Assembly: GCA_041690355.1 (NCBI GenBank)
Contig: JAWLHK010000008.1
Span: 7,374 to 71,373 of the forward strand
Length of the DNA: 64,000 nucleotides
Direction: 5' to 3'
Source: a bacterium
GTDB taxonomy: Bacteria; J088; JAWLBW01
Each line of letters opens with the position of its first letter. The stretch's first letter is position 1. A program made the translations under genes and the position numbers. The notes beneath the pieces were generated by a model, which did not search any database, had not been told where the DNA came from, and saw nothing but the letters and a program-made list of their open reading frames with translations. This document shows, piece by piece, positions 1 through 64,000 of the stretch.

Positions 1-1114
1 ATGCCCGGCTCGAGCGGACGCGACTTGCCGTCGACGCGATAGGCGCCCACGTCGTGCACGTCGAGGCCGAGCCAGTGCCCCGTGCCGTGCATGTAGTACT
101 CGCGGAAGGTCTTGGTCTCCAGCGCTTCGTCGACGCTGCCGCGCAGCACGCCGAGCTCGATCAGGCCTTCCGTGAGAATCCGGCAGGCGAGATCGTGAAT
201 CGCCTCGAGCGTGTTCCCCGGGCGGCACGCGGCCACCGCCGCTTCCTGCGCGCGCAGGACGACCTCGTAGGCGGCCCGCGCCGCGCCCTCGAACCGCTGC
301 CCGACCGGGAACGTGCGCGTGATGTCGCCCGAGTACCCCGCATATTCCGCCCCGGCGTCGATGAGCAGCAGCTGCCCATCCTCCAGGCGCGCGGAATTTT
401 CCACATAGTGCAGAATGGCCGCATTCCCCCCGCCGGCGACAATCGTTCCGTAACCGGGGTACGAGGCGCCGCGACGGCGGAACTCGTACTCGATGGCCGC
501 CTGGATCTCGTATTCGTACATGCCCGGCTTCGTGAGCCGCATGGCCGCCAGATGTCCTTCCGCGGAAATCTCGAACGTCTTCTCGAGGAGCGGAACTTCG
601 TCTGCGGTCTTGAAGAGGCGCATCTCGGCCAGCTTGCGCGTCGGGTCGACCATCTCGACGGGCGCCTCGATCCCCTGACGGCCGCGGGCGCGCAGGCCGG
701 CCACGGTGTCGGTGACGAGCGTGTCGAGCGTGCGGTCGCGGCCGAGGGCGTAGTAGAGCCGCGGCTGGTTTTCGAGCAGCCCCGCGATCCGGTTCGGCCA
801 TTCGCTGAGCGGATAGGCCTCATCGGCCCCGTAGCGTTCCATCGCCCCCTCGGGTCCGATGCGGATGCCGGTCCAGATTTCGCGTTCCCGATCCTTCGGG
901 CGCACGAAGAGCACGAAGGGCTTCGCGTGCCCCGGGCGCAGGACGGCGACGGCGTCGGGTTCGGGAAAGCCGGTCAGGTAGTGGAACCAGCTGTCCTGGC
1001 GGAAGGGGAATTCGGTGTCGTTGCTGCGCGTCACCTCGTGGGCGGCGGGGATGATCACGACTCCGGGGGGCAGGTCGGCCAGAAAGCGTTCGCGGCGGCG
1101 GCGGAAGATGTCCA
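1..1114 (-). CDS. pepP: Xaa-Pro aminopeptidase (M24B), C-terminus runs off window start
   Basis: Reverse-strand translation gives MDIFRRRRERF...YMHGTGHWLGLDVHDVG (M24B His/metal-ligand region); not in ORF track because 3' end lies outside window. Confidence 0.8.
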
Positions 1115-1469
1115 TGGAGATCATTGTACCGTGCCGAGGTCTTCGGACGCCGGACGTCGGACGCCGGTGAAGCAAGGTCCCAGCCCCCACCCCGTGAATC
1201 CTGTGCTGCGGGACTTCCCCCAAGGCGAAGTGAGCAGGCAACTCATGGTGTTCCCGATGATCACCGGCTATGGGGACGACCCCAGCGGGGTCGCATTTTT
1301 GAGACGCGCCGGGTCGCGCGGAATCGTTTCTCCCTGGGCTCGGAAGCGCCGGAACCGGCGCGCGCGAGCCGTCCTTCGCGTGCACGGCCAGACTCCGCCG
1401 GATATCCGCACCGGACGTCTGTCGGATACCCAACGAGGCGGCAGGGTGGCCTCGAATCGCGAACGGAAT

Positions 1470-2840
1470 TTACGTGCTGCGCGGACCCACCCAGACCTGC
1501 TGCACGTTGACGAATGCGCGGATGCCGTGCGGACCCAGTTCGCGCCCGTACCCCGACCGCTTGACGCCGCCGCTCGGCAGGCGCGGATCGGTCTTCACGA
1601 TCCCGTTCACGGCCACCTGACCGGCGGCGATCTCGCGCGCCAGGGCCTCTCCGCGTGCCGCGGTCGTCCACACGCTGGCGCCGAGGCCGTACGGCGTGTC
1701 GTTCGCGAGCCGCAACGCGTCTTCGGCATCCTCGGCGCGCAGGACGACGCCGACGGGACCGAAGGTCTCTTCGGTGCAGGCGATCATGCCCGGGCGCACG
1801 TCGGCGAGCAGCGTGACCGGATAGAAGAAGCCGGGTCCCTCCGGAAGCGTTCCGCCGAGCACGCAGCGGGCGCCCTGGTCGATCGTGGCGCGCACCTGGC
1901 GGTGCAGGTTGTCGCGCAGGTCCGCGCGGGCAATCGGGCCGACGTCGGTTTCCTCGTCTGCCGGGTCGCCCACCTTGAGCGCGGCAAGGCGCGCGCGCAG
2001 GCGGTCGACCATGTCGTCGTAGACGGGCGCTTCGACGATGACGCGCTTGGCGGCGATGCAGGACTGGCCGGCGTTGATCATGCGCATGGTCGCGATGGCC
2101 TCGGCCGCGGCGTCGAGGTCGGCGTCGGCCAGGACAATAGCCGGATCGGATCCGCCGAGCTCGAGGACGGCCGGCTTGATCTCCGCCGCCGCCAGGGCCG
2201 CCACGGTCGCGCCCGCCCGGCTCGATCCCGTGAAGGAGACCGCCTGCACGCGCGGATCGCGGATGACGGCGGCCACATCCGGGGTCTCGATGGCCAGGTT
2301 CCGGAAGATCCCCTCCGGGGCGCCGACGGCCGCGAACAGGTCGGCAATGGCGCGCGCGCAGCCGGGCACGTGCGGGTCGTGCTTCATGAGGCACGTGTTC
2401 CCCGCCATGAGCGCCGGCGCGGCAAAGCGAAAGGCGAGCCAGAACGGCGCGTTCCACGGCAGGATGCCGAGCACGGGACCCAGCGGCAGATACTGCACGT
2501 AGCTGCGGGCGGCATCGGAGGCGATGAACTCGGTGGCCAGATACGCTTCCGCATGATCCGCATAGTGCTCGGCGCACCAGGCTGCCTTGAGCACCTCGGC
2601 GCGCGCCTCGCGGATCGGCTTGCCCATCTCCTGCGTCATGAGAGGCGCCAGCGACTCGACCTCTTCCCGCATGCGCGCCGCCACCCGCCGCAGGACGCCG
2701 CCGCGCGCGGCAAAGGAGGCTTTCCGCCAGTCCCCCCAGGCGCCTTGCGCGGCGGCGAGGCTCTTCTCGACGGCATCCGGTCCGTCGGGCTCAACCTTGC
2801 GGACGATCGCGTCAGTGCTCGGGTCGATCACGGTCAGCAT
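1470..2840 (-). CDS. NAD(P)-dependent aldehyde dehydrogenase (succinate-/aspartate-semialdehyde DH-like; candidate DoeC-type)
   Basis: ALDH family motifs (ELGGSDP, GQSCIAAKR, EETFGPV); start MLTVIDP at 2840 preceded by AAGGAGAG SD; overlaps upstream gene stop. Confidence 0.85.
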   Translation of the reverse strand: MLTVIDPSTDAIVRKVEPDGPDAVEKSLAAAQGAWGDWRKASFAARGGVLRRVAARMREEVESLAPLMTQEMGKPIREARAEVLKAAWCAEHYADHAEAYLATEFIASDAARSYVQYLPLGPVLGILPWNAPFWLAFRFAAPALMAGNTCLMKHDPHVPGCARAIADLFAAVGAPEGIFRNLAIETPDVAAVIRDPRVQAVSFTGSSRAGATVAALAAAEIKPAVLELGGSDPAIVLADADLDAAAEAIATMRMINAGQSCIAAKRVIVEAPVYDDMVDRLRARLAALKVGDPADEETDVGPIARADLRDNLHRQVRATIDQGARCVLGGTLPEGPGFFYPVTLLADVRPGMIACTEETFGPVGVVLRAEDAEDALRLANDTPYGLGASVWTTAARGEALAREIAAGQVAVNGIVKTDPRLPSGGVKRSGYGRELGPHGIRAFVNVQQVWVGPRST

Positions 2841-4080
2841 GATGCGCCTCTCCTTTCCACGGCGGTTCCTGCGTGTCGGCCCGCGTGTGTCCGGGGGCGC
2901 CGACGGCTTCCGCTTCGGCACGTTTGACCGTGAATTCGCGGTCCAGGCTGAAGAAGGATTCGCAGCCGTTCGCCGTTACGAACACCGTGTCGGAGATGCC
3001 GCACGTCTTGTCGCCGTCGACCCCCCACATCCACGGAATGATGTGCATGGTCATCCCCTCTTCGAGCACGGTCGGATCCCCCTGCTTCAGGCTGAGCATG
3101 TACCCCTCGTCCCAGCTGGGGGGAAAAGCGATGCCGATGGAGTACCCGGAACGGGTGATGAGATGGGCGCCGACGTCGTTGTCTTCGATGATGTCGCGCA
3201 CGATGTTGTCGGCGTCGGAGACCGTCAGCCCGGGGCGGATGTACCGCTCGACCTCCTGCAGCGCGAGCATCATGCGGTCCTGGGCCTTGCGCATCGACGG
3301 CGACAGTTCATCGAGGACGACGGTGCGCATCATCGCCGTGTGATAGCGGCGGTAGCATCCGGCGACCTCGAGAAATACGTGTTCTCCCGGCTGCGCCGCC
3401 CGCCCCTCCCACGTCGCGTGGCCGATCATCGTGCGCGGCCCCGAGGTGACGTAGGGCATGACGGCCGGCGCCTCGCCCCCCGCGCGGAACATGGCGGCGC
3501 TCACGGCGGCGGCGATCTCGTTCTCGGTCGCGCCGGCACGGCAGGCCGCGATCCCCGCCCGCATTCCTTCTTCCGTGGCCGCGGCCGCCTTGCGCAGGAC
3601 GGCGATCTCGGCGGGCGACTTGCGGATGCGCCCCTGCTCGACGATGCCGAAGCAGTCGAGCAGCCGGCCGTCGCTGAACGTGGTGTGGAAGCGATCCTGC
3701 AGATAGGCGGGAAAGAAATAACTGTTCCGCTCGTAGCCGATGTTGCGGCCGGCCAAGCCAAATTCGTGAAGCGAAGAAACGAGCATCTGAATGGCGTCGC
3801 CCGTATCCCAGTACGGCCGCGTGCGGTCGACCCAGGTGCGCGCGTGAACGTTCGACTCCTCCATCTTGCGCGTGATCATGAACGGCTCGTCGTCGAGCGG
3901 CACGACGAGCGCCTGGAAGAAGCTGTATCCGGTCGTCTGGTAATCCGTCAGATAGAGCAGATTCTCGGGATCGCTGATGATGACGGCGTCGAGCAGGCGC
4001 CTTGCCATGCGCTCCCGTAGTTCCCCCAGGCGCCGCTCGTACTCGGCGAAGGGGAAGGTCATGTCGTCGCGCCGTTTCAT
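2812..4080 (-). CDS. M24 family creatinase/Xaa-Pro dipeptidase-like hydrolase (candidate ectoine-hydrolase DoeA-like)
   Basis: Creatinase N-terminal-like region plus M24 metal-ligand region (HxxGxxxGxxxHE-like, MHIIPW); 4-nt overlap with upstream aminotransferase stop. Confidence 0.75.
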   Translation of the reverse strand: MKRRDDMTFPFAEYERRLGELRERMARRLLDAVIISDPENLLYLTDYQTTGYSFFQALVVPLDDEPFMITRKMEESNVHARTWVDRTRPYWDTGDAIQMLVSSLHEFGLAGRNIGYERNSYFFPAYLQDRFHTTFSDGRLLDCFGIVEQGRIRKSPAEIAVLRKAAAATEEGMRAGIAACRAGATENEIAAAVSAAMFRAGGEAPAVMPYVTSGPRTMIGHATWEGRAAQPGEHVFLEVAGCYRRYHTAMMRTVVLDELSPSMRKAQDRMMLALQEVERYIRPGLTVSDADNIVRDIIEDNDVGAHLITRSGYSIGIAFPPSWDEGYMLSLKQGDPTVLEEGMTMHIIPWMWGVDGDKTCGISDTVFVTANGCESFFSLDREFTVKRAEAEAVGAPGHTRADTQEPPWKGEAHHADRDRPEH

Positions 4081-5333
4081 ACCGAGGCGAGCGTCCTCTC
4101 CACGGCGCGATCGAGGATGTCGAGGCCGGCCTCCAGGTCCGCATCGGGGATGGTCAGGGGCGGAATCAGCTTCAGCACGCGGCCGCCCGATCCGCAGGGG
4201 CCGAGGAGCAGACCGTGCTCGAAGCAGTCGGCGGCGACGGCCTTCGCCAACGCCCCCTCGCCCATGTCGAGCGCCTGGACCATCCCGCGTCCCCGCACGT
4301 CAAGATGCCGATCTTCGTGGCGTTCCGCTATCCGGCGGAGCTGGTTGGCCATCTTCTCTCCTTTGGCGCGCACTTCGGCCATGAAGGTGCCGTCTTCGAA
4401 GTAGCGCAGGGCTTCGCGGCCGGCCACGAAGGAGAACCCCTGTCCGCGGAAGGTGCCCGTGTGCTCGCCGGGCGACCACACGTCGTACTCGGGAGCGACG
4501 AGATTCATGGCGAGCGGCGTGCCGAATCCGCCGATCCCCTTGGCGAGGCAGACGATGTCGGGCGAAAGATCCATGCCGTCGAAGCTGAAGTACGAGCCGG
4601 TGCGCCCGCAGCCGGCCTGAATGTCGTCGATGATGAACAGCGCTTTCTGCTCGCGGGCGATGGCGCGCACCTCGCGCAGCCATTTCACGGAGGCGACGTT
4701 GACCCCTCCTTCGGCCTGAATCGTCTCGAGGAGGAAGGCGGCGGGCGCTTCGATGCCGCTCGACGGATCGGCCAGGGTCGCGCGCAGTTCGCGCAGGGAG
4801 TCCATGCCGCCGCCCGGCGTGTTCTCGAAGGGGACGCGATAAACGTGCTCGAGCGGAACGCCGGCAGCGTTGCGGAAGTATTCGTTGGCCGTGCACGCGA
4901 GGGCGCCCAGGGTCATGCCGTGAAAGCCGTGGGTGAAGGCGACCACGCGCGTGCGCCCGGTGACCTTGCGCGCGAGCTTGAGTGCCGCCTCGACGGCATT
5001 GGTGCCGGTCGGTCCCGTGAACTGCAGCTTGTGCTTCATGCCCCGCGGCGCGAGGATGGTCTCGACGAACGCGCGGATGAATTCCGCCTTCACGGTCGTG
5101 GCCATGTCGAGGCTGTGGGCGATGCCGTCGCGCTCGAGAAACTCGATGAGGGCCTTCTTCATCCGCGGATGGTTGTGGCCGAAGTTAAGCACGCCGGCCC
5201 CCGCGAAGAAATCGAGGTACTCGCGGCCGTGCACGTCGGTCTGGCGCGCGTTGGAGGCCGAGGCGAACACGGTGGGATAACTTCGCGAATAGCCGCGGAT
5301 ATCCGACTCCCAGGTCTCGAAGATGTCCATCAT
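4077..5333 (-). CDS. Class-III aminotransferase, diaminobutyrate--2-oxoglutarate transaminase-like (EctB/DoeD-like)
   Basis: N-terminus MMDIFETWESDIRGYSRSYPTVF closely resembles EctB/DoeD N-termini; PLP-lysine region present; true start MMDIF at about 5333, 4-nt overlap with the M20 gene stop. Confidence 0.8.
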   Translation of the reverse strand: MMDIFETWESDIRGYSRSYPTVFASASNARQTDVHGREYLDFFAGAGVLNFGHNHPRMKKALIEFLERDGIAHSLDMATTVKAEFIRAFVETILAPRGMKHKLQFTGPTGTNAVEAALKLARKVTGRTRVVAFTHGFHGMTLGALACTANEYFRNAAGVPLEHVYRVPFENTPGGGMDSLRELRATLADPSSGIEAPAAFLLETIQAEGGVNVASVKWLREVRAIAREQKALFIIDDIQAGCGRTGSYFSFDGMDLSPDIVCLAKGIGGFGTPLAMNLVAPEYDVWSPGEHTGTFRGQGFSFVAGREALRYFEDGTFMAEVRAKGEKMANQLRRIAERHEDRHLDVRGRGMVQALDMGEGALAKAVAADCFEHGLLLGPCGSGGRVLKLIPPLTIPDADLEAGLDILDRAVERTLASV

Positions 5334-6514
5334 CGTGTGCCTCCTGAACGGGTCACGGCCTCTTCTCCCTCGGCTTCCGCGTGGGGAACCGGCGCGCCGG
5401 CCAGTTGCGCGAGGATGCGAACGGCGAGGGGAAGAAGGCGATCGTTGAAGTCGTAGTGCGGGCTGTGGCAGGGCGCGTCGTCCCCCTGGCCGAGGCCCGA
5501 GCCGAGCAGCGCGAACGCCCCCGGAATCCGCTTGAGGTATTCGCTGAAGTCCTCGGAGGCCATGAGGGGAACCGGCTGGCCCGCGGGTTGCCACGCTTCC
5601 CCCAGTTCCCCCGCGAGAACGGAGCGGTACCTGGCGGCTTCCCCGGCATGGTTCACCGTCGCGTCGTAGCGGCGCTCGACGGCGACCTCGGCCGCGACGC
5701 CGTAGCCGGCGGCCGTGGCGGCGCTGATGGTGCGGATGTGTTCGAAGAGCCGGTCGCGGTCGGCCGTGTTGCCGACGCGGATGCTGCCGCCTACCCGGGC
5801 TTCTCCCGGCGTGATCGTGGGCGCGCCGCCCGCCTCGAGCGTGGTTACGCTGACGACCGCGGAGTCCTGCGGGCGCATGCGGCGGCTGACGATCTGCTGC
5901 AGGGCCAGGGTGACGGCGGCGGCGGCGAGCACCGGATCGCGGCAGAGTTCGGGCTGGCTGGCATGACCGCCGGCGCCGCGCAGGGTGATGGCGAACGTAC
6001 CGTTGGCGCAGAGCACGGGTCCGTCGGGGCAGACGGCCTGGCCGAAGGGGATGGCGGGCCAGTTGTGCCAGCCGTAGATCGCCTGCACACCGTCGAGGGC
6101 GCCGTCATCGATCATGCGGCGCGCGCCATGCCCCCCTTCTTCGGCGGGCTGAAAAACGAGGGTCACGGGGCCGGGCAGCGCTTCTTCGTTTCCCTTGAGC
6201 CAACGCGCGGCCGCGAGGAGGGCCGCCAGGTGACCGTCGTGTCCGCAGGCGTGCATGCGACCGGGGTGCCCCGAGGTCCAGGGGAGCCCGGTCGCCTCGG
6301 TGAGCGGAAGCGCGTCCATGTCGGCCCGCAGCGCGATGGATCGCCCCGGTGCTCGCGGCGCCAGAATGCCGACCGTTCCCGTACGGGCGCAGGCGTGCCA
6401 GGGGATCCCCGCGTCCTCGAGTTCCCGGCGCACGAAGGCGGCGGTCTCGGTCTCCTGCCAGGCGAGCTCGGGGCGTTGGTGCAGGTGGCGGCGCATGCGG
6501 ACGGCCGCATCCAT
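5330..6514 (-). CDS. M20 family amidohydrolase (N-acyl-amino-acid deacylase / hippurate hydrolase family)
   Basis: M20D signature (RRHLHQRPEL, HACGHD, metal-binding residues); probable start MDAAVRMRR. Confidence 0.8.
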   Translation of the reverse strand: MDAAVRMRRHLHQRPELAWQETETAAFVRRELEDAGIPWHACARTGTVGILAPRAPGRSIALRADMDALPLTEATGLPWTSGHPGRMHACGHDGHLAALLAAARWLKGNEEALPGPVTLVFQPAEEGGHGARRMIDDGALDGVQAIYGWHNWPAIPFGQAVCPDGPVLCANGTFAITLRGAGGHASQPELCRDPVLAAAAVTLALQQIVSRRMRPQDSAVVSVTTLEAGGAPTITPGEARVGGSIRVGNTADRDRLFEHIRTISAATAAGYGVAAEVAVERRYDATVNHAGEAARYRSVLAGELGEAWQPAGQPVPLMASEDFSEYLKRIPGAFALLGSGLGQGDDAPCHSPHYDFNDRLLPLAVRILAQLAGAPVPHAEAEGEEAVTRSGGTR

Positions 6515-6594
6515 CAGGTTGTTCCAGCCCTTGTTCACGATGGCCGTGGCTTTCTCTTCGTTCTCCCTTTCGATGCTGCGTGCATTCTAGGGCA

Positions 6595-6735
6595 GCGGCG
6601 GGCGGGCGTACAGGGGGGGGGATCGGACGTCGGACTTCGGACGTCGGACGTCGGTTCGGCAAGGGCCAGGCAAGGACGTCTCACGCGGAGACGCGGAGCC
6701 GCGGAGAGGAAGGACCGGCAAGGACCTTCTCGACC
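6595..6735. repeat. Intergenic composite repeat: (TCGGACG)n ... (CGCGGAG)n AGGAAGGACCGGCAAGGACC
   Basis: Direct reading; partial copy at 1135-1175 and a second copy at 7585-7650. Confidence 0.6.
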
Positions 6736-6992
6736 TCCTCGACCTGTTCCGGCTTCTATGTCGCTCCAGGTGGAATTCGAGATGCTTCCGGCCTGCTTTG
6801 CCCGTGAAAAGGTTTTTGCTTCTCGCCGCGGTCTCCGCGCCTCCGCGTGAAACTGTTCTCATGGCCATGCATCCCATTTGAGCGGCAACTTTCGGGGGAA
6901 CCGACATGCAGCCTTTGGGTTCGGACGTCGACGTGCACTTGTGTTACGCGGCGCGCAAAGCTATGCTGTTCTGTTTGCAAGGAGAACCGGTC

Positions 6993-7514
6993 ATGACCCG
7001 TATCGCTTTGGTGCTTGCGACTATCGTTTCGCTGCTCACGGTTACGCCCGCGGCGGCGCAGAAGCAGGCTGTCGTCGAAGAAGGCAAGCTCGTGCGGGTG
7101 CGCATCACCCAGCCGGTGTCGAGCAACGGTTCGCGGCGAACGACCAAAGCCGTCGTCGATCGGGACGTGGTGCAGAACGGCAAGGTACTCATCCGCAAAG
7201 GCACGCCCGTGAAGCTCAAGGTCTACCGCGAGAAGAGCGAAGGTTGGGGCGCCGGCGGAGAGGTGAAGATCTATGCCCGATCTACCAAGGCGGTCGACGG
7301 CACCAAGATTCCGCTTCGCGGACGTATCAAGGAGATTGGCGCGCGCAACGACGAGATGCTCATCGTCGTGATTATCGGCGCGATTCTGATTCTGCCCCTG
7401 CTGATCCTCGGCTTCTTCATCGAGGGAGAGCCGGCGGTGGTTGAAGAAGACACGGTGCTCAAGGCGCGGGTCGACGAGGAGACGCCGATTCAACTGCCGG
7501 TTCCCCAAAGCTGA
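6993..7514 (+). CDS. Secreted hypothetical protein with N-terminal signal peptide and C-terminal TM helix
   Basis: Start MTRIALVLATIVSLLTVTPAAAQ (signal-like) after AAGGAGAAC SD; flanked on both sides by the same repeat family. Confidence 0.6.
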   Translation: MTRIALVLATIVSLLTVTPAAAQKQAVVEEGKLVRVRITQPVSSNGSRRTTKAVVDRDVVQNGKVLIRKGTPVKLKVYREKSEGWGAGGEVKIYARSTKAVDGTKIPLRGRIKEIGARNDEMLIVVIIGAILILPLLILGFFIEGEPAVVEEDTVLKARVDEETPIQLPVPQS

Positions 7515-7584
7515 TCGGTCTTCGGACGCCCCATCCGCTACGCTGCGGTGGGGGGGGCAATGCGCCGGTTTTCAATAAGGACGA

Positions 7585-7650
7585 AGTACCAGGAAAGGGC
7601 GTCCCACGCGGAGGCGCGGAGGCGCGGAGAGGAATGACCGGCAAGGACCC
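7585..7650. repeat. Second copy of (GCGCGGAG)n AGGAATGACCGGCAAGGACC element
   Basis: Same orientation as the copy at 6690-6735; brackets CDS 6993-7514. Confidence 0.6.
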
Positions 7651-7744
7651 CGTTCACCTGTTCCGGATACACGGTGCAACAGGCGAAACCCGAGTTGCTC
7701 CTGTTCCGCGCTGTGGTGAGACGAGGACCTTCTTGAACGGTTGG

Positions 7745-8899
7745 CTAGGGCGCCGAAGTGACCAGGGCCCGGTAAAGGGCCCCCCAGCACCAGAGCTCGC
7801 CGCCGGACTTGGTGGCACAGTTATAACCGCCCCGCAAGCTGCGTGAGGCGGCGACGGTCTCCCAGGGGCCCCCCGCCACCTTGACCGGGTGCTCGCGCGG
7901 TTCCGTCGTCCCGTCGCCGAGCTCACCGTACGAATTCCACCCCCAGCACCAGACCTCGCCCGCGCTATCCAGAGCGCAGCTATGGCCATCCCCAGCCGAA
8001 ATCCTGCGCCAGTCTTCTTTCTCCGAGAGGAGACGGGGCACTGCGCTGTCCTTGCCCACGCTGGGTGAAAGATTGCCCCAGCAATACAGGCGTCCGTCTG
8101 ATGCAATCCCGCACGTGTAAAAACCACTGGCGGCCAGCTCCCTGAACGTGACCCCCGGAAACATGACCGGACGCGTGACCGGTTCCGTAGAGCCGCTGCC
8201 CATAAGAGATCTCCTCGAGCCCAGACACCACGCCCGTTGCGCGGGATCCAGGGCGCATGCATGCAACGCGCCAGCCGTGAGGCTGCTCCATCCGGCCGGT
8301 TCGGTTACCGGCTCGGGAGATTCCTGATTGGGCAGGAAAGAGCCCCAGCACGACCAGACCCCCTGCGGGTTCGTCATGCAGGCGATCCGCTCGCCGATCG
8401 CCAGAGCGCTCATGGGCTCTTTCTCCCATGCATGCGCAACCCATGGCGTCGGTTCGTCACCGAACCACGGCCACTTCGTGAAAAGCTCTTCTCCCCAGCA
8501 CTCGAGCCTTGACGCCCCGAAGGCACAGTCGTTTGTCGCGCTGTGCGTGAGCGAGTCCGAAAGGTCTGTTACCTTCCGGGGCTCGACGGCAAAAGCATTC
8601 GTGTCGTCGACCCCGAGGCCATAGACTCTGTTACTGCCCAGACACCAGACGCCCCCGCTGCCTCTTGTGCCGCAGAGGTGAAAGATGGAGGGTGCGAGGA
8701 TCCGCCAGTCCGTGACCATACCTATCCGCACCGGGGTAAGGTAGTACTCCACCGTATGGTCAACCCGTTCGGTCTGCACGGCTTGCGAACCGCAGCCGGC
8801 AACTGCGACGACGAGAAGTGCCAGGCAGAGTCTGGCTTTCCACAGAATCGGTAGTGTAGTGAACCGAGCCGTTGCCGACCGAAGAATCGTGGGAGTCAT
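7745..8899 (-). CDS. RCC1-repeat (regulator of chromosome condensation-like beta-propeller) lipoprotein
   Basis: Repeated CWG(W)N..GELGDG-type RCC1 motifs (CWGWNSYGELGDG); lipobox AGCGS near N-terminus. Confidence 0.7.
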   Translation of the reverse strand: MTPTILRSATARFTTLPILWKARLCLALLVVAVAGCGSQAVQTERVDHTVEYYLTPVRIGMVTDWRILAPSIFHLCGTRGSGGVWCLGSNRVYGLGVDDTNAFAVEPRKVTDLSDSLTHSATNDCAFGASRLECWGEELFTKWPWFGDEPTPWVAHAWEKEPMSALAIGERIACMTNPQGVWSCWGSFLPNQESPEPVTEPAGWSSLTAGALHACALDPAQRAWCLGSRRSLMGSGSTEPVTRPVMFPGVTFRELAASGFYTCGIASDGRLYCWGNLSPSVGKDSAVPRLLSEKEDWRRISAGDGHSCALDSAGEVWCWGWNSYGELGDGTTEPREHPVKVAGGPWETVAASRSLRGGYNCATKSGGELWCWGALYRALVTSAP

Positions 8900-9097
8900 T
8901 AGCAGGCCGCCCAGTTTTTGGTGGACGTGTCTTGTCTGAGCGATGCGCTCATCTGGACGACACGCTACCCCATTTCGGCGATATCCGCAACCGACCGCAG
9001 GGGGCCCATAGGACTAGAGATCGACGCAATTGGCCCGGGTTTGCCCTTGCTTCGTCCCCCACTCTCCCCCTCCCCCACTCCCCCCTTCCTGCGCGAG

Positions 9098-10606
9098 CTA
9101 CGTGGGGAAATTGCCCGCCAGGTGACGCGCGTTGCGCACGGCGAGCGCCATGATCGACTCCTGCGGATTCACGCCGATGGGGCTCGGGAAGAGGCTCGCG
9201 TCCGACACGTACAGATTCCGCAGTTCGTGCAGGCGCCCCCAGTTGTCGACCACCGAGCGATCGGGATAGGCGCCCATCTGCAGCGTGCCCATGATGTGCA
9301 CGGTGAGCACCTCGGTGTCGCGCTTCTTGATCCCCGGGTCGAAGATCTTCGGGATCTCGTCGGGCGAGCTGATTTCGGGTAAGTGGGCGAACGGCAGCAG
9401 AACCCGTTTCGCCCCCGCGGCGAAATTGAGCTGCGCCGCCAGCGCCGTGCCCCGCTTCAATAGATAGAAGTCGTAGTCGTTCAGGTTGTACTGGAGAATG
9501 GCGGAACCCTTGGGCCCGAGCTTCACGCGGCCGCGGCTCGTGTCTTCGATCAGGCAGCCGTTGATCAGCATGTGGTTGAACTGATCCATCAGATCGGCCA
9601 TGGCCCGGCCGTACTGCGGCAGCGTGAGGGCGATGAGCCCCGGCGGTACGCCCGCGGTGGCCAGCACGATGCCCTCTTCGATGAATTCGTGCACCTGGTG
9701 CGACTGGTGCACACCCTTCCACGAGCTGACGTCTTCGTCGAAGATCCCGATGGCCTTCGCGTTCGGATGCAATTGAAGATTCCGCCCGAGCTGTCCGCTG
9801 CGCGAGCGGATGCCGCTGCGCAGGAGCAGCGCGGGAGATTCTCCGGCCCCGCCCGAAACTACGACGACCTTCGCATGCACGCGCACGCGGTGCGACCGGT
9901 TGTTGAAGTCGTCGACCATGTAAGCCTCGACCCCTGTCGCCTTGTCCCCCTTCCACAGAATCTTCTCGACGCGGCAGTTCGCGATCAGCTTCGCGCCGTG
10001 CTTCCACGCGAGGGGAAGAAAGGAAAAGAGCGTGCCCTGCTTGGCGCCGGTCGGGCAGCCGATCACGCACAGGTTGGCGCCCGCGCAGTGCAGCTGGTTG
10101 CGCCGATCGGGGGTCACCTTCCACCCCAATTTGCGCGCTCCTTCGGCGTGCAGGTGGTTGTCGCGGCCCAGCGACTCGGGATCCTGTTCGCGCACGTTCG
10201 CCCGCTCTTCGACGTACTCGAAGTAGGGCTCCATCTCCTTCGGGCTGATGTGGGTCATGCCCGCTTCCATCGCCCACTTGTCGAGCACGCGCTCGGGGGT
10301 GCGCCAGCACATGCCGCCGTTGATGACCGTGCTGCCCCCCACGGCGCGCCCTTCGGCGTAGGCCACGCTCGGGGCGCCGAAGGCCAGCGTGCCCCCGGCG
10401 TTACGGTAGAGCTTCTTCAGCATCTCGGCGGTGCGGTGCGTGTAATCCTCGGTGCGCCAGTAGCCGCCTTCTTCGAGGATGAGCACGCTGTAGCCCGCCT
10501 GCGCCATCTCGGCCGCAAACGGGGCCCCGCCGGCGCCGCTGCCGATGACGACGACGTCGACGCTCTCCTCAAGATTCCGATTGACGTCGGCGGATGTCAT
10601 CACCAT
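9098..10606 (-). CDS. GMC family FAD-dependent oxidoreductase
   Basis: N-terminal GSGAGG FAD-binding motif; GMC C-terminal region; overlaps upstream small gene by about 30 nt. Confidence 0.85.
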   Translation of the reverse strand: MVMTSADVNRNLEESVDVVVIGSGAGGAPFAAEMAQAGYSVLILEEGGYWRTEDYTHRTAEMLKKLYRNAGGTLAFGAPSVAYAEGRAVGGSTVINGGMCWRTPERVLDKWAMEAGMTHISPKEMEPYFEYVEERANVREQDPESLGRDNHLHAEGARKLGWKVTPDRRNQLHCAGANLCVIGCPTGAKQGTLFSFLPLAWKHGAKLIANCRVEKILWKGDKATGVEAYMVDDFNNRSHRVRVHAKVVVVSGGAGESPALLLRSGIRSRSGQLGRNLQLHPNAKAIGIFDEDVSSWKGVHQSHQVHEFIEEGIVLATAGVPPGLIALTLPQYGRAMADLMDQFNHMLINGCLIEDTSRGRVKLGPKGSAILQYNLNDYDFYLLKRGTALAAQLNFAAGAKRVLLPFAHLPEISSPDEIPKIFDPGIKKRDTEVLTVHIMGTLQMGAYPDRSVVDNWGRLHELRNLYVSDASLFPSPIGVNPQESIMALAVRNARHLAGNFPT

Positions 10607-11090
10607 AGGTCGCGAGCCTCCGGGCTTGAATGGTTTGCACATGCGAGACGGGGTCGTAATGGATGTGCCGCATGACTTCGGGGTGCTGGTAGAAGCCCAT
10701 GAGCACGACCCCCTTGAGCCCCTTCATCATGTCGCGCTTCCACCAGAACCGCGATTCGGTCCAGCCGGCCATGTAGCGCTCCTGCCGTTCCCGCGAAAGC
10801 ATCGTGAACGGCAGCGGCAGGCCGCTCCACAGGATGGCGGCGAACTGGAAGATCCAGACGCCGATGGGGAAGCCGAGCTTGAGCAGCGGCGGAAGATAGC
10901 GCACGAAGTTGTCGACGAAGTTGACGAGATCGTCGGTGCACTCCACGCGCAGCTTCTCGTTGCGGGGGAGCAGCACGTCGGTCATGGCGCGCAGAATGTA
11001 CCGGGTCCCGCGGCCGAGGTAGCGCTTCCCGGGGGGATGGAAATCCGCGGGGAGCGGCTCGGTGGCCGCCGGGGCGACAGAGTCGATCAT
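10569..11090 (-). CDS. Hypothetical protein, operon partner of the GMC oxidoreductase
   Basis: 173-aa ORF translationally coupled between the GntR gene and the GMC oxidoreductase; no recognisable motif. Confidence 0.5.
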   Translation of the reverse strand: MIDSVAPAATEPLPADFHPPGKRYLGRGTRYILRAMTDVLLPRNEKLRVECTDDLVNFVDNFVRYLPPLLKLGFPIGVWIFQFAAILWSGLPLPFTMLSRERQERYMAGWTESRFWWKRDMMKGLKGVVLMGFYQHPEVMRHIHYDPVSHVQTIQARRLATYGDDIRRRQSES

Positions 11091-11779
11091 GCCACCTCCT
11101 GAAGGCCCAGACCACGCAGCACGGCGTCGTCATGGGCGGCGAAATAGGTTTGCAGTTCCACCACGGCCCGCCGTTCGCGGCGCCGGGCGACCGCGTCGAG
11201 CACGGCGTTCATGCGCGCCGGGTAGTCGGCGGGGGGCACGATGACCGACGCGAAGCGGTCCACGAAGCTCTGGAAGGTTCCGACGGCGGAGTTGAGGAGC
11301 CACAGCGCGGGGGGAAAGTCGCTGCGCAGGGCCAGCAGCCGGTAGACTTCGAAGTCGGCGTGCGCGAAGGCCGCGCTGTCGCTCCGCAGGTTCCACGCGG
11401 CGGCGACGAGCGCGCGCGCTTCTTCTGCCGTGCCCCCCGGCGCGTAGACGGCGGCGAGGCGCACGACCTCGAGGCACGGCATGGTGCGGAAGTGCAGCAG
11501 CTCGCGCACCAGACGCGCAAAGGGGATGCCGGGGGCGCCGCAACGCAGGTAATGGGGAAGCAGATCCAGGGTCGCCGTGCGCCGCCAGTCGAGCACGCGG
11601 GTCCCGCTTCCCTGCTGCGACTGGATGAGCCCCAGGGCCTCGAGCCGCGCGATGGCCTCGCGCAATGCCGGCCGGCCCACCCCGAGCTCGGCGGCAAGGA
11701 GCCGCTCGGGGGGGAGCGTGGCGAGCGGGGCGTAGTGCCCCGAAACGATCCGCCCGATGAGTTCTTCGAAAAGGTCCAT
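11087..11779 (-). CDS. GntR family transcriptional regulator (FadR/FCD C-terminal domain)
   Basis: N-terminal GntR HTH (LPPERLLAAELGVGRPALREAIARLEALGLI) plus FCD-like C-terminus; start MDLFEEL. Confidence 0.8.
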   Translation of the reverse strand: MDLFEELIGRIVSGHYAPLATLPPERLLAAELGVGRPALREAIARLEALGLIQSQQGSGTRVLDWRRTATLDLLPHYLRCGAPGIPFARLVRELLHFRTMPCLEVVRLAAVYAPGGTAEEARALVAAAWNLRSDSAAFAHADFEVYRLLALRSDFPPALWLLNSAVGTFQSFVDRFASVIVPPADYPARMNAVLDAVARRRERRAVVELQTYFAAHDDAVLRGLGLQEVA

Positions 11780-11966
11780 GGTCCCCGTCGTGGTACGGGT
11801 TGCTCCGGCGCTTGGTCCGACCAATTGGTAAGACCACTTCGATCCTACCACGGGCCACCCGGCTATGGGAAGATCAATTTCCCACGTGCAACCGGCTCGC
11901 TGTGCGCCGCGTCATAGCGGTCAGCGATGCAAATGGTTTACACTGACTCGATTCAGGAGTGTTACC

Positions 11967-12569
11967 GTGTACGAAGCGATATTCGTAGAACCGTGGCCCT
12001 GGTGGGCCGGCGGCGTGGCCCTCGGGCTGTTCACGGCACTGTACGCATGGATCTACAACAAGCGCATCGGTGCCTCGGGTGCTTTCGAGAACGCGCTGCG
12101 CGAGTGGAACCGGCCGCTGATCCGCAAGCCGGAGGCACAGATGAGCCTCGATGAGGCCGCGTGGAAACTGGCGCTCGATCAGGGGCTCGATCCGAAGGCG
12201 CTCGGCCTGACGGCGCCGGTCGCGAAGGGCCCCGTTGCGACGAAAGAGTTCATTGAAATGAACCCGCGGGTGTTTCTCCCTGGCATTCTGGTGGGTGCGC
12301 TTATCGGCGCTCTGATTGCGGGTTCCGAAACGACTTTCGCCCCGGGGCTCGGCTTCGGCGAACTGTTTCCCATCGGCACGGTCGGACAGTCGCTCGTGCT
12401 GCTCGTCGGCGGCATTTTCGCAGGGCTCGGTGCGCGCCTCGCCGGAGGTTGCCCCAGCGGGCATGGCCTCGGCGGACTTTCGACCTTCGAGGCCTCGAGT
12501 TTTCTTGCGGTGGCCGGCTATTTCACATCCGGGATCGCGCTGACCTTTCTTCTGCGGGCGCTCGTATGA
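11967..12569 (+). CDS. YeeE/YedE family sulfur-compound transporter, N-terminal half-protein
   Basis: Conserved GGCxSG motif (LAGGCPSGHGL); GTG start after AGGAGTG SD. Confidence 0.7.
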   Translation: MYEAIFVEPWPWWAGGVALGLFTALYAWIYNKRIGASGAFENALREWNRPLIRKPEAQMSLDEAAWKLALDQGLDPKALGLTAPVAKGPVATKEFIEMNPRVFLPGILVGALIGALIAGSETTFAPGLGFGELFPIGTVGQSLVLLVGGIFAGLGARLAGGCPSGHGLGGLSTFEASSFLAVAGYFTSGIALTFLLRALV

Positions 12570-12994
12570 AGTCGGCAGGCATTGCACTGGTCCTGGGCCT
12601 GGTTTATGGTTGGATCATCAGCCGTTCGGGCATTGCGCAGTTCGAGCACATTACAGGAATGTTCTCCCTGACCGATTTCCACATGTTCGGCGTGCTCGGC
12701 GTCGCGGTTCCGGTCGCCGGACTCATCAAGTGGCTGCTCAAGGGAAGGCCCACCTTGAACGGCGAACCGTTTGCCCTCACGAAGAAGGTCCTTCACAGGG
12801 GCAACTATATCGGGGGCATGATCTTCGGTGCCGGCTGGGCCGTCACGGGGGCCTGCCCGGGCACCTCGCTGGGGCAGCTGGGCACGCTGCACTGGGGCGC
12901 AATCTTTACCTTGATCGGCATTGCGATCGGCGTTCTGCTGTATCGTCCGGTCAATCGGCACGTATTCAAATGGTCGACCGACAGCTGCGGTTGA
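12566..12994 (+). CDS. YeeE/YedE family transporter, second half-protein
   Basis: GACPG motif (VTGACPGTSLG); ATGA overlap with the preceding gene. Confidence 0.7.
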   Translation: MKSAGIALVLGLVYGWIISRSGIAQFEHITGMFSLTDFHMFGVLGVAVPVAGLIKWLLKGRPTLNGEPFALTKKVLHRGNYIGGMIFGAGWAVTGACPGTSLGQLGTLHWGAIFTLIGIAIGVLLYRPVNRHVFKWSTDSCG

Positions 12995-13011
12995 CGGGGA
13001 GTCTATCTATC

Positions 13012-13224
13012 ATGAGCGATCAATCACAGGGCGCCACGACCTGCACGCATCTGGCCACCTGCCCCATGTTCAAGGTTTTCGCCTCGCAGGCGAGCGGCAA
13101 CATCTTCCGCCGGATCTACTGCGAGAGCAATTATCAGGGGTGCGCCCGGTATCAGAAGAGCGAAAAGGGCGAAAGCGTCTCGGACTACCTTCTTCCGAAC
13201 GGCACCTTTCTCGCCGGTCGATAG
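13012..13224 (+). CDS. Small Cys-rich protein (70 aa) downstream of the YeeE/YedE pair
   Basis: Four Cys (CTHLATCPMF...YCESNYQGC); GGGAG SD; lacks the TusA CPxP motif, so not called TusA. Confidence 0.5.
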   Translation: MSDQSQGATTCTHLATCPMFKVFASQASGNIFRRIYCESNYQGCARYQKSEKGESVSDYLLPNGTFLAGR

Positions 13225-13358
13225 GGGCCGACTCGCAACGCCCATCCATCCGCATCGGCATCCCGGCTCGCAGCCCGCGCTGCGGCCGGGTACCCGAGCC
13301 CCCGCCCACCCTGCACTGAAGTTCCCCCCGGGCCCGCATCCGCGTTAGCCTGAGGGCA

Positions 13359-13925
13359 ATGGCATGTCGCAGACTCATCTTCCTCGCCGGCGCCGTCGGG
13401 ATCGGCTTCTTCCCCAGCCTCTTGCAGGCCCAGGAAGCGGCCCCTCCCGCGGCCGTGACCGCACCTGTCGAAACCGATGGGGCAGCCGCGCCGGCCGTCA
13501 TGGGACCGGCAGGCGTAACTGAAGAAGCGCTCGTCCCGTATCCTCCGGGCGTTACCGAAGCGCTCGATGCGCGGGCGCGCCTGCTCGACCAGCGGGAGGA
13601 GCTGCTCGAAGAGCGCGCGGTTTTTCTGGATGAGCGCGAAGATTACCTGCTCGATCGCGAAGACGTGCTGACGCAGCGGGAGCAGGCGCTGCTCGATCGC
13701 GAGCAGGCGCTGGCCGAGCTGCAGGAGTCGTTGCGGCTCGAGCGCGAACGTATCGTGGCCGAGCCCTCTGTGCGCGACGTCTACCCCGGCGGGCGGGAGT
13801 GGGTCGACCCCGATGTCTTTGCGCCCGGTCCCCAGGAGTTTGTGCCCGGAACTGAAGAAGAGTTCTCGCCCGGCTTCGGCACGGGCTTCTTCAGCTCGCC
13901 GCCCGAAGAGCCCGACGAGCCGTAG
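13359..13925 (+). CDS. Secreted coiled-coil hypothetical protein
   Basis: Signal-like N-terminus followed by REE/LLD heptad-rich region. Confidence 0.5.
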   Translation: MACRRLIFLAGAVGIGFFPSLLQAQEAAPPAAVTAPVETDGAAAPAVMGPAGVTEEALVPYPPGVTEALDARARLLDQREELLEERAVFLDEREDYLLDREDVLTQREQALLDREQALAELQESLRLERERIVAEPSVRDVYPGGREWVDPDVFAPGPQEFVPGTEEEFSPGFGTGFFSSPPEEPDEP

Positions 13926-13930
13926 GGGGC

Positions 13931-14341
13931 TCAGTCGGGTTTGGGCCGGTCAGGATGCTCCCGGACTTCTTGAGCCTTCTCCAGAAAAAACTGTTCCACC
14001 CGATCGACTTCTTCATGCACCAGCGCCATGGAGCGCCAGGTCCACCGCTCGAACATTTCTGGTTGCAGGAGGCCGAACTCGAGGCCGGCCCGCAAGCCCC
14101 GTTCGACTTGATTCATATACCCGCGAAGAAACCGCTGCAGCTGCGCCTCTTCCGGCGTTCCGGGTCTGGGTGGCGCCGGGGCCGACGGTTTTTCACCGAC
14201 GTGAAACTCGAGCGTCAGGCTCGACAGCTCGATATGGATGCCGAGCACAGGCGTCTTCAACGTCGCCGCCCGTGCGGCCACGCGGTACTCCACCACCCGC
14301 AGCAGTTCACGGATGGCCCCCTCGGCTTCTTCGCGGTTCAT
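13931..14341 (-). CDS. Hypothetical protein
   Basis: 136-aa ORF convergent with the previous gene; no motif recognised. Confidence 0.4.
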   Translation of the reverse strand: MNREEAEGAIRELLRVVEYRVAARAATLKTPVLGIHIELSSLTLEFHVGEKPSAPAPPRPGTPEEAQLQRFLRGYMNQVERGLRAGLEFGLLQPEMFERWTWRSMALVHEEVDRVEQFFLEKAQEVREHPDRPKPD

Positions 14342-14412
14342 CCCTTAGCATGGTCACGGCAGACGGCCGTGGAGTCAAGGAGGTCGAAGGCCGATCGATT
14401 GGGCAACGCAGG

Positions 14413-14624
14413 CTACAGGTCAGTCGGAGTAAGACCCGTGTGCCGTGCTATCCGCGCGAGCATCCGGGGGCCGATTTCATCGCCGTCGTGGAAGGCAAAG
14501 ACGAAGTCGTGCCACTTTCCCGCTTCATTACCTGGTGGGATCCCGTTTGTTGATCAATCCTCCAACCGATGGCAAGGAGAGCCTTCCGGAGGCGGCGGGC
14601 CTTGACCGTCGGCCAGGCGCTCAT
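14413..14624 (-). pseudogene. hicA: hicA toxin gene (HicA/YcfA-like), frameshifted
   Basis: ATG overlaps hicB stop (ATGA). Frame 1 gives MSAWPTVKARRLRKALLAIGWRIDQQTGSHQVMKRE (HicA N-terminus with GSH). The C-terminal HicA-like part KWHDFVFAFHDGDEIGPRMLARIARHTGLTPTDL continues in another frame after the GGGAAAG run near 14515-14521. Confidence 0.55.
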
Positions 14625-14827
14625 GCAGCGCGGGTACTGATGGTAATCGGCAGAGGCTTCAGTTCCTGATTTTCAAGGCGGTCGGCGATGACACGGAGAG
14701 CCAGAGTCTCTGCTTTTCGCATGGCCTCGTCGGCTCTTTCTCCGTAGGCCATTACCCCCGGAAGCTCCGGCACTTCAGCAAGCCAACGGCCATCTTCTTC
14801 CTGTTCGCACTCGAGCGTCAGATTCAT
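14621..14827 (-). CDS. hicB: HicB family antitoxin (UPF0150)
   Basis: MNLTLECEQEEDGRWLAEVPELPGVMAYGERADEAMRKAETLALRVI matches the HicB/UPF0150 pattern (EDGgy.a.vPeLPG). Confidence 0.7.
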   Translation of the reverse strand: MNLTLECEQEEDGRWLAEVPELPGVMAYGERADEAMRKAETLALRVIADRLENQELKPLPITISTRAA

Positions 14828-15178
14828 GCTTTGATTGTAGCAGGGTGTTGAAATATTCCCGCGAGCGCGCACATGGAGCGTTTTCAGGCGTCTGCAAGGC
14901 GCGACGAGGAGTCGATGTGGTGCATCGGCGACGAGGGCGCAACGCAGCAGCCGCCTAGAAAAGCCCTGTGCCCTGAAAGGGTTAGGGCCGGCATGGCCGC
15001 ATCTGCTGCGTTGCCGCGCCTCGACAGACCACCGGTATGCCTTCGGCGCGGACGCCTTGCATCTGCAAGCCATGGCGGCCCTAACGCGCCGCGCGGAATA
15101 TTTCAACATCCTGCTTACTCCAGATGGTGAAAATACGAGTGCTCTCAGGGGTCGTTGATGCGGAACCGTGCCCGCCCT

Positions 15179-16336
15179 CTACGGCAGCGCCAGGCGGAAC
15201 AGCTTGCGCACGACGCTTCCAAACTGCTTCCCGAGCGGGCCCGTGTTGTAGGGAAGTCCGTGCTTCTCGCAGAGCGCGCGTACTTCTTCCGCAATTTCCG
15301 CATAGCGGTGCGCCGGCAGGTCGGGAAAGAGGTGATGCTCGATCTGATGGCTGAGGTTGCCCGACATGATGTGGAACAGCGGGCCGCCCTCGATGTTGGC
15401 CGAGCCGAGCAGCTGCCGCAGGTACCAGTGGCCGCGCGACTCGTTCTCGCATTCCTCTTCGGTGAACACCGCGACGCCGTCGGGAAAGTGGCCGCAGAAG
15501 ATGATCATGAAGGCCCACAGGTTGCGGGCGACGTTCGCGGTCGCATTTCCCGCGAGCACGGGCAGAAATCCCGGGCCGGCGAGCAGCGGAAACAGCACGT
15601 AATCCTTGAGCGCCTGCCGGCTCCCCTTGCGCCAGACGCCGCGCGCCAGCGGAAGGATCTCGCGGATTGGCCGCTTGCCGCTCACGACCCGGTTCACTTC
15701 CAGATCGTGCAGGGCGATGCCCCACTGGAAGAGCACGGCCAGCCAGAAGGCGTTCAGCGGATTCAGCAGAAAGAATGGACTCCAGCGCTGCTCCTCCGAG
15801 ATGCGCACCTGGCCGTAGCCGATGTCGCGGTCCTTGCCGAGAATGTTCGTGTACGTGTGGTGCATGTAGTTGTGCGAATGCCGCCACTGATCGGCCGGAC
15901 ACGCCGTGTCCCACTCGAAGCGCTTCGAGTCGAGGGCCGGATCGCGCATCCAGTCGTACTGCCCGTGCATGATGTTGTGGCCGATCTCCATGTTGTCGAG
16001 AATCTTGGAGACCGACAGGGCGGCCGTGCCCGCCAGCCAGGCCGGGGGAAACAGGCCGAGCATGAGCAGCAGCCGCCCCGACAGCTCGAGGCCGCGCTGC
16101 GTCTTGAGCAGCTTGCGGATATAGCGCGCGTCGCGTTCCCCCAGATCGGCCAGCACGCGCTCGCGGATGGCGTCCAGCTCGGCCGCGAAGGCGTCCAGAT
16201 CGACGCCGGTCGCAGCTGCGGTTCGCTGTATTCGCGCTTCGTCGGGCGTGCGGAATGACGCGGTATGGGGCGCCGTCGTTTCGGTAGTCGTGTTCAACAT
16301 TGGTTCCTCACTGGGGTTCCTCACAGGGTTCCTCAC
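15179..16336 (-). CDS. Membrane fatty-acid desaturase (acyl-CoA/acyl-lipid desaturase, DesA3-like)
   Basis: Three His boxes (HNIMHG, HSHNYMHH, HQIEHHLFP); ATGA overlap with the upstream reductase. Confidence 0.85.
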   Translation of the reverse strand: MRNPVRNPSEEPMLNTTTETTAPHTASFRTPDEARIQRTAAATGVDLDAFAAELDAIRERVLADLGERDARYIRKLLKTQRGLELSGRLLLMLGLFPPAWLAGTAALSVSKILDNMEIGHNIMHGQYDWMRDPALDSKRFEWDTACPADQWRHSHNYMHHTYTNILGKDRDIGYGQVRISEEQRWSPFFLLNPLNAFWLAVLFQWGIALHDLEVNRVVSGKRPIREILPLARGVWRKGSRQALKDYVLFPLLAGPGFLPVLAGNATANVARNLWAFMIIFCGHFPDGVAVFTEEECENESRGHWYLRQLLGSANIEGGPLFHIMSGNLSHQIEHHLFPDLPAHRYAEIAEEVRALCEKHGLPYNTGPLGKQFGSVVRKLFRLALP

Positions 16337-17457
16337 AGGTCCAGGGTGACGTCGCCGACGGGTACCGAGACGCAGAGCTGAATCTCTTCGTCCGCTTCCG
16401 CCGAAACGGCGCCGGTCAGCAGATTACGCACGGTGCCGCTCGTCTTGCGGCACTTGCAGGTATGGCAGATGCCCATCCTGCATCCCGATTCGGGATTCAG
16501 GCCCGCGGCTTCGGCGCGCTCGAGCAGCGTGCCCGCGGCGGGAAGCGCGACGACGTTGGCGCGCGAGAAGCGGACCGCGCCTCCTGCATCTCCGTCAGCG
16601 TCCCGGGCCGGCGCGGCCGGAGCCACGAAGCGTTCCATGTGCAGCCGGTCGCCCCATCCCCGCGCATCCCAGAGGTTCTGCACGGCGTCGAGCATCCCCT
16701 GCGGTCCGCAGGCGAAGGTTGCGCAGGACGCCGCATCGGGAACGAGCGCATCCACATGTTCCGCGCAGAAACGGCCCTCGAGGGCGCCGGGCGATCCGGA
16801 TTCCGTGATGGGGTGGAACTCGGCCCGCGGCCAGGCGTGCCGCAAGGCGCGCAGCTCGGCGCCGAAGATGATGTCTTCCGGCGTGCGCGCGTAGTAGAGC
16901 AGCGTGATGCGTCCCTCGTAGAACTCGTCGTGCAGGGTGCGCAGCATCGACATGAGCGGCGTGATGCCGCTGCCGCCGCCGAGAAGAAGGATGCGCTCCG
17001 GGCGTTGCTCGGGCAGCGCGAACGATCCTTCGGCGGGCGAGAGTTCGACGACCATCCCCCGCTGCGCCCGGCGCACGAGAAAGCTCGACACGACGCCGCC
17101 TCGGTTTTCGCGAATGGTGACCGTCAGTCGCTCGCGCGGCCCGTGCGCCGAAGAGGAAACGGAAAAGCAGCGCGTGCGGCGGACGCCGTCGACGTCGACC
17201 CCCAGGCGCACGTACTGGCCGGCGCGGAATCCGGACCAGCGGGCGTTGGGCGCGAGCACGAGCGTCACCGTGTCTTCGGTTTCATAGCGGATGTCGACGA
17301 TGCGCGCGCGGACCGATGCGAGCGACCAGGTCGGCGCGAAGGTTTCGACGAACCGGTGAGGCCCGTGCGGCCACGCGAGGCCGCCGGCGAGCGGTGTCGA
17401 GAGCAGCGCGTTGAGGCCGCGCTGAAGGGTGTCCTGAAAACGGGCGGAAGCAGACAT
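16333..17457 (-). CDS. Ferredoxin reductase-type oxidoreductase (FAD/NAD-binding domain plus 2Fe-2S ferredoxin domain), electron donor for the desaturase
   Basis: RxYS-like FAD motif, GGSGITP NAD motif, C-terminal CxxxxCxxC...C ferredoxin cluster (CRMGICHTCKC). Confidence 0.8.
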   Translation of the reverse strand: MSASARFQDTLQRGLNALLSTPLAGGLAWPHGPHRFVETFAPTWSLASVRARIVDIRYETEDTVTLVLAPNARWSGFRAGQYVRLGVDVDGVRRTRCFSVSSSAHGPRERLTVTIRENRGGVVSSFLVRRAQRGMVVELSPAEGSFALPEQRPERILLLGGGSGITPLMSMLRTLHDEFYEGRITLLYYARTPEDIIFGAELRALRHAWPRAEFHPITESGSPGALEGRFCAEHVDALVPDAASCATFACGPQGMLDAVQNLWDARGWGDRLHMERFVAPAAPARDADGDAGGAVRFSRANVVALPAAGTLLERAEAAGLNPESGCRMGICHTCKCRKTSGTVRNLLTGAVSAEADEEIQLCVSVPVGDVTLDL

Positions 17458-17473
17458 GAGCGTTCTCCTCGGA

Positions 17474-17506
17474 GTGAACATATGTTCACAGTAAACAAGT
17501 GTTCAC
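17474..17506. promoter_or_regulatory. Two tandem perfect palindromes GTGAACATATGTTCAC and GTAAACAAGTGTTCAC; candidate TetR operator in the divergent promoter
   Basis: Direct reading between the reductase-desaturase operon (-) and the TetR gene (+). Confidence 0.5.
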
Positions 17507-17640
17507 AGTATCTACCCGAAGCGGCCGATTTGTCAAGCGATCCGCATTACTTTTCTGTTTCCGTATGGGTTTCCACTAGTTAGCGCTCCTTTGCGCCACA
17601 TGGGAACAACGGGTAGACTGAGAATCCGGTAAACGCTCAT

Positions 17641-18354
17641 ATGCCTCGTGTTCCCAAAGCCCCGAAAGCCCCGAAAGCAAAAGACGCTTCGCCGCAGCGT
17701 GACGATCGCAAACAGCGCACGCGCCGCGCGCTGATGGACGCGGCGCTTCTGCTGCTCGAGGGCGATCGCAGTTTCGACAGCCTGAGTCTGCGCGAGGTTA
17801 CCCGCGATGCCGGCGTCGTGCCGGCCGCGTTCTACCGGCATTTCGCCGACATGGAGCAGCTCGGGCTTGCCCTGGTCGAGGAATCCTTCCACACGCTGCG
17901 GCAGCTCATGCGCGCGGCCCGCTCGGCGCCGGTTCCCGAGCGCCAGCTCGTGCACCGCTCGATCAACACGTACGTGCGCTACGTGCGCGCGCACCCCACG
18001 CACTTCCGCTTCATTCTTCGCGAGCGCTTCGGCGGCATGGCCTCGCTGCGCGCCTCGATCCGCGCTGAAATCCGCCTCTTCGTGAGCGAGCTCGCGACCG
18101 ATCTTTCGCGGTTTCCGAACTTCAACAAGTGGACGACCGAAGATCTCCAGATGGTCGCTTCGCTCATCGTGAACGCCGTTGTGGCCACGACCGAGCTGAC
18201 GCTCGATCTTCCGAACCACCGTCCCGACGAAGAAGCCGAGGTGGCGCGTCTGGCCGAACGCCAGCTGCTCCTCATCTTCATCGCCGCCCCCCACTGGCGC
18301 AGCACGCCGCACCCGCCGGCCAAGGCCGTTCGCCGCTACCGCGAAAGCGAGTGA
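17641..18354 (+). CDS. TetR family transcriptional regulator
   Basis: N-terminal TetR HTH (RTRRALMDAALLLLEGDRSFDSLSLREVTRDAGVVPAAFYRHF). Confidence 0.8.
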   Translation: MPRVPKAPKAPKAKDASPQRDDRKQRTRRALMDAALLLLEGDRSFDSLSLREVTRDAGVVPAAFYRHFADMEQLGLALVEESFHTLRQLMRAARSAPVPERQLVHRSINTYVRYVRAHPTHFRFILRERFGGMASLRASIRAEIRLFVSELATDLSRFPNFNKWTTEDLQMVASLIVNAVVATTELTLDLPNHRPDEEAEVARLAERQLLLIFIAAPHWRSTPHPPAKAVRRYRESE

Positions 18355-18425
18355 GCGCAATTGACAATTTACGATTGACGATTGACGATTTGCCGGACAG
18401 TACGACCTATCGGGCGGGGCCCGGC
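18355..18425. repeat. Heptamer tandem repeat block (TTGACAA TTTACGA TTGACGA TTGACGA)
   Basis: Direct reading; same unit as at 19470-19505, 35510-35540 and, inverted, at 39195-39225. Confidence 0.6.
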
Positions 18426-18534
18426 GCCGTACCCGATCACGAAGGAATAGAAAACGGTTCCGTAGAGCCATGTGATCCGCGAGGGGGACGGCGCGCGGCG
18501 CCGCGCAGGTCTCCTCGGCTACAATGATCGGCTC

Positions 18535-19458
18535 ATGCCGACAACCGTCGCCCCCGCATCCGCTCCTGGCCCCGCCCTCGACCCGCATCGCCTGGTGCGC
18601 CGCCGTGTCGTGCTCGCCATGGTCACGCTCTACGTCCTGTGGAGTTCCACCTACCTCGCCATCCGCATCGCGGTCGAGAGCCTGCCGCCATTTCTCATGG
18701 CCGGCGCCCGGTTCGCCGTGGCCGGAAGCGTGCTCTACGCCGCGCTCCACCTGCGCGGTGTTGCGGCGCCCTCCCTACGGCAGTGGCGGAATGCGGGACT
18801 CATCGGCCTCTTTCTGGTGCTCGGGGGAAACGGGCTCGTGACCCTGGCCGAAACCACCGTTCACTCGGGGACGGCCGCCATTCTCGTTTCGACCTCGAGC
18901 CTGTGGACGACGATGCTCGGCGGCTTCATCGGGCTCCCGCGCCGGCGCCTGGAGTGGGCCGGCATCGCCGTCGGCCTTTCGGGGGTCGTGCTCCTGCACA
19001 TGCAGGATCTCGACCATCTCGGCAGCCCCTTCGGCATCGGCCTGGTCCTCACGGCCGCCGTCCTCTGGGCAAGCGGGTCCATTCTCTCGCTCCGGCTCGA
19101 CCTTCCGGACGCCGTCATGTCGACGGCCGTCCAGATGCTTGTGGCCGGCGGCGCCATGCTCGTCCTTGGCGCGCTGCTCGGCGAGCGGATTCCGCATGCC
19201 CCCACGCCCGATTCCCTCTGGGCCTTCGGCTATCTCATCTTTGTCGCCATGTCGGGCTTCACCGCCTACAACTACGCCATCCGCCATGCGCGCCCGGCCG
19301 TGGCCACGAGCTACGTCTATGTGAATCCGGTGCTCGCCGTCCTGCTCGGCGCCCTCGTCCTCGGCGAACCGATTACCCCTACGACGGTAGCCGCCATGGC
19401 GATCATCGTGAGCGGCGTCATCCTTGTCGTGCTCCCGGGTGCGCTCCGCAGGAAGTGA
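18535..19458 (+). CDS. EamA/DMT superfamily transporter
   Basis: Ten predicted TM segments and two EamA-like halves. Confidence 0.8.
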   Translation: MPTTVAPASAPGPALDPHRLVRRRVVLAMVTLYVLWSSTYLAIRIAVESLPPFLMAGARFAVAGSVLYAALHLRGVAAPSLRQWRNAGLIGLFLVLGGNGLVTLAETTVHSGTAAILVSTSSLWTTMLGGFIGLPRRRLEWAGIAVGLSGVVLLHMQDLDHLGSPFGIGLVLTAAVLWASGSILSLRLDLPDAVMSTAVQMLVAGGAMLVLGALLGERIPHAPTPDSLWAFGYLIFVAMSGFTAYNYAIRHARPAVATSYVYVNPVLAVLLGALVLGEPITPTTVAAMAIIVSGVILVVLPGALRRK

Positions 19459-19665
19459 CGAGTGACGAGCAATTGACGATTTACGATTGACGATTGACAA
19501 TTTACGATTGCGGTCGGGGAAGCACCTGACATTGCATCGGCCCTCGTTTCTTTGGCGCTTGGTGCTTGGCGCTCGGCGATTTTCCCCCCGCCCTCGCTTC
19601 TCAGGAATCAGGAATCCGGGCTTGATTGGCGCTTAGCGCTCAGCGCTTCGCGCCTGGTCCCCTCT
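19459..19665. repeat. Composite intergenic element: (GTGACGA)n, (TTKACGA)n, GGCGCTTGG blocks and (CAGGAAT)n
   Basis: Direct reading; homologous full elements at 35495-35700 and partial copies at the sites listed in the findings. Confidence 0.65.
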
Positions 19666-20590
19666 AGGCCGACGGCTGATCCTGTACGCCCGCCTCCGGC
19701 CTGAGCGGTTCTGCTACTTCGACCTCTTCCGCAATGCCCCCTTCGAACGCCCATCGATAGTCGGCGGCGAACTGGTCGAACGTTCGCGGGGCGCGGCCGG
19801 TGACCTTCTCGACATGGTTCGTGACCCGCGCGGCGATCTCCGTCTGCTCGAACGGATGGAGCGCGAAGAGCACGTCAATCGAGGCCTCGTCGACCCCCGC
19901 ATTCCGCAGCGCATCGCGGGCGTCGCCGACCTTGAGGTCCACGTATCGGACCTCACGTCCGAGTATTCCACCGAGGTGCCGGGCCACCTCCACGTTGGAC
20001 AAGGCCCGGGGACCGGTCAGAAACAGCGTGCGCCCGTTCTGGGTTTCGTGAATGAGCGCGGTCGCGGCCACGAGCGCCACGTCGCGCGCGTCGACGTAGC
20101 TCACGGCCGATTCGCCGGCGGGCTTGAAGACGATCCCCTGCTCGCGCACGACCTCGCCGAGGTGAAAGGCAAAGTCCTGCATGAGCGGGTGCGGGCGCAG
20201 GAAGACATACTGGAAGCCCAGAATCCGGATCTCGTTTTCGATCGCCCGGTGGTGCTCGATGAGCTCGTTGTCGCGCAGAACGCCGATGCCAGGTACCGAG
20301 ATCTTGACGATTTTGCGCACCCCCGCCTGCACCGCCGCGAGCACGAGACGCATCTCGGTCTCGAACTGGGCGGGGCCGAACGATGTGAGCAGAAAGAGGG
20401 TTTCGCACCCGGTAAGAGCCTTGCGCACCGAGCTGTCGCTGGCATGGTTGACGCGCACTTCCTCGTGCACCGTCTGGGTCGGGATACGGCCGGTCGCGTG
20501 TACGCCGATGCGCACGGGCACGTCCTGGGCGGCCAGGATCCGGAGCAGGTCTGCACCGATGAGGCCGGTGGCGCCGGTTACGAAAATCAT
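19664..20590 (-). CDS. NmrA-like NAD(P)-binding atypical SDR oxidoreductase
   Basis: N-terminal MIFVTGATGLIG Rossmann motif; GGAGG SD. Confidence 0.75.
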   Translation of the reverse strand: MIFVTGATGLIGADLLRILAAQDVPVRIGVHATGRIPTQTVHEEVRVNHASDSSVRKALTGCETLFLLTSFGPAQFETEMRLVLAAVQAGVRKIVKISVPGIGVLRDNELIEHHRAIENEIRILGFQYVFLRPHPLMQDFAFHLGEVVREQGIVFKPAGESAVSYVDARDVALVAATALIHETQNGRTLFLTGPRALSNVEVARHLGGILGREVRYVDLKVGDARDALRNAGVDEASIDVLFALHPFEQTEIAARVTNHVEKVTGRAPRTFDQFAADYRWAFEGGIAEEVEVAEPLRPEAGVQDQPSA

Positions 20591-20780
20591 GGGGAAACCT
20601 CCGCGGGAAATCTGATTCCATTCTGGGCCATCCGTGAGCTTCTGCGGGCGTGAGGGGAGACTCGGTCGGGCCGAATGCACCCGGCGACGCGCAACCGGCC
20701 TCCTGTGCTCCTGCGCCCCCCGCATCCGGCATTTGCCGCCCCCGAGGCACCTTTGCTATCATGATGGATTGAGCGCTTTC

Positions 20781-20870
20781 GGAGGGGTAGGAAAGCGGCT
20801 TAATCCACCTGACTCGAAATCAGGAGTCCCTTCACGGGGACCGTGGGTTCAAATCCCACCCCCTCCGCCA
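20781..20870 (+). tRNA. tRNA-Ser (anticodon CGA), class II with long variable arm, CCA encoded
   Basis: Acceptor GGAGGGG/CCCCTCC, anticodon loop CUCGAAA, T-arm GTGGGTTCAAATCCCAC, 3' GCCA. Confidence 0.8.
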
Positions 20871-20886
20871 TTTTCTCCCTTCGCAT

Positions 20887-20925
20887 CGAAAAGGGCTTCC
20901 GGCCCACCGCCGGAAGCCCTTTCGC
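20887..20925 (+). terminator. Hairpin AAGGGCTTCCGG-N7-CCGGAAGCCCTT followed by TTCGCGTTCT, immediately 3' of tRNA-Ser
   Basis: Perfect 12-bp inverted repeat. Confidence 0.5.
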
Positions 20926-21006
20926 GTTCTGCGCCGCGCCCCGCCCGCAGACCCCCGTCGCTCCCGCTCGCCCCGATGCCCCCCGACAATGGAGAGTGGG
21001 AGTAAG

Positions 21007-22452
21007 ATGCCTGACGCGAACCCTCGCCGGCTCCGCATTCATGCCGTGACGCGCGCTGCAGCCGTGGTTGCTGTGGTTCTCGTCGCCCTCATCCTCACTG
21101 CCGCCTTCGCCGCTTCGCGGGCGTGGGATGCATCGCAGGAGGCAGGTGATGCCGCAATCGCCGCCGCCATCACCGACGAGTTCGACCAGGCCTTGCGCGA
21201 ATACCACCGCCTGGGAAACGTCGCCATGGCCGAGTCGCTGAACCTCGACCCCGCGCGGTCTGCAGTCGCCGACCTTATCCGCACCCTGCTCCGTGATGTG
21301 CAGCAGTGGGCCGATCCCGAAACCACAGCGCTCTTGCGGCGGCTCACGGCCCAGACCGAACGGTATTTTCTCGAGCGCGAGGAGCTCGAGCGGCAAAATC
21401 TCGAACTCGCGGCGATCATTCGACGCCTGCGGCCTTCGCTCGAGGGGGCGCTCGCCACCAGTCACGCCCTGCAGGTTCATCACCAGCGGCGCTACGAGGC
21501 GGCTCGTGAGACGCAGGAAGAGGCACTGCTCGCCCTCGTAGCCACGACGGGCATCTCAGCTCTTCTCATGGGTGTGAGCGTCGTCGCTTTCGCCGTGCTG
21601 ATTAACAGCCGGTTACTGAATCCGCTATACCGATTACGCCGGGCTATGGCCGCATTCCGGGACGGTGACTCGCATCTGGAGCCGGCGGGCCGGGCGTTCG
21701 CCGAAGTTCATGATCTGGTGGAAGGATATCAGGAGTTGACGGAAACCATCGTCAGGCAGCGCCGCAACCAGCTCATCTTTCTGGCCGCCGTCGCCCATGA
21801 CCTGCGCAACCCGCTCGCCGCGATCAAGCTGATCGCACAGTCGGCCAAGGCGCACGCCCCGTACCTGACCCCCGAACGCATCGAACAGCTCGACGCCCAG
21901 CTCGATCGCGTCATGCGCATGGTCGGTGATCTGCTCGACGCCCTGAGTATCGAAACGGGGAGCGTCACCCTTGCGCTCGAAGCGACCGACCTGCGCCGAC
22001 CGGTCGAGACCGTGACGTCGCTCTACGCCGCCACGACCGATCGGCAGCGGATCGTCCTGCACAGCTCCGTCGAGCCGGTCATGCTCTGCGTCGATCCGGC
22101 GCGCATCGAGCAGATTCTCGGGAACCTGATCAGCAACGCCATCAAGTACTCCGATCCCGGAACCGACATCGTCGTCACCGTGGGCGCCATCCCCGGCGGC
22201 GCCGAGATCGCCGTGCGCGACCAAGGGCGCGGCCTTTCGGAGGACGACATCCAGAAGATCTTCCAGCCCTTTCACCGCCGGCCCGACTTCGGCTCCGTGC
22301 CCGGCGTCGGGCTCGGCCTGTTCATCGTGCGCCGCCTCGTGCGCGCCCATGGGGGCGAGGTAACCGTGCAGAGTACGCCGGGGGCGGGAGCTACATTTTG
22401 CGTGCGCCTGCCGGCCACGAAGGATTGCGACCCCCGCACCGACGGTCCGTGA
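21007..22452 (+). CDS. Sensor histidine kinase (TM/HAMP-like region, HisKA, HATPase_c)
   Basis: H-box AAVAHDLRNPL; N, G1, G2 boxes (GNLISNAIKY, DQGRGL, GVGLGL). Confidence 0.8.
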   Translation: MPDANPRRLRIHAVTRAAAVVAVVLVALILTAAFAASRAWDASQEAGDAAIAAAITDEFDQALREYHRLGNVAMAESLNLDPARSAVADLIRTLLRDVQQWADPETTALLRRLTAQTERYFLEREELERQNLELAAIIRRLRPSLEGALATSHALQVHHQRRYEAARETQEEALLALVATTGISALLMGVSVVAFAVLINSRLLNPLYRLRRAMAAFRDGDSHLEPAGRAFAEVHDLVEGYQELTETIVRQRRNQLIFLAAVAHDLRNPLAAIKLIAQSAKAHAPYLTPERIEQLDAQLDRVMRMVGDLLDALSIETGSVTLALEATDLRRPVETVTSLYAATTDRQRIVLHSSVEPVMLCVDPARIEQILGNLISNAIKYSDPGTDIVVTVGAIPGGAEIAVRDQGRGLSEDDIQKIFQPFHRRPDFGSVPGVGLGLFIVRRLVRAHGGEVTVQSTPGAGATFCVRLPATKDCDPRTDGP

Positions 22453-22464
22453 CGGGTCCGCAAG

Positions 22465-23529
22465 CTACTCGCGGTTCTCCCCTTCGGCGGATCCGACGTC
22501 AGGCGCAGCCTCGACGTCGGGCAGCGGTAAACAGACGGTCATGCAGGTGCCTGCGCCGGGCCGGCTCTCGAGCTCGATGCGCCCCCCATGGGCGCGGGTC
22601 AACCGGGCGGCGATGTAAAGGCCGAGCCCGAAGCCCTGCTTGCGCTGCGCGCTCGAGGCCCGCTCGAAGGCGTCAAAGACGTGCGCCTGCGCTTCGGGCT
22701 CAATGCCGACACCTCGATCGCAGACTTTCACACAGGCGTCGCGTTGGCGCCTGAAAATCGTTACACGAACGGGAAGCCCGCGTCCGTACTTCATTGCGTT
22801 CGTCAACAGATTGAGGAAGATCTGTTCGAGACGCTGCGGATCCCACTCGCCCTCAAGCCGGGCGCTTTCTGCCTCGACCACGAGTTCGATCCCCGCGTCT
22901 TCAAACAGCGGTGCAATCTGTTCGCGCAACGAAAGGAAGAGCGCGTTCAGTTCGACCCTGCGCCGTGCCAAGGCGGGTTCGCGATGCCGCAGGTAGCTCG
23001 CGTCGAGCACGTCGTTGAGGATACGCTGCGCGCGCCAGACCGCCGTTTCTACCCTGCGGAGTGCGGCATCTGCCGGACTCAGGGCGCGCAGGCTCGAAAG
23101 CGTGAGGGTTGCCGCCGTCAGGGCGTTTCGCACTTCATGGCTGACGAGTCCGGTCAATTCCTCACGCGCATGGCGTGCCTGATCGGCCCGTTGCCGATTG
23201 CGCTTCAAACCGTCGATGAGCAGGATGTAGCCGACGTTAATAAGGACGAAAAAGACGAGCTGCAGCAGATCCTGCGTCCACGTAGACGGAATGAGGAGCC
23301 GCCCGTCGAGGATATAGACCTCGGCAAGGAGAGAAGACGCCGCGAGCGCGAGAATGCCGTAAAACCGTCCCAGGTAGGCGCCATAGGCCACGACGGGATA
23401 CAGGAGAAGAAACCGGCTGGGCTCGAGAATCGCGAGTTCGCGCTGCAGAAAGACCGCGGCGACGGCCAGACCCATGACGGCCACGGCGCGGGCGAGCCCG
23501 ACGTTGAGTGAAGTCGATTCCTGATTCAC
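22465..23529 (-). CDS. Membrane sensor histidine kinase
   Basis: N-terminal TM helices; H-box LVSHEVRNAL; HATPase motifs. Confidence 0.8.
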   Translation of the reverse strand: MNQESTSLNVGLARAVAVMGLAVAAVFLQRELAILEPSRFLLLYPVVAYGAYLGRFYGILALAASSLLAEVYILDGRLLIPSTWTQDLLQLVFFVLINVGYILLIDGLKRNRQRADQARHAREELTGLVSHEVRNALTAATLTLSSLRALSPADAALRRVETAVWRAQRILNDVLDASYLRHREPALARRRVELNALFLSLREQIAPLFEDAGIELVVEAESARLEGEWDPQRLEQIFLNLLTNAMKYGRGLPVRVTIFRRQRDACVKVCDRGVGIEPEAQAHVFDAFERASSAQRKQGFGLGLYIAARLTRAHGGRIELESRPGAGTCMTVCLPLPDVEAAPDVGSAEGENRE

Positions 23530-23756
23530 AGTGTGCGCCCGCGCGTGGAGAATACAGATACGCGCTTCCGGCAGAGACGCGACGGCCGAAAATGGTCATC
23601 GCTGTGCGCACAGCATAACACACATTTTCGCCATGCTTGGTGAGTGCGGCAACAAACTCCAGAGGGCATTCAAGCAGAGCCCGGGTCGGTCGCGCGTCGG
23701 AGTTCGCCTCAAACGGTTGGCGGCCGCTACCGGGGCAATCATGGTCCGAGAGTGAA

Positions 23757-23993
23757 CTATGCATCCCAGTCGACCAGCCGCAGCCCGACGACGCGGCCGA
23801 ACTCCCGCGTCTTGTGCGTCACCAGCGTCGCATCATGGGCGCGCGCGATTGCAGGCGCGCGCGATTGCAGCGATCATCAGGTCATTGGGGCCGATGGGAC
23901 GGCCTTGCGCCGCAAGGTCGGCCCGGATCATGCCGTAATGCTCTGCGCACCGGTCATCGAGTGGTGTTGAGGTAAAAGAACACCCCGTTGGAC
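23757..23993 (-). pseudogene. vapC: VapC (PIN domain) toxin remnant: only the C-terminal half, further disrupted by a 16-bp tandem duplication
   Basis: Reverse translation gives ...PLDDRCAEHYGMIRADLAAQGRPIGPNDLMIAAIARA then, after a frameshift, HDATLVTHKTREFGRVVGLRLVDWDA*. GCGCGCGCGATTGCAG is directly duplicated at 23839-23854 and 23855-23870; removing one copy restores the frame. No N-terminal PIN half and no start codon. Confidence 0.6.
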
Positions 23994-24215
23994 TCAATCC
24001 CGGCGCTCGAAGTTGGTTTCAACCTCTCGCTCCAGCCGGTCTCCGGCCCACCGCCCCACGACGCTTTCAAACCAGCCATCCGGCCAGCGCGCGGCAGTGA
24101 GCTCGCGCGTCACCAGCGTAGCGAGGAACCTGGGAACGGTCAGGTTCGCCTCCTGCGCTTTTCGCCGGATGAGCGCTTCGAGGTCGTCAGGAATGACAAA
24201 GTGCAGCTGCCCCAT
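23994..24215 (-). CDS. Ribbon-helix-helix (CopG/VapB-like) antitoxin
   Basis: MGQLHFVIPDDLEALIRRKAQEANLTVPRFLATLVTRELT has an RHH-like pattern; sits immediately upstream of the VapC remnant. Confidence 0.55.
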   Translation of the reverse strand: MGQLHFVIPDDLEALIRRKAQEANLTVPRFLATLVTRELTAARWPDGWFESVVGRWAGDRLEREVETNFERRD

Positions 24216-24251
24216 AGGATCATGATTACATAAGTCTGCGCCTTTTCCCGA

Positions 24252-24998
24252 TCACTCGGCCGCCTTCTTTTTCTTCTTCGGCTTTTTTTGTGGCTCGCCA
24301 TCGACCGAAGAGAGCGCGCGCTCCAGATCCCGGCCGGCCGCATCCGTCGTTCTGCGGACCCCCGCCCAGCGGCTCGCATCTGTGTACACCGAGAAGAAGA
24401 GGCCGTAGGTCAGGCCGCCGTAGCGGAACCCGCCGTGGGTCCCGACATCGAATGGCGCCGGGCTCGCGTAGCCGCCTTCGAGCGTAATCGCGAACGGTCC
24501 CGCCCAGGGCGCCCAGGCGAGCCCCAGCGTGCCCGACAGCTGCGGGAAGAAGCTGTTCTCCACATGGTCTTCTGCGCCGTAGCCGGTCAGGCTCGAGCGC
24601 AGCCACGGAAATTCGGCCGCTACCTGGGCGTAGCCGCTCAGACTCGGCAGAAACCGCTGTGTGCGGCGCAGGCCGAAGTAGGGGTCGACGATGGTGAGCG
24701 TCGACGTCAGCCCCTCGAGTTCGGCGTCTTCGCTGCCGAAGCGCAGCCCGCCCACGTATTCGGCCTTGCCGTACAGATGTCCGGACACCTGGACGTCGAG
24801 CAGGTTGAAGGTGCGAACGCTCCCGACATCCCAGAAATCATCGTCGGCCGTGTGATAAGGGGCGAAGATGCCGTCGGTCGTCTGCACGTTGTGAAAGCCG
24901 AACCGCAGTTCCGCGGCCTCTGCAGACCCGGCCGGGAACGTTGAGAGCGCGAATGCCGCTGCGAGAAGAAGGCCGGCCGTTTTCGGGAAAGGTTTCAT
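24252..24998 (-). CDS. Secreted protein, possibly an outer-membrane beta-barrel, with a lysine-rich C-terminal tail
   Basis: Signal peptide MKPFPKTAGLLLAAAFALS; alternating hydrophobic pattern; C-terminal Phe-containing strands; KKPKKKKK tail. Confidence 0.45.
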   Translation of the reverse strand: MKPFPKTAGLLLAAAFALSTFPAGSAEAAELRFGFHNVQTTDGIFAPYHTADDDFWDVGSVRTFNLLDVQVSGHLYGKAEYVGGLRFGSEDAELEGLTSTLTIVDPYFGLRRTQRFLPSLSGYAQVAAEFPWLRSSLTGYGAEDHVENSFFPQLSGTLGLAWAPWAGPFAITLEGGYASPAPFDVGTHGGFRYGGLTYGLFFSVYTDASRWAGVRRTTDAAGRDLERALSSVDGEPQKKPKKKKKAAE

Positions 24999-25003
24999 CG
25001 TGC

Positions 25004-26533
25004 TCATTCTCCCCTCCGATCGAGGATGCCGTCGACGAGAAAATCGGTCTGCTCCTGCGTGCGGGCTGCCGCCGGATCGTGGAAGAGAATCGAACCGTAG
25101 GGATAATCGAGCAGCGCGAACAGAGAGCCGCCCTTGCCAAGCGTGCCGATGCGCAGCGGATAGAACGGCAGGTCCTCATGATCACGTGTCAGATCGAGCG
25201 CCTCGATCTTGCCCGTGCGCAGGTTGAGCGCCACCAGATCGGCGAAGTTCTCGAGGCGCAGAAACAGATGGGCGCCGTCGGGGGTCATGACCGCTTCGGC
25301 GATGCGGTCGGGGAGCTCTACCGGGCTGAAGGCTTCGGCATAGTTGACGTACGTGAACGAGTCGCCCGCCCCGTCCTGCCCGCGGTGGATGGCCACCGAG
25401 CTCTGTCCGTCGGGGGCGTGCAGGATCTCGTCGGCGCGCAGCTGGAAGGGAATGACGACGACGTGGCCGGTGCGCACGTTGAGGCGGTAAATCGACGGCG
25501 CCCCTTTGGCCTGGTGCATGAGCACCCTGCGGCCGTCGGGCGTCGCGACGAGGGTATCGGGCTTGCTCAGGATGTCGGGCATGCGCACGGTCACGGCGCG
25601 GTTCAGGTTGTCGACGTTGAACACCGAGATCGTCTTGTTTCCGTTGAGCACATAAAGCAGCCGCGTCTCGCCGGTGTCGCTGCGCGGAAAAATCGTTTCC
25701 GCGTCAGCCGCGAGCGGGGGGCCGAGCGCCAGCGCGACCGGCTGCTCAACGTCCTGGGCGAGAAAGTTCACCGGCGGCAGATCGAGCGCGGTGTCGGTGG
25801 CGACCGAGAGAATCTCGTCGCGCCCCTGGATGAGCACGAAGACCCGTCCTGCCGTCTGCACGGCCCCGGCCGGCCGTTCGCTCAGGTTGACCTGCACGCT
25901 GAGCGGCCGCGTCTGTTTCCAGTCTTCGCCCGGATCGGCTTCGAAAAGCCGCTCCAGCTTCACCTGCGCCATCTGGCCGGGGGAGAAGAAAAGGAGCCGC
26001 GTCTCGCCGTCCCTCTCGTAAAACGCAATCACGTCGGGGGGCGAGCCCACGGTGAACTCGGCCGCCTCGCCGGTGGCACGGTCGAGCACCGTCATCTGAT
26101 TCGGATCGACGATACCGGGCGCGTCGCCTCCCGGCGTGGCGCGCAGCAGGAGCCAGCGGCCGTCGGGCGACTCGTCGAGGCGATCGCAATACCGGCAGAC
26201 GGCAAAGGTCGCGGCCGTGGCCCCGTCGGCAGAAAGCAGCGTGAGGCGCCCGCGGGCCGGATCGATCCACGCGGTTCCGCCGCCGCCGGCCAGGGCACGG
26301 GCAATCGTGGGCTTGCCGCTCGGATAGAACGGAACGCGCCCGCCCGGGTGCAGCACGAATCCCTGCTTCCACGCGGGATCGTAGACGGCCACCCGTCCGC
26401 CGGCGCCCACCGCCTGCAGCCGGTCTGAGAAGGTTGCTGAATCCCGAGTGTCGCAGCCTGCGAGAAGCAGGGTCGCCCCAAGCAGCCCGGTTCCGAGAAT
26501 CTTTCGCCATGCGCTCGCATGTACCATGGTCAC
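25004..26533 (-). CDS. Lipoprotein with beta-propeller-like repeats
   Basis: Lipobox LLLAGC; repeated hydrophobic/Asp-Gly blade-like segments. Confidence 0.55.
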   Translation of the reverse strand: MTMVHASAWRKILGTGLLGATLLLAGCDTRDSATFSDRLQAVGAGGRVAVYDPAWKQGFVLHPGGRVPFYPSGKPTIARALAGGGGTAWIDPARGRLTLLSADGATAATFAVCRYCDRLDESPDGRWLLLRATPGGDAPGIVDPNQMTVLDRATGEAAEFTVGSPPDVIAFYERDGETRLLFFSPGQMAQVKLERLFEADPGEDWKQTRPLSVQVNLSERPAGAVQTAGRVFVLIQGRDEILSVATDTALDLPPVNFLAQDVEQPVALALGPPLAADAETIFPRSDTGETRLLYVLNGNKTISVFNVDNLNRAVTVRMPDILSKPDTLVATPDGRRVLMHQAKGAPSIYRLNVRTGHVVVIPFQLRADEILHAPDGQSSVAIHRGQDGAGDSFTYVNYAEAFSPVELPDRIAEAVMTPDGAHLFLRLENFADLVALNLRTGKIEALDLTRDHEDLPFYPLRIGTLGKGGSLFALLDYPYGSILFHDPAAARTQEQTDFLVDGILDRRGE

Positions 26534-28056
26534 TCCGCTTCGGTACCCAGCAGGTACCCGGTAAGAACTTCGCGATCGGTTTCGACGCTGGCGGCGCTGG
26601 CCGTCACGTCGAGAAAAAGAATGCGCCCCGCATCGTGCTCCTGCGTGACGAAGGCGTGGCCCCCCGCCAGCGGCATGGCGCTCAGGAACAGCGGCTTCGC
26701 GTCGAGGGCATGGGCCGCGTGCAGGCCGTTGCGCAGCGAGAGGGTCACGAGGTAATCGGGTTTCTCTGTGGTGAGGAATGCAAAGTCGCCGTCGGGGCTG
26801 AAGGCGATGCCGTGGATGTCCCCCGCAAGTTCGATGGCCGGCGCATCGCCCGTGGCCAGGTCGAGCATCGACACGACAGGACCGCCCAACGCGCTGCTTC
26901 CGGCGCGGTGCACGATGAGCGCGCTGCGGCTGTCGGGAGCCGGGATCGCGGCCGCCACGGGGGCGACGAGCGGCACGTCGGTGATACTGTCGTCACCCGG
27001 ATCAAAGATTGCCACGGCCGACAGGTTCGCCGCCGCCGTGAAGAGAATGCCGCGCGAGCCGTCGGGGGTGAACTCGGTCTGGGCGTAGGGGTGCGGGCTG
27101 GTGACGGCCGCACTGAAGGTCACCTCCGTCGCGCCGACGGCGAAGCGGCGCAGCCGGTAGCGTGAAGGATTGCGATCCGAGACGTAGAGCACGTCGGCGT
27201 CGGCGCTCAGATCCATGTCGGTGGCCACGCTGTCGCCGGCCACTGAAGACGCAATGCCGTCGGCGAGGCGCACGGCCCGCACGCCGTTCCGGTCCGCTTC
27301 GCGGAAGAACGCCCAGCCGCCGTCGTTGGTGAGCAGCGCCTCTTCGAGCGTCCCGAAGGTCGACGTCGTGAAGGGGATCGGGCTCGCCGTCGCCGTCGCC
27401 AGATTGAGCAGCGTGCCCCGCGCGTCGGTAGCCGCCAGCGCCAGCGGCGTTCCATCGTTCCCCGTCGCGAGCACGATGGCGCGCGGCGCGAAGCCGAGGG
27501 CGCGCGAGACGACGCGCCCGGCCGCGATGTCGATGATCGAGACGACGTCGAGCGAGCGCGCCCCGCCGTCGACCGCGTCGCCGTCGAGCGCGGCCTTGTC
27601 GACGTAGCCGACCCCGAACCCCGACGGGTGAAAGACGATGTCGTTGACGTCGGCCGGGATGCGCACGTTCCGCAGATCTCCAGAGGCGGCGTCGAGGAGG
27701 CTCACCGTGTGGTCGCCGCGGTTGAGCACGAGCACATGCTGCGGCGTCGTGCGGATGATGCCCGGCTCGAGCCCGGTGCGGATCAGGCTGATTTCATGCG
27801 GCCGCGCCACCGAGATGCGCGATATGGAGTCGATGCTCGGATTGGCGACGTACAGGTACTCTTCGGTCACTCCGGGCGCGACGCCGAGAAAGGCGCGTGT
27901 GACGACCTCGGTTTCGGGCGGGAGCGTCGTATCCGTGACGTCGTCGCCGATGCCGCCCGGACGGCCGTCTCCCTCCACGGCGCTGTCGTAGGCGCCGGAG
28001 CAGGCGACCGAACCGAGCACGAACAGCAGTGCGCCGTGGAGCAGGGTCTTATTCAT
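26530..28056 (-). CDS. YVTN-family beta-propeller lipoprotein (paralog 1)
   Basis: Lipobox VACSG; YVANPSIDSISRI-type YVTN repeat; about 60% identical to the next gene. Confidence 0.6.
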   Translation of the reverse strand: MNKTLLHGALLFVLGSVACSGAYDSAVEGDGRPGGIGDDVTDTTLPPETEVVTRAFLGVAPGVTEEYLYVANPSIDSISRISVARPHEISLIRTGLEPGIIRTTPQHVLVLNRGDHTVSLLDAASGDLRNVRIPADVNDIVFHPSGFGVGYVDKAALDGDAVDGGARSLDVVSIIDIAAGRVVSRALGFAPRAIVLATGNDGTPLALAATDARGTLLNLATATASPIPFTTSTFGTLEEALLTNDGGWAFFREADRNGVRAVRLADGIASSVAGDSVATDMDLSADADVLYVSDRNPSRYRLRRFAVGATEVTFSAAVTSPHPYAQTEFTPDGSRGILFTAAANLSAVAIFDPGDDSITDVPLVAPVAAAIPAPDSRSALIVHRAGSSALGGPVVSMLDLATGDAPAIELAGDIHGIAFSPDGDFAFLTTEKPDYLVTLSLRNGLHAAHALDAKPLFLSAMPLAGGHAFVTQEHDAGRILFLDVTASAASVETDREVLTGYLLGTEAE

Positions 28057-29563
28057 CGTGCGTCCCCAGGAGATAGCCGGTCAGGATTTCGGTCTCGTGC
28101 TCGACGCTCGCCAGGGTGTCGGTCACGTCGAGAAACAGGATGCGGCCGGCGTCGTGTTCCTGCGTGACGAAGGCGTGACCCCCTGCGAGGGGCAGCACGC
28201 CGAGAAACAGCGGCGCCTCGCCGAGCGCTTCCGCTCGGTACAGGCCGTTGCGCAACGAGAGCGTGAGCAGGTAGTCGGGCGATTTCGTCGTGACGAAGGC
28301 GAAGGCGCCGTCGGGGCTGAAGGCGAGCCCGTGCAGATCGCCCTCGAGCTCGATGGCGGGCGCCTCGCCGGTGTCGAGGTTCAGCAGCGTGAGCGCCGCG
28401 CGGGAGAAGAAGCCGCCGGCGCCGTCTCCCTCGTGCGCGAGAATGGCCGTGCCGCTGTCGGGGGCCATCCACAGGGCGCTGACGGGGCGCACGACGGGAG
28501 CTTCGAGTACGCCGCCGTCTGCGGTCGCGAGGATGCCGACTCCGGCGACCGACCCGCCCCCGGCGAACAGCAGCGCGCGGGTGCCGTCGGGCGTGAGCTC
28601 CACCTGCGTATACGGAGTCGCGACCGTCACCGTGGTCACCGGGGTAATCGCGGCGGCCCCGACGGCATAACGGTGCAGGCGGAAGTCGTTGTCGGCCTCG
28701 GCCACGTAAAGCGAAGCGCCGTCGGGGCCAAGTTCCGCATCGCTGACGGTAATCCCGGCGGCCACCGTCGCCGCCTCGCCATTCGCCAGCCGGACGGCGC
28801 GCAACCCCTTGTTCCCCGCGAGGCGGAAAAGCGCCCAGGCGCCGTCGGGCGTGAGCAGGGCTTCTTCGATCTCCGGAAGCGAAGCCGACGTGAAGGGGAC
28901 CGGCGTCGCGGCAGCCGTGCGCAGGTCGAGAAGGGCTGCCCGGTTCTCGCCGGCAACAAGCGCCGTCCAGGTACCGGCGAACCGGATGGCCGCGGGCGCG
29001 AAGCCGAGGGCGCGCGAGACGGCCGTTCGACCCGGAATGTCGAGGGCCGTGATTACGTCGAGGGCGCGCGTGCCGCCGTCGAGGTCGGAGTCGGTCACGC
29101 GTTCGCGGTTCACGAAGCCGAGTGCATAGTTGCCGTGGTGGGCGACGTCGTTGATGTCCTTGGGCAGGCGCAGCGTGCGCACGCTGTGGTCGGCGCGGTG
29201 CACGAGGCTCACCGAATGTTCCCCCTCGTTCAGCACGAGCAGGTCGGTCGGCGTCGCGTGAATGAGTCCCGGCTCGAGCCCCGTGCGGATCAGATCGATG
29301 GTGTGCGGCCGGGCAATGCCGATGCGCGAGATGGAATCGAGGCTCGGATTGGCCACGTAGAGATATTCCTCGGTCACGGCCGGCGCGACGCCGAGAAAGT
29401 GCAGGCTCACGATCTCCGACTCCCGGGGGAGCGGCCCCCCCTGGCCTGCGGGGTCGGGGTCGACCAGGTCGTCGAGCCACTCGCGCGAGGCCGCGTCGCC
29501 GCAGGCAACCATGGCGACCAGCGAGGCCATGAGGATCGGGAGCAGACGGGGCAGTCGCGTCAT
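28049..29563 (-). CDS. YVTN-family beta-propeller lipoprotein (paralog 2)
   Basis: Start MTRLPRLLPILMASLVAMVACGD; shares the C-terminus AGGHAFVTQEHDAGRILFLDVT with paralog 1. Confidence 0.6.
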   Translation of the reverse strand: MTRLPRLLPILMASLVAMVACGDAASREWLDDLVDPDPAGQGGPLPRESEIVSLHFLGVAPAVTEEYLYVANPSLDSISRIGIARPHTIDLIRTGLEPGLIHATPTDLLVLNEGEHSVSLVHRADHSVRTLRLPKDINDVAHHGNYALGFVNRERVTDSDLDGGTRALDVITALDIPGRTAVSRALGFAPAAIRFAGTWTALVAGENRAALLDLRTAAATPVPFTSASLPEIEEALLTPDGAWALFRLAGNKGLRAVRLANGEAATVAAGITVSDAELGPDGASLYVAEADNDFRLHRYAVGAAAITPVTTVTVATPYTQVELTPDGTRALLFAGGGSVAGVGILATADGGVLEAPVVRPVSALWMAPDSGTAILAHEGDGAGGFFSRAALTLLNLDTGEAPAIELEGDLHGLAFSPDGAFAFVTTKSPDYLLTLSLRNGLYRAEALGEAPLFLGVLPLAGGHAFVTQEHDAGRILFLDVTDTLASVEHETEILTGYLLGTHDE

Positions 29564-29809
29564 ACGGAATTCCTCGAGAAAGCGGAATGGATCCGGTTCG
29601 CCCGGTTCGCGGAGCAAGAAGCATACCATAGTCCATCGCTGAGCCTCACGCTTGGGGTAAGGGCGGATCCAGGCCTGGAATCCGGAGGGTGGAATGCGGA
29701 ATGGCCGGTCCCTGTACGACATTGGTGTCACAGAGGCAGGCGGAAGAAGGGCTTGCGCATTTAACGCAATGCGTCAATAATATGGGCAGGTCCCGGTTGG
29801 AGGATATGC

Positions 29810-30235
29810 ATGGTCGAGGTTGCGAATCGTGTGGGTCGGCTTGTCGAAATCCGGGCGTCTGCCGCCATCGGGGTGACCGACGCTGCGTCTTTCGAACGCG
29901 AGGTGCGCGACAGAATCCGCTTGGAGACACAGCGCGTGGTCGTCGCCGTCGACCTGACACGCATGCGGATTCTTTCGAACGAGCTGGCCGATCGCCTGCT
30001 CGTCGCCATGAAGGCCGACAACCTGCAGATGGAGCGGGCCGGCTTTCTGATCTCGCCCGAGAGCGCCTCGCTCGAAATGCAGTTCGAGCGCCTGATACGC
30101 GAGGCGGGTTCGGCCCAGCGCCGGCTCTTCTTTTCGCCCGAGGCGCTCAGTTCATGGCTGGGCGAGGTGTTGACCCTGTCGGAGAAGACCCGTCTCGAGT
30201 TCTTTCTGCGCGAGCCCCTGCGCCCGGCGGCCTAG
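29810..30235 (+). CDS. Hypothetical protein, weakly STAS/anti-sigma-antagonist-like
   Basis: 141-aa ORF, divergent from the lipoprotein cluster; only weak pattern similarity. Confidence 0.4.
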   Translation: MVEVANRVGRLVEIRASAAIGVTDAASFEREVRDRIRLETQRVVVAVDLTRMRILSNELADRLLVAMKADNLQMERAGFLISPESASLEMQFERLIREAGSAQRRLFFSPEALSSWLGEVLTLSEKTRLEFFLREPLRPAA

Positions 30236-30748
30236 CGCCACCTGGTACGCAAATGGAGCGGATTGTAGATTGCAGATCGGTCTTGTCCAAAACAGGTTCA
30301 TCGCGTGACCGTTCGCCCTGAGGAGCCGGGCCATGGGAATCGGAAATCAACTTGGCGGCATGGTCTCGCAAGGGTGACGTCGGCGGCGTCTCGAAGGGCC
30401 AGCGCCGCATGAACAGCGTGCTCGAGAACCGGAACCTCACTGGGTGCTCCTGCTACGAGTAAGGTCGCGAAGACCTTCTGGCCCCTCGGCACGCTCGCGG
30501 CGAATGGTTATCCATAAGCGAACGAGGGCCCCAACCTGATTCATGGGAACAACGGGCACGAAGGCAAACCACACGGAATCTCACGGTTTCCGTCGGGCAC
30601 AAAAGCGCTTTCTGGATGCAGTGATTGCAAAGGGCAGATCCCTTGGGCCGCTGCTCGAAGGTGACCGTTCCCCACGCCAACCCTTGCTTTCCCCGCGCCC
30701 GGCGTCCACCGACCAGCGCCCGGAGCGCACCCGCGCACGCTGCCGGAA

Positions 30749-30784
30749 TAATCTGGTCTGGTCAATATAGGAACTGACCAGATT
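30749..30784. promoter_or_regulatory. Inverted repeat AATCTGGTC-N18-GACCAGATT immediately upstream of the phd/vapC pair (candidate autoregulatory operator)
   Basis: Direct reading, about 20 nt upstream of the antitoxin ATG. Confidence 0.4.
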
Positions 30785-30801
30785 ATGTTAGACTGAAGTC
30801 C

Positions 30802-31035
30802 ATGAAGAAAGCCGGCATCTACGAAGCCAAGACACGCCTGTCTGAATTGATTCGCGACGTTCGTCGCGGCGAAGAGGTGACAATTCTCGACCGCGGTAAA
30901 CCCGTTGCCCGGTTGGTTCCCCTCGAAAAGCCGACGCACACCGATGCCGTGACCCGTTTTCGGAACCTGCGCGCCGAAGCCCGGACGGTCACGCAGGCCG
31001 AGGTTCGCGAGTGGATCTCCGCCGGGCGCAAATGA
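30802..31035 (+). CDS. Phd/YefM family antitoxin
   Basis: MKKAGIYEAKTRLSELIRDVRRGEEVTILDRGKPVARLVP matches the Phd/YefM pattern. Confidence 0.75.
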   Translation: MKKAGIYEAKTRLSELIRDVRRGEEVTILDRGKPVARLVPLEKPTHTDAVTRFRNLRAEARTVTQAEVREWISAGRK

Positions 31036-31460
31036 CGCCTGTCGTGCTGGATGCGTCAGCCGCCGCCAACTTCCTCCTCCCGGATGAGAGCAATACCTAT
31101 GGCGAGAAGGTGCTGCAGTACCTGGAGCGGTTCGGGGGCGTGGTGCCCACGCTCTGGGATTATGAAATCGGTAATGTCCTGACCATGGCCCTGCGCAGGA
31201 AGCGCATCGATCGCAGATTCAGGGATGTCGCCGTGTCTCTGCTTCTCGATCTTCCGCTCACGTACTGGAATCGCGGCGGCGCGGGCGCCCTTCTCCATGC
31301 GCCGCAGATCTGCGACCTCGCCGAACGGCTCTCGCTCAGCTTCTATGCCGCGAGCTATCTCTATGTCGCCAAGGTCGAAGACTTGCCGCTTGCGACCCTG
31401 GATACCGGATTGCGTACGGCGGCCCGCCGCAGCAAAGTCACCGTCTTCGCGGGTGATTAA
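31032..31460 (+). CDS. vapC: VapC PIN-domain toxin (intact)
   Basis: Start MTPVVLDASAAANFLL (PIN Asp1); conserved D residues; ATGA overlap with the antitoxin. Confidence 0.75.
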   Translation: MTPVVLDASAAANFLLPDESNTYGEKVLQYLERFGGVVPTLWDYEIGNVLTMALRRKRIDRRFRDVAVSLLLDLPLTYWNRGGAGALLHAPQICDLAERLSLSFYAASYLYVAKVEDLPLATLDTGLRTAARRSKVTVFAGD

Positions 31461-31472
31461 TCGGGAAGGCTG

Positions 31473-32042
31473 TCAGCGGCCGCCCTCGTCGTCGCGTCGC
31501 TCGCGCAGTTCGCGGAAGAACGTGCGCAGCGCGTGGCTGCAGGGTTCCTGCAGAACCCCCTCGGTGATCGACACCTTGTGGTTCAGGGGAAACTCATTCA
31601 GGTTCGCGAGCGAACCGAAGGCCCCCGCTTTGGGATCGCGGCAGCCGTAGACCACCCGATCGATTCGCGCCAGGATGATGGCGCCCGCGCACATGAAGCA
31701 CGGCTCGAGGGTCACGTAGAGGGTCGTGCCGGTGAGCCGCCAGGCGCCGAGCTTCCGGCTCGCCTCGCGGATGGCAATCAGCTCCGCATGCGCCAGCGGG
31801 TCGGCTTCGCTCTCGCGCAGATTGTGGCCGCGGCCGACGATTTCACCCTCGCGCACGAGCACGGCCCCGATGGGCACCTCGCCCTTCGCGCGCGCCGCGG
31901 CCGCTTCGTCGAGCGCCGCCTGCATCCACCGGCAGTCTTCGGCAGAACCGGCGGCTTCGGCGTCAGCAATGCCTGCGGCTTCCCCGCGCGAGGCAGGCGC
32001 GAGGGGGTCCTGTTCGGGGGAATCTGGATCGGGCCGGCTCAC
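31473..32042 (-). CDS. tadA: tRNA-specific adenosine(34) deaminase
   Basis: CMP/dCMP deaminase zinc motifs HAELIAI and PCFMCAGAI. Confidence 0.8.
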   Translation of the reverse strand: MSRPDPDSPEQDPLAPASRGEAAGIADAEAAGSAEDCRWMQAALDEAAAARAKGEVPIGAVLVREGEIVGRGHNLRESEADPLAHAELIAIREASRKLGAWRLTGTTLYVTLEPCFMCAGAIILARIDRVVYGCRDPKAGAFGSLANLNEFPLNHKVSITEGVLQEPCSHALRTFFRELRERRDDEGGR

Positions 32043-32092
32043 GCGAAGTACGGTACCACACGCGGCGCCGGGGCGGGAGTCGCCGGGGGGGA

Positions 32093-32130
32093 CGAAAAAA
32101 GGGGACCGGTCCGACCGGACCGGCCCCCCT
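32093..32130 (-). terminator. Rho-independent terminator (GGGGGCCGGTCCG-loop-CGGACCGGTCCCC followed by TTTTTT on the minus strand) ending the small-ORF array before tadA
   Basis: Direct reading of the GC-rich stem plus T-run on the minus strand. Confidence 0.55.
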
Positions 32131-32150
32131 CGTCCTTAGGAAGGACGGAC

Positions 32151-32228
32151 TTACTGCGGATCGACGATCTGGGTGACCAGCGTGATCGCGCGGACTTCCT
32201 TCTTGACGAACAGCGGCTTGTTGTACAT
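32151..32228 (-). CDS. Small ORF 1 of a tandem triplet: 25 aa, MYNKPLFVKKEVRAITLVTQIVDPQ
   Basis: ATG preceded by AAAGGGA SD; not in ORF track (<60 aa); paralogous to the next two ORFs with synonymous third-position changes. Confidence 0.6.
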   Translation of the reverse strand: MYNKPLFVKKEVRAITLVTQIVDPQ

Positions 32229-32324
32229 GGGATATCCCTTTGTCATGATGGTTGAACGGCCGGGGAGCTGCCCTGTAAGGCCGGTCCGCCGCGAGCGACG
32301 GACCGGCACCCTATCGTTTTCCCG

Positions 32325-32411
32325 TTACTGCGGATCGACGATCTGGTCGACCGGGGTCACCAGCGTGATCTTGCGAACGAGCTTCTTGGCGATGGCGGGT
32401 TTGCTGTACAT
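32325..32411 (-). CDS. Small ORF 2: 28 aa, MYSKPAIAKKLVRKITLVTPVDQIVDPQ
   Basis: GAGGAGTG SD; upstream hairpin; 3-codon insertion relative to copies 1 and 3. Confidence 0.6.
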   Translation of the reverse strand: MYSKPAIAKKLVRKITLVTPVDQIVDPQ

Positions 32412-32475
32412 GGCTCACTCCTCGGTAAGCATAGGTTACGAATGGTTTCGCCGTCCCGAAGGACGGCGAACCGGG

Positions 32476-32553
32476 TTACTGCGGATCGACGATCTGGGTG
32501 ACGAGCGTGATCTCGCGAACGACCTTCTTGGCGAACATGGGCTTGTTGTACAT
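32476..32553 (-). CDS. Small ORF 3: 25 aa, MYNKPMFAKKVVREITLVTQIVDPQ
   Basis: GGAGGA SD; same conserved termini as the other two copies. Confidence 0.6.
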   Translation of the reverse strand: MYNKPMFAKKVVREITLVTQIVDPQ

Positions 32554-32741
32554 GTGATCCTCCAACGAGTGAGGTTACGATGAGTGCGAACGCCGGTTTA
32601 CCCTGCGCTCACACTTCCACCGTAGCATTGCTCAACCGGAGGCAAGTCTCCGGGCGGTGACGAAGACCCCGGGGGGGTTGACAACCTGGAGCACGGCCCG
32701 CAAGGAAAACGCGGGGCGGGGGGAGCCGTCCGGAGCGGACT

Positions 32742-34877
32742 TCAGGCGTAGGGAAGGCTGAGGGTGAAGGTCGAACCGCTGCCGACTTCGCTCTCGACCA
32801 CGAGGCGGCCGCCATGGGCCTCGGCAAGACTGCGGGCGATGTACAGCCCGAGCCCGAGGCCCGAGATGCGCTCGAGATCGGGCGAGCGAAAGAATTTCTC
32901 GAAGATCCGCTCCCGGTGTTCGGGTTCGATGCCGGGCCCATGGTCGCGCACGCTCACCTGATAGAAGCGCTCCCCCGCCCGGCCTTCCAGATCGATCGGA
33001 AGTCCGCCGCCGTACTTGCCCGCGTTCGTAATGAGATTCGTAAGGATCCGATCGAGCGCCTGCGGGTCGGCCGTCATGTCGCGCTCGTCGGCGCGAACCA
33101 GCCGCAGGCTCACCCGGCCGCCGAATCGCGCCGGCAGTTCGCGCAGCAGATCGGCGATGGCCACGCGCTCGCGCTGCAGCGTGATGCGGGCACCGTCGAA
33201 CCGGCTGGCACCCAGCAGGTTGTCGACCTGGCCTGTCAGCCGCGCGACTGCCTGGCGGGCTGCGTCGAGGGCGGCGCTCACCGATTCCGCCGTCGAACCC
33301 GGCCGCAGAAGGGCGCGTTCGGCCAGGTCGAGCTGCAGCTGTACGGTCGTGATCGGCGTCTTCAGTTCGTGGGAGGCGACGGCAATGAACTCTTCGCGCA
33401 GGCGCACGGTCTCCTGCACTTCGGCGAGCAGCCGCGCGTTCTGGAGGATGACCGCCGCGCGATCGCAGACGTCCTGGAGCAGCGTCAGATCTTCGCGATC
33501 GAAAACCCATCCCTCGGCGGTGCGCACCACGGTGACGACCCCGCGGGCGCCGTCGGCCGTCTGCAGGGGCACGGCCAGCAGGCCGCGCACCCGGACGCCT
33601 TCTCCGGAATCGCTCGGATCCGAGGGGATTCGAAAGGCCTCTTTCTCGGTGAGCGCCGGGAGAAACACCGCTTCGCCGCCGTTCAGCACGCGGGCAATCG
33701 GCTCCAGGCTGGCCCCGTGGGCCGGCGCCTCGGCCTCCATCCGCTCCAGAAGCGCGGCGACTTCGGGCCGGCTGTGCGCGATCGCGACGGAATGCAGAAT
33801 TCCCCCCTCGCCGGGAATGCGCACGCAGCACCCGTCGCCCAACCCGTGGGCCAGATGCTCGGCCAGAAGGCGGTAGATGCGGGACGGATCCCCCTCATGC
33901 CGCGAAAACGCATCCGAAATCTGCACGAGAACTTCGAGCCGCCGGGTTGCCCGTGCCTCTCTCTGTTGCAGCCGGCCGCGATCGAGGGCCTGGCCGATCT
34001 GGAGGCTTACGAGCGTGAGAAACTGACGGACCGAGTCGTCGAGCGGCCCATGCCCGGGCAGCGACAGCACAAGGCAGCCGAGGACCCGCTCACCGGCGAG
34101 CAGCGGATACCAGCCGAGTGCCGTATCCACGGCGATGGGCGGCAGGTGGGGAAAACGTTCGCCCCACGCGCCGGCGTCGTCGACCCAGACCGGCTGACGG
34201 CCTTCGACGCACATCCAGGCCGGCAGCGACGGGTCGTGCGCTACCTCGCGCCAGGGGAGCATGGCGCTGTCGGGCACGCCGACGAAGTCGAGCAGGGTAA
34301 GAGCCTGCCCGCTCTCGTCGAGCCCGAAGAGGATGACCGAACCGGCCTGCACCGCGTAGCGGATCTCGGCGAGAACCTTGTGTGCCGCGTCGCCTGGGTT
34401 TCCGGAAGCCGCAAATGCTCCGGATATCCCGGAGAGGGCCGCATTGAAAGCCTCCTGCCGCACGAGCTGGGTGACGTCGTTGACGAGCAGAAAAATGCCG
34501 GCCACGTCTTCCTGCGGACGGTGGGGGACCCACGTTGCATTGATCCACCGCAGGCCCGCGCCGTCGTAAAACACCCGCGACTGGTGGTTGACGAACTCTC
34601 CGGCGAGGGCCCGCTGCAGGTAGGGGAGCAGTTGCCGGTAGGCTTCGTCGCCCACGACACTGCGCAGGTCGCTGTCGATGAACTCGCCGTGCGGGCGTCG
34701 GAACCAGGTTTCGTGCGCCCGGTTGACGAAATGAAACCGTTCTTCGGCGTCGAGATAGGCGATGAGCGACGGCAGTTCGTCGGCAATCGCATTGAGGCTT
34801 TCCAGTGCGCGCACAGGCCCCTCCTGGCTTGCGAGCAGGAACTCGACGGCGGCGCAACCCGTTCGTGCCGCCGGCAA
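32742..34877 (-). CDS. PAS/GAF multi-sensor histidine kinase (no adjacent response regulator)
   Basis: PAS-like and GAF-like regions; H-box VASHELKTPI; HATPase motifs (GLGLGLYIARSLAEAHGG). Confidence 0.85.
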   Translation of the reverse strand: MPAARTGCAAVEFLLASQEGPVRALESLNAIADELPSLIAYLDAEERFHFVNRAHETWFRRPHGEFIDSDLRSVVGDEAYRQLLPYLQRALAGEFVNHQSRVFYDGAGLRWINATWVPHRPQEDVAGIFLLVNDVTQLVRQEAFNAALSGISGAFAASGNPGDAAHKVLAEIRYAVQAGSVILFGLDESGQALTLLDFVGVPDSAMLPWREVAHDPSLPAWMCVEGRQPVWVDDAGAWGERFPHLPPIAVDTALGWYPLLAGERVLGCLVLSLPGHGPLDDSVRQFLTLVSLQIGQALDRGRLQQREARATRRLEVLVQISDAFSRHEGDPSRIYRLLAEHLAHGLGDGCCVRIPGEGGILHSVAIAHSRPEVAALLERMEAEAPAHGASLEPIARVLNGGEAVFLPALTEKEAFRIPSDPSDSGEGVRVRGLLAVPLQTADGARGVVTVVRTAEGWVFDREDLTLLQDVCDRAAVILQNARLLAEVQETVRLREEFIAVASHELKTPITTVQLQLDLAERALLRPGSTAESVSAALDAARQAVARLTGQVDNLLGASRFDGARITLQRERVAIADLLRELPARFGGRVSLRLVRADERDMTADPQALDRILTNLITNAGKYGGGLPIDLEGRAGERFYQVSVRDHGPGIEPEHRERIFEKFFRSPDLERISGLGLGLYIARSLAEAHGGRLVVESEVGSGSTFTLSLPYA

Positions 34878-34886
34878 CGCTTTCGG

Positions 34887-35489
34887 TCAGGGGGCGAGCC
34901 GCTCCCTCTGCCAGTGCCCTTCAGGCGACTTCCGGTACAGGAATCGATCGTGCAGGCGCCCCTCGCCGCGCTGCCAGAACTCGAGGGCGGCCGGCCGCAC
35001 CAGGTATCCGCCCCAATGCGGCGGACGGGGAACTTCGCTGCCCGCGAAACGCGCTTCCTGTTCCGCATACGTCTTCAGCAGGAACGCGCGGTCGGGGATG
35101 GTTCGGCTCTGCGGCGAGGTCCACGCCCCGATCTGGCTCATGCGCGGCCGCGTGCGGAAGTAGGCGTCGGAGGTCTCGGCCGCGACCTTCTCGGCGATCC
35201 CGCGGATGCGCACCTGGCGGTCGGTCTTGGGCCAGAAGAAATTCAGGGCCACGCGCGGATTTTCGGCCAGGGCGCGCCCCTTGTCGCTCTCATAATTCGT
35301 GTAGAAGCTGAACCCGTCGGCGGTCACGTCCTTGAGCAGCACGACGCGCGACGAAGGTTGGCCCTCGGCATCGGCGGTGGCGAGGATCATGGCCTCGGGC
35401 TCTTCCATCCCCGTCGCCTGCGCGTCGGCGAACCAGAGCCGGAACTGTTCGATGGGATCCGCGAGCATGAGTGTGGGATCGAGCGACAT
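34887..35489 (-). CDS. pdxH: Pyridoxamine 5'-phosphate oxidase
   Basis: Characteristic PNPOx sequence (RVVLLKDV..FYTNYESDKGRALAENPRVAL..FWQ). Confidence 0.85.
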   Translation of the reverse strand: MSLDPTLMLADPIEQFRLWFADAQATGMEEPEAMILATADAEGQPSSRVVLLKDVTADGFSFYTNYESDKGRALAENPRVALNFFWPKTDRQVRIRGIAEKVAAETSDAYFRTRPRMSQIGAWTSPQSRTIPDRAFLLKTYAEQEARFAGSEVPRPPHWGGYLVRPAALEFWQRGEGRLHDRFLYRKSPEGHWQRERLAP

Positions 35490-35494
35490 ACTTG

Positions 35495-35700
35495 AAGTGA
35501 CGAGTGACGAGAATTTACGATTTACGATTGACGATTTGAGGAAAGTGACGAGTTACAAGTGACGAGTGACGAGTTTTCCGGCAAGGACCTGGGCGTCCTT
35601 GTTCTTGCCGGTCAGCGCTTGGCGCTCGGCGCTCAGCGCTCGGTCCTGCCTCTCAGGAATCAAGAATCAGGAATCCGGAATTCATTGTATGCGTTTGCGC
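35495..35700. repeat. Full composite intergenic element: (GTGACGA)n (TTTACGA)n (GTKACGA)n, hairpin core TTTCCGGCAAGG...CCTTG..CTTGCCGG, GCGCTYGGCGCT blocks, (CAGGAAT)n
   Basis: Direct reading; homologous to 19459-19665, 36598-36700, 39813-39915 and 55735-55830. Confidence 0.65.
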
Positions 35701-35764
35701 AACAGGCGGCCAGCCGACCGGCCTCGTACAGATGCTGTCTGATTGCCGCCGTAGACTGGGGGGC

Positions 35765-36142
35765 ATGAAGCTGGATGGCAGGCTGACCACCGGACGGGCC
35801 GGCGAAGAATTCGGCGCCTGGCTTCTCGAAGGGGCCGGCTACCGGATCCTGGAGAGGAACTGGCGCACACGGTACGGAGAGATCGACATCATCGCACTCC
35901 ACCCGGATGGCACGCTGTGTATTGTGGAAGTTCGCACCACGACAACCGGCGAAGGGACGGCCTTCGGGAGTCTCCATCGGCGCAAGCGCTCCCGCCTGGC
36001 GCGCCAGGCGCTCGTCTTTCTGAGTGAACGCAACTGGCAAGGCCCGGCGCGAATTGACTTTCTCGCTCACGAGGTGCACGACGGATTCTGGGTGACCCTC
36101 CACTGTGAGAACGCATTCGGACTGGGTGGACGGATGTGTTGA
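35765..36142 (+). CDS. YraN family (UPF0102) endonuclease-like protein
   Basis: GEEFGAWLLEGAGYRILERNWRTRYGEIDIIA..EVRTTT matches the UPF0102 pattern. Confidence 0.75.
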   Translation: MKLDGRLTTGRAGEEFGAWLLEGAGYRILERNWRTRYGEIDIIALHPDGTLCIVEVRTTTTGEGTAFGSLHRRKRSRLARQALVFLSERNWQGPARIDFLAHEVHDGFWVTLHCENAFGLGGRMC

Positions 36143-36507
36143 AGACTACGCTTCAAAATCCGTCAAAGGAGCTTCGAAGTCGGGCGCCACGGTGAATTGC
36201 CCCTTGGCAGATCCTCTCGTCCGCTTCCCAGGTTCCCGAGCAGGGACGATGCGGGCTACGGGAGTCGTTCCGTGACAAATAACCACATCCTCGCCGGCCA
36301 GGGCTCTCTCAATGATCTCCAATAATCGAAGACTGGGCGTCGCGAAGTTCGTAGGTTGCCATCTGCAGACCGATCATACGGCTTTATGGACAGTCTTCTT
36401 GCGCAACCAACGGCTCAACCCAGCCCGTGCGTCTACGAGCTGGACGCCGGAGCCCGGCAGGGGCTATAATCATACGTTTGTACTGCCGTTTGACGCAGCC
36501 GAGTTTG

Positions 36508-36597
36508 GGAGAGGTGGCCGAGCGGCTGAAGGCACGCGACTGGAAATCGCGTAAACCTTAACGGGTTTCGAGGGTTCGAATCCCTCCCTCTCCGCCA
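36508..36597 (+). tRNA. tRNA-Ser (anticodon GGA), class II, CCA encoded
   Basis: GGAGAGGTGGCCGAGCGGCTGAAGGC...anticodon loop CUGGAAA...T-arm GAGGGTTCGAATCCCTC...CCTCTCCGCCA; TATAAT box about 40 nt upstream. Confidence 0.85.
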
Positions 36598-36700
36598 ATT
36601 CAAGTTACGAGTGACGAGTTACGAGTGACGAGTATTCGGCAAGGGCGTGGGTATCCTGGGCCCTTGTCGGCTCGGCGCTCAGTGCTTGGCGCTTTTCGCT
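36598..36700. repeat. Composite element copy (GTTACGA/GTGACGA heptamers plus a GGCAAGGGCGTGGGTATCCTGGGCCCTTGTC hairpin plus GCGCTCAGTGCTTGGCGCT)
   Basis: Direct reading immediately 3' of tRNA-Ser(GGA). Confidence 0.6.
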
Positions 36701-36918
36701 CGTGCCACGGCCGCGGCTGGCGATGGTGACCAGGTCCCGCGCGATGTACGGTCTGTGAACCCCGTCAGGCCCGGAAGGGAGCAGCGGTAACGGTTCCGGC
36801 ATGCGCCGCGGTCAAGCCTGGTCACCTTCTCCATCCGTGGCGCCCGCCTGCCGGTTGCCCTCTGCCATCGGCGCTGCGAGGCGAATTCTGATACGCTTTA
36901 GAATTCCGCGGCTCGACC

Positions 36919-38697
36919 ATGGCTTACCTCGTACTCGCTCGCAAATACCGCCCGCAGACCCTCGAAGACGTCCTGGGCCAGGACCACGTCACGACCACCC
37001 TGCGCAACGCGATCGCCGGCGATCGGGTCGCCCACGCCTACCTGTTCACGGGGGCGCGCGGCGTCGGCAAGACCAGCTCGGCGCGCATTCTCGCCAAGGC
37101 GCTCAACTGTGTGTCGGGGCCCACGATCACCCCGTGCAACACCTGCGAGAACTGCCGCGAGATCACCGACGGCAACAGCCTCGACGTCTTCGAGATCGAC
37201 GCCGCCAGCAATACAGGCGTCGATCACGTGCGCGACCTGCAGGACGGCCTGCGCTACATGCCGGGCAAGAGCCGCTTCAAGATCTACATCATTGACGAAG
37301 TGCACATGCTCTCGACGGCGGCCTTCAACGCGCTGCTCAAGACGCTCGAGGAACCGCCCCCGCACGTGCGCTTCATCTTCGCGACGACCGAACCGCACAA
37401 GATTCCGGTCACGATTCTCTCGCGCTGCCAGCGCTTCGACTTCAAGCGCCTGTCCCGTGCCCGCATCGTCGAGCGTCTGCGTCATATCCTCGACACCGAG
37501 GGCGTAACGTACGACGCCGCTGCTCTCCAGGTGCTCGCCCGCGAAGCCGAGGGGTCCATGCGCGACGCCCTGAGCCTCACCGATCAGGCGCTCAGCTTCG
37601 GCGGCGGAACGCTTGATGAACAGACGGTCACGAACGCGCTCGGCATCGTCGACCGCGCCATTCTGAACGACGCGGTGCGCGGCATCCTGCAAGGGGACGC
37701 GCAGCAGCTGCTCGAGATCGTCGAGAAGATCTACGATTACGGCTACGACGTGCGCCAGTTCACGCGGAATCTGCTGGAGCATTTCCGCCACTTGCTGGTG
37801 GTCAAGGTCGCGCAGGAGCCGGGGCGCGTCGTCGACCTGCCCGCCGAAGACATTGCCGAACTGCAGGCCCAGGCCGAAGGGCAGGGTTCAGACCGGCTGC
37901 ACCGGCTCTTCGGCGGCCTGCTCAAGCTCGGCGACGACGTGGGCCGCAGCGCCCATCCGCGCATGGTGCTCGAGGTGGGCCTGATTCGCCTGGCGACGCT
38001 GGGACCCCTCAAGCCGGTCGAAGAGCTGCTGGGGGCCCTGCGCGACATGGCCGGGCGCCGGCCGCCGATCGCCGGCGGCACGGGCGGCTATGTCCCGGCG
38101 GCCGCCGCGTCTCCCCTGCCCCCGCCGCCGCCCCCCTCGTTTCCCGTGGCCGCGGCCCCGCAGGTGCGCCCGCCGGCCCCCCCGCCGCCGGCGCCCCCCC
38201 CACGTGGAGAGCCCGAGGCTCAGCGCGCGGCCGAGCCCGCCGCGCTTCCGCCCACGACCGGTTCGGGAGAAGACTTCGGCGCGTGGCTGCACCGGGCGAA
38301 CTCAAAGCTGGCGGCGCAGCTGCGCTCGGCCGAGTTCCGCGTCGAAGGGCACGTGCTGCGCATCCGCCTGCCCAAGGAGCAGGGCTTCGTCATGACGCTG
38401 CTCCAGAGCACCCAGCGCGGCGAGCTCGAAGCGGCCGTGCGGGGCTTTCTCGGCAGCGCGGGCACGGCGGCCATCGAGCTGATCGATCGCGACGCGGCTC
38501 CGCGGGCGCAGGCGGCCCCTGCCGCGCCCCCCCCGCGGGCGCGCCGGGGCGAGAGTGAAGCCGAGCGCAACCGGAAGCGCGAAGCGGTCGACCACCCAGC
38601 CGTGCAGCAGATCTTGAAGGTTTTCGAAGGGAGTTCCATCATGGATGTGCAGCTCCTGGCCGAGCCGGTCGCTCCGGTCGACGAAGACATACACTGA
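36919..38697 (+). CDS. dnaX: DNA polymerase III subunit gamma/tau
   Basis: Walker A GARGVGKTS, Zn-finger CxxC..C..C, DEVHM box; Pro/Ala-rich tau linker. Confidence 0.9.
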   Translation: MAYLVLARKYRPQTLEDVLGQDHVTTTLRNAIAGDRVAHAYLFTGARGVGKTSSARILAKALNCVSGPTITPCNTCENCREITDGNSLDVFEIDAASNTGVDHVRDLQDGLRYMPGKSRFKIYIIDEVHMLSTAAFNALLKTLEEPPPHVRFIFATTEPHKIPVTILSRCQRFDFKRLSRARIVERLRHILDTEGVTYDAAALQVLAREAEGSMRDALSLTDQALSFGGGTLDEQTVTNALGIVDRAILNDAVRGILQGDAQQLLEIVEKIYDYGYDVRQFTRNLLEHFRHLLVVKVAQEPGRVVDLPAEDIAELQAQAEGQGSDRLHRLFGGLLKLGDDVGRSAHPRMVLEVGLIRLATLGPLKPVEELLGALRDMAGRRPPIAGGTGGYVPAAAASPLPPPPPPSFPVAAAPQVRPPAPPPPAPPPRGEPEAQRAAEPAALPPTTGSGEDFGAWLHRANSKLAAQLRSAEFRVEGHVLRIRLPKEQGFVMTLLQSTQRGELEAAVRGFLGSAGTAAIELIDRDAAPRAQAAPAAPPPRARRGESEAERNRKREAVDHPAVQQILKVFEGSSIMDVQLLAEPVAPVDEDIH

Positions 38698-38752
38698 ATG
38701 GCGCCCTGCGAACGACGCAGCGGCGCGACCCATTACGCGAAAGGATGACGGT

Positions 38753-39100
38753 ATGGCACGCGGAGGATTTCCCGGGGGCGGCGGTTTCAACCCCCAGCAG
38801 CTGATGCGTCAGGTTCAGAAGATGCAGCAGGAGATGGAGAAGGCCCAGGAAGCGCTCAAGCAGCGCGAGGTCGAGGCTTCGTCGGGTGGCGGCATGGTCA
38901 CGGTCGTCTTCAACGGCGCGCAGGAGCTGCTGCGCATGAAGATCGAGAAGGAAGTGCTCGAAGGGGGCGACCAGGAGATGCTGCAGGACCTCATCGTGGC
39001 GGCTGTCAACGAAGGCATCAAGAAGAGCAAGGATCTGCAGCAGCAGGAGCTGGGCAAGATCGCCGGCCCGGGCATGGGCGGCATGGGCGGCCTGTTCTGA
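38753..39100 (+). CDS. ybaB: YbaB/EbfC nucleoid-associated protein
   Basis: Conserved QQ..LM.Q.QKMQ.EM N-terminus; canonical dnaX-ybaB-recR synteny. Confidence 0.85.
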   Translation: MARGGFPGGGGFNPQQLMRQVQKMQQEMEKAQEALKQREVEASSGGGMVTVVFNGAQELLRMKIEKEVLEGGDQEMLQDLIVAAVNEGIKKSKDLQQQELGKIAGPGMGGMGGLF

Positions 39101-39235
39101 ATTGACGATTGACAATTGACGATTGACGATTTTTTCGTACACTCGTCAATCTGTCTTCGTCCCTTTTTTTTGTACTCCGTCCTTGCCGAAAATTGTTAAT
39201 CGTAAATCGTAAATCGTAAATTTGTCCGACCCGAT
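39095..39235. repeat. Heptamer repeats (ATTGACG ATTGACA ATTGACG ATTGACG) and, about 80 nt later, the inverted form (CGTAAAT)x3
   Basis: Direct reading between ybaB and recR. Confidence 0.6.
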
Positions 39236-39812
39236 CCAGAATCTCATTCATGAGCTGACGCGGTTGCCGTCGGTGGGCGAGAAGACCGCCACGCGGCTCG
39301 CGTTTCACCTGCTCAAGACGCCGACCGAGACGGCCCTCGCGCTTTCGCGCGCCATCGCCGAGGTCAAGGAGAAGGTGCGCCTGTGCAACCGCTGCTTCCA
39401 CCTGACGAGCGGCGAGGAGTGCAACCTCTGCATCGATCCGCGGCGCGAGGGAGATCGGATCTGCGTCGTCGAAGAGCCGCTCGATCTGCTCGCCATCGAG
39501 AAGTCGCGCATCTACCGCGGCCGCTACCACGTGCTGCACGGCGTGCTCAGTCCGATTGACGGGGTCGGCCCCGATCAGCTGCGCATCGAGCCGCTGCTGG
39601 CCCGCATTCCCGCCGAGCAGGTGCGCGAGGTCATCCTCGCGACCAATCCGTCGGTGGAAGGGGAGGCGACGGCCATCTATCTGGCCAAGCTGCTCAAGCC
39701 GATGGGCGTGCGCATCAGCCGTATCGCCCACGGCATTCCCATGGGCGGCGAACTCGAATACACCGACGAGCTGACCATCGGCCGCGCCCTCACCGACCGG
39801 CGTGAAATGTGA
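39222..39812 (+). CDS. recR: Recombination protein RecR
   Basis: HhH (LPSVGEKTATRLAFHLL), C4 zinc finger (CNRCFHLTSGEECNLC), Toprim. Confidence 0.9.
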   Translation: MSDPIQNLIHELTRLPSVGEKTATRLAFHLLKTPTETALALSRAIAEVKEKVRLCNRCFHLTSGEECNLCIDPRREGDRICVVEEPLDLLAIEKSRIYRGRYHVLHGVLSPIDGVGPDQLRIEPLLARIPAEQVREVILATNPSVEGEATAIYLAKLLKPMGVRISRIAHGIPMGGELEYTDELTIGRALTDRREM

Positions 39813-39915
39813 CGAGTTACGAGTGACGAGTGACGAGTTTCCGGCAAGGGCGTGGGCATCCTAGTCCTTGCCGGTCAGCGCTCAGTGCTTAGCGCTTGGC
39901 GCTTGGCCCTAGAAG
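39813..39915. repeat. Composite element copy ((GTGACGA/GTTACGA)n plus TTTCCGGCAAGGGCGTGGGCATCCTAGTCCTTGCCGG hairpin plus GCGCTCAGTGCTTAGCGCTTGGCGCTTGGC)
   Basis: Direct reading 3' of recR. Confidence 0.65.
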
Positions 39916-40817
39916 GGAAGCCGCAGGCTGCTCCCTTGGGGCACCAGATCCACACGCCGGATCCGATCCAGCCGGTAAGTGCGCTCTTCGCGCGTCTGCA
40001 GGCAGACGGCGCGCAGGTAATTGCGCCCCATCAGGTGCACGACGTCGCGCGGGGTCACTTCGCGCGGGAAGACGCCGCCCGTCGCCGTCGGATAGTGCAC
40101 GACGACGTCGCGCCCCTCGGCCAGGCCGCGCCCGAGGTTCCGCAGCTTGCGGGGAATGGGCACCTCGGCGTGTGGATCGAAGCGGACCCGGAACTTCCCG
40201 AGCGGATCTTCGGCGCCGGTCTCGACTGTGGCCGTGCCGGCCGGCCCGTACCCCGCAGGATTTTCCGCGAGCACGGTGGGGGCAAGGGTCTCCCGCGCCG
40301 CCCTGCGCGCTTCGAGCGCGTCGAGGCAGCGGAACAGGAGGCGCCCGGCCGTCTCGGCGTCGGCGAGCGCGCGGTGGAACTCGGTGCCCCCCAGTTCCAG
40401 GGCGGCGCTCAGGGAGGTCAGGCGGTGCGAGGGGAGCTCGGGGAAGGCCGCGCGCGAGAGCGGCAGCGTATCGACCAGATCGAAGGCGGGCAGGCGCAGG
40501 CCCGCCGTGAGGGCCGCCACGGTGAGAAAGGCCAGGTCGAACGGCGCGTTGTGGGCGGCGATCGGATCGCCGCCGAGAAACGCGAGCAGCCGGGGGAGCA
40601 CGGTCTCCATCGGCGGCGCGTCGGCCACGTCGGCGTCGGTGATGCCGTGAATGGCGGTCGAGGCCGGATCAATCGGCTCGCCCGGGTGCACCAGCGTGTG
40701 GAAGTGTTCGGCCGGTCGCCCGTCGATCCAGCGGACGGCGGCGACTTCGATGGCGCGGTTCAGCAGCGGCTGCAGGCCGGTCGTCTCGAGGTCGAGGGTG
40801 ACAATGCGGGGAATCAT
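39909..40817 (-). CDS. DEDDh 3'-5' exonuclease (DnaQ-like) fused to a C-terminal WYL-like domain
   Basis: Exo motifs I/II/III (LDLETTG, AHNAPFDLAFL, FHRALADAETAG); C-terminus NYLRAVCLQTREERTYRLDRIRRVDL resembles the WYL-domain signature. Confidence 0.7.
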   Translation of the reverse strand: MIPRIVTLDLETTGLQPLLNRAIEVAAVRWIDGRPAEHFHTLVHPGEPIDPASTAIHGITDADVADAPPMETVLPRLLAFLGGDPIAAHNAPFDLAFLTVAALTAGLRLPAFDLVDTLPLSRAAFPELPSHRLTSLSAALELGGTEFHRALADAETAGRLLFRCLDALEARRAARETLAPTVLAENPAGYGPAGTATVETGAEDPLGKFRVRFDPHAEVPIPRKLRNLGRGLAEGRDVVVHYPTATGGVFPREVTPRDVVHLMGRNYLRAVCLQTREERTYRLDRIRRVDLVPQGSSLRLPF

Positions 40818-41292
40818 CAGTGTGCGCGGAAGCGGAAACGTACGGGCCGGAGCCCGTCCAGGGGAAAAGGAGAACTCCGCCCCGGGGCGGGGCGGAGTCG
40901 TACCAGTTGATTTCCAGTGTACCCGGTCAGACGGGTCAGCGTTTGTCCGCGTCCTGAAAAATCAAAAGAGTCGACCTTCGGCATTGCACCGAGAAGCCGA
41001 CTCTTTTCGAGCGATGCAGCAGAAGAATTTCTGCTGACGCCGTGGCGGGACGTTACCTTGCCCTTCCCGTGATGGGAAAGCGCGGCAAGTGCGCCTGAAC
41101 GATCGCTTGAGTCCCGGCGTGTCCGGGGATCTGCGACCGCATGAGAGCTTATGAGTAGACGATGGTAGCAACGGCTCGGGACCGTGTCAAGAACGAATGC
41201 GCCCGCCCACCGGCCCCTCGCGCACCCGCCCTCCCCAGTTCGCCGGCGCGGGTCCGGGCGTGACGGGGCGGGCGCGGGCGGAATCTGGAATA

Positions 41293-42405
41293 ATGACCCG
41301 GATGGATATGCGTTTCATCGACCGCCCCCAGGATGTCTCCGAGACCGTCCGGGACCTTGCGGCGGCCCCCTGGCTCGCCCTCGACACGGAGTTCATGCGG
41401 GGCAACACCTACTCGGCCCGGCTCTGTCTGGTGCAGGTCGCCTCGGCCGACCTCATCGCCGTCTTCGATGCGTGCGCGCTCGGCGAGCAGATGAGCCCGC
41501 TGACCGATCTGCTGTTTTCCGACCGGACGCGCAAGGTTCTGCATTCCGCCTACCAGGATCTGGAGGTGTTCTATGACCTGCGCGGATCCGTTCCCGCGCC
41601 CGTCTACGACACGCAGATCGGCGCCCTGCTGCTCGGCTTCGAGCCGCAGATGGGCTACGGCGCCATGGTCGAGGCGGTGACCGGCACGACGCTCCCCAAG
41701 GCGCACACCCGCGAAGACTGGGCGCGCCGCCCGCTCGATCCCGCCGCCGTCGCCTACGCGGCCGACGACGTGAAGTATCTGCGGCAGGTTTACGAGGCGC
41801 AGCAGGAAGAGCTCGACCGCCTGGGCCGCGGCGGCTGGCTGGCCGACGACTTCGCGCGCATGGGTGAACCGCGCCTCTACGCCAATCCGCCCGAAGAGGC
41901 GTGGAAGCGCATCCGTGGCGCCGAGCGCCTTGTTCCCGTGCAGCTGAGCGTGCTGCGCGCGTTGGCGGCCTGGCGTGAACGCAAGGCGCGCGAATGGGAC
42001 CGCCCGCGCAAGTGGATCCTGCAGGACGGTCCGCTGCTCGAAATGTCGCGCCGCCTCCCGAAGACGCTCGCTGAGCTCGGCGAGATCCGCGATCTCGAAC
42101 GGCGGCAGATCGAGAAGCGCGGCGCCGAGTGGATCCGGCTCATCGAGGCCGCCGCCGCAGAAGCCGATGACGAGCGCCCGCAGCTCGAAGCGCACCAGCG
42201 CATGACGCGCGCCGAGGCGAAGAAGGTCGACGAGCTGGCGAAGGTCGTCGACGCCGTCGCGCGCCCCGAGCGCGTCCATCCGACCCTGGTGGCGACGAAG
42301 AAGGAGCTCGCGCGCCTGGTTCTCCAGGAGCACGACATTCCCCTTCTGCGCGGCTGGCGCCGCGACCTGGTCGGCGAAAAACTCCTCGAGCATCTCCGGC
42401 CCTAG
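41293..42405 (+). CDS. rnd: Ribonuclease D
   Basis: DEDDy exonuclease motifs (LALDTEF, HSAYQDLEV, YAADDVKYL) plus HRDC-like C-terminus. Confidence 0.8.
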   Translation: MTRMDMRFIDRPQDVSETVRDLAAAPWLALDTEFMRGNTYSARLCLVQVASADLIAVFDACALGEQMSPLTDLLFSDRTRKVLHSAYQDLEVFYDLRGSVPAPVYDTQIGALLLGFEPQMGYGAMVEAVTGTTLPKAHTREDWARRPLDPAAVAYAADDVKYLRQVYEAQQEELDRLGRGGWLADDFARMGEPRLYANPPEEAWKRIRGAERLVPVQLSVLRALAAWRERKAREWDRPRKWILQDGPLLEMSRRLPKTLAELGEIRDLERRQIEKRGAEWIRLIEAAAAEADDERPQLEAHQRMTRAEAKKVDELAKVVDAVARPERVHPTLVATKKELARLVLQEHDIPLLRGWRRDLVGEKLLEHLRP

Positions 42406-42530
42406 CGCGCCGGAGATGCATTCCTGATACCTGATTCTTGATTCCTGATTCGGCGAGGGCCGGGCAATTCCCCGTGCGTGCGTACCCTCGTCCTTGTTGG
42501 CTCAGGAATCAGGAATCAGGAATGGGAGGA
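42405..42530. repeat. (ATTCCTG)n inverted arm ... (CAGGAAT)x3: an inverted-repeat pair of the CAGGAAT heptamer block
   Basis: Direct reading; GCATTCCTGATACCTGATTCTTGATTCCTGATTC ... CTCAGGAATCAGGAATCAGGAAT. Confidence 0.6.
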
Positions 42531-42539
42531 AGCGCCGCT

Positions 42540-43206
42540 CTACTTCCGCGTGCGCTGTTCCTCGTCTTCGCGTCGCGGCGCTTCCTCCTCGTGGGTGTGC
42601 TCGCGCGGGAAGTCGGGTTCGAACTCGTGCAGAAAGCCGTCAATCTCGTTCGAGACCGGCTGGCTCTCGGCGGCGAGCTGAAACTCGATGTTCGGCCGGT
42701 CGATCAGCCTGCGATCGATGATCGGAATGCGCCGCCGCTCCCCGAAGAGCTCGAGCACCTCGGGGGTCAACCGCGGGCGTTCGAGGGCCAGCCGCCGGTT
42801 CTCGCCCGGGTGGCTCACGAACAGACGGTACAACCCCTCCTCCTTCAGCTTCATGCGCGCCATGACCTGCGGCGGCACGTCGCGCAGCCGGAACTCGAAG
42901 GCGAGAAACGTCTCGTCCTCTTCGGGGATGATGGAATAGGGTCCGTCGGCGATGCAGCGGCCGCCGTCTTCGCCCACGTCCGAAATGGCGTCTTCGAGCC
43001 GGTTGTAGACCCGATCGACCACCCCCCAGACGTGATGGTGGCGGATGGACGAGGGGTCGGGCAGGCGCACGTCCTGCAGGAGCACGCGGCGCACCGGACT
43101 CTCCGTACGCGGGTCGAAGATCAGCTCGACGTACTCGGTCGGATTCCTGAACTTGACGATAGGAAAGTAGTAGACGTAGAGGTGCCCGAAGTCGACGACA
43201 TCCATA
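42540..43206 (-). CDS. Hypothetical protein
   Basis: Start MDVVDFGHLYVYYFPIVKF; acidic C-terminal tail; no motif recognised. Confidence 0.45.
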
Positions 43207-43417
43207 CGGGTCAGTCTGAAATGTTTTGCCACGCGCTGCGAGGGTCGGGGCTCGGAGAGCAGGACGCCGCCGGCCGCTGCGACCTTTGCCCCGTCACGCC
43301 CCGGCCCTGCTTGCGGACCCCTGACGGCACTTTTCGAATACTTTTGTATACACTTCTCCCGGGTAAAGCCAGCCTGCCGGCGTTTGGCAAAGCGCTCTGC
43401 GATGGTACGCTGTTGCC

Positions 43418-44269
43418 ATGTCAACGTCAACCGAGAGACCCGATCTCTTCACGTATGCCGACTACCGGCGTTACCTGGCCGACTGGATCGCCTGGAAGCG
43501 CTCGAAAGGCAGCTTCTCGATGCGCTGGTTCGCGCGGCAGTCGGGATTCGGCGCCCCGAACATGCTTCGCCTCGTGATCGACGGGGCGCGCAACCTCTCC
43601 ATCCACTCCATCCGCAAGTTCGCGACCGGGTTGGCGCTCGCCGACGACGAAGGGGCCTACTTCGAGACCCTCGTGCTCATGAACCAGGCGCGCACGGTGC
43701 AGGAGCGCAAGCAGTATTACGAACGGCTGGTCGGCCATCCGAAGCGCCGGAAAGCCGAGCCGCTCGAGCGCGGACGGCTCGGTTTCTTTCAGCACTGGCT
43801 GGGCCCGGTGCTGTACGAGATGGTCCGCTTTCCCGACTTCCGCCCCGATCCGGCCTGGATCGCCGACCGGCTCGGCAGCGACCTCTCGGTGCGCGACATC
43901 CGCAAGGCGCTCGGGCTGCTGCGCGAGTCGGGTCTCGTTCGAGAGGAAGCGGAGGGCCGCTGGGTCTGCGCCGAAGAAGTCGTGCGCACGGGCGACGACG
44001 TGCGCGACGTTCACCTGTTTTCGTACCACGAGCAGGCCCTGCTCAAGGCATCCGACGCGCTGCATGAGGTTCCCTCCGGCGAACGGCACTACCACGTGCT
44101 GACCATCGCGGCGCCCCGCGAGGCGCTGGGGGATCTCAAGAAGCTGTGCAGCCGCTTCGAAGAGGAAGTTCATCGCCTCCTCGACACCTATCCGGGAGCG
44201 CCCGACGAAGTCTTTCAATTCGGACTGCAGGCGTTTCCGCTCACGCGCGGCAAAGGAGACCGCTCATGA
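43418..44269 (+). CDS. Hypothetical protein, possibly TIGR02147-like (paralogous family reported from Fibrobacter and predatory/gliding bacteria); family assignment tentative
   Basis: 283-aa ORF translationally coupled (ATGA) to the first lipoprotein of the A/B array. Confidence 0.45.
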   Translation: MSTSTERPDLFTYADYRRYLADWIAWKRSKGSFSMRWFARQSGFGAPNMLRLVIDGARNLSIHSIRKFATGLALADDEGAYFETLVLMNQARTVQERKQYYERLVGHPKRRKAEPLERGRLGFFQHWLGPVLYEMVRFPDFRPDPAWIADRLGSDLSVRDIRKALGLLRESGLVREEAEGRWVCAEEVVRTGDDVRDVHLFSYHEQALLKASDALHEVPSGERHYHVLTIAAPREALGDLKKLCSRFEEEVHRLLDTYPGAPDEVFQFGLQAFPLTRGKGDRS

Positions 44270-45003
44270 CGTTCCTTCGAATCATTTTCGTCGTTCTTCT
44301 GGTCTCCTCCTGCGGCGGCGTGCAGGCCGGTAACCCCGTCGGACCGGGCCGCTACTCGCTCACCGGCAAGGTGCTCTCGCTCGAGGGGAACGATCCGCTG
44401 CAGCGCACGGTGCGGGTGGTGGGCAATGGTCTGGACCTCGATACGGAATCCGACGCCGTCGGCGAGTATCTGTTCGACGAACTGCCCCCCGGCGCATACG
44501 TGCTGTCGGTCGATGACCGGCAGCGCGAAACCGTTGTCGTGCAAGGCGACACCATCAAGGACGTCATTCTTCCGGTCCCTGCCGCCCCCAGAAATTTCCG
44601 CCTGGTTGAAATCGGCGTCCTGAACGGCTTCTGCCTGCTCTGGGACGACGTTTCGGGGGTCGAAGCCGGGTTCCGCATCGAAGGTCCGGTGCAGTTCAGC
44701 GCACCGTCGAATCGCATCGGCGTGCTTCAGCCAATCGGCATTCCGGACGTCAATGATCGCGATGGTCTGGAAGCGAGAGCTGCCGCGGCGTGGAATGCGG
44801 ATTTTCCCGGAACGTACTACCTGACGGCGTACAACGAGTACGGCGATTCGACCGCTGTGCCGCTGGTGGTCTACGGCTACAGTCCCGATGACGTGTTTCT
44901 CGATCTGACGGCCATGCCCGATGAGCAATGGTCCGCGGATCAGCGCATGTGTCTTGCCACCGAAGTCCAGAACGGCAAACCCACCTATCTGGAGATCCCA
45001 TGA
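44266..45003 (+). CDS. Family-A lipoprotein A1 (about 245 aa; carboxypeptidase-regulatory-like plus Fn3-like domains)
   Basis: Lipobox LVSSCGG; N-terminal about 130 nt nearly identical to A3 (51215-51370). Confidence 0.65.
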   Translation: MTFLRIIFVVLLVSSCGGVQAGNPVGPGRYSLTGKVLSLEGNDPLQRTVRVVGNGLDLDTESDAVGEYLFDELPPGAYVLSVDDRQRETVVVQGDTIKDVILPVPAAPRNFRLVEIGVLNGFCLLWDDVSGVEAGFRIEGPVQFSAPSNRIGVLQPIGIPDVNDRDGLEARAAAAWNADFPGTYYLTAYNEYGDSTAVPLVVYGYSPDDVFLDLTAMPDEQWSADQRMCLATEVQNGKPTYLEIP

Positions 45004-46760
45004 CTGCAGGATGGCACCTGGGTCGGCTTGCGTCGATTGCGTTTCTGCTCGCGACCGCGTGCGCAGGCGAGACCGACCCTGTCTCGCCCCCCGATCCGGA
45101 GCCTGCCCCTGCACGAGAGGGCACGCTCCTTGTTTTCCCGGGAACGGCCGAGGTCGGTCTCGGCGAAAGCTTTGTCTTTCGCGCCTATGTTACCGGCCCC
45201 TCTGACCCCGGCACGGTCTGGCAGATTCGCGAAGGGGGAGCCGGCGGTTGGATCAACCAAGGCGGGATTTACAGCGCGCCCATGACCGCGGGTGAGTATC
45301 ATCTCGATGTTCACAGCACGGCCTTTACAGAAATGACCACTACGGTCACGGTAAAGGTCCGGCCGCGGCTTGCCTGGCCACGAGTGGTCAATCCGACACC
45401 TGGTGAGAGCGTTGTGATTGAGCCGCTTCTGCGCGACGTAGCCCGCGTGCTGCAACCAGTGCCCGATCCTGTGTTCCGAGTACTCGAGGGTGATGCCGGC
45501 GGTACCATTACACCCGACGGCGTTTATACGGCGCCGGCGCGCCAGGGCTCCTACCGCATCGAAGTACGCTCGCGCTCGGGAGTGATTTTTCCGGCCGTAA
45601 TCACGGCCAGCGTTCCGGCCCAGCCCGTGTGGATCGCCGACTTCGAGTTTCCTGACGGCGGCGCCATACTGGGTGCCGCGGCATTACCGGACGACAGCAC
45701 GATCCTGTATGGGGGTAACGGCGTGGTATCCCTCTGGGGCTGGGACGGAAAGCCTGTCGAAGGGAAGACCGTCAGGATCTCGCCGGGAATGGTTTTTCAG
45801 GAGCACCTTGATATTCCGGACGCCACGGTGTTGGCTGCCGGCTCCTATCTGACGGCCGTGGATCATTCCGGCAGCATCCTGTGGACGCGGCATTTCTCGG
45901 CGCCGATCGCGTCTCTTGCCGAGGCAGGCCCAGACCGTATCCTCTTTCTGAGCTCGACTGGCTACGGGACCCAGGCAGACTTCGGAGAGCTGGACCGACA
46001 AGGGCAGATTGTGTGGAAAAGGAGAACGAACTGGAGCGCGCGGCGCGCCGTGAAGGCAGGCGAACGAATCATTGTGGCAGGCATCGGGGGTAATGATTCG
46101 ATCCAGGTGAGCACATTCACCGCAGACGGGTTGCCGGTGGCGACTTTCGCGTATCACCTTCCAGAGGCAGGTTACCTCGTGATTCGTCAGGCCGGACGCC
46201 GCCTGTTTGCCGCACAAGGCTCCGGTCCACTGGGGATCACCTCGCTCTCCAGCAACGGAGAAATCGCGTGGCGAACGCAGATACTGGCACGTGGCCGGTT
46301 TGCACGGGGCTCGATTACAGGGCTCGCAGAGACCCCCGAGGGTGACCTGGTTGCTGGGGGGGTTCTGCATGAGCGGCTGGCCGGTCGAGACTACCCTCGG
46401 CGTTGGATCGCCAAGCTCTCATCGGACGGGGATGTCATCTGGGCCCGGGAAATCCGGGGTCTCCGGTCAGCGCTACAGACTCTCTCCATTGCGGTTTCTC
46501 CGCGCGGCCTGATCGACTTCGTGTATTACGGATATGCGCTCGCCAACACGATGGGCCGTATCCCGCCGGACGGCTGGATAGCGATCCGCGAAGATGCAGA
46601 GTTCGAAATCCTGCCGCTCGACCTATCCACCCGGCCCCTTGCGTGGGAAAAGACCGAGCTGGCGCCTTTCCAAGTCGTCGAAAGCAGTTTTTCGCCGGTT
46701 ACGTACGACACGTACACCGTCACACCGACGTCTATGAACTATGCCCGGCTCGCTCCGTAA
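45000..46760 (+). CDS. Family-B lipoprotein B1 (about 586 aa; conserved Ig-like N-terminal half, variable propeller-like C-terminal half)
   Basis: Lipobox LLATACAG; ATGA overlap with A1; paralog of B2, B3, B4. Confidence 0.65.
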   Translation: MTAGWHLGRLASIAFLLATACAGETDPVSPPDPEPAPAREGTLLVFPGTAEVGLGESFVFRAYVTGPSDPGTVWQIREGGAGGWINQGGIYSAPMTAGEYHLDVHSTAFTEMTTTVTVKVRPRLAWPRVVNPTPGESVVIEPLLRDVARVLQPVPDPVFRVLEGDAGGTITPDGVYTAPARQGSYRIEVRSRSGVIFPAVITASVPAQPVWIADFEFPDGGAILGAAALPDDSTILYGGNGVVSLWGWDGKPVEGKTVRISPGMVFQEHLDIPDATVLAAGSYLTAVDHSGSILWTRHFSAPIASLAEAGPDRILFLSSTGYGTQADFGELDRQGQIVWKRRTNWSARRAVKAGERIIVAGIGGNDSIQVSTFTADGLPVATFAYHLPEAGYLVIRQAGRRLFAAQGSGPLGITSLSSNGEIAWRTQILARGRFARGSITGLAETPEGDLVAGGVLHERLAGRDYPRRWIAKLSSDGDVIWAREIRGLRSALQTLSIAVSPRGLIDFVYYGYALANTMGRIPPDGWIAIREDAEFEILPLDLSTRPLAWEKTELAPFQVVESSFSPVTYDTYTVTPTSMNYARLAP

Positions 46761-46785
46761 GCAGACGGACAAGGAGAGAACCCCC

Positions 46786-48591
46786 GTGACGTATCTGACA
46801 ACAATTCTGGCTTCCGTGCCATGGTCCACTCGCGACCAGGCGCGCCCGCCGCTCCGGCAAGGGCTGCCCTTGTTGCTTCTCCTGGCATGCGCCTGTGGCG
46901 GTGGGAGTGACTTGCCACCGGCACCCGCCAATCCCGATCCCCAGACTGCTCGCGAAGGCGCGCTCAAGGTCTTTCCCGATTCCATGGATATGGGCGTCGG
47001 CGAATTCCGTGCTTTCCGCGCCTTCGTCACCGGCCCGGCCGACTTGAAAACGATCTGGGAAATTCGCGAAGGTAATTCCGGCGGCCGGGTCACACAGGGG
47101 GGCGTCTACAGCGCACCCGTCACCCCCGGAGAATATCATCTCGACGTGCGTAGCGCGGCCTGGTCTGAATTGACCACCTCGGTAACCGTCCGTGTCCGGC
47201 CTCCTCTTGCGTGGCCTCGTGCGGTGAATCCGATGCCTGGCGAGAGCGTCCGAATCGAGCCGCTCATGCGCCTTGCGAGTGGGGAGCTAACCCCTGTACC
47301 CGACCCCGTTTTCCGCGTAGTGGAAGGAGGTGCCGGTGGCTCGATTACCGCCGGGGGGCTCTATACGGCTCCTTCTGAACCGGGCTCGTACCAGATTGAA
47401 GTCAGCTCCTCTTCGCATAGGATCTTTGCGACTGTAGTCACGGCCAGTGTGGTATCGCACCCTGTCTGGGTGGCCCGTGCAAAGTCGCCGACCGATGTTC
47501 ACGGCATGGTCGCGCTGCCGGATGGTTCCCTGATTTCCTACGGGGGTGGTGTGATCTCGCGATGGGACTGGGAGGGCCAGGTCATATTCAGCACCTCGTT
47601 CTCACAGCGGGGTTACTCCGATCACCTTGTGACCGCCGATTCGATACTGCTCTCCACCGGCTTCAGTATAGATGCCTTTGACCACGGCGGCGACTTCAGT
47701 TGGACCATCTACCTCGGTCGGTTATTGACATCCCTGGTTGAAACCGACGCAGGAACCTTTTTATTCGTTGGCGGCAGCGTTTGGCCCCTGGTCGGCGAGA
47801 TTGGCGCAGACGGGCAACCGGTCTGGATAAGAAAGGTCAATGGATACTACGAGACGGGCATCAAGAATGACGGCAATATCATACTGGCTGGCTCAGGTCC
47901 GGGTTATGAGCACGTTACGTTCGCCGTGCTTAACGAGGACACATCGCCGCGTGCAACATTCATGTACCACTTTCCGGGCGCCGGTTCGGTCAGACCGCAG
48001 TGGGTCAAAAGAAAGTTTCTCGCACCGACGGAATATTGGGGACTGGTCTCCTTTACGACTGCCGGAGAGGTCGAGTGGGGCGTGCAGTTTCTGATCGGAG
48101 GTCGAGTGGCTCGTGGGTGGATCGATGGAATGGATTGGATGCCCGACGGCGACCTGGTCGTTGCGGGGATCCTGCACGAGGAACTCGGCGAACAGCAGCA
48201 TTCAAGGCACTGGATTGCCAGGTTGGCCCCGGACGGGAAAATCAGGTGGGCACGCGAGTTTCGCGGACTGGGGGACTCCGAACGACTGGTCTCTCTCGAC
48301 ATTGCTCCAACGGGCCTGATTGACTTCACGTACCACAAGCAAGCTTTCATCCCCTGGGACCAGGACTGGGTGAACCTTTTCGGCCGCCTGCCGCCGGATG
48401 GATGGCTTGGGTTTCCGCTGGGATCGGAGTTCGATCTGGTTACGCTCCCGATGTCGACCCGGCCCCTCGAGTGGATACGCAAGGACACGAACCTCATTTA
48501 TGTGACCGATCCGGGTCTTAATCCGCAGCCGTTCACGACGCCGCCGCCGGTCACCAGCGCAACTCTAGACTATGTCCGCATTGCTCCGTGA
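46786..48591 (+). CDS. Family-B lipoprotein B2
   Basis: GTG start after AAGGAGAG SD; lipobox LLLACACGG; conserved block REGALKVFPDS...YHLDVRS...LAWPRAVNP. Confidence 0.6.
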   Translation: MTYLTTILASVPWSTRDQARPPLRQGLPLLLLLACACGGGSDLPPAPANPDPQTAREGALKVFPDSMDMGVGEFRAFRAFVTGPADLKTIWEIREGNSGGRVTQGGVYSAPVTPGEYHLDVRSAAWSELTTSVTVRVRPPLAWPRAVNPMPGESVRIEPLMRLASGELTPVPDPVFRVVEGGAGGSITAGGLYTAPSEPGSYQIEVSSSSHRIFATVVTASVVSHPVWVARAKSPTDVHGMVALPDGSLISYGGGVISRWDWEGQVIFSTSFSQRGYSDHLVTADSILLSTGFSIDAFDHGGDFSWTIYLGRLLTSLVETDAGTFLFVGGSVWPLVGEIGADGQPVWIRKVNGYYETGIKNDGNIILAGSGPGYEHVTFAVLNEDTSPRATFMYHFPGAGSVRPQWVKRKFLAPTEYWGLVSFTTAGEVEWGVQFLIGGRVARGWIDGMDWMPDGDLVVAGILHEELGEQQHSRHWIARLAPDGKIRWAREFRGLGDSERLVSLDIAPTGLIDFTYHKQAFIPWDQDWVNLFGRLPPDGWLGFPLGSEFDLVTLPMSTRPLEWIRKDTNLIYVTDPGLNPQPFTTPPPVTSATLDYVRIAP

Positions 48592-48617
48592 GGAGCGATC
48601 CATCAAGGAGCCTGACC

Positions 48618-49361
48618 ATGAACCTCAAGCCTTCCTCTATCGTTCTCTCGTTGCTGCTATCCGGGTGCGGCGGCGATGTGGGTGCCGACGCCGCGGCTCA
48701 GAGTTTCTCGCTTGCTGGAAAAGTGCTTTCACTCGAGGGGACCGAGCCGCTCGAGCGAACCATTCGCCTCGCGGGGAACGGCCTCGAGCATAACACACAG
48801 TCGAATGGCGAAGGCGACTATCGTTTTGCCGGCTTGCAATCAGGTACTTATGAACTGCAGGTCGAGGGGCGCCAATGGGAAACGGTCCTTATCCTCGGCG
48901 ATATGGTCAAGGACGTCATTCTTCCGGTACCGGCTGCGCCCCGGAACTTCCGGCTGGTCAATATCGGCGTGGTCAACGGCTTCTGTGTCCTGTGGGATGA
49001 CATGTCCGGGGTCGAGGCCGGATTTCGTATCGACGGGACAATGACCTTGGAGGCACCCACCGACCGGGTGGGGGTTCTGCGTGAGCTCGCCGTGCCGGAA
49101 ATTGACGTGCGTGACGGTCTCGAAGAAAGAGCAGCTGCTGCGTGGAGCACGAGGTTCTCCGGCACCTATTACCTGACCGCATTCAACGAGTTTGGCGATT
49201 CTGCCGCGGTACCCCTTGTGGTTTACGGGTATACCCCCGACGAAGTCCTGCTCGATTTGAAGGCTGCGCTTCCGCCGGACCAGTGGTCGAAGGACCAAAG
49301 CCTCTGTCTCAATACCGAACATGCAGGCGGGGGTCAACCTGCCTATATCCAACGGCCCTGA
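48618..49361 (+). CDS. Family-A lipoprotein A2
   Basis: Lipobox LLLSGCGG; shares KDVILPVPAAPRNFRLV and LTAFNEFGDS blocks with A1 and A3. Confidence 0.65.
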   Translation: MNLKPSSIVLSLLLSGCGGDVGADAAAQSFSLAGKVLSLEGTEPLERTIRLAGNGLEHNTQSNGEGDYRFAGLQSGTYELQVEGRQWETVLILGDMVKDVILPVPAAPRNFRLVNIGVVNGFCVLWDDMSGVEAGFRIDGTMTLEAPTDRVGVLRELAVPEIDVRDGLEERAAAAWSTRFSGTYYLTAFNEFGDSAAVPLVVYGYTPDEVLLDLKAALPPDQWSKDQSLCLNTEHAGGGQPAYIQRP

Positions 49362-49376
49362 ACAGAAGAGGCGATC

Positions 49377-51143
49377 ATGTTCCGGTTTCTTATGGCCTTC
49401 ATGCTGTTTACCACTGCCTGCGCAGCAGAGCCTGAATCCCACTCGGCACCCCCGCCGACGCCGGAGCCTGCGCGGGAGGGATCCCTTGTCGTCATCCCTG
49501 CTGCTGCCGAGGTCGGTCTTGAAGAGGGCTATATCTTTCGCGCCTACGTCACCGGGCCCACCGATCCGGGCACGGTCTGGAAGATCCGCGAAGGGGCTGC
49601 CGGGGGCTGGATTACCCAGGGCGGCTATTACAGCGCTCCCATGACCGCGGGGGAGTATCATCTGGACGTCCACAGCACCGCCTTTACCGACATGACGACG
49701 ACCGTGACCATCCGGGTTCGGCCTCGCCTTGCCTGGCCCCGCGTCGTCAATCCGAATCCAGGGCAGAGCGTCCAGATCAAGCCGTTCATGCGCGCCGCCG
49801 GCGGGGAGCTGCAACCCGTGCCCGACCCCGTTTTTCGTGTTCTCGAGGGAGACGGGGGAGGCACGGTAACCTCTGACGGCACGTATACTGCGCCCGGGAA
49901 ACCGGGAACGTACCGGATCGAAGTCAGCTCGGCCACGCACCGGATTTTCGCGGGGCTTATCACCGCCAGCGTTCCACCCCGACCCGTGTGGATGACGCGA
50001 ATCACTGCTCCGCGTGTTCACATGACGGGGGTCGCTGCCACCGCAGACGGTCACACGCTCGCGTACGGAACAGACGGGGCGCTGGCTTTGTTCGGCGAGG
50101 ATGGCGAGCCCTACCGAAGCTGGAAGATGACAGACGCCGATTGGACGCAGATTCACGGCCACCACGAAAATGCAGACGGCATGATGCTTCTCCTTGGGAA
50201 CGAGACGCCGGATACGCTGGTATCTCTTGACCGGCAATGGAACATCCGCTGGACCAGCCGGATCCCCTATACCTTTCTTGGCGTCAGCATGACCACGGCA
50301 GAGAATACCGCGTTCGTGTCGAGCAGCTGTAACTGGCAATACTGTTACGATTCGATATTCGGGGAGTTGAACGGTTCGGGCAGCCTCCTGTGGGCCCGAA
50401 GACTGAGCCTGACCTATCAGAGCGTCATGGAATCCGACGATCAGTTCGTCCTGGTAGACCCGAACGGCATTTCCGTCTCTACATTTGCTCGTGATGGATC
50501 GCCGCTCAAGCAAAAGTCGTTCAAAGGGCGTGAGATACCCGGCTATTACTCACGCGCAAGCCGGGTCGGCGGTGGGGCCGCTGTCTATTCAGACAAGGGG
50601 ATGGACCCGCTGTCGATGGCGCTTCTGACGGGTGATGGGGAGATGGCGTGGTGGGTTGAGTTCCTGGTCAACGGTCAGCCCGTTCGAGGCAGAATCGAGG
50701 CTGTCGATCAGACCCCCGAAGGGGACATTGTCGCCACCGGGACCCTGATGGAAGAGGTGTGGGTCAAGCACTACTATTCGAAATGGATTGCGCGTATTGC
50801 TTCGGACGGAACTGTGCTCTGGGCGCGGCGGTTCGGCGTCGAATTTCCTTACGCTGATCATTCACTGAGTCTCGCTGTCGACGATGTGGGGCTCATTCAC
50901 TTCAGCTATCGCGATTGGAGCGGGCTCAACCTCGTGGGTCGCATCCCCCCGGATGGCTGGCTTGCCATCCCCGGCGACGCCGAGGTTGACATGGTTCCGC
51001 TCACGCTGTCGACAAGGCCCATCGAATGGGAGCAGCAAGACTGGGGCCTGCCATACGTCTGGAATGCCTATTTCACGTCGGTTACGGATGATGCCCTGAC
51101 GATTACATCCTTCACCCCGGATTACGTCCGCATTGCGCCTTGA
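49377..51143 (+). CDS. Family-B lipoprotein B3
   Basis: Lipobox LFTTACAA; N-terminal half about 75% identical in protein to B1. Confidence 0.65.
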   Translation: MFRFLMAFMLFTTACAAEPESHSAPPPTPEPAREGSLVVIPAAAEVGLEEGYIFRAYVTGPTDPGTVWKIREGAAGGWITQGGYYSAPMTAGEYHLDVHSTAFTDMTTTVTIRVRPRLAWPRVVNPNPGQSVQIKPFMRAAGGELQPVPDPVFRVLEGDGGGTVTSDGTYTAPGKPGTYRIEVSSATHRIFAGLITASVPPRPVWMTRITAPRVHMTGVAATADGHTLAYGTDGALALFGEDGEPYRSWKMTDADWTQIHGHHENADGMMLLLGNETPDTLVSLDRQWNIRWTSRIPYTFLGVSMTTAENTAFVSSSCNWQYCYDSIFGELNGSGSLLWARRLSLTYQSVMESDDQFVLVDPNGISVSTFARDGSPLKQKSFKGREIPGYYSRASRVGGGAAVYSDKGMDPLSMALLTGDGEMAWWVEFLVNGQPVRGRIEAVDQTPEGDIVATGTLMEEVWVKHYYSKWIARIASDGTVLWARRFGVEFPYADHSLSLAVDDVGLIHFSYRDWSGLNLVGRIPPDGWLAIPGDAEVDMVPLTLSTRPIEWEQQDWGLPYVWNAYFTSVTDDALTITSFTPDYVRIAP

Positions 51144-51189
51144 CGGCCGCGCGAACGCCAAGACGAACCCGGTCGAAACGAGACCACTC

Positions 51190-51921
51190 ATGAGACGATC
51201 TTTCCAACATATTCTTTTCGTCCTTCTGCTCTCCTCCTGCGGCGGCGTGCAGGCCGGCAACCCCGTGGGCCCGGGCCGCTACTCGCTCACCGGCACGGTG
51301 CTCTCGCTCGAGGGGAACGATCCGCTGCAGCGCACGGTGCGGGTGGTGGGTAACGGCCTGGATCGAAAGACCGCATCCGACGCGGATGGCGCTTACCGGA
51401 TTACCGACCTCGAGTCGGGAACCTACAGCATGTCCGTCGACGGAAAGCATACCGAGACCGTCGTCGTCGAAGAGGATACGGTGAAGAACGTGGTCCTTCC
51501 GGTCCCGGCCGCGCCGAAGAACTTCCGCTTCGTCGAGATCGGCGTCCTCAACGGCCTGTGCCTGCTCTGGGACGATGTTTCCGGCGTCGAGGCCGGGATG
51601 CGCATCGACGGGCCGCTCCCCTTTGAGATCCACACCAACTACGAAGGGTTGCGGCAGAGTATCGAGATTGGCGATCCCCAGGTGCGCGAAGGGCTTGAGA
51701 CCCGCGCCGCCGCGGCGTGGAACGAGAGCGTGCCGGGCACGTATGTGCTGACGGCGTACAACGAATTCGGCGATTCGGCGCCCGTGTACCTCGAAATCTA
51801 CGGCTACGCCGTCTCGGACGTTCCGCTTTTCGAGCGCGATCCCTACGAGCCGACCGTAGACGAGCAGAGATGTCTGGAGACGGCCGCCGACGCGAACCCG
51901 CGTTTCCTCGAGAGCCGGTAA
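51190..51921 (+). CDS. Family-A lipoprotein A3
   Basis: Lipobox LLLSSCGG; 5' end near-identical to A1. Confidence 0.65.
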   Translation: MRRSFQHILFVLLLSSCGGVQAGNPVGPGRYSLTGTVLSLEGNDPLQRTVRVVGNGLDRKTASDADGAYRITDLESGTYSMSVDGKHTETVVVEEDTVKNVVLPVPAAPKNFRFVEIGVLNGLCLLWDDVSGVEAGMRIDGPLPFEIHTNYEGLRQSIEIGDPQVREGLETRAAAAWNESVPGTYVLTAYNEFGDSAPVYLEIYGYAVSDVPLFERDPYEPTVDEQRCLETAADANPRFLESR

Positions 51922-51938
51922 CGAAAAGGAGCCCCATC

Positions 51939-53669
51939 ATGAAGCACATCCGCATTTTTCCTTTCGCACTCCTGCTCGCGTTTGCGGCCTGCGCGGCTGA
52001 GGATACCGCAACGCCCGCAGCGCGCACGCACGGAACCATTGTCGTGCAGCCGGCGGCGGCCGAACTCGGCTTCGGAGAAACGGTCGCCTTTCGCGCCCGG
52101 GTAACCGGCCCCACCGATCCGGGTACGGAGTGGAGCGTGCGCGAAGGCGCTGCCGGCGGGGTGGTGCAGGCCAACGGTATCTACACGGCGCCGGCCGTTG
52201 CGGGCGAGTACCATCTGGACGTGCGCAGCCGCGCGCACCCCGAGCTCGTGACGACGGTGGCCGTGGTCGTTCGCGGGCGGCTGGCGCATCCGTGGGTAGT
52301 CAACCCGTTGCCGGGCGAGGGTGTGCAGCTCGAGCCCCGCGTGGCGATCGCCGGGCAGGCTTCCGCGCCGCTCACCGATCCGGTCTGGCGGGTCCTCGAT
52401 GGCGACGCCGGCGGCAGCATTACGCCGGGCGGCGTCTACACTGCTCCTGCACACGCGGGCTCCTTCCGCATCGAGGTGGGTTCTGCTTCGCACAGCGTCT
52501 TTCCCACCATTCTCACCGCCAGCGTGCCGCCCGAACCCGTCTGGGCCCGAAGCTTCGGCGTCAAGCAGCTGAATGCGGTCGCCCTTCTCCCGGATGCGCG
52601 CACGGCGACGATCGCCGGTACGCGAACGGGCTTCTGGGATACGCGGGCCGAGCTCGAGACCGCGTTCGTGTTCAAGGAATTTTTCTACGGCGCCTACGCG
52701 CAAGCGCTCACGTCCGACGGTTTCGTCATTGCCTCGCGTTCGCTGGGCACGCGCGTGACGGCTTTTCACTCCGGCGGCGGCGTGCAATGGAGCACCGATC
52801 TGCCGCTGCGCGTGCACGGCCTCAAAGTGCAGAGCGGCGACGAAGTGTTCTTTACCAGCGAAGACGGACGCTACGGTCTGCTCGACGCGCGGGGCGAACT
52901 CCTCTGGGTCAAGGACGTTGCGCAGGCGCGCATGCTCGCGGGCGGCGGTCGCGACGATGAGGGGTTCACGCTCTTCGACGCCAAGGGGACGCTCCGGGTG
53001 CACCGCCTGGCGCCCGACGGATCGCCGCGCTCCCGCGTGGAATACGTGCCGCCGCGAGAATTCGTGATTGACGATTTTGAGGTGCACCCGCTCGGCGACA
53101 CGTATGCCGTACGCTATATCGATCTCTATGGGCTGACCGTTCCCGGGCTTCTGCGCTTCGGCTTCGACGGAAGTTTCCAGTCGGGCTTCACGCTCGAGCA
53201 TGACGGTGCTCCGCTCGAGGGGTGGATTACCGGCGTGTCTCAGGCGCCCGACGGCGACCTGCTGCTGACCGGCACGGCCCGGGTCCGCGACATCCTTGGC
53301 GAGTACGCCCCCTGGTTTGCACGGCTCGATCCCGAGGGGCATGTCCGTTGGGCGCATCGTTTTCACATTCCGGGCGACTCGCTCCCGTGGCTGGGCGGCG
53401 GTGCGGTAACTCCCTCGGGCATGCTGCTGCTGTGGGGAACCCAGAATGGCGCGGCCTGGATGGCCCGGGTTCCGGCCGATGGCTGGCTGGGTCTGCCCGA
53501 GAACGCGCCGCTCGCCTTGCGACGCTTCGACCTCACGACGCGCGATGCCGAGTGGTCTGCACAGACGCTGACGGCGGTCACGCCCACGGATGCCAGTCTG
53601 GATGCGGTGACGAACGCGACGGTGACCGTCTCGTCTGCGGGGTTCCCCTACACCCGCCTGACCCCCTGA
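51939..53669 (+). CDS. Family-B lipoprotein B4
   Basis: Lipobox LLLAFAACAA; conserved N-terminal blocks, divergent C-terminus. Confidence 0.65.
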   Translation: MKHIRIFPFALLLAFAACAAEDTATPAARTHGTIVVQPAAAELGFGETVAFRARVTGPTDPGTEWSVREGAAGGVVQANGIYTAPAVAGEYHLDVRSRAHPELVTTVAVVVRGRLAHPWVVNPLPGEGVQLEPRVAIAGQASAPLTDPVWRVLDGDAGGSITPGGVYTAPAHAGSFRIEVGSASHSVFPTILTASVPPEPVWARSFGVKQLNAVALLPDARTATIAGTRTGFWDTRAELETAFVFKEFFYGAYAQALTSDGFVIASRSLGTRVTAFHSGGGVQWSTDLPLRVHGLKVQSGDEVFFTSEDGRYGLLDARGELLWVKDVAQARMLAGGGRDDEGFTLFDAKGTLRVHRLAPDGSPRSRVEYVPPREFVIDDFEVHPLGDTYAVRYIDLYGLTVPGLLRFGFDGSFQSGFTLEHDGAPLEGWITGVSQAPDGDLLLTGTARVRDILGEYAPWFARLDPEGHVRWAHRFHIPGDSLPWLGGGAVTPSGMLLLWGTQNGAAWMARVPADGWLGLPENAPLALRRFDLTTRDAEWSAQTLTAVTPTDASLDAVTNATVTVSSAGFPYTRLTP

Positions 53670-53708
53670 GCTGCGCCCCTCCAGCGTCGAGCGCCCCGTT
53701 GCGGTACC

Positions 53709-54833
53709 ATGGCGTGCATGGATGCCGAACGGCTCGCCGAACTGTTGCGCCTGCCCGACGAGCGCCCGCACGTGCACGGATTTCACCCGTACCCGGCGCG
53801 GTTCTCGCCGCTGCTCGTGCGTGGGCTGCTGGCCGAGGTGCCGCCCGGTTCGCGGATCTTCGATCCGTTCGCGGGGAGCGGAACCGTGCCCGTCGAGGCC
53901 CGCCTGCGGGGCTCCCATGCGCTCGCGAACGACCTGAATCCGATCGCCGTGCTGCTCTGCCGCGTGAAGGCGACGCCGCTCGCCCCGAAGATCTTCGACG
54001 CGCTTGAGCGCGATCTGGTCTACCTGCGTAAGTACGTGGCCGGCCGCCTGGCCAGCCGCGACGAGGCCGAGCACGTGAAACTTCCGCCGGGACCGCGACT
54101 GTTCCTTCCCCATGTCTACTGGGAGCTCCAGGTACTGCTCGGCGGCATCCAGCGCGTCCGGCATCCCCACAACCGCGATATCTTTCTCGCCGCCCTCTCG
54201 TCCATCGTGAACCGGGTGAGCCTGCAGGCACGCGAGAGCCAGCCCGAGCGGCGGCTTCCGGGCGGGCGCGGCGGGCCGCGGACGGCGGTCCTCTTTTACC
54301 AGCAGGCCGAGCGGTTCATCGCCGATCTGCGGCTCTTCAGCCGCCAGGCGCGCGACGGCTCACTGCGCGTCTGGCAGGCCGACGCGCGGGACCTGGGCGG
54401 AATTCCCGATGCGACGGCCGACCTCGTGGTCACCTCGCCCCCCTACGGCGGAACCTACGACTACGCCGCCATGCACGCCCTGCGCAACGTCTGGCTCGGC
54501 ATGGACTGGGGGCCCTTCGAAAAGCTCGAAATCGGCGCCCGCCGCCATCAGGCCGAGAAGGATGCGCTCGCGCGACTGCGCGCCGATCTCCAGGCGGTCT
54601 TCACCGCCCTGCGCCGGGTCGTACGCGCGGGGGGCGGCGTGTGGTGGGTCATTGCCGACGGGGTCATGGCCGGCAAGGCATACCGGGCCGAGGAGCTGAG
54701 TGCCGAGGTGGCCGAGGCCGCGGGGTGGAAGGTGGAGGCGGCCGGCGCGGTCGAGCGGCCCATGTGGTCGGAAGAGGAAGCCGATGCCTATGCGAAGCGG
54801 GCGAAACGCGAGCATCTGATGCTGTTCCGCTGA
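53709..54833 (+). CDS. SAM-dependent amino-methyltransferase (DNA N6-A/N4-C or RNA N2-G class); orphan, no nuclease partner seen
   Basis: Motif I DPFAGSGT and motif IV SPPYGG. Confidence 0.6.
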   Translation: MACMDAERLAELLRLPDERPHVHGFHPYPARFSPLLVRGLLAEVPPGSRIFDPFAGSGTVPVEARLRGSHALANDLNPIAVLLCRVKATPLAPKIFDALERDLVYLRKYVAGRLASRDEAEHVKLPPGPRLFLPHVYWELQVLLGGIQRVRHPHNRDIFLAALSSIVNRVSLQARESQPERRLPGGRGGPRTAVLFYQQAERFIADLRLFSRQARDGSLRVWQADARDLGGIPDATADLVVTSPPYGGTYDYAAMHALRNVWLGMDWGPFEKLEIGARRHQAEKDALARLRADLQAVFTALRRVVRAGGGVWWVIADGVMAGKAYRAEELSAEVAEAAGWKVEAAGAVERPMWSEEEADAYAKRAKREHLMLFR

Positions 54834-54861
54834 GCGCAGCGTTCCGGTACAATGGATTCGC

Positions 54862-55329
54862 ATGTCATCCAATGAACTGGACGCCCTGCTGCGCCGGATT
54901 CGCGAAGAGGCGGTTTCGCGCGGCCTGCTCGTTTTCAAAGCGTCGCCGCTCTGGGACGACGATCTTCTGACCACCGTCGAATGGCGCGGCGACGAATCTG
55001 ACGCCGGCTGGCGTGAGTTTCTCGACGTGGCGGGGGCCCGCAAGGTTCCCATGCTGCTCGAGATCGCCCACTCGTTCGACCCCTCGGCGTTCGAGCCGAC
55101 GCCCCGCGATTTCCGCGCCCGGCTCGACCGCGAAATGCAGGAAGAATTCGAAGAACGCGATCAGATGCTCGCCGCTGCGAGCCAATGGGCCGGGCAGACC
55201 GGGCGCATCGAGATCGGGTGGATTGAAAACGGCGTCTTCTATCAGTGGCGCCGCGAGACCGACTGGTACCCCCGGGTCTGGGAGCTGGTCTCGAGTGGAC
55301 CGTTCGGTTTCGACGACAGCGAAGAATAG
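54862..55329 (+). CDS. Hypothetical acidic protein
   Basis: 155-aa ORF; no motif recognised. Confidence 0.4.
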   Translation: MSSNELDALLRRIREEAVSRGLLVFKASPLWDDDLLTTVEWRGDESDAGWREFLDVAGARKVPMLLEIAHSFDPSAFEPTPRDFRARLDREMQEEFEERDQMLAAASQWAGQTGRIEIGWIENGVFYQWRRETDWYPRVWELVSSGPFGFDDSEE

Positions 55330-55427
55330 GGGGGAAGAAGCGGCCTCTGGCCTTCCCCGCCCATCGCGCCCCGGGAGATCCGCCGGGCGATGGGGCGAGT
55401 CAAACGCAGGGATCAGCGAGGAATTCC

Positions 55428-55700
55428 ATGGCGAAGATTCAGATTGAGCGGGCCCATACGATGCAGATCAGCGACGTCAAGGGCAAGGTCGACGGCATGA
55501 TGGACAAGATGAAGTCCATGGGCGTCGACGCCACCTGGCAGGGTGATGACCTGCAGCTCAACGGCCGCGGCGTGAAGGGGACGGTCAAGGTCGGCGCCGA
55601 TCGGGTCGTCGTGAACCTCGACCTCAGCATGCCGGCTTCGCTCATGAAGGGGAAGATTGAAGAGAAGATCCGCCAGGGTCTCGACAAGAATCTCGCGTGA
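55428..55700 (+). CDS. Small hypothetical protein (90 aa), possibly polyhydroxyalkanoate-system-family-like
   Basis: GAGGA SD; family assignment is a recollection only. Confidence 0.4.
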   Translation: MAKIQIERAHTMQISDVKGKVDGMMDKMKSMGVDATWQGDDLQLNGRGVKGTVKVGADRVVVNLDLSMPASLMKGKIEEKIRQGLDKNLA

Positions 55701-55734
55701 CCTCATCCCCCCCTGCGCCTGAAGCGCAGGGGAC

Positions 55735-55830
55735 CCTTCTCCTTGCGAAGGAGAAGGGTTTCTTTCCCGGTCCTTGCTTCCTGATCCGGCCCTTGCTTCT
55801 CAGGAATCAAGAATCAGGAATCAGGAATCC
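55735..55830. repeat. Composite element copy (hairpin CCGGTCCTTGCTTCC...GGCCCTTGCTTCT plus CAGGAAT/CAAGAAT x4)
   Basis: Direct reading. Confidence 0.6.
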
Positions 55831-56391
55831 TTATTTCGCTGCTTTGAGTTCCTCGAGCTTGGCCTTGAACTGCTCGTTGGCCGGCTCGATGCCCACGGCG
55901 AGCTGCAGCTGCAGCTTCGCCCCCGCGACGTTCTTGTTCTTGAGCGCGTCCATGGCCGCCATCCAGTAGCGCTTGCCGGGGCCGTTGCCGCCGTCGTACG
56001 TCGTGCCCCCCTGCTGCTGCCGCTTGATCTCCTCTTCGATGGAGAAGCGCACCTTGGCCGGGTCCTCGGCGATCTGCCGATCGTAGGCTTCACGCCACTG
56101 CGGCGAGCGCAGGATATTGTAGGCCTCGGCAATCCGCTTGTAGATCTGATGGACGGCGTTGCGGAAGTTTTCGTGGGGAAAACGGAAGTAGCGATCCGGA
56201 TGGTAGTCGCGCGACAGCTTGTAGAAAGCCTTCTTGACCTCGCCCTGATCTGCCTTGGGCGAGATCTCGAGCAGCTGGTAGTAATTCAGGCGCGGCAGCG
56301 CCTTCCACACCAGCTTGAGCTTGTTGACGATCTCGGGGTCGAGTGCAGGCGCCTGCTGCAATCCGGTATCCGGCGCAGTATCGGTGCTCAT
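55831..56391 (-). CDS. J-domain (DnaJ-like) co-chaperone, partner of the upstream Hsp70
   Basis: YYQLLEISPKADQGEVKKAFYKLSRDYHPDR with HPD motif; ATGA overlap with the Hsp70 gene. Confidence 0.75.
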   Translation of the reverse strand: MSTDTAPDTGLQQAPALDPEIVNKLKLVWKALPRLNYYQLLEISPKADQGEVKKAFYKLSRDYHPDRYFRFPHENFRNAVHQIYKRIAEAYNILRSPQWREAYDRQIAEDPAKVRFSIEEEIKRQQQGGTTYDGGNGPGKRYWMAAMDALKNKNVAGAKLQLQLAVGIEPANEQFKAKLEELKAAK

Positions 56392-57956
56392 ACGTTGACC
56401 TTCATGCCTTCGGCCTTGGCCCGCTCGAGCTCTTCGGAAGACAGGCCGCCGCTCACGGTGATGCGCACCTTTTCTTCCTTGCCGGTACGGGCATCGCGGG
56501 CCTGGACGCTCACGAGACCATCGGTGTCGATGTCGAAGGTGACTTCAATCTTGACTTCGCCGCGGGGCGCCGCCGGAAGGCCCGTCAGCGTGAACTCGCC
56601 GAGCTGTTCGTTCTCGGCCGCGTTGCGGCTTTCGCCCTGATAGATCTGGATCTTGACGGAAGTCTGGTTGTCGCGGCTCGTCGTGAACGAGCGGGTCGCC
56701 GACGTCGGGATCGGGCTGTTGCGCGCGATGAGGACGTCGACCAGCCCGCCGGCCGTTCCGATGCCGAGGCTCTGCGGGGTGACGTCGAGCAGCAGCGAGC
56801 CCCCTTCGCGTCCGCCGCCGGCGAGCGATTCGGCCTGGATGGCGGCCCCGAGGGCCACGACCAGATCGGGATCGATGCCGATCTTGGGTTCCTTGAGGTA
56901 GTAATTGCGCACGGCGTCCTGAATGATCGGCATCTTGGTCGAGCCGCCGACGAGGATCACCGCTTCGATTTCATCGACCGTCAGGTGGGCCGCCTGCAGG
57001 GCCTCGTCGCAGACCTTGAAGGTGCGCTGGATGAGGTCGTAGGTGATGTTGGCGAACAGGTTGCGCGTGATCGGAATGTCGAGGTCGAGCGGCTTGCCGT
57101 CCTTGCTCTTGCCGATTCCTTCAACGTGCGCCTTGACTTCGAGCGCGTCGCTGAGGGCGATCTTGACCCGTTCGGCTTCGACCTTGAGCTTCTGCAGGGC
57201 TTCTTTGTCCTTGCGCAGATCGATCTTGGTCTGCTGGAAGAAGGAGTCGGCAAAGTAGTCGATGAGCCGGTCGTCGAAGTCGTCGCCGCCCAGATACGTG
57301 TCGCCCGAGGTCGAAACGACTTCGAAGACGTCGGTGCCGATCTCGAGCACCGAGACGTCGAAGGTGCCCCCGCCGAGATCGTAGATGACGACCTTCTGGT
57401 TGAGCCCCTGGCCGAACCCGTAGGCGAGGGCCGCGGCGGTCGGCTCGTTGAGAATGCGCAGGACGTCGAGCCCGGCGATCATGCCGGCGTCCTTGGTGGC
57501 CTGGCGCTGGCCGTCGTTGAAGTAGGCGGGCACGGTGATGACCGCCTGCGTGACCGGCTCACCCAGGTAGGCCTCGGCGGTCTTTTTCATCTCGCGCAGG
57601 ATGAAGGCGCCGATTTCCGAGAGGCTGTAGTCTTTTTCGGCGACCTTGATACGCACGCTGTCGTTGGGCCCTTCGACAATTTCGTAGGGCATGACCATCT
57701 GCGCCTTCTTCACCTCGCCGGAGAAGAACTTGCGGCCGATCAGACGCTTCGATGAATAGACGGTCGTGCGCGGCTCGACGACCACCCGCTTTTTGGCCTC
57801 GGTGCCGACGATGACGTTGGAGGCGTCGAGAAAAGAGACGACCGAGGGGATGATGCGCTCGCCGGCGGCGTTGGGCACCGTGGCAGGCTTTCCGTTTTCG
57901 ACGACGGCTACGATCGACGTCGACGTCCCCAGGTCAATACCGATGACTTTTCCCAT
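56388..57956 (-). CDS. Hsp70 family chaperone paralog (non-canonical DnaK-like)
   Basis: [27 protein letters not shown] motifs; shorter C-terminal lid than canonical DnaK. Confidence 0.9.
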
Positions 57957-58037
57957 GCGGATGCCTCCTGAAATGGCCCGAACATTCTACCAACTTGCGG
58001 GCGGCAAATTCAAAGCCGCCCGCTCGCAGCCGACCCG

Positions 58038-59837
58038 CTAGGCGACCGATCCGGTCGGGGTTCGCTGCAGGGGGAGCAGAATCGAGAAGACGGTGCCGGC
58101 GCCGACCTGGCTCTCGACCAGAATCCGTCCGCCGTGCTTTTCGACGATGGTCTGCACGATGGACAGGCCCAGCCCGGTGCCCCCGCCGTGGGGGCGGCTC
58201 GTGAAGAACGGCTCGAAGATGCGCTCGAGGTTCTCGTTGGGGATGCCGGCGCCGTTGTCGCCCACGCGGATGAGCACCCCCCCCTCGTCGGCCTCGGCAT
58301 CGATCCGGATGCGGCCCGTGTCGGGGGCGACGGCCTGGATGGCGTTCGTGAAGAGATTGACGAAGACCTGCTGCAGCTGCGTCTTGTTTCCCTCGACGCG
58401 CGGCAGGCCGTCGGCGAAGCGGGTCTCAAAGACGAGGTTGGCCTTGCGGATCTGGTGCTCGCAGAAGACGACCGATTCCTGAATGAGGGCCGGCAGCGAG
58501 AGGGGCGAGGCGGTTTCGGGGGCCGGCCGGGCGTAGCTGAGCAGATTTTTCACCAGCAGGCGGATGCGCTCGGTGTTTTCCATGATGCGCCGGATGCGCA
58601 GCTCGCTCTCGGGACCGATGGTTTCGCCGCGCTTGAGCTGCAGGTCGAGCATCTGGGCGTTCGCGTCGATGGCCGTGAGCGGATTGTTCAGGTCGTGCGC
58701 CACGCCGGCCGCCAGCTGGCCCAGCGAGGCCATCTTCTCGGTCTGCATGAGAATCTGCTGCAGCTCGCGCTGTTCCTCTTCGCGCCGCAGCCGCTCGGTG
58801 ACGTCCTCGAGGCAGACGAGCAGCCGATCGCCGGGCCCGCCGGCGAGGGTCGTGATGGAGAGAAAGAGCTTCTGGCCGGTCGCCGGGCGCAGGAAGGGAA
58901 AGTTGTGGAGCGTGAGCCCCTCGCCTTCGCGGGCGCGCTGCAGGTAGAGGTGCAGCCCCGAATCCACCAGGTCGGCGATTTCTTCGGCGCGGCGTCCCGT
59001 CCAGCCCGGATGCGCCCCCAGGATACGCACGGCGGCGGGGTTGAACGAGACGACGCGGGTCTCCCGGTCGAGGGTGAGCACGCCGAAGGGAAAGATGTCG
59101 AGGATGTCTTCGGAGAGTTTTCGCAGGCTCGTGATCTCGGCCCGGCCCTCGAGGATGGTCTCGACGACGCGGCCGAGCTTGTCCTTCACGAAGTTCGAGA
59201 AGTAGACGATGCCGAAGACCATGCTGGCGAGCGCGGCCCAGGCGATGAACGAGGCGGCCGCGTGGCGCCCGAGATAGTCGAGGGGCGCCGAGCCGCGCCC
59301 GATCCAGCGTTCGGGAAGCACCGGGTGCCAGCCGATCCAGCCGATGTAGCGCAGCAGGAAGAGCGCCGCCACCATCCCGAGCAGGGTCGCGCCGAACCAG
59401 TAGCTCTCGCGCTTGCTCGTGTTGATCGAAACCATGAACGAGGCGACCACGAGCAGGGGCAGCATGAACAGCTCGAGGCCCCCGAGCAGGCCCAGCAGCG
59501 AGACGAGCGCCACCTGGTCGAGCAGCGTGAGCAGGCGTTGCAGTCGCTGCAGGGCGGCTCCGTCGCCCGGCTCGTGCCCTGAAACGCGGCGCAGCACGAG
59601 CGCGCCAAGCGTGTTGTAGGCGAGGATGAACCCCAGCAGAAGTACGAGGCTCGCGTAGGGGATGCTGTCGCGGTAGACGCCGAAAAGACGCGCGCCGGCG
59701 AGCGCCGTCAGGCCGATCAGGGAAAAGACGTAGCGGATGCGGACGCCGAGCCGGTTGAACAGAAGCTGCTCGCCCGCCGTGAGCAGCAGGGTCGTGCCCG
59801 AGCCCCGGCGCGGCGGCCTCGGCGCAACGGGCGTCAT
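58038..59837 (-). CDS. Membrane PAS sensor histidine kinase
   Basis: Multiple TM helices; H-box AAGVAHDLNNPLTAI; HATPase_c. Confidence 0.85.
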   Translation of the reverse strand: MTPVAPRPPRRGSGTTLLLTAGEQLLFNRLGVRIRYVFSLIGLTALAGARLFGVYRDSIPYASLVLLLGFILAYNTLGALVLRRVSGHEPGDGAALQRLQRLLTLLDQVALVSLLGLLGGLELFMLPLLVVASFMVSINTSKRESYWFGATLLGMVAALFLLRYIGWIGWHPVLPERWIGRGSAPLDYLGRHAAASFIAWAALASMVFGIVYFSNFVKDKLGRVVETILEGRAEITSLRKLSEDILDIFPFGVLTLDRETRVVSFNPAAVRILGAHPGWTGRRAEEIADLVDSGLHLYLQRAREGEGLTLHNFPFLRPATGQKLFLSITTLAGGPGDRLLVCLEDVTERLRREEEQRELQQILMQTEKMASLGQLAAGVAHDLNNPLTAIDANAQMLDLQLKRGETIGPESELRIRRIMENTERIRLLVKNLLSYARPAPETASPLSLPALIQESVVFCEHQIRKANLVFETRFADGLPRVEGNKTQLQQVFVNLFTNAIQAVAPDTGRIRIDAEADEGGVLIRVGDNGAGIPNENLERIFEPFFTSRPHGGGTGLGLSIVQTIVEKHGGRILVESQVGAGTVFSILLPLQRTPTGSVA

Positions 59838-60400
59838 TGGTCGTCGGCGTGAAACCGGAGCACGGTGTGCCCCATCTGGAGCGTGTCGCCGTGGCGCAGT
59901 TTGATGGTCGTCACGCGGTGGTCGTTGACGAGCGTGCCGTTGGTCGAGGCCAGATCGCGCAGGTAGATGTTCTCGCGCGAGATCGCTTCGATGACGGCGT
60001 GCTTGCGCGAAACCTTCTGGTCGTCGAGCAGGATGTCGCCGTCGGTGCGGCCGAAGGTGATGCGCCCTTTCGTGAAGCGAAAAACCGTTCCCTGCGGCGT
60101 CGACCCCGCGGGTCCCGACAGCACTTCGACATACAACACCTTACCGTACGGGACGGGAAGCTCGCCGGGGGCGGTCGTGTCGCCGATGAGCGTCGTATCG
60201 ACTTTGGTGATCGGGTTCAGCACGACCGCCGTGCGCGCGTCGACGCGGGCGAGGCCGGCCTCTTCGGAGTAGGTGGGAATCTCGGGTTTGCCGCCGGGCG
60301 CGAGGGCGAAGAGGAATTCGCAGCTCGGGCACGGCACGAGGGAGCGTTCGGTGACCTCGACCTTGAGTTCGTTCTTGCAGTGCAGACAGTGAACCAGCAT
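59834..60400 (-). CDS. FHA-domain protein with N-terminal zinc-ribbon
   Basis: CxxC...CxxC N-terminus; FHA core (GRTDGDILLDDQKVSRKHAVI...STNGTLVN). Confidence 0.8.
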   Translation of the reverse strand: MLVHCLHCKNELKVEVTERSLVPCPSCEFLFALAPGGKPEIPTYSEEAGLARVDARTAVVLNPITKVDTTLIGDTTAPGELPVPYGKVLYVEVLSGPAGSTPQGTVFRFTKGRITFGRTDGDILLDDQKVSRKHAVIEAISRENIYLRDLASTNGTLVNDHRVTTIKLRHGDTLQMGHTVLRFHADDQ

Positions 60401-60421
60401 GAAAACCGTTTCTCCCCCGGT

Positions 60422-61591
60422 TTACGAAGGCCAGAAGAAAAGGACGAGTCCGCCGAGAAGCGCGGCGACGACGACCAGGCCCGCCCAGAACATCGGCGGC
60501 AGTCCGTCATCGCTCCCGCGGCGCGAATTGCCGGCGGCGCTGCGCAGCAGCCGCTCGATGCGCCCGCTGTCGGTGGTCGACGAAGAGCGGCGCTTCGACA
60601 CCTGGCTCTTGACGTCCATGTTGAAAAAGACGCTCCGATCGGCGAGCGGGTTGTGACGCTCGACCGGCAGCGTGCGCTGGTAGGTCGGCTTCATGGAATC
60701 GGACGCACGCTCCACGGGGGCCTCCGCGGCCGCGGCAGCCATCGGGGGGCCGGCGACCACCGTCTCGCCCGCCGCCGTCCGGCGGAAAGCTTCTTCGAAG
60801 CTCGCCGCGTCGGCAAACCGGTCTTCGGGCTGCTTGGCCAGGGCCTTCGCGAAGAAGCCGGTCCAGCGGGCGAGCTCCCGATCGTGCGTCGCCGGGTCAG
60901 GGTGCGGGTCGTTCACGATCTTGTAGAGGATGCCGTTCGTATCCTCGGCCGGGAACGGCTTTTCGCCGGTGAGCAGCAGATAGGCGATGACCGCCAGCGA
61001 AAAGAGGTCGCTGCGGCCGTCGATGGCGGTGCCGCGCACCTGCTCGGGGCTCATGTAGCTCGGCGAGCCGAGAAAGGTACCGGCGCGCGTCAATTCGGAG
61101 CCGTCCAGGCGCGCGATGCCGAAGTCGGTCAGCACGGCCCCGGCCGGCGTCATGAGAATGTTGGCCGGTTTCACGTCGCGATGGATGATGCCGTTGCGGT
61201 GCGCGTGTTCGAGGGCGGCGCAGATGTTGCCGACGATGCCGGCGACCTGCTCTTCGGTCAGCGTCTGCTTGCGGCGCATGCGGTCGAGGCTCTGCCCCTC
61301 GACGTAGGCCATGACGATGTATGGCAGATCTCCCTCGAGCCCCACGTCGAAGACGGGCACGATGTTCGCGTGGCCCGACAGGCGGCCCGCGGCCTGCGCT
61401 TCGCGGCGGAAACGTTCGAGATATTCCTTGCGCTTGCTGGGGGGCAGATCGAGCGTGCGCTTGATCGTCTTGATGGCGACCTGCCGACCGATCTCGGGGT
61501 CATAGCCTCGGTAGACTACACCCATCGCCCCGCTGCCGAGTTCCGAGCGGATCTCGTAGCGGCCGAACCTGTGTGTTGGCGAGTCGTTCAT
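60422..61591 (-). CDS. Ser/Thr protein kinase with C-terminal TM anchor
   Basis: GSGAMGVVY, AIK, HRDVKPANIL, DFG, SPE motifs. Confidence 0.85.
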   Translation of the reverse strand: MNDSPTHRFGRYEIRSELGSGAMGVVYRGYDPEIGRQVAIKTIKRTLDLPPSKRKEYLERFRREAQAAGRLSGHANIVPVFDVGLEGDLPYIVMAYVEGQSLDRMRRKQTLTEEQVAGIVGNICAALEHAHRNGIIHRDVKPANILMTPAGAVLTDFGIARLDGSELTRAGTFLGSPSYMSPEQVRGTAIDGRSDLFSLAVIAYLLLTGEKPFPAEDTNGILYKIVNDPHPDPATHDRELARWTGFFAKALAKQPEDRFADAASFEEAFRRTAAGETVVAGPPMAAAAAEAPVERASDSMKPTYQRTLPVERHNPLADRSVFFNMDVKSQVSKRRSSSTTDSGRIERLLRSAAGNSRRGSDDGLPPMFWAGLVVVAALLGGLVLFFWPS

Positions 61592-61657
61592 AGAGGGGTG
61601 ACACCAAGCCCAACATAGTATATTTGGCGGTGCTATGAGTGTCAATGCGCCGGTTCG

Positions 61658-62932
61658 ATGCTGTATACTGACTGGAAAAATGAGTTACCCATGATACTTG
61701 CTTCTCTGAATGATTTTTTTCTGGCCCGCAACAAGGAAATCGACGCCTGGTTCGCCCACGAAGAGGCCGGCCGGCGGGTCCCCTTCTACGCCTCGATCGA
61801 CCTCCGCAACGCCGGGTACAAGATCGCCGTCGTCGACACGAATCTGTTTCCGGCGGGGTTCAACAACCTCTGCCACTATTCGTACAAGCTCGCCTCGGAG
61901 CAGACCCGGGCCTACTTCGACGCCTGGTGCCCGGGGGTACGCCGGGTGCTCATCATCCCGGAATCGAATACGCGCAACCCCGGCTACACGGCCAATGTCG
62001 CCCGCCTGCAGCAGGTGATCCAGGGGGCCGGATTCGATACCGCCGTCGCGACCCTGATCGAATCGGTCCCCGCCGCGGGGGTCGAGCTGCAGGGGGCCGA
62101 CGGGCTCAACGTGCACGTCCGGCCGTTCACGCTCGTCGACGGCGTGCCTCACGTCGAGGGGGTTCCGTACGACGCCGTCGTCCTCAATCACGATCTTTCG
62201 GGAGGACTCCCCCCGACGGTCGAGCAGATCACGGTTCCGGTCATGCCGACCCGCAAGCTCGGTTGGTACCGGCGCCGCAAGAGCGATCATTTCCTCGAAC
62301 TCCAGGCGGTCACGAACCGGTTCGCCGCCGAGTTCGGGCTCGATCCCTGGACGCTGCTGCCCGAATTCGAATTCGTCGAGAATGTTTCACTGGACAACCC
62401 GGCCCCCCTGCAGGAGTCGGTTTCGCGCGTGCTCGAGCGGGTGCGCCACGGATATGCGCAGCGCGGCATCGCCGACAAGCCTTACGTATACGTGAAGCAC
62501 GACGCCGGCACCTACGGCATCGGGGTCATTTCGGTCGAAAGTCCCGACGAGCTGGCGGGGCTTTCGTCGTCGATCCGCAAGAAGATGCGCACCGGCAAAG
62601 GGGGGGTCGCCATCGACAACTACGTCGTACAGGAAGGGCTGCCGACACAGGACCGCATCGGCGACTGCTACGGTGAGCCGGTCATCTATACGATGAACAA
62701 CCGCATCATCGGCGGCTTCTTCCGTTCGCACTGCGAATCGGACGATCGAGAGAGCCTCAACCGCCCCGGCCAGGTCTTCAAGCAGCTCTGCTCCGTGCCC
62801 GACCCCGAGCTGAGCCGCGATGAAAAGTGCTGGCATGACAGCCGCCTGTTCCGCGTCTACGGCGTTCATGCGCGCCTGGCCGGGCTCGCGGTAATCGCCG
62901 AGGCCGAGAACGCCGGGCGGAGAGCGGCTTGA
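61658..62932 (+). CDS. gshA: Glutamate--cysteine ligase (non-E. coli GshA type, as found upstream of gshB in several proteobacteria); assignment by synteny and recollection
   Basis: 424-aa ORF translationally coupled (ATGA) to gshB. Confidence 0.6.
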   Translation: MLYTDWKNELPMILASLNDFFLARNKEIDAWFAHEEAGRRVPFYASIDLRNAGYKIAVVDTNLFPAGFNNLCHYSYKLASEQTRAYFDAWCPGVRRVLIIPESNTRNPGYTANVARLQQVIQGAGFDTAVATLIESVPAAGVELQGADGLNVHVRPFTLVDGVPHVEGVPYDAVVLNHDLSGGLPPTVEQITVPVMPTRKLGWYRRRKSDHFLELQAVTNRFAAEFGLDPWTLLPEFEFVENVSLDNPAPLQESVSRVLERVRHGYAQRGIADKPYVYVKHDAGTYGIGVISVESPDELAGLSSSIRKKMRTGKGGVAIDNYVVQEGLPTQDRIGDCYGEPVIYTMNNRIIGGFFRSHCESDDRESLNRPGQVFKQLCSVPDPELSRDEKCWHDSRLFRVYGVHARLAGLAVIAEAENAGRRAA

Positions 62933-63900
62933 TTCACGTCTTCGTCATGGATCCGCTCGAGCGGATCAATACGTTCACCGATACGACCTACGTGCTCATG
63001 CGCGAGGCCGAGCGGCGCGGGCACACCATCTACGAGGTGCACGTCAACCGCCTTCACGTGCGCGACGGCACCGTGCGCGCGCATGCAAGGCAGGTGCGCT
63101 TCACCGAGGGGAGCGAGCGTTTCTTCGAAGTCGTCGCCGGCGCCGACCTGGACCTGAACGAGGTCGACGTCGTCTGGCAGCGGAAGGACCCGCCGTTCGA
63201 CGCGCTCTACCTCTACTCCACCCAGCTGCTCGAGACCCTCTCGCCGCGCGTCTTCGTCTTCAACCATCCGCGCGGGCTTCGGGATGCGAACGAGAAGCTG
63301 TACGCCCTGCACTTTCCCGACTTCACGCCGCGCACGATGGTGAGCGCCGATCGCGGCGACATTCTGCAGTTTCTCGACGAGATCGGTGGGCGCGGCGTCA
63401 TCAAGCGGCTCGATCGCAGCGGCGGGGTCGGCGTCTTTCTCCTCGAGAAGGGGGATAAGAACCGCAACGCCCTCATCGAGGCGTCGACCGAAGAGGGAAC
63501 CCGCTACGCACTCGTGCAGGAATACGTGCCGCAGGTGGTCGACGGCGACAAGCGCATCATCGTGCTCGACGGCGAACCGGTCGGGGCGGTGCTGCGCCGC
63601 CCGCGCGCCGACGATCTGCGCGGCAACATTCACAGCGGGGCGACGACGCACGCCTGCGAGATCACGCCGCGCGAGCGGGAGATCTGCCGGGCCATCGCGC
63701 CCAAGCTGCGCGCCGACGGCCTCTGGTTCGTGGGGCTCGACGTCATCGGCGAGAAGATCACCGAGATCAACGTCACGTCGCCCACCGGATTCCAGGAGAT
63801 CACGCGCCTGACCGGCGAGCGGCTCGAAGAGCGCTTCGTCGCTTTCGCCGACGAGCGCGCCCGGGCCCTGCGGGCGGACGTCGGACGCCCCATCCGCTGA
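62929..63900 (+). CDS. gshB: Glutathione synthetase (ATP-grasp)
   Basis: N-terminal MDPLERINTFTDTTYVLMREAERRGH and ATP-grasp motifs. Confidence 0.85.
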   Translation: MIHVFVMDPLERINTFTDTTYVLMREAERRGHTIYEVHVNRLHVRDGTVRAHARQVRFTEGSERFFEVVAGADLDLNEVDVVWQRKDPPFDALYLYSTQLLETLSPRVFVFNHPRGLRDANEKLYALHFPDFTPRTMVSADRGDILQFLDEIGGRGVIKRLDRSGGVGVFLLEKGDKNRNALIEASTEEGTRYALVQEYVPQVVDGDKRIIVLDGEPVGAVLRRPRADDLRGNIHSGATTHACEITPREREICRAIAPKLRADGLWFVGLDVIGEKITEINVTSPTGFQEITRLTGERLEERFVAFADERARALRADVGRPIR

Positions 63901-63934
63901 ACTATGGGGGGCAATGCGCCGGACCCTTCCTTCG

Positions 63935-64000
63935 TCAGGGCAGGCTCTGGACGTCGGCCGGGAGCAGCTCCGCGCCCGCGGCTTTCCGCTCAGGAATCAA
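63935..64000. repeat. Start of another CAGGAAT-type element (truncated by window end)
   Basis: GGCTTTCCGCTCAGGAATCAA at the window edge. Confidence 0.4.

Follow-up and report, generated by a model that had tools for sequence, protein, structure and literature searches.

The 64-kb window (the whole stretch of DNA that was analysed) contains seven consecutive genes for predicted lipoproteins downstream of a gene that we call R, and these raise the question of whether they make up a polymorphic surface system that is actively recombining or an old and fixed set of paralogues. All seven genes were intact on the plus strand in the order A1-B1-B2-A2-B3-A3-B4 (Table 1), as the first-pass annotation had described, and the division into two paralogous families also held, with A1, A2, and A3 being 49 to 63% identical and B1 to B4 being 33 to 46% identical. 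A signal peptide and a lipobox-like cysteine were read from the translations of all seven (lipobox residues VSSC in A1, LSGC in A2, LSSC in A3, and LLAC in B2; relaxed forms ATAC in B1, TTAC in B3, and FAAC in B4), and all are predicted lipoproteins by the lipobox criterion. HMM searches for A, for each half of B, and for R detected no extra copy in the window.

Table 1. Features of the R-led lipoprotein gene array, with positions in the 64-kb window
Feature	Position	Strand	Description
Conserved block CACTTTTCGAATACTTTTGTATACAC	43328-43353	.	Holds palindrome; candidate operator/promoter element of the proposed R-led operon
R	43418-44269	+	283 aa; TIGR02147/DUF4423 family protein
A1	44266-45003	+	245-aa predicted A-family lipoprotein
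A1 copy of 135-nt tract	44296-44430	+	Compared by identity, dS, and informative sites
B1	45000-46760	+	586-aa predicted B-family lipoprotein
B2	46786 or 46816 to 48591	+	Predicted B-family lipoprotein, ~591-601 aa
A2	48618-49361	+	247-aa predicted A-family lipoprotein
B3	49377-51143	+	588-aa predicted B-family lipoprotein
A3	51190-51921	+	243-aa predicted A-family lipoprotein
A3 copy of 135-nt tract	51223-51357	+	Same tract as in A1
B4	51939-53669	+	576-aa predicted B-family lipoprotein

Direct reading of the sequence showed that the stop codon of R and the start codon of A1 share the 4 nt ATGA. The same overlap joins A1 to B1, as had been claimed for all A/B pairs, but A2/B3 and A3/B4 are separated by gaps of 15 and 17 nt, respectively. 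Clear GGAG-type ribosome-binding sites precede A1, B1, B2, A2, and B4; the sites are weak at B3 and weakest at A3. The start of B2, the B copy that lacks an A gene of its own, is uncertain, with candidates at 46741, 46786, and 46816; position 46786, the start to which the GGAG-type assignment applies, is a GTG with a AAGGAGAG site upstream. Promoter and terminator scans found nothing above chance, and thus the proposal of a single operon is built on how short the spacers are and on the lack of any other signal. GC3 is lower in B1-B2-A2-B3 (0.67 to 0.71) than in R, A3, and B4 (0.80 to 0.83; A3, 0.82). Simple in-place duplication does not account for these low values.

R matched TIGR02147 with 192.8 bits (cut-off, 50) over profile positions 2 to 271 of 272 and DUF4423 (PF14394) with 116.3 bits (cut-off, 30), and by these profile matches it is a full-length member of the TIGR02147/DUF4423 family. 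With a profile of 21 R homologues, residues 21 to 73 of R weakly resembled the helix-turn-helix domains of HigA, C.BclI, an immunity repressor, and ClgR (E = 0.014 to 0.7), and one homologue carries faint precomputed HTH_3/HTH_31 matches; R may be described as a putative XRE-type helix-turn-helix regulator. By eye, R contains neither a membrane segment nor a secretion signal, and it therefore could not contact a lipoprotein directly. When R was considered as a component of anti-phage defence, PADLOC returned only a stray JetB match (E = 0.0019 over 27 residues), and A and B matched no PADLOC defence model. The family ("Fsuc_second") was originally recognised as a group of paralogues in Fibrobacter succinogenes and is annotated also in Bdellovibrio, for example in Bd3700, which has been listed as upregulated during growth in prey (PMC12546842). 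That listing was the sole paper that our literature search returned for TIGR02147/DUF4423; the search found no described function for the family, no account of an R-type gene coupled to a lipoprotein of the kind described below, and none of the palindrome upstream of R.

Related loci retain parts or all of the same arrangement. In L002, R is followed by an A gene (250 aa) and two B genes (599 and 577 aa), in L003 by an A gene and a B gene (600 aa), and in L004 by an A gene (251 aa), and in each of these R overlaps A by 4 nt. The homology of A and B of the window to these genes was supported by both BLAST and HMM searches. Judged by gene order and homology, R-A-B is a conserved three-gene module (putative regulator, small lipoprotein, and propeller lipoprotein), previously undescribed, that occurs also in a few other uncultured bacteria. 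With more distant R homologues, the coupled lipoprotein unites in a single chain the same N-terminal motif, a beta-sandwich, and a propeller of the RCC1 or Kelch type (1534 aa in L008 and 842 aa in L010).

A palindrome, GAATAC-TTTT-GTATAC (GAATAC-N4-GTATAC), lies upstream of R at positions 43336 to 43351 and occurs once in the 64-kb window, with 0.01 occurrences expected by chance. The block around it matches, at 26/27 positions, a sequence that lies 68 nt ahead of R in L002, even though identity between the two R proteins is only 62% and the remaining upstream spacer cannot be aligned. Being unique in the window and kept in a relative, the palindrome is in our view a candidate operator for an R-led operon. 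Related elements were found upstream of R in L003, L004, L005, and L011; the half-sites in L005 and L011 read GTATTC-N4-GAATAC, unlike the arrangement in the window and L002, and so a common operator is not certain.

The A family is small: clustered at 50% identity, it accounts for about a dozen clusters in a set of 1.84 billion representative proteins. Its N-terminal domain matched PF13620 (CarboxypepD_reg) in 14 of 14 family members (best E, 9e-8), and a profile of A1 to A3 retrieved CarboxypepD_reg repeat proteins. With scores of 32.8 bits for A3, 31.0 for A2, and 26.4 for A1 against a gathering score of 32.3, this domain is likely a CarboxypepD_reg-like beta-sandwich that is borderline by the curated cut-off. 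The C-terminal domain, which has two invariant cysteines, had been called Fn3-like, but PF00041 matched none of the 14 members at E values up to 10, and a profile of the domain found nothing below an E value of 0.9 among PDB sequences. The resemblance to Fn3 is at the motif level only (PxAPxN, LxW, and YxLxAxNxxGxS). The AF2 model of A1 is poor (pLDDT, 42 overall and ~30 over the C-terminal domain), which leaves half of A without a fold assignment. Two sequence blocks that had been termed invariant proved near-invariant and not strictly so: A3 reads KNVVLPVPAAPKNFRFV, and the second block is LTAYNEYGDS in A1 and LTAFNEFGDS in A2.

The mature N terminus is CGGVQAGNP in A1 and A3, and A2 is the only A copy without the GNP motif (CGGDVGADAAA). 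The motif C-G-V-x-A-G-N-P directly follows the lipidated cysteine of the lipoprotein behind R, whatever domains come next. It was present in 9 of 11 A-family representatives versus 0 of 138 other CarboxypepD_reg proteins, its codons vary synonymously, and within ~180 kb of six-frame sequence it was limited to the gene after R. If the motif is a signal, it would be common to lipoproteins whose passenger domains are unrelated (small A proteins and giants bearing RCC1, Kelch, or PKD domains) and which are always encoded directly behind a TIGR02147 gene. Both the post-lipobox motif and the palindrome are newly recognised here.

The AF2 model of B1 (pLDDT, 73.8; pTM, 0.73) comprises a proline-rich tether, a pair of putative Ig-like repeats, and a beta-propeller with about eight blades, with ~32 strands between residues 211 and 586 and pLDDT values of mostly ~75 to 90 over the propeller. 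In Foldseek, this model matched 7- and 8-bladed propellers with a probability of 1.0 and E values down to 7e-8, and by the predicted structure the C-terminal half of B has a beta-propeller fold. B1 to B4 gave no Pfam Ig match of their own; the proteins matched by an HMM of the N-terminal half are named "Ig-like domain-containing" and carry precomputed I-set, Ig_3, and Big_2 matches, and beta-sandwiches are seen in the corresponding part of the B1 model, where confidence in the first of them is low. BamB (5ayw_B) was among the Foldseek matches, and weak repeat matches linked B4 to PQQ_2/BamB-type repeats (23.9 bits) and B2 to delta-60 (24.7 bits). B resembles the BamB-type (PQQ_2, PF13360) and delta-60 (TIGR02608) proteins in having a lipid anchor and a propeller of about eight blades, but its matches are below the family cut-offs and the resemblance is at the level of fold only. 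Unlike BamB, B has two extra putative Ig-like domains and is encoded in a multi-copy array with no BAM context.

The two halves of B have changed at very different rates, in agreement with the first-pass annotation. B3 is closest to B1, and these two copies, described earlier as about 75% identical in the N-terminal half and different in the C-terminal half, were 73% and 33% identical, respectively; B4 is the most divergent copy. For the family, dN was 0.16 to 0.43 in the N-terminal half versus 0.64 to 1.1 in the propeller half. The HMM of the N-terminal half found relatives at E values of 1e-21 to 1e-38, and that of the C-terminal half gave E values of 1e-5 to 1e-7 or no match, depending on the set searched.

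Phylogenies placed A1 to A3 in a clade relative to 11 other family members and B1 to B4 in a clade relative to the B genes of L002 and L003, and since the copies in the window group apart from their relatives, the expansion is lineage specific. The topologies, (A3,(A1,A2)) and (B4,(B2,(B1,B3))), match each other when A1B1, A2B3, and A3B4 are taken as pairs. All paralogue pairs have dS values above 1.1 with the sole exception of one A1/A3 tract, and this saturation of synonymous sites in all pairs outside the 135-nt tract means that the duplications were ancient. As read from these trees and divergences, the array is an old, lineage-specific tandem expansion of the R-A-B module. The two B genes of L002 are in-paralogous, so that expansion took place independently in two lineages.

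The exceptional tract is the 5' stretch in which near identity of A1 and A3 had been reported. A1 and A3 differ there at 8 of 135 nt (94% identity) compared with 215 of 561 nt downstream (62% identity), and dS is 0.17 in the tract versus 1.56 in the remainder; A2 has a dS of ~1.1 over the same codons. Inside the tract, informative sites uniting A1 with A3 as against A1 with A2 numbered 43:3; for the remainder the counts were 83:96 (Fisher P = 1e-9). At the protein level, the tract runs from the last part of the signal peptide through the lipobox and the GVQAGNP motif into the first strands of the sandwich. It is highly improbable that this likeness reflects nucleotide-level constraint, such as mRNA structure or the translation-initiation region, instead of exchange. 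The tract lies over the beginning of the coding sequence, its GC3 is very high (0.87 and 0.93), and it belongs to a gene family in which strong codon bias yields the same motif codons even in L002; however, the drop in dS from 1.56 to 0.17 over 45 codons in which A2 retains ~1.1, together with the significant tree incongruence, argues against constraint, and conservation is lacking in the 30 nt directly behind the ATG, the place for an initiation constraint to act. The earlier reading as recent partial gene conversion can be kept insofar as there is one mosaic or conversion tract between A1 and A3; its recency is only relative, since 6% divergence has already built up. On this pattern, the tract is a single exchange that is no longer fresh.

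A real mosaic tract, a conserved Ig half joined to a fast-diverging propeller half, and independent expansions in two lineages would all fit a polymorphic, actively recombining adhesin, receptor, or antigen system in which conversion shuffles variable distal domains on a conserved scaffold. We nevertheless consider such a system unlikely, and the proposal of variation cassettes was not supported. All seven genes are complete, each with its own start and lipobox, and no silent cassettes were found. The search for multiple recent exchange tracts found one, and it lies in the conserved N terminus of A and not in the variable propellers; no B/B tract exceeded 83% identity in 90-nt windows. Repeat searches found nothing beyond paralogy, and no promoter was seen to be flanked by inverted repeats. 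Of the neighbouring genes covered by the Pfam, NCBIfam, and PADLOC scans, none encodes a recombinase, invertase, transposase, or reverse transcriptase, and no invertible promoter or slippage repeat came to light. There was no sign of positive selection, with apparent omega below 1; saturated dS, however, precludes a genuine test of whether the propellers are under such selection. In the vlsE/vls system of Borrelia, vlp/vsa of Mycoplasma, and tprK of Treponema, variable surface lipoproteins are driven by gene conversion. Such systems rely either on one expression site together with silent cassettes that lack promoters or on switching by inversion or slippage, and many fresh tracts lie in their variable regions. 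The array is like them in its tandem lipoprotein paralogues and in carrying at least one tract suggestive of conversion but differs in its complete genes, its anciently diverged copies, and the position of the single tract in a conserved N terminus. The polymorphic cell-surface recognition receptor TraA/TraB of Myxococcus xanthus, in which the variability of TraA is allelic between strains (PMC13184517), is likewise an envelope protein pair with a variable domain, which serves recognition in that social bacterium, a role of the kind that the first-pass annotation envisaged; it has no sequence or domain relationship to A and B, which form a tandem array, and nothing places the locus in kin recognition. 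Surface exposure, adhesin function, and the suggested predatory or social lifestyle are conjectural. Nothing shows that the array is an actively switching surface-variation system; it has the look of an ancient paralogue expansion that is by now mostly static and is a weak example of surface variation.

We lean toward the explanation that the locus is one R-led operon in which ancient tandem duplication of an A-B unit produced a fixed repertoire of envelope binding proteins. A promoter region containing the palindrome would drive R and the seven lipoprotein genes as one operon, with R, translationally coupled to the lipoprotein genes, probably regulating its own expression. From an ancestral R-A-B unit, A-B may have duplicated in tandem long ago, with A3-B4 splitting first and then A1-B1 and A2-B3, and the extra B2 would have arisen during this expansion. 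Divergence of the propeller halves would have outpaced that of the Ig halves three- to fourfold, and a later short exchange may have re-matched the 5' 135 nt of A1 and A3 and so retained the family-typical N terminus on both. A and B are envisaged as acting jointly at the outer membrane as binding modules, in which case the diverged propellers would represent a fixed set of specificities (subfunctionalised paralogues) and not programmed variation. If the module works in this way, it would give a first functional context, that of a local regulator of coupled envelope lipoproteins, to TIGR02147/DUF4423, a named but uncharacterised family present in Fibrobacter, Bdellovibrio, and relatives, and would define A and B as two small protein families without a curated model.

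Binding could also serve nutrition, with A and B capturing surface polymers (glycans or proteins) for degradation or uptake, each paralogue being tuned to a different substrate, and R acting as the local regulator, in the manner of the glycan-binding lipoproteins on the surface of Bacteroidota. Sandwiches of the CarboxypepD_reg type, Ig-like repeats, and propellers are all widespread as modules that bind carbohydrates or proteins, the layout of a local regulator followed by lipoproteins would fit, and a distant tandem-Ig relative lies directly behind a gene for a 1406-aa secreted M4 peptidase. However, that relative has only the generic Ig repeat in common with B, and no transporter, TonB-dependent receptor, glycoside hydrolase, or peptidase is encoded in or beside the array or in L002 to L004, and we consider a capture role unlikely. 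The strict 4-nt coupling of R to a motif-bearing lipoprotein in all close homologues might instead point to a sensor-regulator pair in which the lipoproteins respond to a cue from the envelope or from outside the cell and thereby govern R; with no membrane segment seen in R by eye, no transducer gene present, and seven sensors per regulator being unparsimonious, we consider this very unlikely. It is also possible, though improbable, that C-G-V-x-A-G-N-P is a sorting, surface-export, or processing signal of an undescribed regulator-coupled lipoprotein system and that the A1/A3 conversion kept this signal on two of the three A copies. The lipoprotein export signal (LES) of Bacteroidota is a short acidic motif after the lipidated cysteine, e.g., K-D-D-E or S-D-D-D. 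CGVxAGNP resembles the LES as a short peptide immediately after Cys+1 that is common to lipoproteins with unrelated passenger domains, but G-V-x-A-G-N-P, unlike the acidic LES, is tied to one operon type, and a sorting role for it is conjectural. If real, it would be a candidate post-lipobox sorting determinant outside the Bacteroidota, where such signals are poorly known.

The array comprises eight plus-strand genes in a row, in the order R-A1-B1-B2-A2-B3-A3-B4, as read from the ORF listing and an inspection of start codons; R is the TIGR02147/DUF4423 gene at its head, and the A and B genes encode two families of lipoproteins. This order and the division into two families, both given in the first-pass annotation, are borne out by the ORF listing and by pairwise protein identities, which are 49 to 63% among A1, A2, and A3 and 33 to 46% among B1 to B4. 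Every A and B product starts with a signal peptide that ends in a lipobox-like cysteine, and HMM searches detected no further copies of A, the N-terminal or C-terminal half of B, or R within the 64-kb window. Direct reading of the sequence revealed ATGA overlaps at the R/A1 and A1/B1 junctions. Such overlaps had been ascribed to the A/B pairs in general, but of the three pairs only A1/B1 has one; the remaining junctions are spacers of 15 to 46 nucleotides (nt), most with a GGAG-type ribosome-binding site, and the sites ahead of B3 and A3 are weak. Two blocks called invariant in family A are nearly so, with slight differences in A3, and in A1 and A2.

Coordinates of the array, its sequence elements and surroundings, and related loci
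Feature	Source	Position	Strand	Description
R	window	43418-44269	+	283 aa
A1	window	44266-45003	+	245 aa
B1	window	45000-46760	+	586 aa
B2	window	about 46786-48591	+	about 591-601 aa
A2	window	48618-49361	+	247 aa
B3	window	49377-51143	+	588 aa
A3	window	51190-51921	+	243 aa
B4	window	51939-53669	+	576 aa
Palindrome	window	43336-43351		GAATAC-TTTT-GTATAC
AT-rich block	window	43328-43353		26 nt
AT-rich block	L002	9910-9936		upstream of R
Tract, A1 copy	window	44296-44430		135 nt
Tract, A3 copy	window	51223-51357		135 nt
Post-lipobox motif, A1	window	44311-44337
Post-lipobox motif, A3	window	51238-51264
Post-lipobox motif	L002	10927-10950
Module locus L002	GCA_041687475.1			R, A (250 aa), B (599 aa), B (577 aa)
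Module locus L003	a JGI metagenome			R, A, B (600 aa)
Module locus L004	same MAG as L002	638-3998		unrelated 577-aa lipoprotein, R, A (251 aa)
R-coupled lipoprotein	L008	978-5582		1534 aa; CarboxypepD_reg, PKD, RCC1 propeller
R-coupled lipoprotein	L009			624 aa; CarboxypepD_reg
Two successive ORFs	L009	3171-6446		624 aa and at least 448 aa
R-coupled lipoprotein	L010			842 aa; TIG, Kelch propeller
R-coupled proteins	L011 and L005			no domain match
Peptidase and Ig-repeat lipoprotein	L013/L014	3774-9821		1406 aa and 606 aa
Second tRNA	window	20781-20867
251-aa secreted protein	window	24252-25007		same string as ~509-aa pair
Two adjacent ~509-aa lipoprotein genes	window	25004-28056	-	4-nt overlap
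527-aa ORF	window	28053-29636		same string as ~509-aa pair
Cytidine/deoxycytidylate-type deaminase	window	31473-32042	-	189 aa; best match MafB19-like deaminase profile
tRNA, SRP RNA, dnaX, small ORF, recR	window	36508-39812		SRP RNA 36728-36826, dnaX 36919-38697, recR 39222-39812
Exonuclease-WYL protein	window	39909-40817	-	RNase_T-type 3'-5' exonuclease with C-terminal WYL domain; upstream of array
Type II DNA methyltransferase-like gene	window	53709-54833	+	N6_N4_Mtase and PADLOC MTase_II matches
DnaJ-domain protein overlapping Hsp70	window	55831-57956	-	186 aa and 522 aa; downstream of array

A CarboxypepD_reg match covers residues 30 to 95, approximately, in all 14 aligned A proteins and passes the curated cutoff in A3 only. 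The C-terminal ~150 residues contain two invariant cysteines and have no match in Pfam or among PDB sequences, and an AF2 model built from three sequences only was poor (pLDDT 42); the Fn3-like domain that had been assigned to this part of family A was therefore set aside as unverified. In the AF2 model of B1 (pLDDT 73.8; pTM 0.73), about 32 strands come after a pair of beta-sandwiches, and Foldseek matched this strand-rich stretch to propellers of 7 and 8 blades with E values down to 7e-8. At the sequence level, the B proteins match PQQ_2 and delta-60 repeats weakly, below the cutoffs.

It is fairly likely, in our view, that the array is an anciently expanded R-A-B operon encoding a fixed set of envelope lipoproteins whose propellers have diverged, governed by the TIGR02147 helix-turn-helix protein, a function that we infer. 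A single conversion would later have brought back the family-typical N terminus on A1 or A3. Three elements are new: the conserved R-A-B module, a motif behind the lipobox, and a candidate operator. The first-pass annotation had instead proposed a variable surface-cassette system, together with a recent partial conversion between A1 and A3. The mosaic itself is real: in the tract, a 135-nt 5' stretch common to the two genes, 8 of 135 nt differ (94% identity), versus 215 of the 561 nt downstream (62%), both by codon alignment. Nei-Gojobori estimates for A1 and A3 are a dS of 0.17 and a dN of 0.02 in the tract, against 1.56 and 0.37 in the remainder, and in the tract codons A2 has a dS of about 1.1 to each of them. 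Sites at which A1 and A3 agree to the exclusion of A2 stand to those at which A1 and A2 agree to the exclusion of A3 as 43:3 in the tract and 83:96 elsewhere (Fisher p = 1e-9), and the tree outside the tract is (A3,(A1,A2)). Judged from these comparisons, the tract is genuinely mosaic, and a single gene conversion or recombination event explains it best. The exchange was not very recent, however, since the tract has already diverged by 6%. The B genes have no comparable tract, the highest identity between any two being 83% in 90-nt windows.

A variable-cassette system is made improbable by the lack of any recombinase, transposase, or reverse transcriptase among the array neighbors scanned and of any repeats beyond paralogy. 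A diversity-generating retroelement or invertase was rejected because neither a reverse transcriptase nor a recombinase was found among these neighbors. A defense-system reading was also rejected, and the scans yielded no defense-system protein.

The expanded operon that we favor appears old. In all paralogue comparisons other than the tract, synonymous sites are saturated, with a dS between 1.1 and >2. The N-terminal halves of the B proteins (two Ig-like repeats) have a dN of 0.16 to 0.43 and an amino acid identity of 54 to 73%; the corresponding values for the C-terminal halves are 0.64 to 1.1 and 22 to 37%. Apparent omega is below 1 throughout and, with dS saturated, gives no reading on positive selection either way; a selection test on the propellers was for this reason uninformative and was set aside. 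In the trees, A1 to A3 form one clade inside the A family, and B1 to B4 form a clade separate from both B genes of L002, a locus in another assembly, which are in-paralogues of each other. These clades within genomes indicate that the expansions were lineage specific and recurrent, and the A and B topologies agree with what would be expected if A-B pairs had duplicated as units. GC at third codon positions (GC3) is 0.67 to 0.71 in B1, B2, A2, and B3, 0.80 to 0.83 in R, A3, and B4, and 0.87 in flanking genes. Candidate causes of the low GC3 of the inner block are relaxed codon adaptation and a different history of B1-B2-A2-B3, and the pattern fits A3-B4 as the oldest resident pair.

A word-index search found the A family in this contig only. 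R homologues led to related loci, on contigs of like layout, and BLAST and HMM searches uphold the homology of the A and B genes in L002, L003, and L004 to those of the window. In all of these loci, R and the gene behind it share a 4-nt overlap, in L003 after correction of the A start. L002 and L004 lie in one metagenome-assembled genome (MAG), so that a single genome can carry the module in different forms. In L004, a 4-nt overlap also joins the gene for the unrelated lipoprotein to the start of R, and R is followed by A alone. An exhaustive profile search of 1.84 billion representatives recovered about a dozen full-length A-family clusters (212 to 257 aa), its other matches being CarboxypepD_reg repeats in giant proteins. 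Two metagenome scans gave no match to the A family and matched two distant R loci, and a scan of species-representative genomes returned a single weak Ig-repeat match, in a Myxococcaceae MAG. Searches for exact matches to A1, R, and RecR, made with a view to comparing strains, retrieved no record. Other "B-like" database matches were rejected as relatives of B, as the generic Ig repeat is common to them but the propeller is not. At L013/L014, where R is absent from the vicinity, the gene for a secreted M4 (thermolysin-type) peptidase is followed at a distance of 6 nt by that for a lipoprotein of Ig-like repeats of the B N-half type.

Translational coupling to a lipoprotein extends to more distant R homologues, and the mature chain of the close R-coupled lipoproteins begins C-[G/S/M](G)-V-x-A-G-N-P, whatever the other domains. 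The form C-G-V-x-A-G-N-P stands right behind the lipidated cysteine in A1, A3, and L002 and also opens the product of the gene after R in L004, L008, L009, and L010. The A1/A3 tract spans exactly the N-terminal region that bears this motif; A1 and A3 retain it, and A2 has lost it. The motif is written in differing synonymous codons, so that selection acts on the peptide. In six-frame translations of about 180 kb, it is confined to the gene after R, plus A3. Of 11 A-family representatives, 9 carry it, and each of 138 other CarboxypepD_reg proteins lacks it. Looser "GNP" matches, in L005, L011, L012, and a Myxococcaceae protein without R nearby, may simply be Gly/Asn/Pro-rich tethers. The single ORF of L008 corresponds to two successive ORFs in L009; the division is either natural or due to a frameshift or an assembly error, and a genuine one would mirror the arrangement of A and B as separate genes.

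The scores of R are 192.8 bits against TIGR02147 and 116 bits against DUF4423, and a profile of 21 R sequences weakly matches the XRE-type helix-turn-helix proteins HigA, C.BclI, and ClgR (E values of 0.014 to 0.7). A palindrome 67 nt upstream of R occurs once in the window, with 0.01 occurrences expected by chance, and lies within the AT-rich block CACTTTTCGAATACTTTTGTATACAC. This block is identical at 26 of 27 positions upstream of R in L002, the rest of the two spacers being unalignable; TTCTGTA(T/A)ACA is kept upstream of R in L003 and L004, and L005 and L011 have GTATTC-N4-GAATAC there. This conservation suggests that R may autoregulate as a dimeric helix-turn-helix protein via the candidate operator. 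The literature on TIGR02147 contained nothing about function beyond a proteomics listing of Bd3700, a Bdellovibrio protein of this family (PMC12546842), and literature searches for the accession of the related MAG and for arrays similar to the R-A-B array found nothing.

The array sits in an ordinary chromosomal region, since the tRNA, SRP RNA, dnaX, and recR keep their usual conserved order. Rfam detected only the SRP RNA and two tRNAs, all distant from the array, and promoter and terminator motif counts in a motif scan were at chance level. An RNase D gene also lies upstream. The methyltransferase-like gene begins 39 nt downstream of B4, and beside it no restriction partner could be recognized; the next ORF (155 aa) has no family match. 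The Hsp70 falls ~80 positions short of the end of the Pfam profile and forms a noncanonical chaperone pair with the DnaJ-domain protein. The neighborhood, of about 66% GC, contains many histidine and Ser/Thr kinases, including kinases downstream of the array. Together with dnaX, recR, and RNase D, this gene content and GC level would suit a Myxococcota-like bacterium but are no proof of one. The 189-aa deaminase probably has a housekeeping role, acting on tRNA or nucleotides. The ~509-aa lipoproteins are weakly paralogous (29% over about 170 aa) and match no Pfam or NCBIfam family; the string to which they belong (24252-29636) may be a second small lipoprotein cluster.
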